Of a stretch of 36,119 bases of DNA, positions 1 through 36,119 are shown piece by piece. The translations under genes were made by a program, and so were the position numbers. The notes under the pieces were generated by a model, which searched no databases, was not told where the DNA came from, and was given only the letters and a program-made list of their open reading frames with translations. The stretch spans positions 1 to 36,119 of the IMG/VR virus record IMGVR_UViG_3300012931_000052. The stretch is one strand, 5' to 3'. How positions within the stretch are numbered: the stretch's first letter is position 1; every line of letters begins with the position of its first letter. This DNA comes from a virus. Its lineage: Duplodnaviria > Caudoviricetes.

Positions 1-7
1 AAATTTT

Positions 8-706
8 ATGGCTACAATTCCAACTTATATGACCAAGAAAGGTGTATTAACCGCTGGTCATGGTATAATCAAAACTGGCACTGCTGCCAGTGAAATTCCG
101 TTTGGGGCTTTTGTAACAAGGGCCGCAGATGGTACAATTAAGGCAACTGTCTGTGCTGGAACCCCCACTTATGACTATCTGGGTGTTGCCGTCAACGACA
201 TGAAGGAACAACGCCCTTACGATGGCTTTTATGCCGCAGGTAAAAAGGTACCTTATGTTGCAACGGGCACCGCCAATGTCATGCTACTCGGTGGACAAAC
301 CGTTGATTCTGGTGACTTTGTAAGGCTTCAATTTGCTTCAACTGCTCTGGGAGCAGGTACCGAGAATACTGGCTTCGTTGTGCCTGAAACTTCCCCTGCT
401 GTAAGGACGGCATATTCTGTAGGTAGGGTCTTGGACGTTGCTGACAGTGGTGCCTCGGCATATAAGCAAAATTTCACTTCCATTAGCAATGACATTGTTA
501 CCTTTGGAAGTTCGACCATCAAGGGATACCTTGACCTGCATGATGGTGATTACCTAGTTCTTGACTCTGATAATCATGCAGAAGTCAATATGGTTGCCGA
601 CGTGAACTATTCCAGTACGGCTATCGAGCTTGTCAAGACTCCACTAGCCCATTCTGGAAATCTGTATGCGTATACCTTGACCCAAGTAGAGATCGAACTG
701 ATTTAG
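8..706 (+). CDS. Probable capsid decoration/cement protein
   Basis: Directly upstream of the major capsid gene; Gly/Ala/Val-rich with the I-P-F-G...G-V-A-V...A-G-x-x-V...G-x-A-x-V pattern typical of head decoration proteins. Confidence 0.65.
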   Translation: MATIPTYMTKKGVLTAGHGIIKTGTAASEIPFGAFVTRAADGTIKATVCAGTPTYDYLGVAVNDMKEQRPYDGFYAAGKKVPYVATGTANVMLLGGQTVDSGDFVRLQFASTALGAGTENTGFVVPETSPAVRTAYSVGRVLDVADSGASAYKQNFTSISNDIVTFGSSTIKGYLDLHDGDYLVLDSDNHAEVNMVADVNYSSTAIELVKTPLAHSGNLYAYTLTQVEIELI

Positions 707-764
707 ATAAAAATATCTAAATCTTATTATATTTTATTAAAAATTATTAGGAGATTAAAATTTT

Positions 765-1694
765 ATGGCTGACACAGGATTACATTATGGTTCCTTTATT
801 CCAGAAGAGGTAGTTACTGCCTGGATAACAACTATTAATGATTATGAATTGAATTACAGACCGGAACTCATCGCTAGGAATATCCTACCCTACAAGGATG
901 TAGGTCCCCAAATCGACATTGATGCAGTAACTCATATCCAGACAACTTCTGGTCGCGCTGGTATCGTGGCTAAAGGTGCCTCACCTGACCCGTTCACCAT
1001 TGCTGCTGGTGTTGAGAAGCATGAGATGTACCAAATCTCAACGGGCTTTTATGTGAATGAGAGAGATCTTGCTAAGACTCAAGGTCCTGTCATGAAGACC
1101 GCTGAAATCAATGAAGCAATGGCCAAGATCCACGCAACCGAAGATTATATCGCCATTAATGGTGATAGCGGTCTCGGCATTACTGGTATTGTTGGAGCTG
1201 CTCATGCCAACACACGTGGCAAGGTACTACCAACCAATGGCACTGCCACTTCAGTTGATGTACCAAATGCTGGTCCGTGGGACAGTTCTGGAGACACCTT
1301 GGATCCTTATGAGGATGTAGTTAATGCCATCAAAATGATGGATCCTAGGTTCAAGCCTTGGGGCATGATCGCGGATAGGGCAACACTATATAACCTGTTC
1401 AAGGTGGATTCTGAGAGGGTGCCTTTTGCCGACTACATTGGCAGTTTGTTTGGAAAAGGCGAGAATGATCGCTCCTGGATGATTGAGTCTCAGTTTACTC
1501 CGACTGGCTACGCATATGTTATTCCTTATTCGCCTCAAGCCGCTGAGTTTGCTGTTTCAACCGAAATTGATGTGGCAGACGACTATCCGAAGGAGAAGGG
1601 CGGAAACTATTGGGTTGAGATCAAGGAATGGTGTAACCCGATTGAGGTTCACAGCCCCAACAGTTTCGTAGAAATCGATACAACTCCCACGTGA
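765..1694 (+). CDS. Major capsid protein, HK97 fold (encapsulin/linocin-like type)
   Basis: 309 aa; AGGAG RBS; 'LIARNILP', 'EDYIAINGDSGLGITGI' and 'DPYEDVVNAI' segments resemble encapsulin-like phage capsid proteins; follows the decoration gene. Confidence 0.8.
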   Translation: MADTGLHYGSFIPEEVVTAWITTINDYELNYRPELIARNILPYKDVGPQIDIDAVTHIQTTSGRAGIVAKGASPDPFTIAAGVEKHEMYQISTGFYVNERDLAKTQGPVMKTAEINEAMAKIHATEDYIAINGDSGLGITGIVGAAHANTRGKVLPTNGTATSVDVPNAGPWDSSGDTLDPYEDVVNAIKMMDPRFKPWGMIADRATLYNLFKVDSERVPFADYIGSLFGKGENDRSWMIESQFTPTGYAYVIPYSPQAAEFAVSTEIDVADDYPKEKGGNYWVEIKEWCNPIEVHSPNSFVEIDTTPT

Positions 1695-1739
1695 AAGTAA
1701 AGAATAATTAAATATTTTTTACTTTAGGAGGAAATTTAT

Positions 1740-2675
1740 ATGGGGAAACCAGCAAAATTTAGTAAATTAACAGGCCCACAAGTTGCATCTTATGCTACAT
1801 TGGACGCGGCATCTGAGGATATGGCCACGGATAGTATCGTCTTTGTGAAGAGTGGTATCGCCAAGAAAGTTACATTTGCGGATGTTGTAGCCGACATGGA
1901 TGGTACTGTAACAAGCACAGGACTGACAAGTACCGACGGTGTTCTGTCAGTAAGCATTGATGGACTTGACGCAAAAGCCATTCCGATTGCCGCAGACTCC
2001 GTAATGATATGTGATAGTGCGGCCACAAATGCACTAAAGGAGTCCACACTTGCAGAACTTGCAATCCCACTCGCTGATACTATGGCCGGTACTGCAAGTG
2101 CAACAGGACTAACTGACTCTAGTGGCGTCTTGACAGTAGCCCCCACTGAGGTTACTGCGGCGGTTGCTGCTGACAGTTTTGTCATCAAGGACGCAACTGA
2201 CAGTAAGGTTCATACTGACACAATAGAAGATGTTGTCGGGTTGATAGCAGGTACTGCAAGTGCGACTGGCCTAACGGCATCTGCCGGTGTTTTGACTGTT
2301 GTTGCCAAGATTGCCCATTTAGAAGCAGCGTTACTTAAACGCGTTGTAACAGTTCCAATGTCTTTTGAGACTGGAGAACAGACTACAACCCGAATTTACT
2401 TTAACAGTAAAGTTACTGTGGATAAAATACGCGGCATTGTTATGAAGGCCATCGCCGGAACAGATAATGGCACTATTACATGCGGTAATTCTACAGGTGC
2501 GTCTACTGCCGGTGTCATTACGGCAACGGCTAGTGACGCACTAAACGTGGAATATGCTGTAAGTCCGAGCACTAACAATGTGGTCCTTGCCGACGGATAT
2601 TATTACTTGACTTCAGCCAAGTCAACCGCTGGCGGAAAGGTACTAGTCACACTAGAAGTAACTGTAACAGCATAA
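1740..2675 (+). CDS. Head fibre/decoration protein with three internal repeats
   Basis: Ala/Thr-rich; repeats MDGTVTSTGLTSTDGVLSV, MAGTASATGLTDSSGVLTV and IAGTASATGLTASAGVLTV; immediately after the capsid gene; AGGAGG RBS. Confidence 0.55.
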   Translation: MGKPAKFSKLTGPQVASYATLDAASEDMATDSIVFVKSGIAKKVTFADVVADMDGTVTSTGLTSTDGVLSVSIDGLDAKAIPIAADSVMICDSAATNALKESTLAELAIPLADTMAGTASATGLTDSSGVLTVAPTEVTAAVAADSFVIKDATDSKVHTDTIEDVVGLIAGTASATGLTASAGVLTVVAKIAHLEAALLKRVVTVPMSFETGEQTTTRIYFNSKVTVDKIRGIVMKAIAGTDNGTITCGNSTGASTAGVITATASDALNVEYAVSPSTNNVVLADGYYYLTSAKSTAGGKVLVTLEVTVTA

Positions 2676-2676
2676 A

Positions 2677-2722
2677 GCAGGATATAACCTAGTTATATCT
2701 TGTTTTATTACTTTATTTTTTA
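2677..2722 (+). terminator. Hairpin plus T-tract terminator
   Basis: GATATAAC-CTA-GTTATATC inverted repeat right after the stop codon, followed by T-rich runs. Confidence 0.5.
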
Positions 2723-2773
2723 CCTGGATTTCATAGGTCTAGGTAAACTCTTATAAAACATCTATGGAGTTTT

Positions 2774-3250
2774 ATGACAAAAATTAATATGTCGGGTACT
2801 AATGTTGGTGCCAAAGCTATTTGTGCTATAGTCGATACAAATGGTACCGTTTTACCTGTTATTGCTATTGATAATGGCGATGGCACTGCCACGTTTAAAG
2901 TTGATGTAAGCAAGAAAAGTAAGGGCACAGTTACTATTGCGCATAATGCTATTACTGGAACGGCCACAAGCGCGGAAGTAGATTGCAGCGGATTTAATAG
3001 CCTACTTGTTCATTGGATTAGTTCTGCCACGGATAAAACCTGGGTTATTTCGATTGTTGGTGCAACCGGAAGCGGATTAACTTTTGTTCCATTGCTTGAT
3101 AAAACAACTGGTTTAGCAGCAAGTGAAATTACTACTGACATAAGCGGATTCTTTGTAATTAGTAACATTCCTGATTATGTAAAAATAGTAGCAACCGAAA
3201 CAGATGATGGTGCGACCGTAACATGTAGAGTCCAGCCATTTAATGCATAA
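2774..3250 (+). CDS. Hypothetical beta-rich virion protein
   Basis: 158-aa ORF with GGAG RBS; Thr/Val/Gly-rich alternating beta pattern. Confidence 0.5.
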   Translation: MTKINMSGTNVGAKAICAIVDTNGTVLPVIAIDNGDGTATFKVDVSKKSKGTVTIAHNAITGTATSAEVDCSGFNSLLVHWISSATDKTWVISIVGATGSGLTFVPLLDKTTGLAASEITTDISGFFVISNIPDYVKIVATETDDGATVTCRVQPFNA

Positions 3251-3266
3251 AGAAAGGGTAATTAAT

Positions 3267-3629
3267 ATGACATTAACATTAAAGTGCCATAAATGTGGCG
3301 AGGAAAAAGAAACTGAATTACATCCAAAAGAATTTGTCTGTAAGAACTGCGGGGCAGTAAACGTAGTCGCTTATGACAACTCTTCCGAAGATAGTGCGGG
3401 TTGTATTCCGCCCACTTCATTTGAGTGGACACTACCGGCAGGTGTCATGGAAGGGCCAACAGGCAAAACTTATGTTACTGCCCAAGGCTCTCATATGACT
3501 AAAGAAGAATACATTGACGCATTCGGCTTAGATCCAGATATGGCCATCAATTGGATGCGAAAGATGGGAGAAGAAGGCAAAGAAGGCTATTTTAATACCT
3601 CTACGCTGGGTAAGAGGAAAAAGAGATGA
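3267..3629 (+). CDS. Zinc-ribbon protein
   Basis: CHKC...CKNC; ATG at 3267 preferred over 3243 because it avoids overlap with the upstream gene. Confidence 0.6.
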   Translation: MTLTLKCHKCGEEKETELHPKEFVCKNCGAVNVVAYDNSSEDSAGCIPPTSFEWTLPAGVMEGPTGKTYVTAQGSHMTKEEYIDAFGLDPDMAINWMRKMGEEGKEGYFNTSTLGKRKKR

Positions 3630-4018
3630 AAGAAATCTTTGTTATATTTTTATTGCTAATGGCTGGGATTGCAGGTGGTATGGATAACTTTAGCAAGGAC
3701 CGGCCCGGTGATGCCATAAAAATAGTATCTTTACCTGACGTAAAGCAATTGTCTGGTACGACCGTGGAATCCCTAATTGAAGTTAGCGCAATGAATCCAG
3801 AATTAGTGAAAGAATCTCGTTGGGTTATGCCAGATATTGGATACATAACCTCTGAAAAGGTTAGTGTCACACAAAACGACAATGAAACTTTGACTTTAGC
3901 CCAGCAAGTATTCTCGACTGAAGCCGTACCAGAATTACCAACTTCAATTGGTAATACATCACCCACAGAAGTATTCAACATTAGTGAAAACAATACAGGA
4001 GGACTAGTTTATCTATGA
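3626..4018 (+). CDS. Secreted or membrane-anchored hypothetical protein
   Basis: Signal-peptide-like N-terminus MKEIFVIFLLLMAGIAGG; ATGA overlap coupling to the upstream gene. Confidence 0.6.
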   Translation: MKEIFVIFLLLMAGIAGGMDNFSKDRPGDAIKIVSLPDVKQLSGTTVESLIEVSAMNPELVKESRWVMPDIGYITSEKVSVTQNDNETLTLAQQVFSTEAVPELPTSIGNTSPTEVFNISENNTGGLVYL

Positions 4019-4224
4019 GACAATTTTTTGTTAAAAAACTAGGCGGCATCCATAAAGCAGATTTTAATGAAGGTTTTGGAGAAAATGAACGACATCAACT
4101 TCTTTTCTTTGAAGGTACTGAGGAAAAGGGACCTTGGTATTTCGAAAATGTCCTAACTGAAGAGAGAAAAGAAAAGGCTATCAAAAACAATTGGATAACC
4201 TTCATGAAGAGACCAATTATTTAG
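4015..4224 (+). CDS. Hypothetical protein
   Basis: ATGA-coupled ORF with AGGAGG upstream. Confidence 0.5.
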   Translation: MRQFFVKKLGGIHKADFNEGFGENERHQLLFFEGTEEKGPWYFENVLTEERKEKAIKNNWITFMKRPII

Positions 4225-4235
4225 GAGTAATCCAC

Positions 4236-4493
4236 ATGGGAATTATTGAAGAAATCGTAGCAAAGGGCCTAACCGAGGCTTGGGGTCTCATGACTCCGGA
4301 ACAGAAGAATGACATCAAGATGGGTATGCTTGCTGGTGAAAAAGGTATCGCTAAATTTAATGCTGTTGTAGCCGATGATCAAGTAGACCCAGAAGAACTT
4401 GAATCTATTATTGTGGAAATTTTAACCGTCTCTGATTCAATGGCTGGTCGTGCCATCCAGGCATATTTGTGGTCCCTGTTTAAGAGTGGTTAG
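4236..4493 (+). CDS. Hypothetical helical protein
   Basis: AGGAG RBS before the ATG at 4236 (MGIIEEIVAK). Confidence 0.55.
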   Translation: MGIIEEIVAKGLTEAWGLMTPEQKNDIKMGMLAGEKGIAKFNAVVADDQVDPEELESIIVEILTVSDSMAGRAIQAYLWSLFKSG

Positions 4494-4748
4494 ATGCTAG
4501 ACTTGGATAAAGACCTCTCAACGAGATATAATTTAACCGTTTATATGTTGGGAGCTGTAATAATAATCGTACTCGCAGTGATGGCACTAAGTGCATTCAA
4601 CATAACGGTACCTGAATTTGTATCCGGTGTCGTTATAATGGGATTCATCACCATGCTCAAAGATGCATATGCTTCGTATTTCAAAGCGCGTGAGGACATC
4701 CAGGAAGCAAGAACAGAAGTTGCAAAAATACAAGCAGAAAAGCTTTAA
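4494..4748 (+). CDS. Holin-like two-TM protein
   Basis: 84 aa, two hydrophobic helices and a charged C-terminal tail; directly upstream of the peptidase. Confidence 0.55.
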   Translation: MLDLDKDLSTRYNLTVYMLGAVIIIVLAVMALSAFNITVPEFVSGVVIMGFITMLKDAYASYFKAREDIQEARTEVAKIQAEKL

Positions 4749-4775
4749 ATTTTTAATTTTTTCCGAGGTGCCTAT

Positions 4776-5513
4776 ATGAAAAAAGCGGTTATCGTTGGGA
4801 TAAATAATTATCCGCAGTATCCCTTGACTGGGTGCGTGAATGATGCTCTGGATTACCAGACGACTTTGTTGGCCAAAGGATTTTCAGTGACTCTAATCAC
4901 AAATTCTCAGGGAACAAAGGCAAACATTCTAAACAACTTACAATATATGGTTAGTAATTCTGTTTCGGGAGATTCTCTAGTATTCGCTTATTCTGGACAT
5001 GGTAGCAAAGTTCCAGACACAAATGGGGATGAACCCGACCAGTATGATGAGGTTTTGTGTCCCATTGACTTCTTCTCAGGTCAGTACATCTCAGATGACG
5101 ATTTGAGGGCAATATTTAGTGGTTTGCCAAGTGGAGTCACTCTGGATGTTTTCTTGGACTCTTGTTATAGTGGAACGGCCACGAGATGCTTGGATCTAGT
5201 TGGCGTAAAGTCGAGGTGCATACCAGGTCCTATAACAAATGGTGCTAAAGCTGCTAGAGTTGTGACCTTGGTCCCTGATTTAAATCATGTGCTGTGGTCC
5301 GGATGTAAAGACAATCAAACCTCCAGTGAGGTCTCGGTTAATGGCGTGGTTCGAGGGGTCTTTAGTTACTATGTTTTGAAGGCAATTAGAATTGGTGGGT
5401 TGAGAGCCTCCTTGATTACTGCCGTTCAGAATGCAGTTGCCAGCAAGGTTGCAAATCAGACCCCCCAACTAGAATGTAGTCAAGCAGAAAGTACCCAGTT
5501 ACCTTTCACTTGA
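4776..5513 (+). CDS. Caspase-family (peptidase C14) metacaspase-like cysteine protease
   Basis: KKAVIVGINNY first strand, LTGCVND, YSGHG (catalytic His), DEPDQYDEVLCPID, DSCYSG (catalytic Cys), SGCKDNQTS and QTPQL; GAGGTG RBS. Confidence 0.93.
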   Translation: MKKAVIVGINNYPQYPLTGCVNDALDYQTTLLAKGFSVTLITNSQGTKANILNNLQYMVSNSVSGDSLVFAYSGHGSKVPDTNGDEPDQYDEVLCPIDFFSGQYISDDDLRAIFSGLPSGVTLDVFLDSCYSGTATRCLDLVGVKSRCIPGPITNGAKAARVVTLVPDLNHVLWSGCKDNQTSSEVSVNGVVRGVFSYYVLKAIRIGGLRASLITAVQNAVASKVANQTPQLECSQAESTQLPFT

Positions 5514-5520
5514 GGTCCAC

Positions 5521-5883
5521 ATGGATGAAATGGGACCGATTCTAACCAAGCTGGGTGAAATGAGTTCTGATATCAAGCATCTTAGGGACGATATGAGCAC
5601 GATTTGCGAGTTCAAAGATGAACTTCAGAAGGTTGCCCAGGAATTTCGGGACTACAAGGAAACCAGAAAGGACCTTCCGATCGAGATATCAGATACTAAA
5701 GAAAAGGTAACTGCTTGTCAGACAAGTTGTCAGCACCATGTTGCAAAGACAGAGGAATATTTTAAGAAAACCGATTATTTAATGACCTGGAGTCATAAAA
5801 TTTCTGGTATTCTTATTGCAATTAACGTGTTGGTTGGTGCAATAATTGTGCTAGTTGAACTAGGCATAATTAAGCCATGGTGA
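5521..5883 (+). CDS. Coiled-coil protein with C-terminal TM helix (XhlA/haemolysin-like architecture)
   Basis: Heptad-rich N-terminus and a hydrophobic C-terminal segment ISGILIAINVLVGAIIVLV. Confidence 0.55.
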   Translation: MDEMGPILTKLGEMSSDIKHLRDDMSTICEFKDELQKVAQEFRDYKETRKDLPIEISDTKEKVTACQTSCQHHVAKTEEYFKKTDYLMTWSHKISGILIAINVLVGAIIVLVELGIIKPW

Positions 5884-6263
5884 CCTACATGAATTTTTAT
5901 GTCCTACTTTTAATTGTACTTTTTTCCTTGATGGTGGTTATTGCTGGATATGCTTTGATTCAGTATAGACAACTTTCTGGTTATATGTTGAAGATCGCGA
6001 TTGTTTTGTGTGTTCTAGTTGGTACAGGAACTGCCCAAGATGATCTTGAACATATATCAGACGGACCAGAAGAAATTACACTGGTGGATGAAAAGCCAAT
6101 TATTCAAGCAGGTGCCATGAAAGAAGCCAACAAAGTCCTGGATGGCTGGGCAGAAGAATGTGCTGTTCAGGCTAAATTTTTACTATTCCTAAATGACAGT
6201 AATGATGGCGTTCCCATGAATAACAGTGTAAACTTAAGTGACAGCAGGATCATTGTGTTGTGA
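5877..6263 (+). CDS. Membrane protein with two hydrophobic segments
   Basis: FYVLLLIVLFSLMVVIAGYALI and IAIVLCVLVG; the true start may be ATG 5889. Confidence 0.55.
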   Translation: MVTYMNFYVLLLIVLFSLMVVIAGYALIQYRQLSGYMLKIAIVLCVLVGTGTAQDDLEHISDGPEEITLVDEKPIIQAGAMKEANKVLDGWAEECAVQAKFLLFLNDSNDGVPMNNSVNLSDSRIIVL

Positions 6264-6341
6264 ATCTTGATGCCGGAAATGAGTGCAGCTAAAAAGAAGA
6301 TTTAAGTTGCACCGTATTGTTTGGGACCTGTATGCTTGGAT

Positions 6342-6482
6342 CTAAAGATTCAATCCAATAGCAGTACACATAAAACCAGTAACAAAGCCTCCAACAAATC
6401 CGACATCTATTCCCTGGCTAGCAAAGCCAAGAATTATAGCAAATGCTACCAGAAATCCAAATATGCCACCTCTAATATTCAT
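6342..6482 (-). CDS. Small 46-aa membrane protein (absent from the ORF track)
   Basis: MNIRGGIFGFLVAFAIILGFASQGIDVGFVGGFVTGFMCTAIGLNL; AGGT upstream; downstream of the 6511..6942 gene on the same strand. Confidence 0.5.
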   Translation of the reverse strand: MNIRGGIFGFLVAFAIILGFASQGIDVGFVGGFVTGFMCTAIGLNL

Positions 6483-6510
6483 AAAAATACCTACCAGATA
6501 GTTGGATGAT

Positions 6511-6942
6511 TTATCCAACTATCGCCGTTGTGATCGTTCCGACGCCGTTTGTCAAGTACACCTTGGTTCCGATTGGGAGTACCTGATTATTTGGTACAGT
6601 AATGGCGTATTTGAAATAGTTAGGCTGAACCTCGTCGAATCCGTCAGTGGCTTCTGGGTATGGGTTTCCAACCAGGACCTCAGTGTAAGGCAACTTGGCA
6701 ACATCTACTGCCTTGTAAGCACTGTTTCCATTAGATTCCTTGGTAATCAAACGGAATCCGCCAATATCGCGGGGTGCTGTACCCAGATTCATGATTGTGA
6801 TGGACGTAGGTGTTGCCTTCATAACGATGTTCGCGACAGCTGGATCCGGCATCCCATCAGAACTGACATCCTCAGCCATTGCGGTCATCATGCTCAACAT
6901 AGCGATCACAAGGATCGCGCCGAAAGTTCCAATTTTAGACAT
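6511..6942 (-). CDS. Secreted or surface protein with signal peptide
   Basis: MSKIGTFGAILVIAMLSMMTAMA signal peptide; GGAGG RBS; own BRE/TATA near 6995-7010. Confidence 0.65.
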   Translation of the reverse strand: MSKIGTFGAILVIAMLSMMTAMAEDVSSDGMPDPAVANIVMKATPTSITIMNLGTAPRDIGGFRLITKESNGNSAYKAVDVAKLPYTEVLVGNPYPEATDGFDEVQPNYFKYAITVPNNQVLPIGTKVYLTNGVGTITTAIVG

Positions 6943-7389
6943 TTTTCTTTTCCTCCAAACGCCTTATCAGGCAAGTACTACTTAGTTTGCTTACTATTTA
7001 AGTCTTTTGGTTCGACTTTTTCTTATCAAAGTCTTAAACCAACAATCACTAATAGTACTTGATAGTATTTAAATTTATTGGTCGAAAGTTACTATATTAA
7101 TTAGTATAAATTTATATAAGTAGAATTTTTCATTTGCTACTTATTGATTTTTAACTAATTTTAACTTATATTATTATTATATATACATTTTATATATATA
7201 GTATTATAAATAGTATATAGTAAGATAATAGAGTAAAATAAGTATTAGTAGACTAATAGTTATAGTAATATGGTAGTTATATTAGGTAAAATAAAAATGG
7301 CCAAAAACTGCTATAAGTAGTAAAAGTTACTATATACGTTCGGACTTACTGACTAATAACGATTTTCAAAAAATAGTATAAGGTACACA

Positions 7390-7539
7390 ATGTCTCGTGG
7401 TTATTTTAGTTGTCCAGACTGCGAACAACTTTATGATGCAGCCAACTGGATGTGTCCGAATTGCTTGGCAAAATATAAGGAGATACTAAAAAAAGAGTGT
7501 TGTAGACGAGAAGAAAATTACAAAAATAATAGTGGTTAG
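7390..7539 (+). CDS. Small zinc-finger protein, 49 aa (absent from the ORF track)
   Basis: MSRGYFSCPDCEQLYDAANWMCPNCLAKYKE...; two CPxC motifs; AAGGT upstream. Confidence 0.6.
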   Translation: MSRGYFSCPDCEQLYDAANWMCPNCLAKYKEILKKECCRREENYKNNSG

Positions 7540-7904
7540 AATTCTGTCCATCTAAAAGTTATCTGTTCTTGCCGACAATTTTCCCCTCGGAAAACAATAG
7601 TCCAAGGCGAGTTGTGTCCCAAACTCCTATATATTCCCTCATACGTGGATTCTGATACGACGCCTTTTCTTCTAGCGATTTCTAGTTTGGCATATATTGA
7701 AATGTGGTCATGGCCTAATGTTCTTGCTAGATGGCCAAGTTCCGATATGAAATAGGATTCATTTCGTTGGCGAGTGACTTCTTCTTGGCGTATCACTGGT
7801 CTATCTACATAATATGTATCCCAACTAGTTGTTACAGTTCCGGACGTATAATAACGCACGCCTTGGATGGGTATATAACCACCTGTAACACCGACTTCGG
7901 GCAT
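7536..7904 (-). CDS. Hypothetical protein
   Basis: 122-aa ORF coupled by a TAATG overlap to the upstream gene. Confidence 0.55.
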   Translation of the reverse strand: MPEVGVTGGYIPIQGVRYYTSGTVTTSWDTYYVDRPVIRQEEVTRQRNESYFISELGHLARTLGHDHISIYAKLEIARRKGVVSESTYEGIYRSLGHNSPWTIVFRGENCRQEQITFRWTEF

Positions 7905-8206
7905 TAGTAGCCACCCACCCGGGAAATATCAGCCATGACAGGCTTGATTGCTGGCTGTGGTTGGGAAGATACTGGCTTCTCTTTTACGATAACTTTTTGT
8001 ATGGGCTTTTCTCTTTCTTTGATTTTCTCCTTTTTGATAGGTGCTTTCTTGGTTTTTTCTTTTTCTTTTATTGCCTGATCACTCACTATTATAGTGTACT
8101 TTGTTTTCTTCTTGGTTATTTCCTTTTTCTGTATGGACTCTACTTGCAGGCGTCCTGCCTGAATTCCTTCTAGTATTATTTGTAGTTCATTATTGTTTTC
8201 TGACAT
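7904..8206 (-). CDS. Lys-rich hypothetical protein
   Basis: AGGAG RBS before the ATG at 8206 (MSENNNELQ); basic low-complexity middle. Confidence 0.55.
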   Translation of the reverse strand: MSENNNELQIILEGIQAGRLQVESIQKKEITKKKTKYTIIVSDQAIKEKEKTKKAPIKKEKIKEREKPIQKVIVKEKPVSSQPQPAIKPVMADISRVGGY

Positions 8207-8208
8207 TA

Positions 8209-8496
8209 TTATTGCTCCTTGATTAAGGTTAATGTAATGAAAGGTTTGGTGTATGTGCAACTTTCTGGAAAATAATATCTCATTGAGATACCACGTGATG
8301 TTGTTGGTATATCTAGTACCCATTCCACTTTCATTGATTTTATGAACGCCTTTCCTCTAAAATGAACGTCTCTATCACTTATTGGTAACATAATGCTACT
8401 ACAATAAGCCGTGTCTGGATGTTTATCCATTATAGACATTAAGTGCTTGAGTTCAACATCTGTTGATGTAAAATTCAATGTGAATTCTTCTGGCAT
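8209..8496 (-). CDS. Hypothetical protein, probably leaderless
   Basis: First gene of a minus-strand three-gene unit; CCAAAAAGTTTTTATA BRE/TATA lies about 25 nt upstream. Confidence 0.5.
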   Translation of the reverse strand: MPEEFTLNFTSTDVELKHLMSIMDKHPDTAYCSSIMLPISDRDVHFRGKAFIKSMKVEWVLDIPTTSRGISMRYYFPESCTYTKPFITLTLIKEQ

Positions 8497-8628
8497 GCTA
8501 CGTTATAACTTTTTCTAGGTATAAAAACTTTTTGGATAACTATTATTTAAATCTTTTTGATTTACCACCATATTTACTTTTACCTATTTATACTTTTTGC
8601 TCGTTGTTTATATTGGTTGTTTAGGCCG

Positions 8629-8645
8629 CCAAAAACTATAAATAC
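8629..8645 (+). promoter_or_regulatory. Archaeal-type BRE-TATA promoter of the amidoligase operon
   Basis: CCAAAAAC-TATAAATA, followed by a GGTGA RBS and the ATG at 8678. Confidence 0.6.
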
Positions 8646-8677
8646 TACCAAGCAAAAGTTGAAGTTGGTGATAAAAC

Positions 8678-10282
8678 ATGATGAGAGAAATTAAAGGAAA
8701 GGCACCAAGGGTTTCTGACAAGAGACAAACCGGAAATGCTGACTGCGTACTTGCTCAGTTTGCAGAAAATCTTATTCCGGTCGTGGAGGAGAGCATTCAC
8801 GCAGTCAAGTGTTATGACAGGATTGAGTCTGCTGATAATCTGGCACGAGATACGATATACGTAGATTGTCATGGTACCATTAATGTAATAGTAATGGACC
8901 AATTCAACGTGAACATTCCAGAAGATTTGCCAACGATGCCTGATGGACTTTTCGAACACCTATCAAGACCCATAGAAGAGACTGAACTGTACTTTATGTC
9001 CAATATGACAGTGAGAACAGGCTCATCAGGACTACCGGCAAAAGTCGCAAAGATCAATAATCATGTAGTGGGTTATTACCTTCCAGACCTTAATAGCTGG
9101 GTAACAACCAATTGGACCTGGCACATCCAGTATATGACCGTGGTCTTGGCATATGCTTGGCCAAAGTTCATTGAAGGTTTTGGAATCAGTTTGGGTAATA
9201 ATTCCCTTGCTTCTGAAAAGAAAGGAGAAAAGGTCAAGAAAATAGAGGTCACCATTGGTTGTGATCCCGAGTTTGAGACCCTAAAGAATGGCAAGGTAGT
9301 ACGAGCTGACACCATCATAAATAGAGATAATGCAGTTACACCTACTGCTGAAATCGGGCTCGATGGGCAGCGAGCTCAAGTGGAAGTTCGTCCAAAACCG
9401 TCTAGTAACCCTGGTAAAGTTGTAAAGAATATCAGAGACCTCATGAAGAAGTTTGCAAAGGACTACAGCAGTGTTGACCTTACTGACAAGGGTAATAACT
9501 ATCCATTAGGTGGTCACATTCATGTTGGTATTGGACAGCGAATTGAAGTTGACCGAGAACTTGGTATGATTCTGGATGACTTTATTGGACGGCCTACCAT
9601 AAATTTGAGTGGTAGTGCTAGGGAAGGTTATAAGAGATTGGCTTCCCAGAGTTCTGAGGCGATCCGGTCCCAGCCACATGGATTTGAATATAGGTCTACT
9701 CCGGCTGCGGTCTTCCAGAATCCCCGGATTGCTTATATTGTGTTTAAGCTTGCGAAAAATTTGTCTGAGAAATACTTCAATCAGGAGACTATTAAGTATG
9801 AAGAGAGACCAACCATCCAGAACTACATAGATGTCGGTGGACTCACGGAAAAACAAGCCACATATTTCATGAAGTTTATCGAGGATTATAAGCCAGAAGT
9901 TTCCCTACGATCTGCCTGGAAGGTAGAAGCAGCGCCAGTGGATCTTACCTTTCAAAATAATATTACTGTGGAGTTTCATGATGAATGGGATCCAATTGTA
10001 TCAAGGGCATTGCAGGAAAGCATTCAGGATGCGGTTATGTCGAATAGGCCTGTAGTTGTTTCGTTCTATGGCCTGAACGAGGACCGAGGAACTGATATTT
10101 GTACACTGCCTTGCTCTGGCTTTAATACAATGTTTGATAATATACCAAAACCCTATATGTCATCAGGGAATGTTCTGAATATTGGTGTGTCAAGGAATAG
10201 AAGAATGGACATGGGTAGTGCTAGAGTAAGGACACTGACAGACACCGTGAGAAATGCCGTCACTAACTTAATGGGAGAATAA
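8678..10282 (+). CDS. phiEco32-like COOH-NH2 ligase type 2 (glutamine-synthetase-like amidoligase), paralog 1
   Basis: IGCDPEF, GLDG...VEVRP, LGGHIHVG and QPHGFEYRS motifs. Confidence 0.85.
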   Translation: MMREIKGKAPRVSDKRQTGNADCVLAQFAENLIPVVEESIHAVKCYDRIESADNLARDTIYVDCHGTINVIVMDQFNVNIPEDLPTMPDGLFEHLSRPIEETELYFMSNMTVRTGSSGLPAKVAKINNHVVGYYLPDLNSWVTTNWTWHIQYMTVVLAYAWPKFIEGFGISLGNNSLASEKKGEKVKKIEVTIGCDPEFETLKNGKVVRADTIINRDNAVTPTAEIGLDGQRAQVEVRPKPSSNPGKVVKNIRDLMKKFAKDYSSVDLTDKGNNYPLGGHIHVGIGQRIEVDRELGMILDDFIGRPTINLSGSAREGYKRLASQSSEAIRSQPHGFEYRSTPAAVFQNPRIAYIVFKLAKNLSEKYFNQETIKYEERPTIQNYIDVGGLTEKQATYFMKFIEDYKPEVSLRSAWKVEAAPVDLTFQNNITVEFHDEWDPIVSRALQESIQDAVMSNRPVVVSFYGLNEDRGTDICTLPCSGFNTMFDNIPKPYMSSGNVLNIGVSRNRRMDMGSARVRTLTDTVRNAVTNLMGE

Positions 10283-10284
10283 AC

Positions 10285-11805
10285 ATGAGAAAACAACTGG
10301 TTGGAAAACATCCAACTATTTCTTCGAATAACCATCACTTGATGGAATGTGCTGCCGACATACTTGAGGATGTTAGTCCTTACTTCAATGCATTAAGATC
10401 GCACTATGATGTGACTTGTGGCTTACAAGAAAACGTAATGTATACCTATCCAACAGTGGACTTGCGTATCAAGATAATTGGAGAAATTGATATAACTGGC
10501 GTTAATGTTCATGACACCATGTTTTATGAGCATAGCAGAATGGATTCTCATGTCAGTGATAGATATTCAGAACCAGCTATCAAGATCAACGTAAATGGTT
10601 ACTTTGCTGGGTGGTACCTGCCAAGAATCAATGTGATTTGTGCTGCAGACTGGACACACGGTTCGGGAACAGTGAGTACGTTCAGACAAGTTTGGCCAAA
10701 ATTGATAACTCTCCTGGATTTGAAAATACTACCAGAAGAAAAAAGAATAAAGGAAGAAAAAATCAAGATTGACAAGATCACCATGGGTTGTGATCCGGAG
10801 TTCGAGCTTGTTAATGGGCAAGGCGACGTAATTTATGCCGGCATGCATATAGTTAGTGACGAAGATGGTAATGGTAATAACCTCGGAGTAGATGGCGCAG
10901 ATGATCAAGTAGAGTTGAGGCCCAGAGCAGGTGATCCTAGACAAGTCGTAAGCAACATCAAGAAGTTGTTCAAGATGTTTTCCGAGCAGTACGGTGAGTA
11001 CAAGCTCAGCGACGAAGGTGACGAATATCCATTAGGTGGTCATATTCATGTAGGTATTGGTAGAAGGTGGAGACCTGATAGTGGTTTAGCCCACCTGCTG
11101 GATGACTTTGTAGGTAGGGCCGTAATCAACCTATCAGGCGAAGCACGAGATGACTATAAGAGGCTGGCTTCTCAGTCTTTGGATGCCATCAGGATTCAAC
11201 CACATGGATTTGAATATAGGAGCCCGCCATCAGCAGTTTTCCAGAATCCTGCCATAACGTATATTACATTAACCCTAGTGAAAAACCTCTGTGAAAAGTA
11301 TTTCCAAGAAGTGCCTTTGGAATATGATAGCAGACCTACTCTCGAAGACTATATGAATGTGGGAGGACTTACCAAACAGCAAGCAAAATACTTTATGAAG
11401 TTTATCGAGGAGTATGAACCAACTAAAAATATAACGGCTAATTGGCACATAACACCGAGTAAGTCTTTTGAACCTGCTACAATCACGGTTATCTTCAGTG
11501 ATAAGTGGCATCCACTTGTAAAAGAATGGATCAATAGGTTTATAAAGGAAAAAGTTAAAGTTAGTTTGCCCATAATCATTAAGTTGCATGGCTTAGGAGA
11601 AAGAAGAGGGCGTAACCTATGCACAATACCGACTGGCAGGACAGCCTTAGTGGAGGATATTCCGCATAAGGTCTGGAATGCGTCTACAAGAACATTACAG
11701 ATTGGTCTGTCGTATAATAGGCGTACAATGGATGGATATAATAATTTATTCGGTATTGCATTTGTAAATGCAATTAGTAAGTACATAAAGGAAAACTGCA
11801 GGTGA
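10285..11805 (+). CDS. phiEco32-like COOH-NH2 ligase type 2, paralog 2
   Basis: MGCDPEF, GVDG...VELRP, LGGHIHVG and QPHGFEYRS motifs; aligns by eye with paralog 1 over most of its length. Confidence 0.85.
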   Translation: MRKQLVGKHPTISSNNHHLMECAADILEDVSPYFNALRSHYDVTCGLQENVMYTYPTVDLRIKIIGEIDITGVNVHDTMFYEHSRMDSHVSDRYSEPAIKINVNGYFAGWYLPRINVICAADWTHGSGTVSTFRQVWPKLITLLDLKILPEEKRIKEEKIKIDKITMGCDPEFELVNGQGDVIYAGMHIVSDEDGNGNNLGVDGADDQVELRPRAGDPRQVVSNIKKLFKMFSEQYGEYKLSDEGDEYPLGGHIHVGIGRRWRPDSGLAHLLDDFVGRAVINLSGEARDDYKRLASQSLDAIRIQPHGFEYRSPPSAVFQNPAITYITLTLVKNLCEKYFQEVPLEYDSRPTLEDYMNVGGLTKQQAKYFMKFIEEYEPTKNITANWHITPSKSFEPATITVIFSDKWHPLVKEWINRFIKEKVKVSLPIIIKLHGLGERRGRNLCTIPTGRTALVEDIPHKVWNASTRTLQIGLSYNRRTMDGYNNLFGIAFVNAISKYIKENCR

Positions 11806-11810
11806 AATTA

Positions 11811-12509
11811 ATGTGTATTATAGCGATTTGTAAGGATCGACCGTTAAGTGCTTGGGAAATTCATAACTGCTTCACGAATAATAGTGACGGCGTAGGCTTT
11901 GCCTATGCACGGGGCGATAAGGTCACGATAAATAAGGGTTATATGACCGAGGAAGCATTCGTTAAGGCCTATGAAGACGTGAATATCTTACCACATGTCG
12001 TGCATTTCAGGACAACGACTAGTGGAGGCGTTAGTCAGGAGCTTTGTCATCCATTTGTTGTGGATGAGCATAGCGAACTTGTTGTCCAAGATGAAGTTGA
12101 GCAACCTGTGCTCTTCCATAATGGGGTGATCTTTGATTGGATGACCCTGACTATGAATATGGTCACATCGGGACAAATCGAGATGCCTAAAGGTCCCATG
12201 AACGACACCAGGATGGCTGCAATTATGGTCGCGACTCTAGGCGATGAAGTCCTGAACTTGCTAAGCGGTAAGTTTGTCCTAGTGGATCCATCTGGAGTAA
12301 TTACAAGATGGGGCTCCTTTGAGAATGAACGTGGCATCCTATTCTCAAATGATGGGTATAAGAGAGTAAGTTATGTATATACCAACAAGAACGCGGGTAA
12401 GTGCAAGGGAGGTGTCGGAACGCACAAAGCCTATAATGATTTCCTGGACAAGTATTATGATGAAGATACTCCGAATAGGAGTTTACCAGGTGGAGGAATG
12501 TGTGAATAA
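11811..12509 (+). CDS. Class II (Ntn) glutamine amidotransferase
   Basis: ATG 11811 after GGTGA gives MCIIAIC (N-terminal nucleophile Cys); NSDGVG, HFRTTTSG, CHPF, HNG and DTR motifs. Confidence 0.88.
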   Translation: MCIIAICKDRPLSAWEIHNCFTNNSDGVGFAYARGDKVTINKGYMTEEAFVKAYEDVNILPHVVHFRTTTSGGVSQELCHPFVVDEHSELVVQDEVEQPVLFHNGVIFDWMTLTMNMVTSGQIEMPKGPMNDTRMAAIMVATLGDEVLNLLSGKFVLVDPSGVITRWGSFENERGILFSNDGYKRVSYVYTNKNAGKCKGGVGTHKAYNDFLDKYYDEDTPNRSLPGGGMCE

Positions 12510-12680
12510 AATCAGAACTAAATTTAACCTTTTTTATAGCATGACTTTATATAGTATTAACACTAATAAGAGTATATGTTAGATTTATGGTGTAAGCGGA
12601 CCTGGAAAGCCAGTGGGAGAAGTGTGTCCGGAATGGAGGTGAAGGTGTACTTTAAAAATAATATTTTTAAAAAAAAGTAT

Positions 12681-12980
12681 TTAATCATTTATTACTAATA
12701 ACCTAGTACCACACATATTGCACTTGTAGTGAGTTCCTATTAACTCGCCTTCAACTCGATCTTCGCTTACTTTGGCGAAGTTTCTTACCGTCCCGTGATA
12801 GTTCTTACTACCTTTGAGACAAATTGGACAACATGGTATTTTGCCACCGTTTTGGTGATCAAACATCGACTGTTCTTGTACTAAGTTACCATCCTCATCT
12901 TTATCGAACATCTTCATTACATTTTCACTAATGGAATTTTGCGTGTATAGTTTTGCTAATTGGTTTAAACTTCCTGTCAT
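12681..12980 (-). CDS. Zinc-ribbon protein in an antisense cassette
   Basis: CPIC...CNMC; GAGGTGA RBS and its own promoter. Confidence 0.6.
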   Translation of the reverse strand: MTGSLNQLAKLYTQNSISENVMKMFDKDEDGNLVQEQSMFDHQNGGKIPCCPICLKGSKNYHGTVRNFAKVSEDRVEGELIGTHYKCNMCGTRLLVIND

Positions 12981-12985
12981 ATTAA

Positions 12986-13031
12986 TTCACCTCACTAACT
13001 ACTAGTACTTCTGAGAATATATAACTTACGG
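12986..13031 (-). promoter_or_regulatory. 46-nt promoter/RBS unit, copy 1
   Basis: Ungapped match to 18281..18326 and 31085..31130; on the minus strand reads BRE-TATA-AGTACTA-GAGGTGAA. Confidence 0.75.
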
Positions 13032-13061
13032 TTGAAAATAAGAAAAGTTTCATAAAAAAGT

Positions 13062-13790
13062 TTAAATACAAAGTTCATGGATCTTGCTGACAAGTAAGTC
13101 TACCTTGCGTGGGACTAATCCAGGAGCACTATTGATCTCAAAGATCGTTGACTTGGTTCCGCTTGGTGTTTGGATAGTAGCGCAATCTACGGCAGCAAGA
13201 TCAAGTCCGCACTGGTTGACGGCATCTCTGGCTGCTCTCTTCAAATCAGTAGGAAGTGATGCAACCCGGACCCACCTAAAGAAACAACCTGCCTGATGGT
13301 TTCTGATGAGGATGTTAGGTGTAGGACATTCTTTCAAACTTGCCTCGATGATCCTATCCTTAAGCAAAAACAACCTAAATTCATCGATTTTTTCAACCTT
13401 TTCCTGGATGTAATGTCCTGCTGGATCGAACCTCCTTAGTTCTTGTGGGGTATTTACAACCCAGAAGAACTTACCCTGAAAATGGGTGTTTTTGCGCACG
13501 ATTACAGGAAACTGGATATCACCTTGTAGGGCTTGGTCCCAGGAGATTAATTTAGGCGTCGGGATATTATGCTCCATAAGGAGTTTCTTGCACCTGGGCT
13601 TGTTAGAAGAGGTCCTAACGGCGTCTAGCCGATTAATAATTGCTCCGTCTTCTGGATCAGGTAGAGATGCGTTTCCATAACGTAAGACTATACCTTCCCC
13701 TCTGATACCTTGTTCACTATAGTCGGTTTGTAATGCTCTAGCTAGTGCTCGACCTGTTGGCCTAGCCTTTCTGCAACCTAATACTGTCAC
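13062..13790 (-). CDS. ATP-grasp ligase (RimK/YheC-like)
   Basis: SNK...IPTP, FPVIVRK..H.QGK, YIQEKV...EFR, IRNH, CGLDLAAVD and FEINSAPGL motifs; GTG start after AGGAG. Confidence 0.88.
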   Translation of the reverse strand: MTVLGCRKARPTGRALARALQTDYSEQGIRGEGIVLRYGNASLPDPEDGAIINRLDAVRTSSNKPRCKKLLMEHNIPTPKLISWDQALQGDIQFPVIVRKNTHFQGKFFWVVNTPQELRRFDPAGHYIQEKVEKIDEFRLFLLKDRIIEASLKECPTPNILIRNHQAGCFFRWVRVASLPTDLKRAARDAVNQCGLDLAAVDCATIQTPSGTKSTIFEINSAPGLVPRKVDLLVSKIHELCI

Positions 13791-13814
13791 TTAATTCACT
13801 CCTACTCGTTACTT

Positions 13815-14156
13815 TCATAGATCAACTATAAATGCATTTAGGTTAAACTTTGTTGCTTGTTTGATCATATTCTGAGTTCCCTGACTATTTGGAAATCGGA
13901 ATGCAACTAGAGCATCTGCATATTTTGCCATTTCTCGGTTTCTGATCGGGCCTGCTGATTTACCATATGTGGTCCACTTAGCAGGAAATTTTACTATTGG
14001 GATGGCGTGTTCCAGTGCCCATCTCTCCCCGAGGGTGTCTGCTCCACTAGCACAGCCTGATACAACTGTCGTGATTTGCCAGGGAACATCTAGCATATGG
14101 CGGCAGAGTAACTCATAGTTCGTGAAGTTTCTTGACCCAGCAATAATTGTTATCAT
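13815..14156 (-). CDS. SLOG-superfamily protein (YspA-related/DUF2493)
   Basis: IIAGSRNF, VVSGCASGAD, FPAKW..YGKSAGPIRNREM and SQGTQNMI motifs. Confidence 0.85.
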   Translation of the reverse strand: MITIIAGSRNFTNYELLCRHMLDVPWQITTVVSGCASGADTLGERWALEHAIPIVKFPAKWTTYGKSAGPIRNREMAKYADALVAFRFPNSQGTQNMIKQATKFNLNAFIVDL

Positions 14157-14204
14157 GTTAAGTTAGTTTTAGTTCTGCTTCGATAAATAGTTTTTGGTAA
14201 GCAT

Positions 14205-14240
14205 ATCGTAAAACACCAAGTTTTACCTTCCAATATGATT
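14205..14240 (+). promoter_or_regulatory. Putative late promoter/activator site, copy 1
   Basis: ATCGTAAAACACcaagTTTTACCTTCCAATATGATT, repeated at 19489 and 31140. Confidence 0.7.
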
Positions 14241-14266
14241 ACTAAATTCAATTAGGGGAATCTTGA

Positions 14267-14425
14267 ATGACTTTTAAGGTCTTATTATCAGACGCACTAG
14301 ATACGGACGGTGATAATATTGTTGACAAAGTTGCTGTAAGAGAAGCAGATTCTCTTCCTACGGCTCCAAGTGATGGCGAAATAATACGATCAGATGGAAA
14401 ATTATACATTGCAATTAATATTTAG
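14267..14425 (+). CDS. Small 52-aa fibre-like protein (absent from the ORF track)
   Basis: MTFKVLLSDALDTDGDNIVDKVAVREADSLPTAPSDGEIIRSDGKLYIAINI; AGGGG RBS; C-terminus resembles that of the next gene. Confidence 0.6.
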   Translation: MTFKVLLSDALDTDGDNIVDKVAVREADSLPTAPSDGEIIRSDGKLYIAINI

Positions 14426-14445
14426 TGAAATTTTGAGGGAATTTT

Positions 14446-14823
14446 ATGGCAGTAACATGGAAAGAAATTGCATATAAAGATGATGTGGCTACGTTGAGTG
14501 ACACTGCTCCTAGTGATATTGGAACTTCTGCAGCAGCAGGAAATGGTACAGCAGCTGCTAGATACAACCACGTACATGCACTAGGATCAGGCACAGTAGA
14601 TGGATCAACAGTTGAACTAAATTCTGGTGCCATCAGGATAAAAGATGGCGGTGTAACTTCGGCTAAATTAGCATCTTGGTCAGCAAATAGGAATTGTGCG
14701 GGTTATCAGGCACTAGATCTGGTTGTCCATCAGTCTTCGTCCGCGCCGGAAACTCCGGTCGTGGGCAAACTATGGCAAGATTCTGATGACCAGAAATTGT
14801 ATATTTGTACGAGCGCGGCTTAA
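14446..14823 (+). CDS. Short fibre/decoration protein
   Basis: AARYNHVH, IRIKDGGVTSAKLA and SSAPETPVVGKLWQD..KLYI motifs, as seen in phage fibres. Confidence 0.6.
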   Translation: MAVTWKEIAYKDDVATLSDTAPSDIGTSAAAGNGTAAARYNHVHALGSGTVDGSTVELNSGAIRIKDGGVTSAKLASWSANRNCAGYQALDLVVHQSSSAPETPVVGKLWQDSDDQKLYICTSAA

Positions 14824-14859
14824 ATTTAAGTCCATTCAGTTTAGAGGCAAGGAAAATCA

Positions 14860-15117
14860 ATGGCAAAGATAGATTTAGAAGCACAAGTCTCCTCTCTCCT
14901 AGCATGGAAGGACCGGCAAGAACAGCAACAGGCCGATCGACTCGTTGAAATGCGAAATACTATTGTAGAGGTATTTTCAGAAAGGCATGCCACCGTAACC
15001 GAGATTCAAACAGTCTTGGAAATGGTCAAACTTGACATGCTATCTGAATTTGTATCCTCTCAGAAAGAGAGGGCTCGAATTGCCGCAAAGGAATATCCTG
15101 CCCAAATCAAGGAGTAG
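14860..15117 (+). CDS. Coiled-coil hypothetical protein, possible fibre chaperone
   Basis: Charged helical 85-aa ORF between fibre-like genes. Confidence 0.5.
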   Translation: MAKIDLEAQVSSLLAWKDRQEQQQADRLVEMRNTIVEVFSERHATVTEIQTVLEMVKLDMLSEFVSSQKERARIAAKEYPAQIKE

Positions 15118-15120
15118 AAC

Positions 15121-15351
15121 ATGACCGCTACGTGGAAAGAGATTCTAAAAGGGGCAATCAGCACCGGAACATCAGAGGGCACTGGGGCAGATCAATCAAT
15201 CGCTCATGGTCTAGGTGCGTCTCCGAATCTAGTTTCCATTGTGCCTACTGCAAGCGGTACATCTGTGACGGCTCTTTATGTCGATTCGACTAATATTCAG
15301 GTGACTGTGACAAGTGGCAAAGCATTTGGCTGGATGGCGGCGGTGCTTTAA
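15121..15351 (+). CDS. Small beta-rich fibre-tip-like protein
   Basis: IAHGLGASP motif; N-terminus MTATWKEI matches that of 14446. Confidence 0.55.
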   Translation: MTATWKEILKGAISTGTSEGTGADQSIAHGLGASPNLVSIVPTASGTSVTALYVDSTNIQVTVTSGKAFGWMAAVL

Positions 15352-15849
15352 GTGGCAGATGTTAAATTGGTTGGAAACGATGATTCTGCTTTCGGATCAT
15401 ACGAGCCAAAAAATTATTTCTATTTACAAAAATTTTCTGCCAACGCAACAGGCACTTTAAAATCTCTCCGAGTTAAAGTGACGGGAAGTTGTAATATCAA
15501 AATAGCTATATATGCAGATTCCAGCGGGGAGCCTGGGAGCTTATTGGCAAGCGCAGGGGCTACGGCGTGCACAAGTGGATGGAATACGATAAACGTATCC
15601 GATGTATCTATAACCAGCGGAACTAATTATTGGATAGGATTTGATTCTGATACCCTATTATATGGGGTGGCGTGTGTCACTAACTCAAGCGGTAAGGTAG
15701 TTAGATCCAAGTCTGCCACATATTCAACTTTTACTTTTCCAGATCCAGCGGGAACTGGATTTAGTACAACAACTAGTCATGATATAGGATTGGCTGGATG
15801 GGGCGAGGAACCAAGCAGTGCTTCTTGGGGCGGAACTTGGGGAGGATAA
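15352..15849 (+). CDS. Beta-sandwich adhesin-like virion protein
   Basis: KIAIYADSSGEPGSLLAS...GWNT...ITSGTNYWIG pattern, similar to DUF4082/choice-of-anchor-R domains. Confidence 0.55.
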   Translation: MADVKLVGNDDSAFGSYEPKNYFYLQKFSANATGTLKSLRVKVTGSCNIKIAIYADSSGEPGSLLASAGATACTSGWNTINVSDVSITSGTNYWIGFDSDTLLYGVACVTNSSGKVVRSKSATYSTFTFPDPAGTGFSTTTSHDIGLAGWGEEPSSASWGGTWGG

Positions 15850-15855
15850 TTAAAA

Positions 15856-16536
15856 ATGACAGAACCATATAGAGTTATAATTACAAATGATGTAGATGGC
15901 GATGAATCTCTTGATCTTGAGTTGGGTCCTACCATCGAAGAATTAGTAGTAGAATCAACACCATTCACTGCATCATATGATACAACGGCGTTTTTCCGGG
16001 TGTTGTATAGATTCATTACTGTGCAGAGTCAAGCGGAATTCACTGCTGGAACAAACGAGGACGCTGATATTCCTTGGGAAAATTATGCTGTTTATCAGGT
16101 ATTGTCCGAGGATGAATGGCCACAATTACTTAATTCTAGGTCAATACCCCTCAGTTATGTTTCAGACGCTCAAAAATACATGGCATATTGTCACTTAATT
16201 GCAGATTATTTTGAAAAAGGAAACCCAGATTGGAGCTTCCGGAGCCAGAGTCAGGCACCCGGTGTTAGTTTTAGCAGAGGAGAAGATACTGGACCAAGAC
16301 TCGCATTAAAAGCCATGCTAGATACAATTGAAAATGCTTATAGAAGATCTGTGGTGAGTGGTGGCCGCGGAGCAGCAATTGTTATCAACCAAATCTCGGA
16401 TGCTAGGAAATATCCAAAACGCTGGAAGCGTTCTGGAATTCCTGCATATGATGGTTCTTCCGAGGGCTATGACTCTGAAGACGTTGAGGATATGGGTGTT
16501 GATTATAATAGCCAAAATGAGAATTCTGCTTGGTGA
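15856..16536 (+). CDS. Putative head-tail adaptor
   Basis: Helical AYCHLIAD followed by the S-x-S...GVSFSR hairpin typical of adaptors; position ahead of the neck genes; GGAGG RBS. Confidence 0.45.
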   Translation: MTEPYRVIITNDVDGDESLDLELGPTIEELVVESTPFTASYDTTAFFRVLYRFITVQSQAEFTAGTNEDADIPWENYAVYQVLSEDEWPQLLNSRSIPLSYVSDAQKYMAYCHLIADYFEKGNPDWSFRSQSQAPGVSFSRGEDTGPRLALKAMLDTIENAYRRSVVSGGRGAAIVINQISDARKYPKRWKRSGIPAYDGSSEGYDSEDVEDMGVDYNSQNENSAW

Positions 16537-17396
16537 TTTTTATTTACACTTTTTTAGGTAAACCTGGTAAAATGTACGAGATGAAATTGAACTATAAATG
16601 TGAATTTAATGGCCAGGATAACAAATGCGAAGGACTGAATCCTGACGATTCCTTACGAGGTCTTATAGATAAGTTCCAAAAACTAACTGATAGTGACTCT
16701 TTTTCTGAAAAACAAAGAAAGGAGTTATCTGATAAATTTTCATTGTTGATTTCTTCTGGAAAACTTAGTGAAAAATCTCAAAGGAAGGCAGAAAGATTCT
16801 TAAAAGTAGTCAGTCGTATTGTACCAAATTCAAAACTTGTTACTACTTCTTCAGAGTCTATTAATATTGTTCCTAAAAAGCAACTTAACGAAAATGATTT
16901 ATATAACATTTCTTCTAAGTTATCTTCGTCTGAAAAAAATACACTATATAAATATACTATTCCTGATTCAGATGAAATAGAAACCTCATTTGAATATGTA
17001 AATAAGTATGCAAATAATATTAGTAATGCTCCGTCTGAAACAAAGAAATCAATAAAGGTTATAGACGATATCATGAATAAATCTATTATACCAGATAAAA
17101 TCCTATTATATAAAGGTGTTTCAGATAGTCGAATATCTAACATTTTGAATTCTGGAAATTATAAACCAGATGGTTTTGTGTCTACTTCCATTGATAAACA
17201 AAAGGCATCAGAATTTGGCGAGAAATATATATTAGAATTAAATATTCCTAAAGGAACAAAAGGTGTATTCCTTGGAGATGAAATGAGTAATGCTCCAGAA
17301 GAAAAGGAAGTATTATTAAACAGAGGATATGTATTTAAGGTTGTTTTGACTAAGAAAGACGGAAATAAGACTATAGTATCGATGAATAGGATGTGA
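16530..17396 (+). CDS. VIP2/Alt-like ADP-ribosyltransferase 1
   Basis: YKYT...YVNKY, LYKG (Arg replaced by Lys), FVSTS, IPKG and EKEVLLNRG motifs; start uncertain, possibly ATT 16542. Confidence 0.85.
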   Translation: MVIFIYTFLGKPGKMYEMKLNYKCEFNGQDNKCEGLNPDDSLRGLIDKFQKLTDSDSFSEKQRKELSDKFSLLISSGKLSEKSQRKAERFLKVVSRIVPNSKLVTTSSESINIVPKKQLNENDLYNISSKLSSSEKNTLYKYTIPDSDEIETSFEYVNKYANNISNAPSETKKSIKVIDDIMNKSIIPDKILLYKGVSDSRISNILNSGNYKPDGFVSTSIDKQKASEFGEKYILELNIPKGTKGVFLGDEMSNAPEEKEVLLNRGYVFKVVLTKKDGNKTIVSMNRM

Positions 17397-18019
17397 TAAG
17401 CTTGCCTTATCCAAAACGCATTCGTTATACCCATCGATTAACCCTCTACAAAAACATCAATGATATCTTTAATGGTCCGATAACTTCCTCAATAACAGGC
17501 CTATCTTATCCAACAGAGGATTTTAAATTAGCACTAACCTCCTCGGGAATTTGTCGGGTAAAGGTTACTGGCTTATTGGATGGTGTATCTGTTACAGAGC
17601 GTATTTCATTTGGCGAAGCCGGAACCCAATATTCTCTTAACACTTTTGATACAATTTCAACGTTGACTTCTAATTATTTTGTAGCAGGAACCACCTTGCA
17701 GGTACAGGCCGTGGACTCTGTTGGAATGCCCCTAGTCTGGAAACAAACTTTTGGTCCGTACGGTGCGGAATTTGGCCAACAAGGCGGAATGTCTGCTCAA
17801 ATTCAAGCAAATGAACTAGGCTTGGGAAGCAAAATTGTTCATTATTGCAGGGTGGAGCGAGCGGCACCTGTCAGCCGAGACATGACATTTACGATTAGTC
17901 CAAATTATCCAGATCAAGTGTTCGTTCCAGTAAGTGATTTTGAAAATATATCAGTGCCGCCTTCATATGTACCGTCTGAGTGGGCCTTCCGAAGTGTCGC
18001 TAAGTATGTTGGTGAATAA
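17393..18019 (+). CDS. Putative head-closure/neck protein
   Basis: 208-aa beta-rich ORF in the neck region; start may be TTG 17402. Confidence 0.4.
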   Translation: MISLPYPKRIRYTHRLTLYKNINDIFNGPITSSITGLSYPTEDFKLALTSSGICRVKVTGLLDGVSVTERISFGEAGTQYSLNTFDTISTLTSNYFVAGTTLQVQAVDSVGMPLVWKQTFGPYGAEFGQQGGMSAQIQANELGLGSKIVHYCRVERAAPVSRDMTFTISPNYPDQVFVPVSDFENISVPPSYVPSEWAFRSVAKYVGE

Positions 18020-18035
18020 AAAAATAAATTAAATA

Positions 18036-18275
18036 TTAATATTCTTCTTCTCGGTCAATACAGTCATCATATTCTTTCCAAGAATCCAGACCGCATAATT
18101 CGTGCATGTACTTCGCGGCCTGTAGTCCTGTATCGAAGTATTGGCCCGCTACGTAATATTTTCCAGTGCTAGGAGAATATCCAGCCCATAATGAGCCATC
18201 TTCGCCTCTTGGAAGTTCAAAACTGATCACATGGGTCTGTTCAAGTTTCTTTGTCATTTCTTTAATTGATAGCAT
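18036..18275 (-). CDS. Hypothetical protein in an antisense cassette
   Basis: 79 aa; preceded by the 46-nt promoter/RBS unit. Confidence 0.6.
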   Translation of the reverse strand: MLSIKEMTKKLEQTHVISFELPRGEDGSLWAGYSPSTGKYYVAGQYFDTGLQAAKYMHELCGLDSWKEYDDCIDREEEY

Positions 18276-18280
18276 ATTAC

Positions 18281-18326
18281 TTCACCTCGTACTATACTAG
18301 TACTTATTAGAATAAATAGTTTTTGG
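18281..18326 (-). promoter_or_regulatory. 46-nt promoter/RBS unit, copy 2
   Basis: ttcacctcgtactatactagtacttattagaataaatagtttttgg on the + strand. Confidence 0.75.
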
Positions 18327-18790
18327 TCGTGATAAACATAACTTCTCAAATTGAGCCCATAATCCAATTTATCTTGGATGAGCTGCACCAAGACAGTGAA
18401 CTTGTTACCCTCTGCGACAACCAATTCTATACAGGACTGCTCCGAATCCCGGTTACACTAACTGCACCTCACTATACAAGAGTTGGTATCCTTTATGCAA
18501 GTGATAGTGGAGATGGCTGCTTCTTTACTCAAGTGCGGGACTTTGACAAACTTGATATCTCTATAATCATAACGGTAGTTTGTGGTCTAGGAGAAAATGA
18601 TAACCATTGCAGAAAAGTTATTAATGCCATGAAAACCTTATTTTCAACTCATAGAAAAAAGACCACAGAAACTTATAAAATTTATATTAATAAAATTGAT
18701 TCCAAGGTGGAACCCACTGATCAGGCCAGATGGACCGGAACCATTACAATGAATGTGGAATATTATACAGCAGTACCTGACATTGATTGA
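18323..18790 (+). CDS. Putative tail-terminator-like neck protein
   Basis: Helix-beta-beta-helix-beta pattern ending RWTGTITMNVEY; size and position fit; start codon uncertain. Confidence 0.45.
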   Translation: MVVINITSQIEPIIQFILDELHQDSELVTLCDNQFYTGLLRIPVTLTAPHYTRVGILYASDSGDGCFFTQVRDFDKLDISIIITVVCGLGENDNHCRKVINAMKTLFSTHRKKTTETYKIYINKIDSKVEPTDQARWTGTITMNVEYYTAVPDID

Positions 18791-19116
18791 GTGGACTTCC
18801 ACTCTTGGAATTCTTGGTCTGAAGAGAATTCTATTATGCATGAGCAACCTCTATATGCACGTTCATCTGTTATGTATCTAAGGCAGGCATCTATGGCATA
18901 CTGTAGGTCCTTCGATCTAAAGGATCGGAATCGACGTCCGCCTTCGCGCTCAAAAGTCCAAACATCATCGGTATTATATTTAATAGTCTTATAATATTTT
19001 ATACCATGAACAGATACATAATCATCTACCTCATCCCAGTTGATTATCAGGATGTATGTTTTTCTAGGATCTAGGATGTTTAAAGTACCATCTGAATTTA
19101 ATGTGATTGTTTTCAT
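18763..19116 (-). CDS. Hypothetical protein, tandem paralog B
   Basis: TLNSDGTLNI, NW, KYY, EREGG and DLQY motifs shared with 19113..19442. Confidence 0.7.
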   Translation of the reverse strand: MKTITLNSDGTLNILDPRKTYILIINWDEVDDYVSVHGIKYYKTIKYNTDDVWTFEREGGRRFRSFRSKDLQYAIDACLRYITDERAYRGCSCIIEFSSDQEFQEWKSTQSMSGTAV

Positions 19117-19442
19117 ATCAGGTTCCTTTCTTTGGCGTTTTCGAATTCTTCTTTCGACTCAAATTCAAAGATCTTCATTAAGTCATATGCATGATTTGTG
19201 CTGTCTTGATACCTTCTTAGATTTTCACTCAGGCAGTACTGTAGGTCCTCTTTTTCTAGTCCAAACCAACCTCCTTCGCGTTCTAGTCGGAAATATCCAT
19301 CGGATTTGACTGGAAAGTAGTATTTTTTTCCACTGAGTCTTACCCATGATCGTTCTTTTATCCAATTGACAACTAAGACAAAGAACCTATCTGGATTGAC
19401 TATGTTCATACTACCATCTGGGTTGAGTGTTAACTCTTTCAT
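19113..19442 (-). CDS. Hypothetical protein, tandem paralog A
   Basis: TLNPDGSMNI, NW, KYY, EREGG and DLQY motifs; TATA about 25 nt upstream, so probably leaderless. Confidence 0.7.
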   Translation of the reverse strand: MKELTLNPDGSMNIVNPDRFFVLVVNWIKERSWVRLSGKKYYFPVKSDGYFRLEREGGWFGLEKEDLQYCLSENLRRYQDSTNHAYDLMKIFEFESKEEFENAKERNLI

Positions 19443-19488
19443 AATAGGTTGTTTACTACTTTACGTATATATACATTTTGCTTTGTGG

Positions 19489-19524
19489 ATCGTAAAACAC
19501 TAACTTTTACCTTCCAATATGATT
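19489..19524 (+). promoter_or_regulatory. Putative late promoter/activator site, copy 2
   Basis: ATCGTAAAACACtaacTTTTACCTTCCAATATGATT. Confidence 0.7.
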
Positions 19525-19548
19525 ATACTTCTATCAGGTGATTCTTTC

Positions 19549-19887
19549 TTGACAAGACTTATTGATTTATTTCGGGATGGTCAACTATCCCTAAGCGAGT
19601 ACCAGACATATTTGGATCTGGGCTTTGAACCAAGTGAAAGCGTGCAATTAAATTCAGGTCGCAGTGCCGAACTTGTAACACTTTCTTATATGGATTTGGG
19701 AGCAGGCCGATCTTGGACAGTTAAGGCCGGCGAAACCTTAATGGGCTATATTGGACCTTCTCAAGATATGACCAATAACGGAACCATCACAAATGCCGGC
19801 GATATCCTGATGCAGTATAATGCCGGCACATTGATCAATACTGGAACCATAGCAAACACAGGTAACTTTACATTAAAATCATTATAA
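19549..19887 (+). CDS. Virion protein with short beta-helix-like NxGTI repeats
   Basis: TTG 19549 after AGGTGA; NNGTITNAG, NAGTLINTGTIANTG repeats. Confidence 0.55.
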   Translation: MTRLIDLFRDGQLSLSEYQTYLDLGFEPSESVQLNSGRSAELVTLSYMDLGAGRSWTVKAGETLMGYIGPSQDMTNNGTITNAGDILMQYNAGTLINTGTIANTGNFTLKSL

Positions 19888-19907
19888 ACAAACTTTGGTG
19901 ATTATTT

Positions 19908-20483
19908 TTGACAGGAACTCTAATAATGGATGGCGGAAGTATAACTTCTGATGTTGCAAAGACAGATTATGAAGTACAAATCCCATTGGTCCCAGTGTTT
20001 TCTTCTGGAACTTGGACCGCAACGGATAGCAGTGATGTTGTTATTATAACAAGGACTCCTGCGACTCAAACCGATTATTATAAAATTCCAATTATTATGC
20101 CTTTTCGGTCAACTGCTTTGAAGGGTGCTAAACTCAAATCCGTTACAATGGTTGTTACTCTAGGTGGGACTTTGTCAACATCTTCAGATGATATTGAAAT
20201 GAATATTATAAAAGTTACCACCCCAGCAGATGGATCTTCTCCAGTTGGTTCTGTTTTAGCCGGTGATTCTGGCAGTGATTACCAAACGGCTTACGACACA
20301 AAAGCAAAACGTCTTGTTTCTGGGACACATAATTATATTGTCACAATTCCAACTGGAGAACAAGCATTTTTGGCAAGTGGTGAACAACTATATCTTAGAC
20401 TAAAGGTAATAGATGCTGGTTCTGCTGACCTGACTTGCGTCCTCAAGGGTGCTGTTGCCTCTTTTGATTTTAATGGATTGTAA
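19908..20483 (+). CDS. Hypothetical beta-rich structural protein
   Basis: TTG start after GGTGA; Thr/Ser/Val-rich. Confidence 0.55.
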   Translation: MTGTLIMDGGSITSDVAKTDYEVQIPLVPVFSSGTWTATDSSDVVIITRTPATQTDYYKIPIIMPFRSTALKGAKLKSVTMVVTLGGTLSTSSDDIEMNIIKVTTPADGSSPVGSVLAGDSGSDYQTAYDTKAKRLVSGTHNYIVTIPTGEQAFLASGEQLYLRLKVIDAGSADLTCVLKGAVASFDFNGL

Positions 20484-20521
20484 ATAATATAAGGTTAATT
20501 TTTTTTGGTTAGGAGAGTCTC

Positions 20522-21517
20522 ATGGCAAATATTGGAATCGTGTCAACTGCTAAGGGAGAGATGCTTACTAATGCGCATATAGCATCTCTTTCACGGGCAG
20601 ACCAAGGTTACTACGTCCTCTCTGGATGTGATGTTAACCAGTCCGGAACCCCTGGAATGTCCGTGGTGGTAGATTCTGGTTATGTCCAAGTTACTTATTC
20701 AACTGAAAGAAAGACAGTAACTGGCGGTACATTAACCGTTGCAACTGCAGATGCAACTTATCCAAGAATTGACGTAATTTATGTGAATACAGCCGGAACT
20801 ATCTCAATTTATGCTGGTACGCCTACCGCTATTTCTCCCTCTAGTAAGACTGATTTCAGACAAATGGCAACTCCGGCACCTGGAAGTAGTATTCCTAATG
20901 GTGTCATACTAGCCTTGGTTTATGTCGGAGCAGGTGTAACCTCAATATTAAATGCCCAAATTTTAGACATTGCATCATACGGGCCATATTGTGTTGAGGC
21001 ACCAACTTCAGCCACAACTAGTGGTTATGTCCCTCAGTGGAGCTCTACTGCAAAGACACTAGGTACTGGTTTGGCAGTGGGCACAAGTGCAAATAATCTA
21101 CTCCAATTAAATGCAAGTGCCCAGATACCAGCAGTGAGTGCTGCACTAGTCACTGGACAAACTAAACAAATTACTGTTATTATTGACGGCGGAACAGAAG
21201 TAATTTCAACTGGTGTGAAGGCTAGAATACCAGTTGATTATGCATGCACTATAAGTAATTGTACTATGGTAGCTGACCAGTCTGGCAGCATAGTGGTTGA
21301 CATATGGAAAGTTGCGTATACTAGCCTTCCTGCTACTGTTTCGAATACAATAACCGCTTCGGCAAAGCCTACGCTCTCTGCAGCCTTGAAATATCAGGAT
21401 ACTACTCTTACGGACTGGACGAAGACAATCGCGGCAGGCGACTGGTTATATTTCAATGTAGATAGTTGCACTACGATAACCCAGATTACTATTGATCTAA
21501 AAGTGGTGACAACATAG
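20522..21517 (+). CDS. Tail fibre/baseplate-associated protein
   Basis: GMSVVVDSG, TADATYPRIDVI and GTSANNLLQLNASAQIPAV motifs common in fibre proteins. Confidence 0.65.
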   Translation: MANIGIVSTAKGEMLTNAHIASLSRADQGYYVLSGCDVNQSGTPGMSVVVDSGYVQVTYSTERKTVTGGTLTVATADATYPRIDVIYVNTAGTISIYAGTPTAISPSSKTDFRQMATPAPGSSIPNGVILALVYVGAGVTSILNAQILDIASYGPYCVEAPTSATTSGYVPQWSSTAKTLGTGLAVGTSANNLLQLNASAQIPAVSAALVTGQTKQITVIIDGGTEVISTGVKARIPVDYACTISNCTMVADQSGSIVVDIWKVAYTSLPATVSNTITASAKPTLSAALKYQDTTLTDWTKTIAAGDWLYFNVDSCTTITQITIDLKVVTT

Positions 21518-22539
21518 TGACGTATTATTATTTTTTATTTGATGGTACAGGTGGGACTCCTACTGGATATACTGCAATAACTGCTTATGATGGGAAGTAT
21601 CTTAGATTTTCTAATTCTTATGCTGGTTTTGGATCAACTGGTGGATCTGCTACTCATACACACACAACTAGTTCGGCATCGGTTGGTACATGTGGTACAT
21701 ATTCAGATAAACAACAAAGTGGATCTGGTGCCGCAATTCAACAAGCACATAGTCATTCTGCACCAACATCTTATGGAGGTCTATCTGCAAATAATGCTCC
21801 TTCGTATTACACGTTGCAATTGATACGAATAGATATGACAACTTGGGAGAATTCCTACAAGAAGTTTCCAATTGGTTCTATACTATTGGCATCAAGTACC
21901 CTTTCCGGATTTACAGAATTGTCAAGATTTACGTCTGCAGATGGTAAACTAATAAAACTTGGTACAGCAGGTTCCACGGGTGGATCTGCTACTCATACAC
22001 ATACACTAACAGGCACTTTGCAAAACAATACCAGTACATACAATTCGAATACGTCATCAGACTATCCTGCTTATCCAACATTAGCTGATAGTCATAATCA
22101 TACAGTTTCAATAACCACACCTAGTGTTGATATAATGCCAATAAGAATACAGACGAGAATGTATAAAGTTTTGTCTAAGGCGTATAGAGCAGCAGCAGGT
22201 TGTATTGCATTTGCAGATGGTAATCCAAGCGCAAATTGGGAATTAGTGGATTGGAATGGTTATTTCTTACAAAGTGTAGATTCTGATGTAGTAACAACTG
22301 GATCTAGTACACATGCACATTCTTCATTGTCTGGGACAAGTTCAGGGCACAATCCGGGTACGGTAGCAGCAAAAGACGCAAATGCAATCAATACAGCTAA
22401 TCGTCCTCACTATCACAGTTTTTCCATAAATATGGATAGTATAGCCCACACTCCTGAGTATGTGGATTTAGTGCCCATTCGTTTAAAGAATACTCTACTT
22501 GCACAGAAACCAAGATCTATCTGTGTTAACTCTAATTAA
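21517..22539 (+). CDS. Tail fibre/collar-like protein with HxH repeats
   Basis: Three repeats containing GSTGGSATHTH or GSSTHAH plus a second HxH motif each. Confidence 0.65.
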   Translation: MTYYYFLFDGTGGTPTGYTAITAYDGKYLRFSNSYAGFGSTGGSATHTHTTSSASVGTCGTYSDKQQSGSGAAIQQAHSHSAPTSYGGLSANNAPSYYTLQLIRIDMTTWENSYKKFPIGSILLASSTLSGFTELSRFTSADGKLIKLGTAGSTGGSATHTHTLTGTLQNNTSTYNSNTSSDYPAYPTLADSHNHTVSITTPSVDIMPIRIQTRMYKVLSKAYRAAAGCIAFADGNPSANWELVDWNGYFLQSVDSDVVTTGSSTHAHSSLSGTSSGHNPGTVAAKDANAINTANRPHYHSFSINMDSIAHTPEYVDLVPIRLKNTLLAQKPRSICVNSN

Positions 22540-22541
22540 AT

Positions 22542-22973
22542 ATGACAATTGAAGAAATTGCCGAGAATATTGGCATGGATTTTGAAAACAAGATCAGGGA
22601 AAAGATCCTGTCCAATGTCCCACCCGAGAATGCTCCAAGTACCATTGCAGCGAAAGGTTCCTCCCATACTCTAATCGATACTGGAGAACTTCTAGCAAGC
22701 ATTACCCATATTGTGGAGCAAGGTCCCACTGGACTGACTATAACTTCTGGTGTTCTCGACGAGGAAATCGCCAATAAGGCAGCACCCAACGAATACGGTG
22801 TCGTTTGGGAAAATCGTCCACGAAAGGGAAAGGAAGAAAAAGAAGGTCATGGTCCTTGGTTTATCCCACCTAGATCCTTTATTCGCAGTACATTCGATGA
22901 GAATATCGAAGAGGTCCTTGACAATGCTCAAGACCAACTTTACAATTATGTTTTTAAGAAGTTAAGCAAGTAA
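22542..22973 (+). CDS. Tail-completion/virion morphogenesis protein
   Basis: PENAPSTIAAKGSSHTLIDTGEL, NEYG and IPPRSFIRSTFDEN motifs. Confidence 0.8.
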   Translation: MTIEEIAENIGMDFENKIREKILSNVPPENAPSTIAAKGSSHTLIDTGELLASITHIVEQGPTGLTITSGVLDEEIANKAAPNEYGVVWENRPRKGKEEKEGHGPWFIPPRSFIRSTFDENIEEVLDNAQDQLYNYVFKKLSK

Positions 22974-23077
22974 AAAAGAAGTTATTAAAAACTTATAATA
23001 ATTTTTTAACAAAATTAGGAAAAAATAAAAATGAATACTACAAAAGTAAAATATGAGGAATCTTTATTGTCGCTACG

Positions 23078-23650
23078 ATGAACGTGACTGAGCTGAATGG
23101 ATCTGGCCCGACCGCTACAGTCATCACACAGGGCCGTTATTGCACAATGGACAGTTATAATCCTGGATTAAGTAATCCTTGTGTTGTGCCTGCTACAGGC
23201 GTGAACTATTCCTACTGGAAGCACCACTATATAGCCTTTTCGGGAGATTTTACCCAGATTAGTAATATTAGGTGGTATACAAGCGGAAGCGTACGGACGA
23301 ACTGGGCACTTGGTACTGATGGCGGTCTCTTTGTTGGCGTCAAGTCAACTGGAGACAACGGATGTCCCGTTGGTAGTTATGACCAAGCAGACGGTGTCCT
23401 GGGAACTTCTGGCTATGATATGGACGATGTTACAAATGGTCACACCTACTACAAGTCAGGTACTTCCAATCACGCCGTGCCTGCGGATGCCGATACTTAT
23501 GTTGCTGGCAGTACTTTGCTTGTGGATAGTGGACCATATACCACTGCTGGAAGTTCCAATTGTGTTGTAACCCAAGTCATAATCGATACAGATGCTACGC
23601 AAGGTGACAAAGCTTCGGAAAGTTTGGTGTTTCGCTACGACGAGATATAA
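23078..23650 (+). CDS. Hypothetical structural protein
   Basis: Gly/Thr/Tyr-rich, ending FRYDEI; may start at the in-frame ATT 23066. Confidence 0.55.
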   Translation: MNVTELNGSGPTATVITQGRYCTMDSYNPGLSNPCVVPATGVNYSYWKHHYIAFSGDFTQISNIRWYTSGSVRTNWALGTDGGLFVGVKSTGDNGCPVGSYDQADGVLGTSGYDMDDVTNGHTYYKSGTSNHAVPADADTYVAGSTLLVDSGPYTTAGSSNCVVTQVIIDTDATQGDKASESLVFRYDEI

Positions 23651-23665
23651 ATAATAAAATTTAAA

Positions 23666-23710
23666 TAAAAATAGGAAAATGAACTTACTCCTATTTTTAT
23701 TATTTTTTCT
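23666..23710 (+). terminator. Hairpin plus T-tract terminator
   Basis: TAAAAATAGGA...TCCTATTTTTA 11-bp inverted repeat followed by T runs. Confidence 0.55.
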
Positions 23711-23750
23711 ACCAAAAACTTTATATACTAGTTCTTTTAATTAGTATATT

Positions 23751-24938
23751 ATGACAGCACAGAACAAATATTGTAAAAACAAAGATTGGCTATATGATCA
23801 ATACGTAAATAAACGCAAATCTATGCCAAAGATTGCAGAAGAACTTGGTATACAAGCAGAAACAGTACGTGCTTGGATCCATAAGCATGAAATACCTATA
23901 AGATCAGGTTCAGAAAGTCATTCTGGTGATTTACATCCATTGTTTGGTAAACACCATACACCAGAAGGTAAGAAAAATATATCAATATCTCTTAGTGGCG
24001 AGAATAATCCAAACTATGGAAAGAAAAGACCAGAGCAATCAGAACGAATGAAAGGTTCTGGTAATCCAAGGTATGGTGCGATTATTTCTAATGATCAGAG
24101 ACATCAACAAACAAAATCAATGATAAAATTTTATGAAGAACATCCAGAAGCAATTATAAATTTGTCAGAAAAAAGGAAACAATATTACATTGATAACCCA
24201 GATGCTGCTAGAAAGCATGCCGAAAAAATAAAACAGTATTATAAAGAACATCCTGAAGTATTACAGCAAGCAGCAGAAAAACGTGTCCAATACTATTCGG
24301 AACATCCATTATCAGAAGAAGAAAAAGAGCAGCGTGCTTCTCATCTATATGATTACTTTAATAGCCACCCAGAAGCCCGAAAAGAACACTCAAAACTTAT
24401 GAAGGTTAATAATCCTTCGATGAGACCTGAAGTTGCTGCTAAAATTTCTGATAGCATGGTAGAGTGGCATAAAAATAATGCAAATCCAGTGGGAACTGGT
24501 AGTATGCCAGGAAGATTCTTTACTTGCAAGGATGGAAATAAAATATGGTTAAGATCATCATATGAATTTAGAGTTGCAAGTATTCTTGAAGAATTAGGAA
24601 TATCTTGGAAATGTGAGCCATATGCTTTTCCACTTGATAGTTTACATACATCATATCGTCCGGACATTTATTTACCAGATAGTAATATTTGGATAGAAGT
24701 AAAAGGTTATCTTAGTTGGAGTAGTAAACAAAAGCTTATTGAATTTAATAAAATATACCCAAACGAAAAATTGTTATTAGTATATCTGAGACAAATAGAG
24801 GAAATCGAAGAAAAAGTCGTAAGAAAAGAAGTAATCAACATACAAGATTACTGCATAACATTAGAAGACCAAATTGAATCATGGAAATTAGAAGATATAG
24901 AATTAGAAAAATTAAAAACAACATTACATATATTATAA
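23751..24938 (+). CDS. Free-standing homing-endonuclease-like protein (HTH, NUMOD3-like repeats, PD-(D/E)XK nuclease)
   Basis: N-terminal HTH (SMPKIAEELGIQAETVRAW), HPLFGKHHT and NPNYGK motifs, C-terminal RSSYE...YRPD...IEVKG; own BRE/TATA at 23712-23727; AT-rich. Confidence 0.8.
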   Translation: MTAQNKYCKNKDWLYDQYVNKRKSMPKIAEELGIQAETVRAWIHKHEIPIRSGSESHSGDLHPLFGKHHTPEGKKNISISLSGENNPNYGKKRPEQSERMKGSGNPRYGAIISNDQRHQQTKSMIKFYEEHPEAIINLSEKRKQYYIDNPDAARKHAEKIKQYYKEHPEVLQQAAEKRVQYYSEHPLSEEEKEQRASHLYDYFNSHPEARKEHSKLMKVNNPSMRPEVAAKISDSMVEWHKNNANPVGTGSMPGRFFTCKDGNKIWLRSSYEFRVASILEELGISWKCEPYAFPLDSLHTSYRPDIYLPDSNIWIEVKGYLSWSSKQKLIEFNKIYPNEKLLLVYLRQIEEIEEKVVRKEVINIQDYCITLEDQIESWKLEDIELEKLKTTLHIL

Positions 24939-24984
24939 TAATATTTATATCTTCTTTTTTATAACACCAAATTTAAAGCAAACT

Positions 24985-25611
24985 ATGAGGCAAGTTAAAA
25001 TGAAGCAAGGAACCCATATTATAGCACTAACCCCAGGATACATCAATATCCAAGTTGTACCGAAATTTTTAAACGAAACTAATAATAAAATTAATATTCC
25101 CGAGGAAGATCTTGGTTATATTATCCCGTTAAAACTTTTCTTAACAGACTCCTTTAATAAAGAATTTTGTGGGGTCTTTGAAATTGGTACGGTCTTCTTT
25201 AATGAAAATATTCGCCGAGACATCTTGGATGAATTATACCGGGATAATGTACAATTTGATATTTTTGTCCGGCAAGTGAAGTCCGAGGAACAAACAGGTC
25301 CCAAAGTCCTCCAAGAATACCGAAATTGTAAGTTTTATCGCCAAGAACTTTGCATACCAGAAGTTGGCCTAATAACATTCTATAGGTATCATTTTAGCAA
25401 CAGTGACAAACCGTGGGAAATTTCCACGGAGAAGATCGAAGCCTTGCGCATGCCCAATCAATACATATATGATTATGCTGTATCAAAGGCGATAAAGAAT
25501 CTACAATATAGTCTAAAAGACATTTGGAACGAACAGAAACAAGAAAATAAGCAAGAAAATAAGCAAGTTACAGCCAGTGAATATGTGAATATTGTTCGTT
25601 CTGGTGAGTAA
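24985..25611 (+). CDS. Tail-tube paralog (candidate tube initiator/baseplate protein)
   Basis: YIIPLK, GVFEIG, FDIFV and YRNC segments parallel YIVPLK, GDFEIG, FTIII and FNRC in 33122..33640. Confidence 0.55.
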   Translation: MRQVKMKQGTHIIALTPGYINIQVVPKFLNETNNKINIPEEDLGYIIPLKLFLTDSFNKEFCGVFEIGTVFFNENIRRDILDELYRDNVQFDIFVRQVKSEEQTGPKVLQEYRNCKFYRQELCIPEVGLITFYRYHFSNSDKPWEISTEKIEALRMPNQYIYDYAVSKAIKNLQYSLKDIWNEQKQENKQENKQVTASEYVNIVRSGE

Positions 25612-26427
25612 ATGTCTTCCATTATTGAATTAATGTGGATAAAGGTTTATAAAGACGAGCAAGGTCAAGATCGCTTTATTCCACAATTCCGAGACGATGG
25701 CACCCAACAATTCTGGACAGATACTCAGGATATTAAGCCCTATAAACTTGTTATAACGCCGATTGGTCATGAGCTTGCTGACAAACTTGTCGCCAACAAG
25801 ATCCCAGCAATTTCGGTACCACTTCCCAAATATACTTTTTTCCTGCAACCAGATGACCAAGTTAAAGCCTACTGGGACAATGAGATAGAAATTAATTCCC
25901 ATTATGAGTGCTCGGTTTGCAGACACACTTGGATGCACATGGATTCTAGTAAGTTCTCACAATGCCCGAACTGCTTGGCAACAGACATTTGGTTTTGTAG
26001 AAGGTGTTCCGTGGATGCCAGTAAAGACCTCCTAATGGAAAAGGAGCGTCGCGAAATCGAGTATGAATCCTACTCCCAGAAACTAGCATCACAATTTGTA
26101 ACGGCAAGTGACCAAGACAAAAATAGCATTCGCGAGAAGCAGGTTGCTGCAAGAAAAGCCTTAGACGAATGGGAAATTGCTAACCAAGTTGTCAAAATTG
26201 TTGACCAAAGCAGGGTCCATAGAAACTCCGTTAAGGACGAAAAATCTGGTAAAGGCAAGCGCGGAGAAATCAACTGTCCAAATTGTGAGATACCTTATGG
26301 ACTCAATCGCAAAAACTTGTTATATCGGGTTCATGACGTAATTGAAAACACGGATTACGTTATCTTGGTAGAAGGTAAGTTCAAACTTATCATCAAGCAA
26401 GATGAAGTAGAAACATATTCTTTATAA
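25612..26427 (+). CDS. Zinc-finger protein with four CxxC motifs
   Basis: CSVC, CPNC, CRRC and CPNC, with a coiled-coil insertion. Confidence 0.6.
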   Translation: MSSIIELMWIKVYKDEQGQDRFIPQFRDDGTQQFWTDTQDIKPYKLVITPIGHELADKLVANKIPAISVPLPKYTFFLQPDDQVKAYWDNEIEINSHYECSVCRHTWMHMDSSKFSQCPNCLATDIWFCRRCSVDASKDLLMEKERREIEYESYSQKLASQFVTASDQDKNSIREKQVAARKALDEWEIANQVVKIVDQSRVHRNSVKDEKSGKGKRGEINCPNCEIPYGLNRKNLLYRVHDVIENTDYVILVEGKFKLIIKQDEVETYSL

Positions 26428-26437
26428 ATTTTTTGAG

Positions 26438-27145
26438 GTGAATGTATTGTATAAATTCATTGGTAAGCCTGGCCAAGTATATGAATTAAAGTTTAATTAT
26501 AAATGCGAATTTAATGGCACCGATAATAAATGTAACTTAGAACAAGGCACTGAAGATATAATAAAAGGTAAATACAAAGAACGACCTTCTGAGAAACAAA
26601 TATCCCAAGCAAATAAACAATCCATTAGTATTTTTGATAAATCAAGTGAAGAGGAAATACAAGCAATAGATGATCTTACCGCAGAAAGCGATCCAATCAA
26701 TGAATATATATATTCAAATGATAAAGAAAGTGATTTTGATGAGCATCAAATAGAACGTATAAGAGAAAAAATTTTTCTTATAGATAACGTGATGAAAAAA
26801 GCAAAATTACCTTCTGATATGACTGTTTTCCGGGGTGTAAGTGAAAAAGAATTTAATATAATTTCTAAACAAGGAGATAAGGAATCATTTACGATGCGTG
26901 GCTACAAAAGCACCACAATTGACCAAGACGTTGCGGAAGCATTTAGTGAATCCGATACAAAAGGAAAGAATTTATTCTGTAAAATACATGCACCAAAAGG
27001 TTCAGAAGTTCTGGCAATAACACCTGAATGGAGTAGAAGTAGGGGTGAATCTGAGTTCCTTATAAATCGTGGTACTTCATATAAAATAAATAAAATAGAA
27101 GAAACCGATAGTGCCAGAATAATAGATATAACTATCTTAGGATAA
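26438..27145 (+). CDS. VIP2/Alt-like ADP-ribosyltransferase 2
   Basis: INEY, VFRG, YKSTT, APKG and ESEFLINRG (R-S-ExE) motifs; probable start TTG 26447. Confidence 0.88.
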   Translation: MNVLYKFIGKPGQVYELKFNYKCEFNGTDNKCNLEQGTEDIIKGKYKERPSEKQISQANKQSISIFDKSSEEEIQAIDDLTAESDPINEYIYSNDKESDFDEHQIERIREKIFLIDNVMKKAKLPSDMTVFRGVSEKEFNIISKQGDKESFTMRGYKSTTIDQDVAEAFSESDTKGKNLFCKIHAPKGSEVLAITPEWSRSRGESEFLINRGTSYKINKIEETDSARIIDITILG

Positions 27146-27158
27146 TTTGAGGTGACAC

Positions 27159-28466
27159 ATGCTTATAGGAGAAACACCCCTTGGCGAACTTCCAGGAATT
27201 GGAGACTCTTTCTCAGTAAATACCATATCTTACAGCATGGATCAGTGGACCATCTTTGTGGGTTCTGAACCAATTGAAGATCCACCTGGTGCAATTCGAT
27301 ATTCTCATAGCAGGCAGTCAGACACCTTACTCCTAAAGAGTGTAACCAAGTCCTGGGACATGGGCTATGCTATAGCAAACAGTTACAATTATAAAACCTT
27401 CAGAATGAATACCGGACTCAAGGACACTCTAAGAGCAATTGATATGTCCTTGACGTTGGCTCCGTGCTTTGAGTTAACGGTGCCATCTACAAGCGTTTTG
27501 AATGCCTTGGTTTGGTCATGGGCAGAAGCACTTGATAGTGTTTGGCGCCAAATGGATACAATGGCAACGGCCCTAAAAATAGACTCTGCAGAAGGAACCT
27601 ACTTAGATATTGCTTGGGGTCAAATCTACGACATGCCCAGGATTTATCAAGAAAGTGACACTGATTATAGAGATCGTCTAAAAACAAGAACATTGGTTCT
27701 AACCTCGTCAGGTACCAAAGCCAATTGTGAAACCATTATAGACAGTATTATTGGAGAAGTCTCAACTAATGTTGATCCAAGGTATCCTGCCAGTGTTGAC
27801 ATTACATTTGACACCGTTAGTGCTATGCGTTCTGCTTTTGCCAAAAAGACTGTCCTGGATAATCTTATCCCTCAGATGTTAGCGTCTGGTATCACTTACA
27901 ATATGTTCTTACCTTATCTTGACTATTACATGAACCTATATATGAAAGGTCCACTAACCCTACCCTATAACTTTTATTGTGCTATTACCCAGTGGGATAA
28001 TGATAAAACATTTGATTTCGATATAATAAATGTACTTCAGACAACCTTATCTTATGATTTTGATCTAGCCAACATGAAGCGAAAAACTATTCAACATGGC
28101 ATGTACAACTATATAAAGGATAGCAAGGAAAAGGCCATTCTTTGTGATGGTTTACTTAAAAAGACCGTCCTAAACCAACCTAATTTTGACATATTAAATA
28201 AAAAGCATAATATAGTCAAACAAATCATAATGGATCTATATGCTAGTAAAACTGACTTAGAAAAAACCGTTCAACTGGATTCCGTTCTAAAAGGAACCAA
28301 ACGGCGATTCTTACGCATGGAAAATAATCTTGTATTCCAGAACAGTCAGGCCTATACATTCGACATAGTGACTAGGTTGCTTGCTAAAAACTTGGACATA
28401 GATATATTGACTAAGAGAACTTTCCCAAAGAGACAAGGCATGACAATCAAATTGGTAGGTGCTTAG
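27159..28466 (+). CDS. Baseplate wedge-like protein with repeat extensions
   Basis: AEGTYLDIAWG...PR...ESDTDYRDRLK motif of myovirus wedge proteins; ~14-aa repeats at the C-terminus. Confidence 0.7.
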   Translation: MLIGETPLGELPGIGDSFSVNTISYSMDQWTIFVGSEPIEDPPGAIRYSHSRQSDTLLLKSVTKSWDMGYAIANSYNYKTFRMNTGLKDTLRAIDMSLTLAPCFELTVPSTSVLNALVWSWAEALDSVWRQMDTMATALKIDSAEGTYLDIAWGQIYDMPRIYQESDTDYRDRLKTRTLVLTSSGTKANCETIIDSIIGEVSTNVDPRYPASVDITFDTVSAMRSAFAKKTVLDNLIPQMLASGITYNMFLPYLDYYMNLYMKGPLTLPYNFYCAITQWDNDKTFDFDIINVLQTTLSYDFDLANMKRKTIQHGMYNYIKDSKEKAILCDGLLKKTVLNQPNFDILNKKHNIVKQIIMDLYASKTDLEKTVQLDSVLKGTKRRFLRMENNLVFQNSQAYTFDIVTRLLAKNLDIDILTKRTFPKRQGMTIKLVGA

Positions 28467-30161
28467 ATGAGGCCTGTTGTTCTATCAGTAATTGATGGTA
28501 AAAATTTTATTCTAGGGACATTTGATACAACCAGTTTTCAATCCTGGTGGAAGTCCAAGCCATTTCCTGGTGCCATAGACATCATTCAGAAACCTATTCA
28601 CGTCTATGGTCAATATCATGTCTGCATTGTTAAGATGCTCAATGGTACCTACTCAATTTACCGAACCAAAGACATGGGCAAAACCTGGGAATCCGTTTAC
28701 AATACATCAGATATTATTTATACTTTGACGACCATAGACTATGGCTGGATTGTGGGATCGACTTCTTCTGGTTGGATAGAGTCTCGCTTGGATTCGGGTT
28801 ATACTTGGTCAGAAATATCTTCATTTGCTCCTAATTGTAAGACCGTTATTAACATAGGAGATGATTATCTATTTGCTCATGATGGTACATCTATCTGGAA
28901 ATCCGAGGATTATGCGAGAACTTGGTCTAAAGTTTTAACAAAAACTTCTTGGTATTCGCAACCTCTTCACGAAGGTTGGTCCGGCTGGACGTTCTCATGG
29001 AATGGCGATGTTGAACCTGCTTTAGCCGGCATAAACGAAACCATTTTTGTCGGATTTGGCCCATACCTAATCATATCAGATGATCTCGGCAATACTTGGA
29101 CCACTCATCCATCGGGCTGGAACAATTCTGCTTTTAATATGCCTAACTGGGGTAATGCTAGTTTCAGTCCGCGAGCTAACAATAGAATCCTTCAGATAAT
29201 TGTTACAGAAGGTGCTGGATTACCAACAACAAACTCTGGTATAATGCTAAGGAATTTAGTGGGTTATAGCGTAAATTATATGTATTCCGGACCGATTGTT
29301 AGTTCGGGTTATAGTGCAGGCTGGCAATGGTCCACACAATTTTCGCAACCATTTAATAGTGCAAACGGTATGATCACATCATATGACGTGCAAAGACCAG
29401 GATCGCCTTTACCGGATCTTCTTGCTTCTTTCACTACATATGATTCTGAGAACAACCCAATTGTCATGTACTCCACTGATGGTGGATATACTTGGTACTC
29501 GGTAAACACTTCTACAGTAACCGTCTATGAAGGTGATCCAGCTCAAGAAATCATATCAGGATTAGGTCAACAAGTTTTTGATGAAGAATATTTCACGACT
29601 TATACATGGGTTGGTTCTGCTTGTCACAATTCCGGAAAATATATCGTGGAATATAATAAAACTGTACGCAATATTTCGCATGACATGGATTTCTTGGTAA
29701 GTGTCAGAAATACAAAAACAATACCATGTGATGTTGTTACGAAAATTATTAAAGACAAAACCTATTCATTTGATGTTTTGAACAAGAAAACAAATATCAA
29801 GACCTATTCATTTGATGTTCTGAATAAAAATACTTCCATTAATCAATGCCTCATAGGTGGATATTTACAAGATACATTCACTAAATCTTGTAATTATGAT
29901 GTAGTGAATGCTTTGCGTTTGGTTAAAGCACTTTCTCAGGACATTTTGTCCCAGAAAGAACTAATAAAATTTATAAATATGCGTATGAACTTAATGGGAC
30001 CTGCTGAAAAATCTTGCACTATGCAAATGAAACTAGTGGATAGTCACACGGATCAAATCATGAACTACGTGGAGCGGTATTCACCGCAGCTTCCCGATGT
30101 GAGATATCCAAATATTCCGTATAAGCCCGTGGACTATAATACCGACACGGTGGTGCTTTAA
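28467..30161 (+). CDS. BNR/Asp-box beta-propeller tail protein (candidate receptor binding)
   Basis: TKDMGKTW, LDSGYTW, SEDYARTW, SDDLGNTW and STDGGYTW repeats; C-terminal ~14-aa repeats. Confidence 0.75.
   Translation: MRPVVLSVIDGKNFILGTFDTTSFQSWWKSKPFPGAIDIIQKPIHVYGQYHVCIVKMLNGTYSIYRTKDMGKTWESVYNTSDIIYTLTTIDYGWIVGSTSSGWIESRLDSGYTWSEISSFAPNCKTVINIGDDYLFAHDGTSIWKSEDYARTWSKVLTKTSWYSQPLHEGWSGWTFSWNGDVEPALAGINETIFVGFGPYLIISDDLGNTWTTHPSGWNNSAFNMPNWGNASFSPRANNRILQIIVTEGAGLPTTNSGIMLRNLVGYSVNYMYSGPIVSSGYSAGWQWSTQFSQPFNSANGMITSYDVQRPGSPLPDLLASFTTYDSENNPIVMYSTDGGYTWYSVNTSTVTVYEGDPAQEIISGLGQQVFDEEYFTTYTWVGSACHNSGKYIVEYNKTVRNISHDMDFLVSVRNTKTIPCDVVTKIIKDKTYSFDVLNKKTNIKTYSFDVLNKNTSINQCLIGGYLQDTFTKSCNYDVVNALRLVKALSQDILSQKELIKFINMRMNLMGPAEKSCTMQMKLVDSHTDQIMNYVERYSPQLPDVRYPNIPYKPVDYNTDTVVL
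29760..29830 (+). repeat. 42-nt-period in-frame tandem duplication
   Basis: acctattcatttgatgtt at 29760 and 29802, encoding KTYSFDVLNK twice. Confidence 0.8.
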
Positions 30162-30884
30162 ATGCTTTCGGTTGGCCAAAGAGTCCGAATTCTGGCGGCT
30201 GTGCCTACTGATTTGGGTGGTTATACTGTCAAAAAACTTCGTCGTGACCGTCTTTTGAACGACGACAATACCTTCCCCTCGATGCGGATTGCGATAATTT
30301 CACAGGGCATAAGAGCACGTCCGTCCACAGGAGGTCCAATTCGCAAAAATTATGACGGTTATCAAGGCGACGCGCAAGAATGGCTAGGACACCATCAGAA
30401 AGCCACCATAAGTGTAACCGTCATGTGCGAAAGTGAGACACCAGGAACTGACCAAGACACCCCAGAAGTTCTTGATACCCTAATGTACGACCTAGAACAA
30501 GAAATTGAGATCTGGAGACTTGGTATTTATTGGCCTAACGACTATATGAAAGTAGTACCAGGAAGTTCCCGGGTGACTTACCTACCAAATTATATGGCCA
30601 AAGGCGCAGACGAGCATTGGATTTATCTTGCAAATCTTGATTTCCAAATTGAGTATGAATTCAGTGCCTTGGACCCCACCCCTAATATTCATGCCATTGA
30701 ATTTGATTGGGGAATACCGTTACCTGCCACTGACCATATCATCCTCACGGATGTTCATCCTCCTTGGTACGAAATGGATGTCAACATAAGAGGTTGGAAG
30801 TCAGACCTACTTATCGATATGGTTTTGCAAGGTGGTTATCAAGAAAAAAGTGCTAGTTTGGATGTTATTTTAGTAAATGAATAA
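30162..30884 (+). CDS. Putative tail/sheath terminator protein
   Basis: FPSMRI...ATISVTV...DFQIEY pattern; position upstream of the sheath gene. Confidence 0.5.
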   Translation: MLSVGQRVRILAAVPTDLGGYTVKKLRRDRLLNDDNTFPSMRIAIISQGIRARPSTGGPIRKNYDGYQGDAQEWLGHHQKATISVTVMCESETPGTDQDTPEVLDTLMYDLEQEIEIWRLGIYWPNDYMKVVPGSSRVTYLPNYMAKGADEHWIYLANLDFQIEYEFSALDPTPNIHAIEFDWGIPLPATDHIILTDVHPPWYEMDVNIRGWKSDLLIDMVLQGGYQEKSASLDVILVNE

Positions 30885-30896
30885 AAAAAATAATTT

Positions 30897-31079
30897 TTAT
30901 TTTGCCCAAGACGGCAATACACAAGGTTCTACTATAACATCTTTTAATTCCTTTTCTGTGATTTCTTGCCCGTTCCTGAGAAATGGTGTATAATTTCCAA
31001 GAATAATATTCTTTTCTTCTATTTTTAAAAAATATACACCACACATCAAGCCAGATCTTATTCTTTTGCATTCAGACAT
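30897..31079 (-). CDS. Small hypothetical protein in an antisense cassette
   Basis: 60 aa; preceded by the 46-nt promoter/RBS unit. Confidence 0.6.
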   Translation of the reverse strand: MSECKRIRSGLMCGVYFLKIEEKNIILGNYTPFLRNGQEITEKELKDVIVEPCVLPSWAK

Positions 31080-31084
31080 ACTGC

Positions 31085-31130
31085 TTCACCTCAAACTACT
31101 ATAGTACTTCTGAGAATATATACTTTTTGG
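31085..31130 (-). promoter_or_regulatory. 46-nt promoter/RBS unit, copy 3
   Basis: ttcacctcaaactactatagtacttctgagaatatatactttttgg on the + strand. Confidence 0.75.
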
Positions 31131-31139
31131 TCAAACCCA

Positions 31140-31175
31140 ATCGTAAAACACTCTCTTTTACCATCCAATATGATT
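31140..31175 (+). promoter_or_regulatory. Putative late promoter/activator site, copy 3
   Basis: ATCGTAAAACACtctcTTTTACCATCCAATATGATT. Confidence 0.7.
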
Positions 31176-31195
31176 AATTGTTTTGAAGGTTCCTT

Positions 31196-31366
31196 ATGAA
31201 AATAAAGAAAATTGAAAATGACGTTCAAGAAGATCCTATTCTCACCTCCACTATTCTTAAACTAACCATTTATGATGCATGGAGACAGAATAAAATTTCT
31301 AAGAAAGTTTACCTGGATTACCTAAAAGATGGCTATCCAAAAACTCAGATAATTGATATAAAATAA
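31196..31366 (+). CDS. Small 56-aa protein (absent from the ORF track)
   Basis: MKIKKIENDVQEDPILTSTILKLTIYDAWRQNKISKKVYLDYLKDGYPKTQIIDIK; AAGGT upstream. Confidence 0.55.
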   Translation: MKIKKIENDVQEDPILTSTILKLTIYDAWRQNKISKKVYLDYLKDGYPKTQIIDIK

Positions 31367-31414
31367 TTTGGTGATTAAATAAATGACAATTATAATTCCA
31401 AAAGGTGACTACTT

Positions 31415-33097
31415 ATGGTAGAGTACGGGTCTGCAAGTCAATTTGTTAGGCTCATAATTAAACTAGAGACAGTTGGACCTGTTCCTGTTATAGTGGGTAA
31501 AGGTACTGTCTTGGTAGTTGGTCGCTCGGTACGAGGACCCGTTGATGAAGCCGTTGCAATGACATCCAGCTCGAGTGCAGGTGACTACTTCTATTCCGGA
31601 GGTTTAAAGGACGCCGTTGAGTTAGTCTTTGCCCAAGGTGCTCCTGTTGTATATGCTGTTAGGGTTCTAGGCGGTTCACACGCAACTGCATCAGTTACCT
31701 TGGATGACGGTCTCTCTGTCCCAAATGATGTTGTGACCCTGAGTGCCGCTTCGCCAGGTATCTGGGGAAATGCAGTCACGGTCAAAGTCTTACAAGGCAG
31801 CATAAAAGCAACAGAAACCACGCCTTATGCAATACCCGGCGCGGGTAGTGTTGGACCTTATTACACTGACTATTGTAATATTTATCAAGATACATCCAAC
31901 AATTGGGTGAAGGTCGATGGTATAGCTAAGACGATTGTTTATACAAGTCCACCAAGTTCTACTCAGGTTTACGTCGACACTGTAAATGGTTCTCTGACTT
32001 TTGGTACATCTGTGCCTGCAACTTCCCTGATAACATATAGCCTGAAACACTACACCGTGAAAGTTATCATTAGCGACAATGAAACGACCTACACTTATGA
32101 TAATATTTCTAGTTTGGTTAAATTGGTTGCCCGAATTAACGGCACTGGTTTCGTGACCGCCACGCAAGTCACTGGCGAGACTCACTTACCTTACATTGAC
32201 GCCGCTGTTACTTATTCTCTAACTGGTGGCCTAGATGGTGATCCCATCGACACCGATGATTGGGAAACTGCTTTACGGGTTGGTTTTGATGCTGCTGCTG
32301 AATTAGTTGGTGCTCCTCAAACATGTGCCCTAACCGAATACGAAGTCGATGAAGGTACCCATGACCTAATCGCAGTTCTTGATGGTATCCTATCAGAATA
32401 TGCTAATAAGTTCCATCCGTGTCAAGGATTTATTGGAGTTGCTCCAAATCTAACTGCCGAGCAAGTCCTGGACATAGCAGCTGGCTATTCTAATAGATTA
32501 CTTACAATCGTCGCTAATCCTTGGGACAATTCTTCGACCTTGCAGAACATCGCGGTGGCTCGTGCCGGTAAGGAAGCCGCAGTAGCATTGGGAGAAAGTG
32601 CTGCTCTGCCACGCAATGCGATGAATGGTCTAAATGGGTTGCTGACTACCTTTAGCCAAACCGATGTCGATCTCCTGACCCAAGACACAGATGCCAGAGC
32701 CGATGCCATAATCAAGTCTAAGGGTATTCGACCTTATGTAGGAATTACGACAGATCAGACTTGGCAGTTCTTAAGGACCGTGGATAATCGTACAATCAAC
32801 TGGGTCATTGTTTGTTCTGATCAGATTGCCCAACAATATTTCCATGAGAAGAGGACAGTTGCTGTGATGTCTGCGATGAAAGCATCAATTGATTCTGTGT
32901 TGCAAGATCTATTACGTGATCAAAATATCCGAGCATATACCTTGGACGTTTACGCAGATGACACCGATACTGGTAAAGTCATTGTAAAGATCAGCATGGA
33001 AAACATAGGTCATATTGAACGCATTGATGAAACAATCGCAGTCGGTATCCTGGATGACAACGATACTGGAGTAATTACTACCGTCACAGATGAGTAA
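31415..33097 (+). CDS. Contractile tail sheath protein
   Basis: VGRSVRGPVDE, GAPVVYAVRV, AASPGIWGN, LTGGLDG motifs and a sheath-like C-terminus; 560 aa. Confidence 0.9.
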   Translation: MVEYGSASQFVRLIIKLETVGPVPVIVGKGTVLVVGRSVRGPVDEAVAMTSSSSAGDYFYSGGLKDAVELVFAQGAPVVYAVRVLGGSHATASVTLDDGLSVPNDVVTLSAASPGIWGNAVTVKVLQGSIKATETTPYAIPGAGSVGPYYTDYCNIYQDTSNNWVKVDGIAKTIVYTSPPSSTQVYVDTVNGSLTFGTSVPATSLITYSLKHYTVKVIISDNETTYTYDNISSLVKLVARINGTGFVTATQVTGETHLPYIDAAVTYSLTGGLDGDPIDTDDWETALRVGFDAAAELVGAPQTCALTEYEVDEGTHDLIAVLDGILSEYANKFHPCQGFIGVAPNLTAEQVLDIAAGYSNRLLTIVANPWDNSSTLQNIAVARAGKEAAVALGESAALPRNAMNGLNGLLTTFSQTDVDLLTQDTDARADAIIKSKGIRPYVGITTDQTWQFLRTVDNRTINWVIVCSDQIAQQYFHEKRTVAVMSAMKASIDSVLQDLLRDQNIRAYTLDVYADDTDTGKVIVKISMENIGHIERIDETIAVGILDDNDTGVITTVTDE

Positions 33098-33121
33098 TTA
33101 CTTTTTAGGAGACAATAATTT

Positions 33122-33640
33122 ATGACTGAATATACAATAGTAGCAGAATCTCCGGGAGATATAATTGTAACATTTACCTCATCTGCTGATGGTAATCCGT
33201 ATATCGTTCCTCTGAAGTCAATTTCTGCTCAGAAAAGTACAGATGTTTCAAGCGAATATGGTACTGGTAGCCACTTAAAGTACGCACATGTACAAGGTAA
33301 AATAGATTATCAAGGTGATTTTGAGATAGGTTCATGGTATGTATCTAGTGCAGAAAATCCAAATACCTGGATGGACCTAATTAAGGAACACCTTACTTGG
33401 AATGGCGTGCAAGGACTTTCTAGAGAATTTACTATAATCATAAATGATGCAGGTTCTGAAGCTGCTTATGCTAGATCACTGACAACAGCAGTGACACCAA
33501 GTACCGCTGTGACTGCAGATTCGGCGATAGTAAGATTTAATAGGTGCTTACTTAAGCAGGATTCCCTGAGTGTAGGCGAACCTGGCAGCACAGTGTCTAC
33601 TAAATACAGCTGGACTGCAATGTCACGCACTCCAGCATAA
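33122..33640 (+). CDS. Tail tube protein
   Basis: 172 aa directly after the sheath; YGTG...GKIDYQGDFE, FTIII and FNRC tube-like pattern. Confidence 0.8.
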   Translation: MTEYTIVAESPGDIIVTFTSSADGNPYIVPLKSISAQKSTDVSSEYGTGSHLKYAHVQGKIDYQGDFEIGSWYVSSAENPNTWMDLIKEHLTWNGVQGLSREFTIIINDAGSEAAYARSLTTAVTPSTAVTADSAIVRFNRCLLKQDSLSVGEPGSTVSTKYSWTAMSRTPA

Positions 33641-33713
33641 ATATTTTTTTTAAAATTTTATTTTTAAGTTTGTTAAAAAATAGTTAAAGTTCAAAGTAAG
33701 GAGTATATTACAC

Positions 33714-34145
33714 ATGATATCAAAAGAACTAATCCTAGAAGGTGCTAAATTTCGTAAGGAAGTTCCTGTGACTATTTACCAGGAATCAATCACGGTAAAA
33801 CCATTGACTGAGTTAGAAATTGCTAAAGTATTTAAAAAAGTTGAAGATGCTGGATTTGATACCACAGATCCAAAACTATCAGATAATTATTTGCTACAGT
33901 TGGAAGCCTGCCGTTTTGGCATCGTGGATCCAAAACTCCACGAAATTGCCAATCCAGAAGATCCAGTAGAAAGCCAGCAAGAAGTATATGAACTCATGGT
34001 CGGTAATGCCCTGTCCGAAATTGGCCGCGCTATAATTTCAATTTCAACAGTAGGCAGCGAGGAGCTATCAGATTTTTTCAAGAACCTGAAGGCCAAAAAC
34101 TCATGTGGCTCCACTATGCTGGATATAGAATCCCGGGCAGATTAG
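33714..34145 (+). CDS. Tail assembly chaperone (gpG-like)
   Basis: Between tube and tape measure genes; ITVKPLT and GIVDPKL motifs; slippery site near the 3' end. Confidence 0.75.
   Translation: MISKELILEGAKFRKEVPVTIYQESITVKPLTELEIAKVFKKVEDAGFDTTDPKLSDNYLLQLEACRFGIVDPKLHEIANPEDPVESQQEVYELMVGNALSEIGRAIISISTVGSEELSDFFKNLKAKNSCGSTMLDIESRAD
34073..34079 (+). other. -1 programmed ribosomal frameshift heptamer T TTT TTC
   Basis: In-frame X XXY YYZ site; the -1 frame reads FQEPEGQKLMWLHY and continues into 34103..34363. Confidence 0.8.
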
Positions 34146-34363
34146 ATAAACTTACCCGCCTTCAGACAGATTCCATCTGCAAGATGCAGGAACTCATTGA
34201 GTTGGCTAAGGCTGGCAAGTCTGCTAAGCGTAGAATGTCCCATAAGGAATTCGTAGCCTCGATGAAAGGTAAGCAAAACCAATCCCACTACGATAAGTGC
34301 AATGAAGAACAGAAAGATCGCTGGCTATCCATAGTGAACAAGAACAAGAAAGGTAAAGTTTAA
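34103..34363 (+). CDS. Frameshift extension of the chaperone (gpGT C-terminal part)
   Basis: -1 frame relative to the chaperone; no obvious RBS; ends in a TAATG overlap with the tape measure gene. Confidence 0.7.
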   Translation: MWLHYAGYRIPGRLDKLTRLQTDSICKMQELIELAKAGKSAKRRMSHKEFVASMKGKQNQSHYDKCNEEQKDRWLSIVNKNKKGKV

Positions 34364-36119
34364 TGGTAGACGATTCATCATATGCTAGGTCAGTATCCAT
34401 TCTGATTAATTTAGCAGGTAGCCCAGAAGAACGCCTAGACTCTATCAACCAGAAACTTAACCAGATGTCTGGCAAAAAGGTATCAGTTGGCTCAGATAAT
34501 TCCATCCAGCAACTATCAGGAAAAGCTAAGGAAGCCAGTAATTCTGTTAATGGCATATCTGGTGCCGGTAAACAAGTCGAATCGTCCCTTACCTCTTCTT
34601 TTAGCAAGATAAAATCTTCACTTGATGATGTCCATGGCGGCGTTCAGAATTTAATGAGCAGCCTGGCCGGACTAGCCGTGGGTGGATCGATATCTGGATT
34701 TTCTTACCTAAATGCCGCACAAAGCAAAATTGCAACAGAACAAATCTATAAGGCAATAGAGGCTAACAAAAAATGGAAAATTAGTCAAGAAGAAGTCCAA
34801 GATCTAGCAAAAGAAGCTCAGAAAACTGGCTATATTGGCTCAGAACGTGAGATGCTAGAAAATATTCAAGCAGCAGGCGTTCGAACTGGTTTAACTGGAC
34901 AAAAACTCCTTACCATGGCAGATGCTGCTGCCAAATTGTCCTTCTCCACACAAGAAGCTTATCATAAGTCTAGTTCCGAAATAATCAGGATGGCTTCTCT
35001 TGATAAACTAAGACAGAATGATCTTGCCGACTTAGCGGGTATGCTAACAGTGGCTGGTGTTGAATTGAAGGGCGGTAAAGATGACTCCAGACTTAAGGAT
35101 AAAAAGAGCCGCCAGAAACTTATCATGCAAGCAGCCAGCACCCTTAATATGGAAGAAGAGGTTAATATAAGACCTTGGACTCAAGCCGAAAATGCTGTCG
35201 ATGATCTAAGTAAAGCAATTGGAACTAGTTTGGTTCCTGTCATGGTGCCACTTATCAAGGGATTTACAGATTTTATTAAGTTGCTTTCTGCTATACCCGG
35301 TGTTCCGACTATAATTGGATTAGCAGCTGCTGGACTCACTCTAATTTCTACAATAAGTTTACTCAATGGTGTGCTTGGCCCTGGAATCACTCTCCTAAAA
35401 GGAATGGTCGCATGGACACAAGAATCCACAATAGCCGAGTGGTTCAATGTCGGATCCAAACAAGCCAAAACAGTTGCTACTGTAGAATCGGCTACAGCAA
35501 GTGCTTTACTCTCTGGAGCAATGGGCGTAGAAGCAGAAATGCTTGCACTAGATACCGCAGCAGCAGAAACTGCAACTGTAGCAAATCGTGGCCTGGCAAT
35601 ATCAGAAGGTCTTGTTCTATCACCCCTTCTAATTGCAGCCGGAGTTTTCATTATAATTGGAGGCTTACTCTACCTTCTGGAATCCCGCACGGGAGTCTTT
35701 AGTAAGGCCCTAAAACAACTCAGTGAAACCGAGATGGGTCAAGACCTAATCCAATGGTTCAAGGATGTCGGCTACTGGATCGATGAAGGCGCTAAAAGTC
35801 TAGGTGGTTTCTTAGGCGATAGCATAACTCAAGTTAACGAATTATATAAAGGCATGAAATCCGGTACTGGAACCAATATTAGTAATACTCTAACACTTGG
35901 TCTCGGTGTCATTTTAGGTCCATTTGGCTTACTTGTACCTATTTTACGAAATTCAATGCCTATCATTCAGTCAGAGACCAAGATCATAAGTGATGCCATA
36001 ACTTATATCAAGAACCTCTTAGATGACGGCTGGAAAACCATATCTGGAATCTATCAAACCATTGTATCACTTCCCCAAAAAATAGGTGAAAAATTTACTA
36101 CAGCAATAACAAGTCTTGT
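34363..36119 (+). CDS. Tape measure protein (3' truncated by the window edge)
   Basis: ATG at 34363 (MVDDSSYARSVSILINLAG...), apparently open to the window end; Ala/Gly/Leu-rich helical with hydrophobic stretches; canonical position. Confidence 0.85.
   Translation, partial: MVDDSSYARSVSILINLAGSPEERLDSINQKLNQMSGKKVSVGSDNSIQQLSGKAKEASNSVNGISGAGKQVESSLTSSFSKIKSSLDDVHGGVQNLMSSLAGLAVGGSISGFSYLNAAQSKIATEQIYKAIEANKKWKISQEEVQDLAKEAQKTGYIGSEREMLENIQAAGVRTGLTGQKLLTMADAAAKLSFSTQEAYHKSSSEIIRMASLDKLRQNDLADLAGMLTVAGVELKGGKDDSRLKDKKSRQKLIMQAASTLNMEEEVNIRPWTQAENAVDDLSKAIGTSLVPVMVPLIKGFTDFIKLLSAIPGVPTIIGLAAAGLTLISTISLLNGVLGPGITLLKGMVAWTQESTIAEWFNVGSKQAKTVATVESATASALLSGAMGVEAEMLALDTAAAETATVANRGLAISEGLVLSPLLIAAGVFIIIGGLLYLLESRTGVFSKALKQLSETEMGQDLIQWFKDVGYWIDEGAKSLGGFLGDSITQVNELYKGMKSGTGTNISNTLTLGLGVILGPFGLLVPILRNSMPIIQSETKIISDAITYIKNLLDDGWKTISGIYQTIVSLPQKIGEKFTTAITSL

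Follow-up and report, generated by a model that had tools for sequence, protein, structure and literature searches.

Background

The exit of tailed viruses from archaea without pseudomurein is poorly understood. A 2024 review calls the holins of archaeal viruses elusive and lists none with a characterised function (PMC10791045); among 129 archaeal dsDNA viruses surveyed in 2025, lytic proteins were detected in only 10.9% (PMC12596118). The window analyzed here, which comprises the 36,119 nt of IMG/VR record IMGVR_UViG_3300012931_000052, carries a late-gene block that encodes a caspase-family protease among small membrane proteins. According to the original prediction, this protease occupies the endolysin position of a holin/XhlA-like cassette, is released through the holin and cuts the wall of a protein-walled archaeon. 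Below we consider what the protease, its neighbors and its relatives imply for this proposal.

The gene block and its small membrane proteins

The ORFs of the block are all present on the same strand downstream of the major capsid gene, as had been predicted (Table 1). The expectation of further membrane or secreted proteins around the protease held only in part: the product of 3626..4018 is likely to be secreted and that of 5889..6263 has hydrophobic segments, but the proteins encoded by 4015 and 4236 lack TM segments. The upstream part of the block is variable among relatives; 3626..4018 has a clear homolog in G008, a close relative, and a weak match in G009 (E 2.6e-4), and the next two products share 84% and 88% identity, respectively, with G008 proteins, the former having no match in the other genomes compared. 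The last gene of the block probably starts at 5889, where GGTGA precedes an ATG. A scan for promoters and terminators, built for bacterial promoters, stayed at chance level, and no repeats at 6200-8700 could be tied to the cassette.

Table 1. Genes of the late block and the preceding capsid gene in the window
Feature	Coordinates	Strand	Basis and remarks
Major capsid protein	765..1694	+	PHROG 264, E 3.6e-6; homologs in methanogen proviruses
130-aa protein, N-terminal signal-like segment	3626..4018	+	hydrophobic residues 4-22; no family
69-aa soluble protein	4015..4224	+	no TM; start overlaps stop of 3626..4018
85-aa soluble acidic protein	4236..4493	+	no TM; abuts holin-like gene 4494
84-aa two-TM protein, charged C-terminal tail	4494..4748	+	TM ~14-32, ~37-55
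245-aa stand-alone metacaspase (peptidase C14B)	4776..5513	+	PF00656; dyad H75/C130
120-aa coiled-coil protein, one C-terminal TM, XhlA-like	5521..5883	+	alignment; ESM Atlas features
124-aa protein, two N-terminal hydrophobic segments, acidic tail with DEKP motif	5889..6263	+	alignment, 16 loci

Sequence analysis confirmed the predicted layouts of the two proteins flanking the protease. The 4494 product resembles a holin in anatomy: it is small, has TM segments, ends in a charged tail and is encoded beside a candidate lytic enzyme. None of its 58 homologs has a Pfam domain and it matches no holin family in Pfam or PHROGs; we call it holin-like by anatomy and position only. Distant chromosomal, non-viral homologs occur in 5 of 105 Methanotrichaceae genomes. 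A gene of this type adjoins the protease gene in the window and at loci L238 and L011, and in G011 the homolog lies ~20 kb from it; a member of another family found in the upstream slot matches the holin phrog_34682 (E 1.3e-3).

The 5521 product, a helical coiled coil followed by a single C-terminal TM segment, has the architecture of XhlA. Its ESM Atlas features resemble tailed-virus clusters (0.94) and a cluster in which 43% of members are PF10779 XhlA proteins (0.93), a match that denotes a language-model look-alike only; a Pfam search yielded no PF10779 profile match at E 0.05, and the protein is accordingly termed XhlA-like and not assigned as XhlA. K32 and R49 are invariant in the alignment of its family. 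The profile of the 5889 protein matches 11 of 16 genome sets, and some relatives have just a signal peptide ahead of the acidic tail, which is likely to face outside. Pfam, PHROGs and a fold search gave no usable match for its family or fold; its profile found no match in 105 genomes of the host family, and a narrower alignment recovered only 3 known loci.

An intact metacaspase with a predicted basic specificity

The protease matches PF00656 in a Pfam scan with E 2e-26 (93.5 bits against a cut-off of 21.4), and H75 and C130 are invariant across 29 close homologs. A signal peptide was sought at its N-terminus and is absent, the maximum 11-residue hydropathy being 0.54. The description of a stand-alone C14 protease with an intact His-Cys dyad and no export signal is thereby borne out. 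Metacaspases are the best matches of its AlphaFold model, with AtMC9 (9n3e) at TMq 0.78 and Foldseek E 2.6e-19, and Pfam and Foldseek agree in assigning it the caspase-haemoglobinase fold of family C14B.

We took the roles of S1-pocket and calcium-site residues from published work on metacaspases (PMC4357240) and placed them on the viral protein by motif and spacing from the dyad. By this mapping C20, D23, S73 and D128 would correspond to the S1 residues Cys92, Asp95, Ser156 and Asp211 of TbMCA2, and cleavage after Arg/Lys is predicted from the acidic residues D23 and D128. A divergent subclade (L228/L238/L324) has changes at the S1 sites. With respect to the reference four-Asp calcium site (Asp173, 189, 190, 220), D91, D107 and D108 are present and the fourth position is R137, in a loop modeled at pLDDT <50; most prokaryotic and viral members aligned have Arg or Lys there. 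The segment DEPDQYDE, to which the Arg/Lys preference had been attributed, aligns with DEEDGMDD of yeast Yca1 and is kept alike in cellular and phage C14 proteins. On this alignment it corresponds to the family-wide calcium loop and not to the specificity pocket; the predicted preference stands, but its source is D23/D128, and DEPDQYDE is ruled out as a specificity determinant.

Linkage and exchange of genes around the protease

A survey of gene neighborhoods confirmed conserved linkage of the protease to membrane-protein genes. Of 22 related viral loci with sequence, 21 carry a coiled-coil or helical gene with one TM segment directly 3' of the protease gene, drawn from 4 non-alignable families with two opposite TM arrangements, and 15 carry a small membrane-protein gene 5' of it (8 families), 7 having no upstream TM gene; as the loci are related, these counts are not independent. 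The membrane-gene linkage expected of a holin-linked layout is kept, but the tightest partner is the downstream coiled-coil gene and not the holin-like one. As a control for chance, we examined 300 co-oriented gene pairs in 7 viral genomes for a gene of >=150 aa followed by one of 80-160 aa with a single C-terminal TM. The pattern occurred in 7 of the 300, all of them the protease pair, and in 0 of the 293 others; the pairing is more than chance.

The block also exchanges its parts. In G008 most structural genes are 80-94% identical to those of the window and the 4494 homolog is 87% identical, but the protease is only 32% identical and the gene downstream of it belongs to a family different from 5521. 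Small TM genes of unrelated families take one another's place in the slots, and in a near-identical virus one C14 protease has been replaced by another; in these respects the block behaves like a lysis cassette.

The tight downstream linkage also speaks for an alternative, namely that the protease stays inside the cell as a lysis switch, binding or clipping the cytoplasmic coiled coil of 5521 or a host membrane protein and thereby timing membrane failure. The missing export signal and the invariant K32 and R49 of the 5521 family would fit this. So would the ribosome-binding site of the downstream gene, which at 15 of 17 junctions overlaps the stop codon of the protease gene or lies right next to it (overlapping, as TGAGGT, in the window), although such overlap is common in operons. 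Several phage C14 proteins have amphipathic or TM N-termini, for which 5521 could substitute as a tether, and the orthocaspase MaOC1 cuts the product of a neighboring gene (PMC7935541). However, 5521-type genes occur without the protease in G569, L338, L336 and L313, and a slot shared by four unrelated families, whose TM arrangements are of two opposite kinds, would be odd for a specific substrate. We regard a switch as unlikely.

In most loci the protease gene is found a few genes after the capsid gene, which would also suit a protease that matures virion proteins of the head or tail. Nevertheless, G006 (capsid 84% identical), the nearest relative in which the region ahead of the capsid gene is covered, encodes a separate protein there, and the conserved domain of this protein, as modeled, best matches the T4 prohead protease gp21 (Z 6.9, rmsd 3.5, 124 aligned; top in Foldseek but with E 0.06; model pLDDT 60), fold comparison having been used for pre-capsid genes because PHROGs gave no name. 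The absence of C14 from a complete relative and its exchange at 32% identity beside structural genes at 80-94% likewise argue against maturation, which we consider very improbable.

Lysins in related and distant viruses

Pfam and PHROGs identified no muramidase, amidase, pseudomurein hydrolase or other known lysin in the 54 ORFs of the window, an absence that we discarded as evidence since the record is only 26% complete. Four relatives that are 93-100% complete (G005, G007, G009, G010) have no Pfam peptidase other than C14, and neither a peptidoglycan hydrolase nor a pseudomurein hydrolase has a Pfam match in them; the conventional lysin elsewhere in the genome that would have spoken against the original prediction is not recognizable by Pfam in these relatives. 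Pei catalytic and pseudomurein-binding domains likewise had no Pfam match in the window ORFs or the relatives scanned. Further peptidases occur elsewhere: G006 additionally encodes a secreted M10 metallopeptidase, a competing wall enzyme, and in a Methanotrichaceae provirus the corresponding post-capsid block contains two papain-family proteases close to a coiled-coil-TM gene.

The protease is not, however, always present. In the complete genome G569 (54.7 kb) the holin-like gene, the coiled-coil-TM gene and the third gene are retained, but its 58 ORFs include neither C14 nor any other Pfam peptidase; related proviruses also lack C14, and the fragments L336 and L338 have the holin-like and coiled-coil-TM genes without it. 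One could read this as the membrane genes alone forming a lysis or exclusion module, with the protease a dispensable passenger of unrelated minor role. Against such a passenger, to which we give a low probability, the 21 clade members examined all preserve the dyad and the acidic motifs, and C14 stays in its slot when genes are exchanged.

Among distant viruses, peptidoglycan hydrolases account for 7 of the 104 genes adjoining C14 and for 0 of the 80 controls (Fisher p 0.017), with the adjacency found on at least 2-3 separate branches, and at 48 of 55 distant loci the immediate neighbor is not an endolysin. At some distant loci the N-terminus of C14 is of lipoprotein or TM type (L215, L237, L179 and L189), which fits a role in lysis. 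In bacterial phages, C14 is found next to a genuine endolysin and does not take its place. Given this and the C14-less G569, we do not take the protease to be the essential lysin, as its placement in the endolysin slot had implied. Only 1 of 50,697 GenBank phage records matches the protease; the endolysin link in bacterial phages suggests a role wider than archaea.

A protease that counters host defense or degrades host proteins late in infection, merely riding in the operon, would need no export signal and could be optional. The family of the hosts carries chromosomal C14 proteins, and relatives have other counter-defense genes, such as Tad6 in G005. This explanation sits poorly with the fixed place of the protease gene between membrane genes across viruses 56-148 kb in size and with the enrichment beside endolysins in distant phages. 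In addition, the viral C14 clade is separate from the chromosomal Methanothrix C14 proteins in the tree (viral-clade support only 92/52), and we reject a recent capture from the host chromosome on account of these separate branches. We judge such a role quite improbable.

The likely host

The presence of capsid homologs in methanogen proviruses points to Methanotrichaceae, and the host is likely to be a Methanothrix-type protein-walled methanogen, in line with the original prediction. The wall of such a host consists of a sheath and an S-layer, not pseudomurein. Matching of CRISPR spacers gave no host: among 9 short-match loci inspected from comparing positions 1-20000 and 16200-36119 of the window with 105 Methanotrichaceae genomes there was no in-array match, a weak test because no more than 2 candidates per genome were scored. 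In the host table of Medvedeva et al. 2024 (PMC11576556), none of the relatives was among the rows listed.

A possible lysis module with an accessory protease

We favor, at somewhat less than even confidence, the interpretation that the block is a lysis module of a tailed archaeal virus with an accessory, predicted Arg/Lys-specific C14 protease. The small membrane proteins would breach the membrane, with 4494 as a candidate holin, 5521 as an XhlA-like helper and 5889 as an outward-facing accessory. Through the resulting lesion the signal-less protease could exit, outside calcium may switch it on, and by cutting after Arg/Lys it would loosen the protein layers of the Methanothrix-type envelope. 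S-layer or other non-amyloid envelope proteins appear likelier targets than the amyloid sheath itself, and the protease would be an optional enhancer of release, not the sole lysin.

Several observations count against this interpretation: the C14-less G569 and the fragments L336 and L338, the seven loci devoid of an upstream TM gene and the distant position of the 4494 homolog in G011, the want of a holin family for 4494 and its chromosomal homologs, the M10 metallopeptidase of G006, the many distant loci where no endolysin adjoins C14, and the sheath-like proteins that most Methanothrix viruses carry and that have been proposed to serve in egress (PMC11576556).

More broadly, caspase-family proteases might be an undescribed class of viral lysins, acting as sole wall-cutter in viruses of sheathed or S-layered methanogens, where they would be exchangeable with papain-type or metalloproteases, and in bacterial phages serving in addition to the endolysin for protein layers; we deem this generalization doubtful. 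If it were true, a trigger opened by the holin and exposed to calcium would tie the metacaspase family to cell death driven by viruses. The block itself would assign a concrete task to the metacaspases of prokaryotic viruses, and with its three or four small genes and a single catalytic cysteine it is open to testing in viruses whose likely hosts are Methanothrix-type methanogens.

Comparison with known systems

Cassettes of the Bacillus PBSX and SPP1 type have a holin-endolysin-XhlA layout. The present block resembles them in combining a two-TM gene, a signal-less enzyme and a coiled-coil gene with a C-terminal TM in one late operon, and in having slots occupied by unrelated genes. It differs in that its enzyme is an optional cysteine protease and not a peptidoglycan hydrolase, in the extra, probably outward-facing acidic protein that follows and in its archaeal host. 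With the metacaspases and orthocaspases of C14B (Yca1 4f6o, TbMCA2 4afr, AtMC9 9n3e, Geobacter GSU0716 3bij and MaOC1 of Microcystis) the protease shares the dyad, acidic S1 and acidic loop, and with AtMC9 and GSU0716 the predicted fold (TMq 0.76-0.78). Unlike them, it lacks a prodomain or extra domains, has a very short linker and an Arg at the fourth calcium Asp, and its gene lies with membrane-protein genes in a tailed virus.

The pseudomurein endoisopeptidases PeiW and PeiP belong to psiM viruses. Like these enzymes and PeiR of phi-mru (PMC10791045), the protease would be a viral peptidase proposed to open a methanogen wall, but it belongs to another protease family and its inferred host has a sheath and S-layer in place of pseudomurein. 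A full-text literature search, judged at abstract level, found no paper on C14 in a lysis cassette; the cassette is absent from section 11 of PMC11576556, and the word 'caspase' from its four supplementary files. That study proposes the viral sheath-like (SH-like) proteins for egress and mentions viral proteases that degrade amyloid as another possibility. The SH-like proteins of Methanotrichales viruses, as described there, concern the same host group and the same egress problem, but they are secreted non-enzymatic decoys, unlike the C14 protease.

The gene block around the C14 protease and its conservation

The window, a linear record of 36,119 bases rated 26% complete, encodes capsid, neck, baseplate and tail-sheath genes by family matching, and six co-oriented ORFs surround the metacaspase-type (C14) protease between 3626 and 6263 (genes are named by start coordinate; see table). 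The original prediction had set this protease in the endolysin slot, flanked by a two-TM holin-like protein (4494) and an XhlA-like coiled-coil protein with a C-terminal TM (5521), together with further membrane or secreted proteins. Both TM patterns are present; the further proteins are borne out for 3626 and 5889, whereas 4015 and 4236 are soluble. The ESM Atlas clusters that 5521 resembles are from tailed viruses (0.94) and, in one case, contain XhlA (0.93); its profile matched 38 proteins among 1.84 billion.

Features of the window and of related loci
Feature	Location	Strand	Description
3626 gene	start 3626	+	signal-like N-terminus
4015 and 4236 genes	starts 4015, 4236	+	soluble
4494 gene	start 4494	+	two hydrophobic segments (segment scan)
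C14 protease	4776-5513	+	245 aa, PF00656, E 2e-26
5521 gene	start 5521	+	single C-terminal TM (segment scan)
Last block gene	probable start 5889	+	two N-terminal hydrophobic segments, then acidic tail
Opposite-strand gene	6511-6942	opposite	signal-like N-terminus; common only to window and relative G008
Non-coding region	6950-7390		AT-rich; 13-nt exact repeat at 7085 and 7323; possible control region
Peptide-modification cluster	8678-13790		two phiEco32-like COOH.NH2 ligases, class II glutamine amidotransferase, RimK-like ATP-grasp protein; common to window, G006 and G008
ADP-ribosyltransferase-fold genes	16530-17396, 26438-27145		PF03496; among structural genes
Short second C14-like piece	G005:C1:45631-45783, L260:10009-10239 (G007)		complete 145-148 kb relatives
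M10 metallopeptidase	L257:14707-15690 (G006)	-	327 aa, signal-like N-terminus, Ser/Asn/Gly-rich region sheath-like by eye; C-terminal PF00413, E 2.3e-9
Papain-family C1 proteases	L299:15749-16687, L300:3029-4420 (G018)		one with C-terminal TM, other fused to Gp80 fibre domain
Secreted proteins	L338:1664-2512, L336:777-1457, L287:1598-2359, L368:8489-9295		sheath-like by eye only; a few genes upstream of small membrane genes
DNA polymerase III alpha	L275:15493-19476 (G005), L266:17718-19904 (G007)		bacterial-type

Searches of viral and metagenome contigs yielded 24 close loci after removal of duplicates. The predicted linkage to TM genes is conserved among them: a one-TM helical gene lies directly downstream of C14 in 21 of the 22 loci having downstream sequence (exception L176) and a small hydrophobic gene upstream in 15 of the 22 having upstream sequence, counts that overstate independence because the loci are kin. 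The downstream genes (20 detected by script, that of L228 by hand) carry their TM at the C-terminus in 18 loci and at the N-terminus in three. Three of the 15 upstream genes fall below the hydropathy threshold, yet were counted because the copy in L168 matches a PHROG holin (E 1.3e-3); the L325 copy of the same gene has no PHROG match. In three loci retrieved via the downstream gene (L324, L325 and L329), C14 lies ahead of it in all three, and, as a control, the pattern of a large gene followed by a C-terminal-TM gene occurs in 7 of 300 co-oriented pairs from seven genomes, each being the C14 pair. At 15 of 17 junctions, a ribosome site (GAGG) lies across or immediately next to the protease stop codon.

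The survey also recovered swaps, with eight families in the upstream slot and, by BLAST, four downstream. Most structural genes of the relative G008 are 80-94% identical to those of the window, and 4494 is 87% identical; its C14 shares just 32% identity and its downstream gene belongs to another family, a swap within the slot.

The C14 enzyme

The predicted intact dyad stands, with H75 and C130 unchanged across 29 close homologues, and the N-terminus has no signal peptide. The predicted structure (pLDDT 82) best matches plant metacaspase 9 and Geobacter GSU0716. TbMCA2 residues, as described in PMC4357240, were mapped by their motifs and their distance to the dyad. Its S1 residues (Cys92, Asp95, Ser156 and Asp211) correspond to C20, D23, S73 and D128, all four present, and therefore cleavage after Arg/Lys is predicted. 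This specificity had earlier been proposed from DEPDQYDE; the prediction now rests on D23/D128 instead, and DEPDQYDE is a family-wide acidic loop, with DEEDGMDD as its yeast counterpart. The calcium site (Asp173, 189, 190 and 220; PMC4357240) corresponds to D91, D107, D108 and R137; 33 of the 35 viral and cellular sequences aligned have Arg or Lys at the fourth position, so the enzyme may or may not depend on calcium.

A divergent subclade (L228, L238 and L324) keeps the dyad with a changed S1 region (C20 to T/P/H; D23 to N in two) and may differ in specificity; L238 additionally lacks the p20-p10 linker.

Relatives with and without C14

Four relatives rated 93-100% complete were scanned with Pfam (ORFs covered: G005, 146/160; G009, 67/68; G010, 57/57; G007, 148/148). 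In agreement with the original prediction, no peptidoglycan or pseudomurein hydrolase was found and C14 is the sole peptidase, in scans that covered ORFs of at least 90-100 aa lying within 20-kb pieces and in which most ORFs have no family. G005 and G007 also combine their polymerase with archaeal-type PTH2.

The 4494-family search gave nine loci, five viewed directly and two through their genomes; among these, C14 adjoins the 4494-family gene only in L330 (G008). The complete relative G569 (54.7 kb) retains the holin-like gene, the coiled-coil-TM gene and the third gene and lacks C14; a Pfam scan covering 58 of 59 ORFs returned no peptidase. These findings speak against an essential role for C14. 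A passenger gene and a counter-defence protease are retained as unlikely alternatives. C14 is missing from 80 kb of the Methanotrichaceae provirus G018, whose two C1 proteases lie near the coiled-coil-TM gene, after the capsid block.

The relative G006 carries C14 plus the secreted M10 metallopeptidase, a candidate sheath-targeted protease; none of the other genomes compared has a homologue. It also has several additional ADP-ribosyltransferase-fold genes, one fused to a MuF domain. Maturation of virion head proteins by C14 is unlikely, because G006 encodes a separate pre-capsid gene whose domain, in a weak model, best matches T4 gp21 (Z 6.9, rmsd 3.5, 124 aligned; next row 4.8). Near the four sheath-like secreted proteins, C14 is absent in three loci and present in one (G015).

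C14 and peptidoglycan hydrolases in distant viruses

From the best 80 of 302 confirmed viral C14 matches, 66 were distant and 57 remained after 80% clustering; two without assigned ORFs were dropped, leaving 55 loci. Peptidoglycan hydrolases (amidase 2 and 3, lysozyme, GH25 and muramidase) make up 7 of 104 immediate neighbours of at least 90 aa, against 0 of 80 control genes at least 4 kb away (p 0.017), and an eighth lies two genes away. Thirteen of the 55 belong to a clade including giant-virus records, in which an endolysin would not be expected. The endolysin-linked C14s represent three changes on the tree, at least two by starred branches. Several have holin-like neighbours or membrane-targeting N-termini, and in these phages C14 comes in addition to the endolysin.

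Host and mechanism

Searches with the window capsid protein hit 4 of 105 Methanotrichales genomes (best score 218 bits) and 7 of 201 from Methanosarcinales (best 145), with none among 251 from Methanomicrobiales, groups being named after the titles of their centre genomes. Three Methanotrichaceae genomes match window DNA at 66-75%. The matching regions are proviral, one of them lying within a 3.6-Mb contig, and tail sheaths there show 48% and 39% identity. For the G569 PCNA, identity is 66-71% with Methanotrichaceae, 48% with Methanosarcina and 42% with Methanoregula. Distant chromosomal 4494 homologues occur in 5 of 105 Methanotrichaceae genomes; those of L357-L361 lie in non-viral contexts, two adjoining TPR-like genes. 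The host is graded only as likely Methanotrichaceae, because no CRISPR spacer match to the window was found among the short matches inspected. Methanothrix has an amyloid sheath (PMC11576556).

A lysis role of one kind or another is probable. Our preferred, still tentative, reading is an accessory lysis protease: a holin/XhlA-type lesion would let C14 out of the cell, and the released enzyme would cut non-amyloid envelope proteins. The nearest rival, rather unlikely in our estimate, is that C14 stays inside as a switch acting on 5521; by analogy it has a precedent in MaOC1, described in PMC7935541 as cleaving the product of a neighbouring gene. Literature searches turned up no printed description of C14 in a lysis cassette; the word 'caspase' is absent from the main texts of PMC10791045, PMC9796341 and PMC12596118, and one of 50,697 GenBank phage records matches C14. 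The present analysis adds a complete relative without C14, swaps within the slot and a neighbour test against control genes.

What the first reader, a model, noticed from the sequence alone, without database searches (positions are those of the whole stretch)
8629..14200. phiEco32-type non-ribosomal peptide-ligase system in an apparently archaeal virus, split into two convergent units
Seen: COOH-NH2 ligase, COOH-NH2 ligase and class II GATase on +, facing SLOG and ATP-grasp on -, each unit with an archaeal BRE/TATA promoter. Known: this combination of families is described from phage phiEco32 and some bacteria, with a predicted role in peptide synthesis or wall/protein modification; to my knowledge the product has not been identified. 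Inference: three ligases plus an ammonia donor (or gamma-glutamyl hydrolase) make a glutamyl/amide tag or a small metabolite. With no peptidoglycan in the host, targets could be S-layer, host proteins, or glutamylated cofactors such as F420, methanofuran or tetrahydrosarcinapterin. I recognise no gamma-glutamylcyclotransferase partner here.
Basis: partly seen in the sequence, partly recalled or inferred. Interest (0 to 1): 0.8.

Follow-up and report, generated by a model that had tools for sequence, protein, structure and literature searches.

The report
Methanogen-virus amide-ligase module, long form
A large tailed virus, very likely of an archaeon and probably of a methane producer, carries an intact, family-wide variant of a long-known but never-solved phage enzyme set that likely puts glutamate-type amide tags on a protein inside the infected cell; its ligases carry an extra, unclassified domain that may choose the target.

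Summary
The gene calls hold. Two PF14395 ligases and a class II GATase on + face a RimK-like ATP-grasp on -, all with intact catalytic motifs and BRE/TATA promoters at 8629 and 14197. Relatives keep this layout (6 of 6 dereplicated loci with full flanks, window included) and encode archaeal genes (aRF1, RFC, dUTPase). SLOG is a passenger, absent from the other 129 loci. GGCT and Amidoligase_2 are missing, so this is a variant of the phiEco32 cassette. New here: (1) the ligases are a long form with an unclassified N-terminal 'DWTH' domain, which also occurs alone and on other enzymes. (2) The duplication arose inside this virus family, and paralog A diverged mainly in that domain. (3) The ancestral core is ligase + GATase + mini-zincin, also found in a bacterial isolate's mobile element; the window has lost the zincin. 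This favours an intracellular protein or peptide acceptor over peptidoglycan or methanogen cofactors, but no product is shown. Amidoligase plus GATase in an archaeal virus is already in print (PMC11706807), and this scan found the same module on other DNA (e1-5892468).

The parts
8629..8643 (+). BRE/TATA-type promoter of the ligase-ligase-GATase unit
   Evidence: Motif scan; same motif 35-45 nt upstream of the first ligase in 16 of 16 relatives with upstream DNA
8678..10282 (+). COOH-NH2 ligase paralog A (534 aa): type-A N-terminal domain (NWTWH at 145), GS/GCS core, C-terminal alpha/beta domain
   Evidence: PF14395 68 bits; core motifs present; 44% identical to paralog B over 394 columns; type A is one clade
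10285..11805 (+). COOH-NH2 ligase paralog B (506 aa), ancestral type: N-terminal DWTH domain (about 20-150), GS/GCS core (about 160-390), C-terminal domain (396-506)
11811..12509 (+). Stand-alone class II (Ntn) glutamine amidotransferase or gamma-glutamyl-amide hydrolase domain
   Evidence: Invariant C2, H65, R67, N104, G105 and near-invariant D132 in 50 sequences; profile hits PurF and GFAT
12681..12980 (-). 99-aa zinc-ribbon ORF with its own promoter; passenger
   Evidence: Found only in the window and its own copy; different genes fill the slot in relatives; no LysW profile hit in 5 relatives
13062..13790 (-). RimK-like ATP-grasp ligase of the phage-module type
   Evidence: phrog_2599 E 2e-17; invariant D202, E218, N220, R139; family profile against phiEco32 gp80 102 bits; 57 phage records hit, the 15 listed being phages of bacteria or unassigned
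13815..14156 (-). YAcAr-family SLOG gene; lineage-specific passenger in the first-gene slot of the ATP-grasp unit
   Evidence: PF10686 46 bits; 0 of the other 129 loci; kept only in a roughly 90%-identical relative
14183..14197 (-). BRE/TATA-type promoter of the SLOG-ATP-grasp unit
   Evidence: the same motif lies directly upstream of the ATP-grasp in L001, L004, L009, L062, L077 and L095
7904..8206 (-). Small conserved gene divergent from ligase A, from a back-to-back promoter region; possibly co-regulated, role unknown
   Evidence: Cluster c4 in 26 loci, divergent from the first ligase in every map printed

Best explanation
This is an intact four-enzyme module (two glutamine-synthetase-fold ligases, a class II GATase and a RimK-like ATP-grasp) of a large tailed, very likely archaeal virus, which likely forms glutamate-type amide bonds on an intracellular protein or peptide acceptor early in infection. 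Shown: the enzyme families, catalytic residues, conserved layout and promoter motifs. Inferred from family chemistry: each ligase phosphorylates a gamma-carboxyl with ATP and the acyl-phosphate is attacked by an amine. The GATase, the constant neighbour, most likely supplies ammonia from glutamine, as in GatCAB/GatDE-type pairs (recalled), or else removes gamma-glutamyl amides. Free glutamate as acceptor would give a futile cycle, so a bound glutamate is more likely. The ATP-grasp, added in this virus family from the phage module pool, would append glutamate to a C-terminus and supply or extend that acceptor. The unclassified N-terminal DWTH domain likely selects the target, and the duplication gave two specificities on one chemistry. 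The ancestral mini-zincin, lost here, would have trimmed or reversed the tag. The purpose is likely host takeover, counter-defence or superinfection exclusion (untested).
For: Families and residues. Layout: in the virus-family clade, GATase 8 of 8 and zincin 5 of 8 loci with at least 1.5 kb downstream, and ATP-grasp 6 of 6 with at least 3.5 kb on both sides (window counted). Elsewhere, GATase 42 of 51, zincin 34 of 51 and ATP-grasp 5 of 27. The HExxH mini-zincin partner (SprT-like E 5e-4 for one member) points to a peptide bond. All 19 family ligases form one clade (SH-aLRT 99, quick tree) nested among mobile-element ligases, one of them from the Bacillota isolate Desulfovirgula next to a conjugative TcpC gene, so the target is probably shared by both domains of life. 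The type-A stem is 0.57 in the N-domain tree against 0.071 in the core tree, while median tip lengths differ only 0.39 against 0.17. The catalytic columns are identical in the 8 type-A and 20 type-B rows that the motif sort classed, of 44. The N-domain also occurs alone in G002 (E 1.5e-13) and fused to other enzymes (P0369, P0378, P0391, P0392). Host: aRF1 288 bits over a cut-off of 235, archaeal dUTPase over cut-off, RFC small subunit, methanogen-type thymidylate synthase as best model; capsid protein's only hit among 50,697 phage records is ANMV-1.
Confidence: 0.42

Rival explanations
1. The enzymes make a small gamma-glutamyl or amidated metabolite or oligopeptide (decoy, signal, superinfection blocker or osmolyte), as the first reader also allowed.
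Against: The extra shuffled N-domain and its asymmetric divergence after duplication are easier to explain with a macromolecular target. No transporter or tailoring gene is conserved beside the module.
Confidence: 0.27
2. Envelope modification to block superinfection, the classic phiEco32/RIO-1 hypothesis: amidation or glutamylation of S-layer protein, glycan or lipid-linked wall precursors before export.
Confidence: 0.12
3. Nucleobase modification, for example amidating 7-carboxy-7-deazaguanine in place of QueC, or amino-acid hypermodification of viral DNA.
For: In two distant phage records (L016, L017) QueD, QueE-like and FolE-like genes lie near the ligase and no QueC was found (FolE read by eye). 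G002 has a QueE-like gene. Amidoligases and amidotransferases co-occur with thymidine hypermodification genes (PMC8989533 passages).
Against: QueD in only 3 of 25 records, QueC 1 of 25, TGT 0 of 25, and none of the three in the window's family. L016 and L017 share replication genes and are probably one lineage. The G002 QueE-like gene is about 70 kb from the module. A zincin and a RimK-like enzyme fit peptides better.
Confidence: 0.1
4. Glutamylation of methanogen cofactors (F420, tetrahydrosarcinapterin, methanofuran) to retune host metabolism.
For: The best NCBIfam model for the ATP-grasp is MptN (E 3e-8) and CofF also scores. The ATP-grasp is fixed in this archaeal family but rare elsewhere.
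Against: Scores are about a tenth of the cut-offs (33/350, 18.8/300). The ATP-grasp's homologs are phage-module enzymes. The ligase-GATase core occurs in bacterial elements.
Confidence: 0.07

Closest known systems
phiEco32 / LUZ24 / RIO-1 phage amidoligase ('peptidoglycan modification') cassette (Iyer et al. 2009, not readable here; described through PMC5498523, PMC10580990, PMC3890496 passages and the phiEco32 record)
   Same: PF14395 ligase, class II GATase and RimK-like ATP-grasp; family profiles hit gp86 (28.5 bits), gp83 (14.2) and gp80 (102). Product unknown in both.
   Different: Here two long-form PF14395 paralogs (506-534 aa against 268) with extra N- and C-terminal domains. No Amidoligase_2 and no GGCT. 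Short stand-alone GATase (232 against 676 aa). ATP-grasp on the opposite strand. Mini-zincin as ancestral partner. Archaeal myovirus-type host system. gp86 is far away in the tree.
Amidoligase + GATase of Vyasavirus (Poseidoniales virus; PMC11706807) and the CAT ligase, ATP-grasp, stand-alone glutaminase domain and GGCT of nanohaloarchaeal virus DNTV-1 (bioRxiv 10.1101/2025.02.15.638363)
   Same: The same enzyme classes in archaeal viruses, function only hypothesised.
   Different: Different viruses and hosts. Listed there as separate auxiliary genes. No long-form duplicated ligase or convergent layout is described in the passages read.
PafA/Dop pupylation and RimK protein glutamylation
   Different: No Pup-like tag, no proteasome genes and no known acceptor; a GATase partner is present.
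Bacillota chromosomal PF14395 + YheC/D + CotE loci
   Same: PF14395 ligase beside ATP-grasp genes (L044, L053).
   Different: A separate clade, no GATase or zincin neighbour, spore-coat context.

Membership tests
phiEco32-type amidoligase cassette | COOH-NH2 ligase type 2 (PF14395) | tested here: met
   Both ORFs above the cut-off
phiEco32-type amidoligase cassette | Class II glutamine amidotransferase | tested here: met
phiEco32-type amidoligase cassette | RimK-like ATP-grasp of the gp80 type | tested here: met
phiEco32-type amidoligase cassette | Amidoligase_2 (PF12224) | tested here: not met
   None in the window and 0 of 5 relative records, 40-90% complete
phiEco32-type amidoligase cassette | Gamma-glutamyl cyclotransferase (PF06094) | tested here: not met
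   0 of 5 close relatives; 1 of 25 records, a distant one; the window is a fragment
phiEco32-type amidoligase cassette | One co-directional gene run | tested here: not met
   Convergent in the window and the family; co-directional in phiEco32
phiEco32-type amidoligase cassette | Same product | not testable with these tools
   No product was found in the papers searched
GS/GCS COOH-NH2 ligase superfamily | Curved beta-sheet core with ExE, E, H, R and ExR metal- and ATP-binding residues (roles recalled) | tested here: met
Class II GATase as ammonia donor (versus EgtC/DUG3-type hydrolase) | Glutaminase activity coupled to the ligase | not testable with these tools
   Residues fit both roles; best PDB hit PurF E 1e-6, 1te5 E 0.025
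CofF / MptN / RimK equivalogs | Score above the NCBIfam cut-off | tested here: not met
   MptN 33/350, CofF 18.8/300, RimK family 29.1/143.4
Class I GATase-like fold (for the N-terminal DWTH domain) | Flavodoxin-like GATase-1 fold | tested here: inconclusive
Archaeal tailed virus | Archaeal promoters, archaeal-type genes, head-tail module | tested here: met
Archaeal tailed virus | Host fixed by CRISPR spacer or provirus flank | not tested

The most novel reading that the evidence does not exclude
The long-form ligases are target-directed protein glutamylases or amidases. A previously unclassified N-terminal domain, which phages also attach to kinase-like enzymes or express alone, picks a host protein conserved in bacteria and archaea. 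Ligase, GATase, zincin and ATP-grasp would then form a viral write-and-erase post-translational system, which would solve the phiEco32-cassette question and show that it is not about peptidoglycan.
Probability: 0.25. Interest if true: 0.8.

Novelty: new variant of a known kind. Interest (0 to 1): 0.45.

Why it matters
The phiEco32-type cassette has been predicted since 2009 to modify peptidoglycan, and no product turned up in the papers searched. A compact, fully conserved four-gene version in viruses of an archaeon, with no sign of a pseudomurein host and sharing its core with bacterial mobile elements, argues that at least this subfamily acts on something common to both domains. It also gives a minimal system to reconstitute, with a built-in comparison (two paralogs with the same active site and different N-domains, and a natural stand-alone N-domain as bait). 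The virus family itself appears undescribed in the GenBank phage set searched and occurs in wetland and wastewater runs.

Tried and rejected
SLOG as a member: rejected (one weak YAcAr hit in G002 below cut-off, about 60 kb from the module). Zinc-ribbon ORF as a LysW-like carrier: not conserved, no acidic tail, 0 of 5. Concerted evolution of the paralog cores, suggested by one grouping: not upheld, since type A is one clade in the N-domain tree (99) and the core tree (86) (P0016, the 90% cluster representative, stood in for window ligase A, and P0044 was dropped for lack of the anchor motif). Ligase B-GATase complex prediction: no answer, score 0.01; no evidence either way. Fused longer ligases of 967-2760 aa: none scored, weak because a 1036-aa form exists in L039. 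Fold of the N-domain: no Pfam, PDB-sequence, Foldseek, Atlas or VIA match above noise; this does not show a new fold. Expression: RNA run X1 holds 5 short contigs on the 7-kb module region and 15 on 20 kb elsewhere (0.71 against 0.75 per kb), so transcription is not shown. Structured RNA in the 12510-12680 gap: no Rfam hit in the window, and only the first 92 nt are conserved, in L001 alone. Single-protein locus search found nothing, and ligase B has no tblastn hit among annotated phages. Bacterial MAG labels on family members (L034) are taken as mis-binning, given the archaeal genes and promoters. The ligase tree is the quick search only; the careful one did not finish. Iyer 2009 could not be read. 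bioRxiv supplements were closed, and papers on methanogen viruses in subscription journals may already describe this family.
Full report

Host and virus. The window is a 36-kb fragment of the structural region of a contractile-tailed virus. Its capsid protein has one hit among 50,697 phage records, the archaeal virus ANMV-1. Relatives reach at least 126 kb and encode aRF1 above cut-off, archaeal dUTPase above cut-off, an RFC small subunit, an ERCC4 nuclease, PolB and a thymidylate synthase whose best model is the methanogen type. All named cellular homologs of the aRF1 in the listed rows are archaeal. Pointers to methanogens are weaker: a terminase best hit in a Methanomicrobiales virus, one Methanothrix-labelled member among mixed labels in a transposase cluster, and wetland and wastewater runs. 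No pseudomurein peptidase or binding repeat was found in 5 of 5 relatives. I put an archaeal host at about 95% and a methanogen without pseudomurein at about 75%.

What belongs to the module. I fetched 130 loci with a 44-sequence alignment. After dereplication, the window's virus family has the GATase in 8 of 8 loci with enough downstream DNA and the convergent ATP-grasp in 6 of 6 with full flanks, the window included. SLOG occurs in none of the other 129 loci. Its slot holds other small genes or nothing in relatives, and it is kept only in a roughly 90%-identical relative. The zinc-ribbon ORF at 12681-12980 is also a passenger with its own promoter. GGCT and Amidoligase_2 were found in 0 of 5 relatives, 40-90% complete. 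A partner the window has lost is a roughly 100-aa HExxH mini-zincin right after the GATase: 5 of 8 family loci and 34 of 51 other loci. Outside the family the ATP-grasp is rare (5 of 27), so the ancestral core is ligase + GATase + zincin. It also occurs in the isolate Desulfovirgula thermocuniculi next to a conjugative TcpC gene.

History. In a quick tree of 98 ligase cores, all 19 family ligases form one clade (SH-aLRT 99) nested among mobile-element ligases, far from phiEco32 gp86 and the Bacillota chromosomal forms. The duplication therefore arose inside the family. Type A is one clade in both the N-domain and the core tree, with a stem of 0.57 against 0.071, while tip lengths differ about 2.3-fold. 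The change after duplication fell mainly on the N-terminal domain. One lineage (L076/L077) keeps only type A.

Mechanism. Shown: families, residues, layout and promoter motifs. From family knowledge: acyl-phosphate chemistry on a glutamate gamma-carboxyl, ammonia release or gamma-glutamyl hydrolysis by the Ntn domain, and C-terminal glutamate addition by RimK-type enzymes. Inferred: the acceptor is an intracellular protein or peptide (0.42), because of the peptidase partner, the adaptor-like domain and the cross-domain spread. Rivals: small metabolite (0.27), envelope modification (0.12), base modification (0.10; QueD near the ligase in two distant records but absent from this family) and cofactor glutamylation (0.07). 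No acceptor was identified, and expression was not shown.

Literature. Iyer 2009 was not readable; I rely on recall and on citing passages. Passages read: PMC5498523 (the 'peptidoglycan modification cassette'), PMC10580990, PMC3890496, PMC11706807 (amidoligase and GATase in a Poseidoniales virus), PMC8989533, PMC7824862 and PMC2922099 (nothing of use). For bioRxiv 2025.02.15.638363 I read passages and section 11. Nine searches listed no paper that identifies the product or describes this virus family; the library lacks most subscription papers, and supplements I could not see may bear on this. The scan itself met this module before, including in what reads as the same archaeal family.

Verdict. 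Real, intact and conserved; a new long-form variant of a known, unsolved cassette. The archaeal setting and the N-terminal domain make it a good test system, but the concept is not new. Interest 0.45.

Noticed in passing
window 14207, 19491, 31142 (+); L142, L143: Repeated dyad motif CGTAAAAC-N6-TTTTACC-x-TCCAATATGATTA ahead of plus-strand structural genes, back-to-back with minus-strand BRE/TATA promoters (14197, 31130). Three copies also in G001. A candidate viral late promoter or operator.
   Followed up: partly
L141:11440-12351 (-), record G001: Virus-encoded archaeal release factor aRF1 above the TIGR03676 cut-off. About 20 homologs at 52-85% identity stand apart from cellular ones at 33-42%, which suggests a viral aRF1 clade.
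   Followed up: partly
window 16530-17396 and 26438-27145; L133, L148: Two ADP-ribosyltransferase genes among structural genes. Relatives carry several more, including MuF fusions of 1367 and 2580 aa.
   Followed up: no
window 4776-5513 (+): Metacaspase (Peptidase_C14) among small membrane-protein genes in a lysis-like region; the cluster occurs in 8 loci.
   Followed up: no
P0369, P0378, P0391, P0392: The DWTH domain fused to an apparent ATP-grasp plus swivelling-His kinase and/or an unclassified 'GEARH...YGG..W' domain, with no Pfam hit.
   Followed up: partly
window 7904-8206 (-): Small gene conserved in 26 loci, divergent from ligase A, with a globular N-part, Lys/Pro linker and a conserved PP..A.I tail; function unknown.
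   Followed up: partly
L016:7666-15811; L017:2859-5110: FolE-like, QueD and QueE-like genes without QueC close to the ligase-GATase pair in two phage records; the pair might amidate 7-carboxy-7-deazaguanine there.
   Followed up: partly
L021:9510-9809 (+): An Acb2/Tad1-like anti-defence gene directly upstream of a related ligase; single case.
   Followed up: no
window 18036-18275, 18763-19442, 30865-31071 (-); 6511-6942 (-): Several small minus-strand cassettes embedded in the structural region, at least three with their own BRE/TATA-like promoter. The 143-aa gene at 6511-6942 resembles archaeal lamin-tail-domain proteins (lead only, score 0.80).
   Followed up: no

Follow-up and report, generated by a model that had tools for sequence, protein, structure and literature searches.

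Two genes in the 36,119-nucleotide stretch of viral DNA analysed here (hereafter, the window) encode divergent ADP-ribosyltransferases (ARTs) that begin with a common short peptide, which raises the question of what such a tag does. The tag holds a predicted cut site of the head protease, and for this reason swappable host-modifying enzymes are likely packed in the head and injected. The two ARTs would be solo members of a tagged cargo family in this myovirus lineage, and we judge it likely that this family is a repertoire of effectors matured by the protease, packaged in the head and injected by what is probably a myovirus of methanogens, with cleavage, packaging, host and targets all being predictions.

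Two tagged ADP-ribosyltransferases among late structural genes

The first-pass annotation had described two divergent ARTs with a common N-terminal tag, and indeed both peptides are present and both reading frames score above the cut-off of Pfam PF03496 (ADPrib_exo_Tox; ART1, E 1.9e-26, residues 120-282; ART2, E 2.8e-23).

16533..17396, + strand: ART1, tagged VIP2/C3-class ADP-ribosyltransferase gene; frame open from 16530, likely start GTG at 16533
26447..27145, + strand: ART2, tagged VIP2/C3-class ADP-ribosyltransferase gene; frame open from 26438, likely start TTG at 26447

For ART1, the GTG at 16533 is favoured over the listed TTG at 16530 by its GTGA overlap with the upstream stop codon. 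For ART2, the TTG at 26447 is favoured over the listed GTG at 26438; its spacing from GAGGTGA is that of the ATG of the gene filling the ART2 slot in the sister virus G001.

Catalytic motifs of the R-S-E class are present as K195 (Lys replaces Arg), STS218-220 and E258-x-E260 (EKE) in ART1 and as R132, STT158-160 and E204-x-E206 (ESE) in ART2. By profile and motifs both are VIP2/C3-class ADP-ribosyltransferases, predicted to perform NAD-dependent transfer, and the Lys in place of the first Arg means that the activity of ART1 may differ. A structure model of ART2 (pLDDT 81) matched the Lmo0066 ART and C3-class structures (E 1e-13). The two ART bodies are 28% identical over 109 aa (E 1.8e-13), so that their divergence stands, at a similarity slightly above the motif level first ascribed to them. 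A search with the ART1 body returned only itself and no close relative. Matches to phrog_802 (Alt) were partial and weak (E 1e-4 and 2e-6) and covered the shared catalytic region; at 235-288 aa against a 674-position profile, ART1 and ART2 do not qualify as orthologs of T4 Alt.

Both genes are AT-rich, as first noted (GC 29% for ART1 and 31% for ART2; window, 40%; four flanking genes, 39-43%), and both are coupled into late structural operons by overlapping start and stop codons. The neck and baseplate setting was borne out by PHROGs matches of a neck-1 gene (22542-22973) and a baseplate gene (27159-28466), and the gene upstream of ART1 has a likeness to head-tail connectors that serves as a lead only (Atlas scores <0.9). 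A Pfam scan detected no MuF domain in ART1 or ART2. No small immunity ORF follows either gene, the next genes being conserved structural-region genes of 208 and 435 aa. RNA run X4 contained scattered near-identical pieces, none of them listed on ART1 or ART2.

Composition of the tag

The tag, first put at about 29 aa, is shared over 28 aa (16545-16628 and 26450-26533), with 21/28 residues and 60/84 bases identical (BLASTP E 7e-15); shuffling ART1 2,000 times gave no match better than 9/28. No further copies were found in the six frames of the window. Because 11 of the 18 differing codons are synonymous (7 are non-synonymous) and DNA identity is 60/84, it is the peptide, not the DNA, that is conserved. 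The same two figures ruled out a recent DNA duplication as the source of the pair. Three parts can be distinguished, namely a leader, a K-L/F-N tripeptide and a Y-x-C...C loop.

16545..16583, + strand: ART1 leader YTFLGKPGKMYEM, predicted propeptide or prohead-targeting part; same type on the solo tagged genes of related viruses
16584..16592, + strand: ART1 KLN, predicted prohead-protease site, cut after Asn, on the basis of its enrichment in the protease/scaffold
16593..16628, + strand: ART1 Y-K-C-x8-C loop, which would begin the mature protein once the predicted cut is made; marks the swap junction as well
16629..16838, + strand: ART1 spacer module of ~70 aa, which follows this loop in further tagged proteins too
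26450..26488, + strand: ART2 leader YKFIGKPGQVYEL, leader sequence of the ART2 tag
26489..26497, + strand: ART2 KFN, predicted prohead-protease site; the sole KFN among 108 tag copies
26498..26533, + strand: ART2 Y-K-C-x8-C loop; residues 13-42 have pLDDT <50 in the model

The ART1 spacer module matched other tagged proteins at 40% (P0009/P0026, E 2e-11) and 33% (P0019). In the ART2 model, the tag is unstructured and the ART domain is confident. A tag dimer modelled with zinc scored 0.06, which counts neither way, and a query of the ESM Atlas with the tag gave no lead (best score 0.79).

Recurrence of the tag in related viruses

The KxN tripeptide followed by the loop was detected in 108 copies in 23/25 related contigs, and the tripeptide is KLN in 95/108. 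When the Cys loop was searched without the KxN filter, Asn was at position -3 in 88/90. The tag occurs on solo genes beside the portal and MuF genes and between the domains of MuF polyproteins. The putative prohead protease contains it as well (full tag within the protease ORF in L027, L028 and L029). A total of 22 of the 32 solo tagged genes lie within 1.1 kb of a portal, MuF or protease gene, a count inflated by the loci having been fetched around tags or the protease; for the other 10, the locus that was fetched shows no head gene. Unlike most solo tagged genes, the window ARTs are separated from the head module by 16 and 26 kb. The exhaustive tag search gave 19 matches, of which P0011 and P0018 were dropped for lack of the motif, and a word-index protein search with the tag returned only the tag itself. 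Tag variants gave nothing credible against 50,697 GenBank phages, tblastn being weak on 26-35 aa.

The related tagged polyproteins carry a MuF domain, are 1,186-3,123 aa long and repeat the tag up to 7 times between domains. A spacer of 14 residues (consensus YLxxVxxFI) precedes the tag in the polyproteins, and D/N is found 14 residues upstream in 50/68 internal tags. One relative (P0007) has an ART-PolyVal domain. If a polyvalent protein is one head-associated polypeptide with several unrelated conflict domains, the related MuF polyproteins are polyvalent and the single-domain window genes are not. We place the centre of the tagged system at the MuF polyprotein locus upstream of the window.

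The KxN site in the protease/scaffold

In an unbiased count, KLN was the most over-represented tripeptide in the protease/scaffold proteins (42 seen, 2.3 expected; 9/9 relatives), a pooled count that is not independent because the nine scaffolds are related. Strict K[LMQF]N was enriched in each of the nine (p <=1.1e-5). For [KR][LMQF]N, the protease/scaffold ranked first of 153 ORFs in the complete genome G002 (6 seen, 0.36 expected) and first of 86 ORFs in G004 (8 seen, 0.9 expected). Since KLN is over-represented in all nine protease/scaffolds and flanks the protease domain, with an invariant Asn on each side (9/9), we predict that it is the maturation cut site. His65 and Ser122 are likewise invariant (9/9), and they are a putative catalytic dyad by analogy with HK97-type proteases. 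The KLN/KQN in the coiled coil could be a structural repeat. KxN at the portal C-terminus (9/13 ORFs) was not relied on, some sites being inside the conserved core and several ORFs truncated.

The assignment of this gene as a protease is of moderate strength; it draws on gene position, on homology with the ANMV-1 protease, which is annotated, and on matches in BFVD, where the model hit DUF2213/prohead-protease entries (DUF2213, E 4.6e-4, from a model with pLDDT 52). The gene had no Pfam or NCBIfam match, its own PHROG matches were at E 0.04-0.13, and the model had no Foldseek match in the PDB at E 0.001. Its VIA Z was at most 4.6 (T4 gp21, Z 4.2), and a search with the G002 protease domain returned only itself.

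The tag with its Cys pair had been proposed as a packaging or processing signal. The tag is composite, and the KxN tripeptide, which is shared with the protease/scaffold, is most likely the processing signal, rather than the Cys pair. KxN might instead be an uncut docking motif through which the scaffold, the MuF polyprotein and the solo ARTs attach to the portal or the inner wall of the capsid, the cargo staying uncut or being cut by polyprotein zincins. Embedded zincins have been proposed as processing enzymes of polyvalent proteins (PMC5512222), HExxH is frequent among the cargo units (14/77), and the protease assignment is moderate. We nevertheless regard docking without a cut as unlikely, given the invariant Asn at both protease-domain borders, the small residues A/E/S after 57/70 scaffold sites, and the KxN kept in both the short MuF of G002 and the MuF region of G004, which differ in zincin content.

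Diversity and conservation of the cargo

Among 77 representative cargo units, 31 are ARTs and 46 have no ART match, most of these belonging to no family. Two GNAT-like and four zincin-like units fell below the cut-off, and other matches were ParB-like, protease or domains of no named kind. The diversity of domains behind the tag that the first-pass annotation had anticipated was thus found. A tag that is confined to ARTs as an integral part of their fold was ruled out by the 46/77 types without an ART match and by the unstructured tag outside the ART fold in the model.

The ART tree is star-like (19/30 inner branches open) and no origin could be assigned. The catalytic Glu is kept in 33/33 ARTs and ExE in 23/33 despite this divergence; the first catalytic Arg is kept in 19/33, with Lys there in 5/33. 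Cargo that is packaged and matured might still act within the virion or on the phage's own proteins or DNA rather than as early host effectors, or many units might be decaying passengers of a recombination-prone tag. The large share of cargo types with neither an ART match nor a family, the units of <100 aa (one of 15 aa) and the loss of the first Arg fit such a reading, which we consider rather improbable in view of the retained Glu and ExE and of a domain mix matching that of injected polyvalent proteins.

Variable slots and the link to the head module

The DNA match to the sister virus G001 stops at 16630 and restarts at 17402, and G001 has an identical tag peptide before a different ART (27% over 117 aa). 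Both the ART1 and ART2 slots vary among sister viruses, which show an exchange at precisely the tag end, a replacement or no gene at all, in agreement with the swappable effectors first proposed. Very improbably, the window ARTs are non-packaged cytoplasmic enzymes of host takeover or superinfection exclusion (ModA/ModB-like) whose inherited tag persists as a DNA recombination handle, as their place outside the head module and the end of G001 DNA homology at the tag end would allow, against the conservation of peptide rather than DNA and the coupling of both genes into late structural operons.

The protease and MuF genes lie outside the window and are tied to it through a 91%-identical relative and contigs of the same depth.

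8..1694, + strand: gene likely for head decoration (8-706) and major capsid gene (765-1694), the link to the head module

The gene at 765-1694 matched phrog_264 (major head protein). Positions 1-1657 have 91% DNA identity to G004, and the gene at 8-706 has 99% protein identity. In G004, the head module (portal, solo tagged genes, MuF polyprotein, protease/scaffold) is just left of the window-equivalent, and contigs of run X1 with the same depth bridge into the protease gene.

Proposed maturation and delivery

We propose that the ARTs would first be co-expressed late with the neck and baseplate genes, as the overlapping start and stop codons suggest. The leader (solo genes) or the YLxxVxxFI spacer (polyproteins) would then dock the precursor on the prohead core, a step modelled on the T4 capsid-targeting sequence (CTS). 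Next, cleavage after KxN by the DUF2213-like protease would destroy the scaffold, strip off the leader and divide the MuF polyprotein so that each tag yields one enzyme; the spacer would be released through a further cut at K-Q-D/N, 14 residues upstream. In the weakest step, which is tentative and somewhat doubtful, the Cys loop may be a keep-and-eject mark on fragments staying in the head, a reading drawn from cargo sites having the loop and scaffold sites having none. The released enzymes would likely be injected with the DNA into the probably methanogenic host and ADP-ribosylate host proteins on arginine early in infection, as predicted from the ExE motif. The first-pass annotation had named RNA polymerase, ribosomes and defence proteins as possible targets. 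New cargo would arise by recombination just behind the loop.

A broader and less likely reading is a portable "cut-and-keep" code, in which an Asn-specific prohead protease reads KxN everywhere and the loop marks the fragments that are retained and ejected. Any late-region gene capturing the 28-aa tag would join the injected arsenal, and a myovirus infecting methanogens would thereby carry some nine tagged units together (two from the window and seven from the likely head module).

If this holds, a cargo-loading signal would be defined for the first time in a tailed virus of archaea, and it could be used directly to deliver proteins into methanogens. The lineage offers a readable answer to how MuF/polyvalent proteins are split and how MuF-less cargo enters heads, and the exact predicted cut sites make the splitting idea checkable. 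The tag also flags dozens of unnamed domains that may act in host takeover or against defence in methanogens.

Comparison with known systems

By analogy, the system would work like T4 CTS/Alt plus MuF polyvalent proteins, and we found the portable cut-plus-loop module neither in print nor among the 50,697 GenBank phages. T4 CTS, gp21 and Alt provide the precedent for tag-directed packaging and processing (PMC9026906). The T4 system described there, with the CTS on IPI-IPIII, processing by gp21, and Alt, also has a short N-terminal peptide on unrelated cargo, ending in a prohead-protease site (predicted here), and its cargo likewise includes an ART and is accessory, varying between relatives. 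No sequence likeness is claimed; the predicted cut is after Asn here and after Glu in T4, and here the cargo would retain a conserved Cys loop, the module is repeated in polyproteins and the host is probably archaeal.

MuF (SPP1 gp7) polymorphic toxins (Jamet et al., PMC5576092) similarly have MuF between portal and scaffold/protease and variable C-terminal enzymes including ARTs, and MuF-fused ARTs are a described precedent (PMC9503650). Those proteins carry one toxin, whereas up to 7 tagged units occur per protein here, solo MuF-less genes such as those of the window use the same tag, and ART1 and ART2 lack a small immunity ORF behind them.

Polyvalent proteins, as described by Iyer et al. 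(PMC5512222), are also large proteins associated with the head that combine ART, zincin, GNAT and ParB-like domains. Embedded peptidases were proposed there for processing, whereas here the site repeated between domains is like that of the scaffold and points to the prohead protease. That paper reports a paucity in archaea, with almost all those of >1,000 aa being bacterial, and large injected effector arrays would now extend to probable archaeal viruses.

Motif-bearing propeptides are described for SPN3US (PMC10052503). Among phiKZ/SPN3US ejection proteins, too, many head proteins are cut at one tripeptide with redundant propeptide sites (PMC10052503, PMC9026906), but the propeptides described are long and unconserved with A/S-x-E sites, whereas the tag here is short and portable with KxN.

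Host and virus lineage

The only matches among 50,697 phage records for the window capsid protein (35.9%) and sheath (34.3%) were the archaeal viruses ANMV-1 and vir525. The archaeal host first suggested is thus probable, and the virus is probably a myovirus of methanogenic archaea. A DNA polymerase B search did not discriminate among hosts. A GTDB scan yielded no provirus, only three contigs of 1.5-3 kb from two bacterial assemblies and one Methanofastidiosum assembly. With nothing in 33 other genomes of the Methanofastidiosum order, these tiny contigs were set aside as host evidence, being likely mis-binned. No integrase was detected among the 125 related-virus and 48 window proteins scanned, a subset of the ORFs.

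The protease/scaffolds of ANMV-1 and Caudoviricetes sp. vir525 differ from those described here in having 1 and 0 K[LMQF]N, respectively, and no over-represented tripeptide, and the vir525 MuF (208 aa) has no tag. In both proteases an Asp occupies the alignment position of the first invariant Asn, and D[SA] occurs 8 times in each, which is only a hint of an Asp-specific counterpart in these two viruses.

Two ADP-ribosyltransferases with a common N-terminal tag

Profile searches of this single 36,119-base virus contig identified structural genes (a major head gene at 765-1694, neck-1, baseplate and sheath), and the two ADP-ribosyltransferase (ART) genes that the first-pass annotation had described as sharing an N-terminal tag both passed Pfam ADPrib_exo_Tox.

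16530-17396, ART1, ADPrib_exo_Tox passed
26438-27145, ART2, ADPrib_exo_Tox passed

The two N-termini are identical at 21 of 28 residues, against a best of 9 residues in 2,000 shuffles, and no third copy was found in the window. The tag DNA is identical at 60 of 84 bases and the codon differences are 11 synonymous and 7 non-synonymous, so the conserved thing is the peptide. The bodies match at 28% over 109 aa. Both genes are AT-rich, as had been reported (GC 29% for ART1 and 31% for ART2, vs 40% for the window). The catalytic motifs are K195/STS/EKE in ART1 and R132/STT/ESE in ART2; ExE in R-S-E class ARTs predicts arginine acceptors, so arginine is the predicted acceptor of both proteins. An AlphaFold model of ART2, built from 14 sequences, has a confident ART domain with the fold of the Lmo0066 ART / C3 class, and pLDDT <50 at residues 13-42.

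Both slots are variable. In the ART1 slot of the sister genome G001, the same tag precedes a different ART, with 27% identity over 117 aa; the DNA ceases to match two bases past the last Cys codon and matches again in the next gene. Of five loci, one of which is G001, the other four (L059-L062) lack an insert, their flanking genes being directly adjacent; GTGAT, present at each end of ART1, occurs a single time where L062 is empty. At the ART2 slot, G001 carries an HNH gene and the complete genome G002 an unrelated one. Contigs of sequencing run X3 skip window positions 16538-17443, with one flank of just 33 bases, and 26433-27145 (letters between unread). Library protein P0008 joins the ART2 leader to another loop and another ART-like body. 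The earlier proposal of swappable effectors agrees with slots that are replaced or empty elsewhere.

An AT-rich NUMOD3/endonuclease gene (23751-24938), likely a homing endonuclease, is missing from the same slot in G001. A caspase-domain (Peptidase_C14) gene (4776-5513) has 33% identity to its G001 counterpart, with neighbours at 75-88%. Two paralogous genes of 109-117 aa (18763-19442, minus strand) lie opposite to the late operon that contains them; four copies occupy the same place in G001 and more occur in G003 and G004, with no family match.

A tag family with diverse cargo

IMG/VR was scanned with tag and protease alignments, together with GTDB and a 1.8-billion-protein library; the library gave 19 matches, of which 17, the two window proteins among them, have the motif. 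The tag core is K-[LQMFES]-N (KxN) followed by a Cys loop, Y-x-C-x(4-13)-C. The count came to 108 copies, spread over 23 of 25 contigs, some of them near-identical strains; 95 copies are KLN. When the loop was searched without requiring KxN, 88 of its 90 occurrences had Asn at -3.

The tag occurs in three settings. On solo genes (n=32) it follows a window-like leader; 22 of these lie ≤1.1 kb from portal, MuF or protease genes, a count that the fetch favours, and 10 come from fetched loci that lack a head gene. Up to seven copies stand between the domains of MuF polyproteins (the longest has 2,602 aa in the loci, 3,123 aa in the library), preceded by a spacer, YLxxVxxFI; in 50 of 68 copies Asp/Asn stands 14 residues upstream. 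The third setting is within a putative protease/scaffold ORF (L027, L028, L029). Three copies have a non-Cys or mixed motif replacing the loop (TNPNRDALGRF, YSDDQPRD, VNHCHNP). Similar motifs, HDxxGRF/PRDxxG, occur in bacterial phage head proteins; our searches of GenBank phages retrieved none. One G002 MuF gene (L013:6204-7397) is split by an intein-like segment weakly matching an archaeal PolD large subunit model, and ends nine residues past KLN.

Clustering the 103 tagged units of at least 60 aa gave 77 clusters at a 70% identity threshold; by single linkage there are 29 groups. The ART family matched 31 of the 77 representatives, 29 over the cut-off; two GNAT and four zincin-type family matches fell below it, and HExxH is present in 14. 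A PHROGs scan of 45 further representatives added two ParB-like proteins, one zinc protease and one more ART. The tree of 33 ART domains is star-like; the catalytic Glu is retained in all 33, ExE in 23 and the first Arg in 19. Because the cargo is diverse, the tag is not an ART-only element integral to the fold, the case that the first-pass annotation had set against its own proposal. The tag is real, and wider than was reported.

L020:879-10438 (G004) and L018:13959-14420 together hold 7-deazaguanine pathway genes (FolE, QueD, QueC, TGT-like, radical SAM) and a NADAR domain gene, possibly an ADP-ribose eraser in an ART-rich virus.

A putative protease/scaffold and the KxN tripeptide

G004 matches the window's first 1,657 bases at 91%. 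In G004, the gene immediately left of the equivalent of the window's first gene encodes a protease/scaffold of 723 aa, and ahead of it are genes for a MuF polyprotein of 1,288 aa, a tagged GNAT-like protein and the portal. The protease assignment is of moderate confidence. The protein has a homologue in ANMV-1 that is annotated as a prohead protease and matches head-maturation-protease PHROGs at 1e-21, vs E 0.04-0.13 for the lineage's own members; in a viral model set, a model with pLDDT 52 matches DUF2213 and prohead proteases, with no clear match in the PDB.

For [KR][LMQF]N, to which Arg was added only after the scaffold was inspected, the G004 protease/scaffold comes first among 86 ORFs, as does its orthologue among the 153 of G002. 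The strict tag-derived K[LMQF]N occurs 5-11 times, vs 0.3-0.9 expected, in all nine orthologues. Outside the protease domain, an unbiased tripeptide count placed KLN first (42 vs 2.3 expected) and KQN fourth; these counts used nine of 11 loci, leaving out two near-duplicates, and the nine orthologues are related. Invariant Asn borders the protease domain on both sides. From these sequence patterns, KxN is predicted to be the protease cut site. Scaffold sites have A/E/S next in 57 of 70 and no loop; cargo sites, unlike these, bear the Cys loop, which suggests that KxN may signal cutting and the loop keeping.

In run X1, one contig of 762 bases extends from the window's first gene into that of the protease; another, of 13,207 bases (depth 11.1, vs 10.6 for the window contig), bears MuF, GNAT and portal. 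The window may itself derive from X1, which makes this run not independent of it. Protein P0017 (1,572 aa, five tags) likewise comes from a 13,207-base contig. The window's virus therefore likely holds ~9 tagged units, linked by similarity and depth, not by one contig.

Comparison with known systems

Published accounts cover the T4 capsid-targeting sequence, gp21 and Alt (PMC9026906), cleavage motifs of SPN3US (PMC10052503), MuF toxins with small ORFs downstream (PMC5576092), ARTs fused to MuF (PMC9503650), polyvalent proteins of phages (PMC5512222), long haloarchaeal MuF proteins (PMC7911831), two haloviruses with listed ARTs (PMC8651126) and further comparisons (PMC8879888, PMC7824862). The tag system works like T4 capsid targeting with Alt and like MuF polyvalent proteins, but ART1 and ART2 are members of neither. 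A literature search by topic rather than motif letters, with subscription journals thinly covered, found no description of such a repeated tag, and none of MuF-ART arrays in methanogen viruses; the polyvalent-protein supplements and the paper on vir525 may bear on novelty. As a whole, tagged effectors are probably matured by the protease, packaged in the head and injected.

Host and other observations

An archaeal host had been proposed; capsid, sheath, portal and release-factor matches are in line with this and make a methanogenic archaeon likely. Among 50,697 phage records, the window capsid protein matches ANMV-1 only, the sheath only vir525 (host Methanosarcinales), and for a related portal the sole matches are vir525 and vir524 (Methanomicrobiales). 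The GTDB scan yielded no provirus. G001 also encodes a class-1 release factor:

L008:12437-13351 (G001), minus strand, virus-encoded archaeal-type release factor, eRF1 domains 2 and 3

Its best solved relatives, the archaeal structures 3agk and 4af1, score well above eukaryotic eRF1. The 304-aa protein apparently starts inside domain 1, and its gene adjoins baseplate genes.

Window positions 8678-14156 carry a phiEco32-type peptide-tagging module conserved in G001, with two COOH.NH2 ligase paralogues and class-II glutamine amidotransferase-like, RimK-like ATP-grasp and SLOG genes. An intergenic stretch at about 7093-7366, with 72-75% identical copies at two places in G001 and in G003, is possibly a regulatory element.
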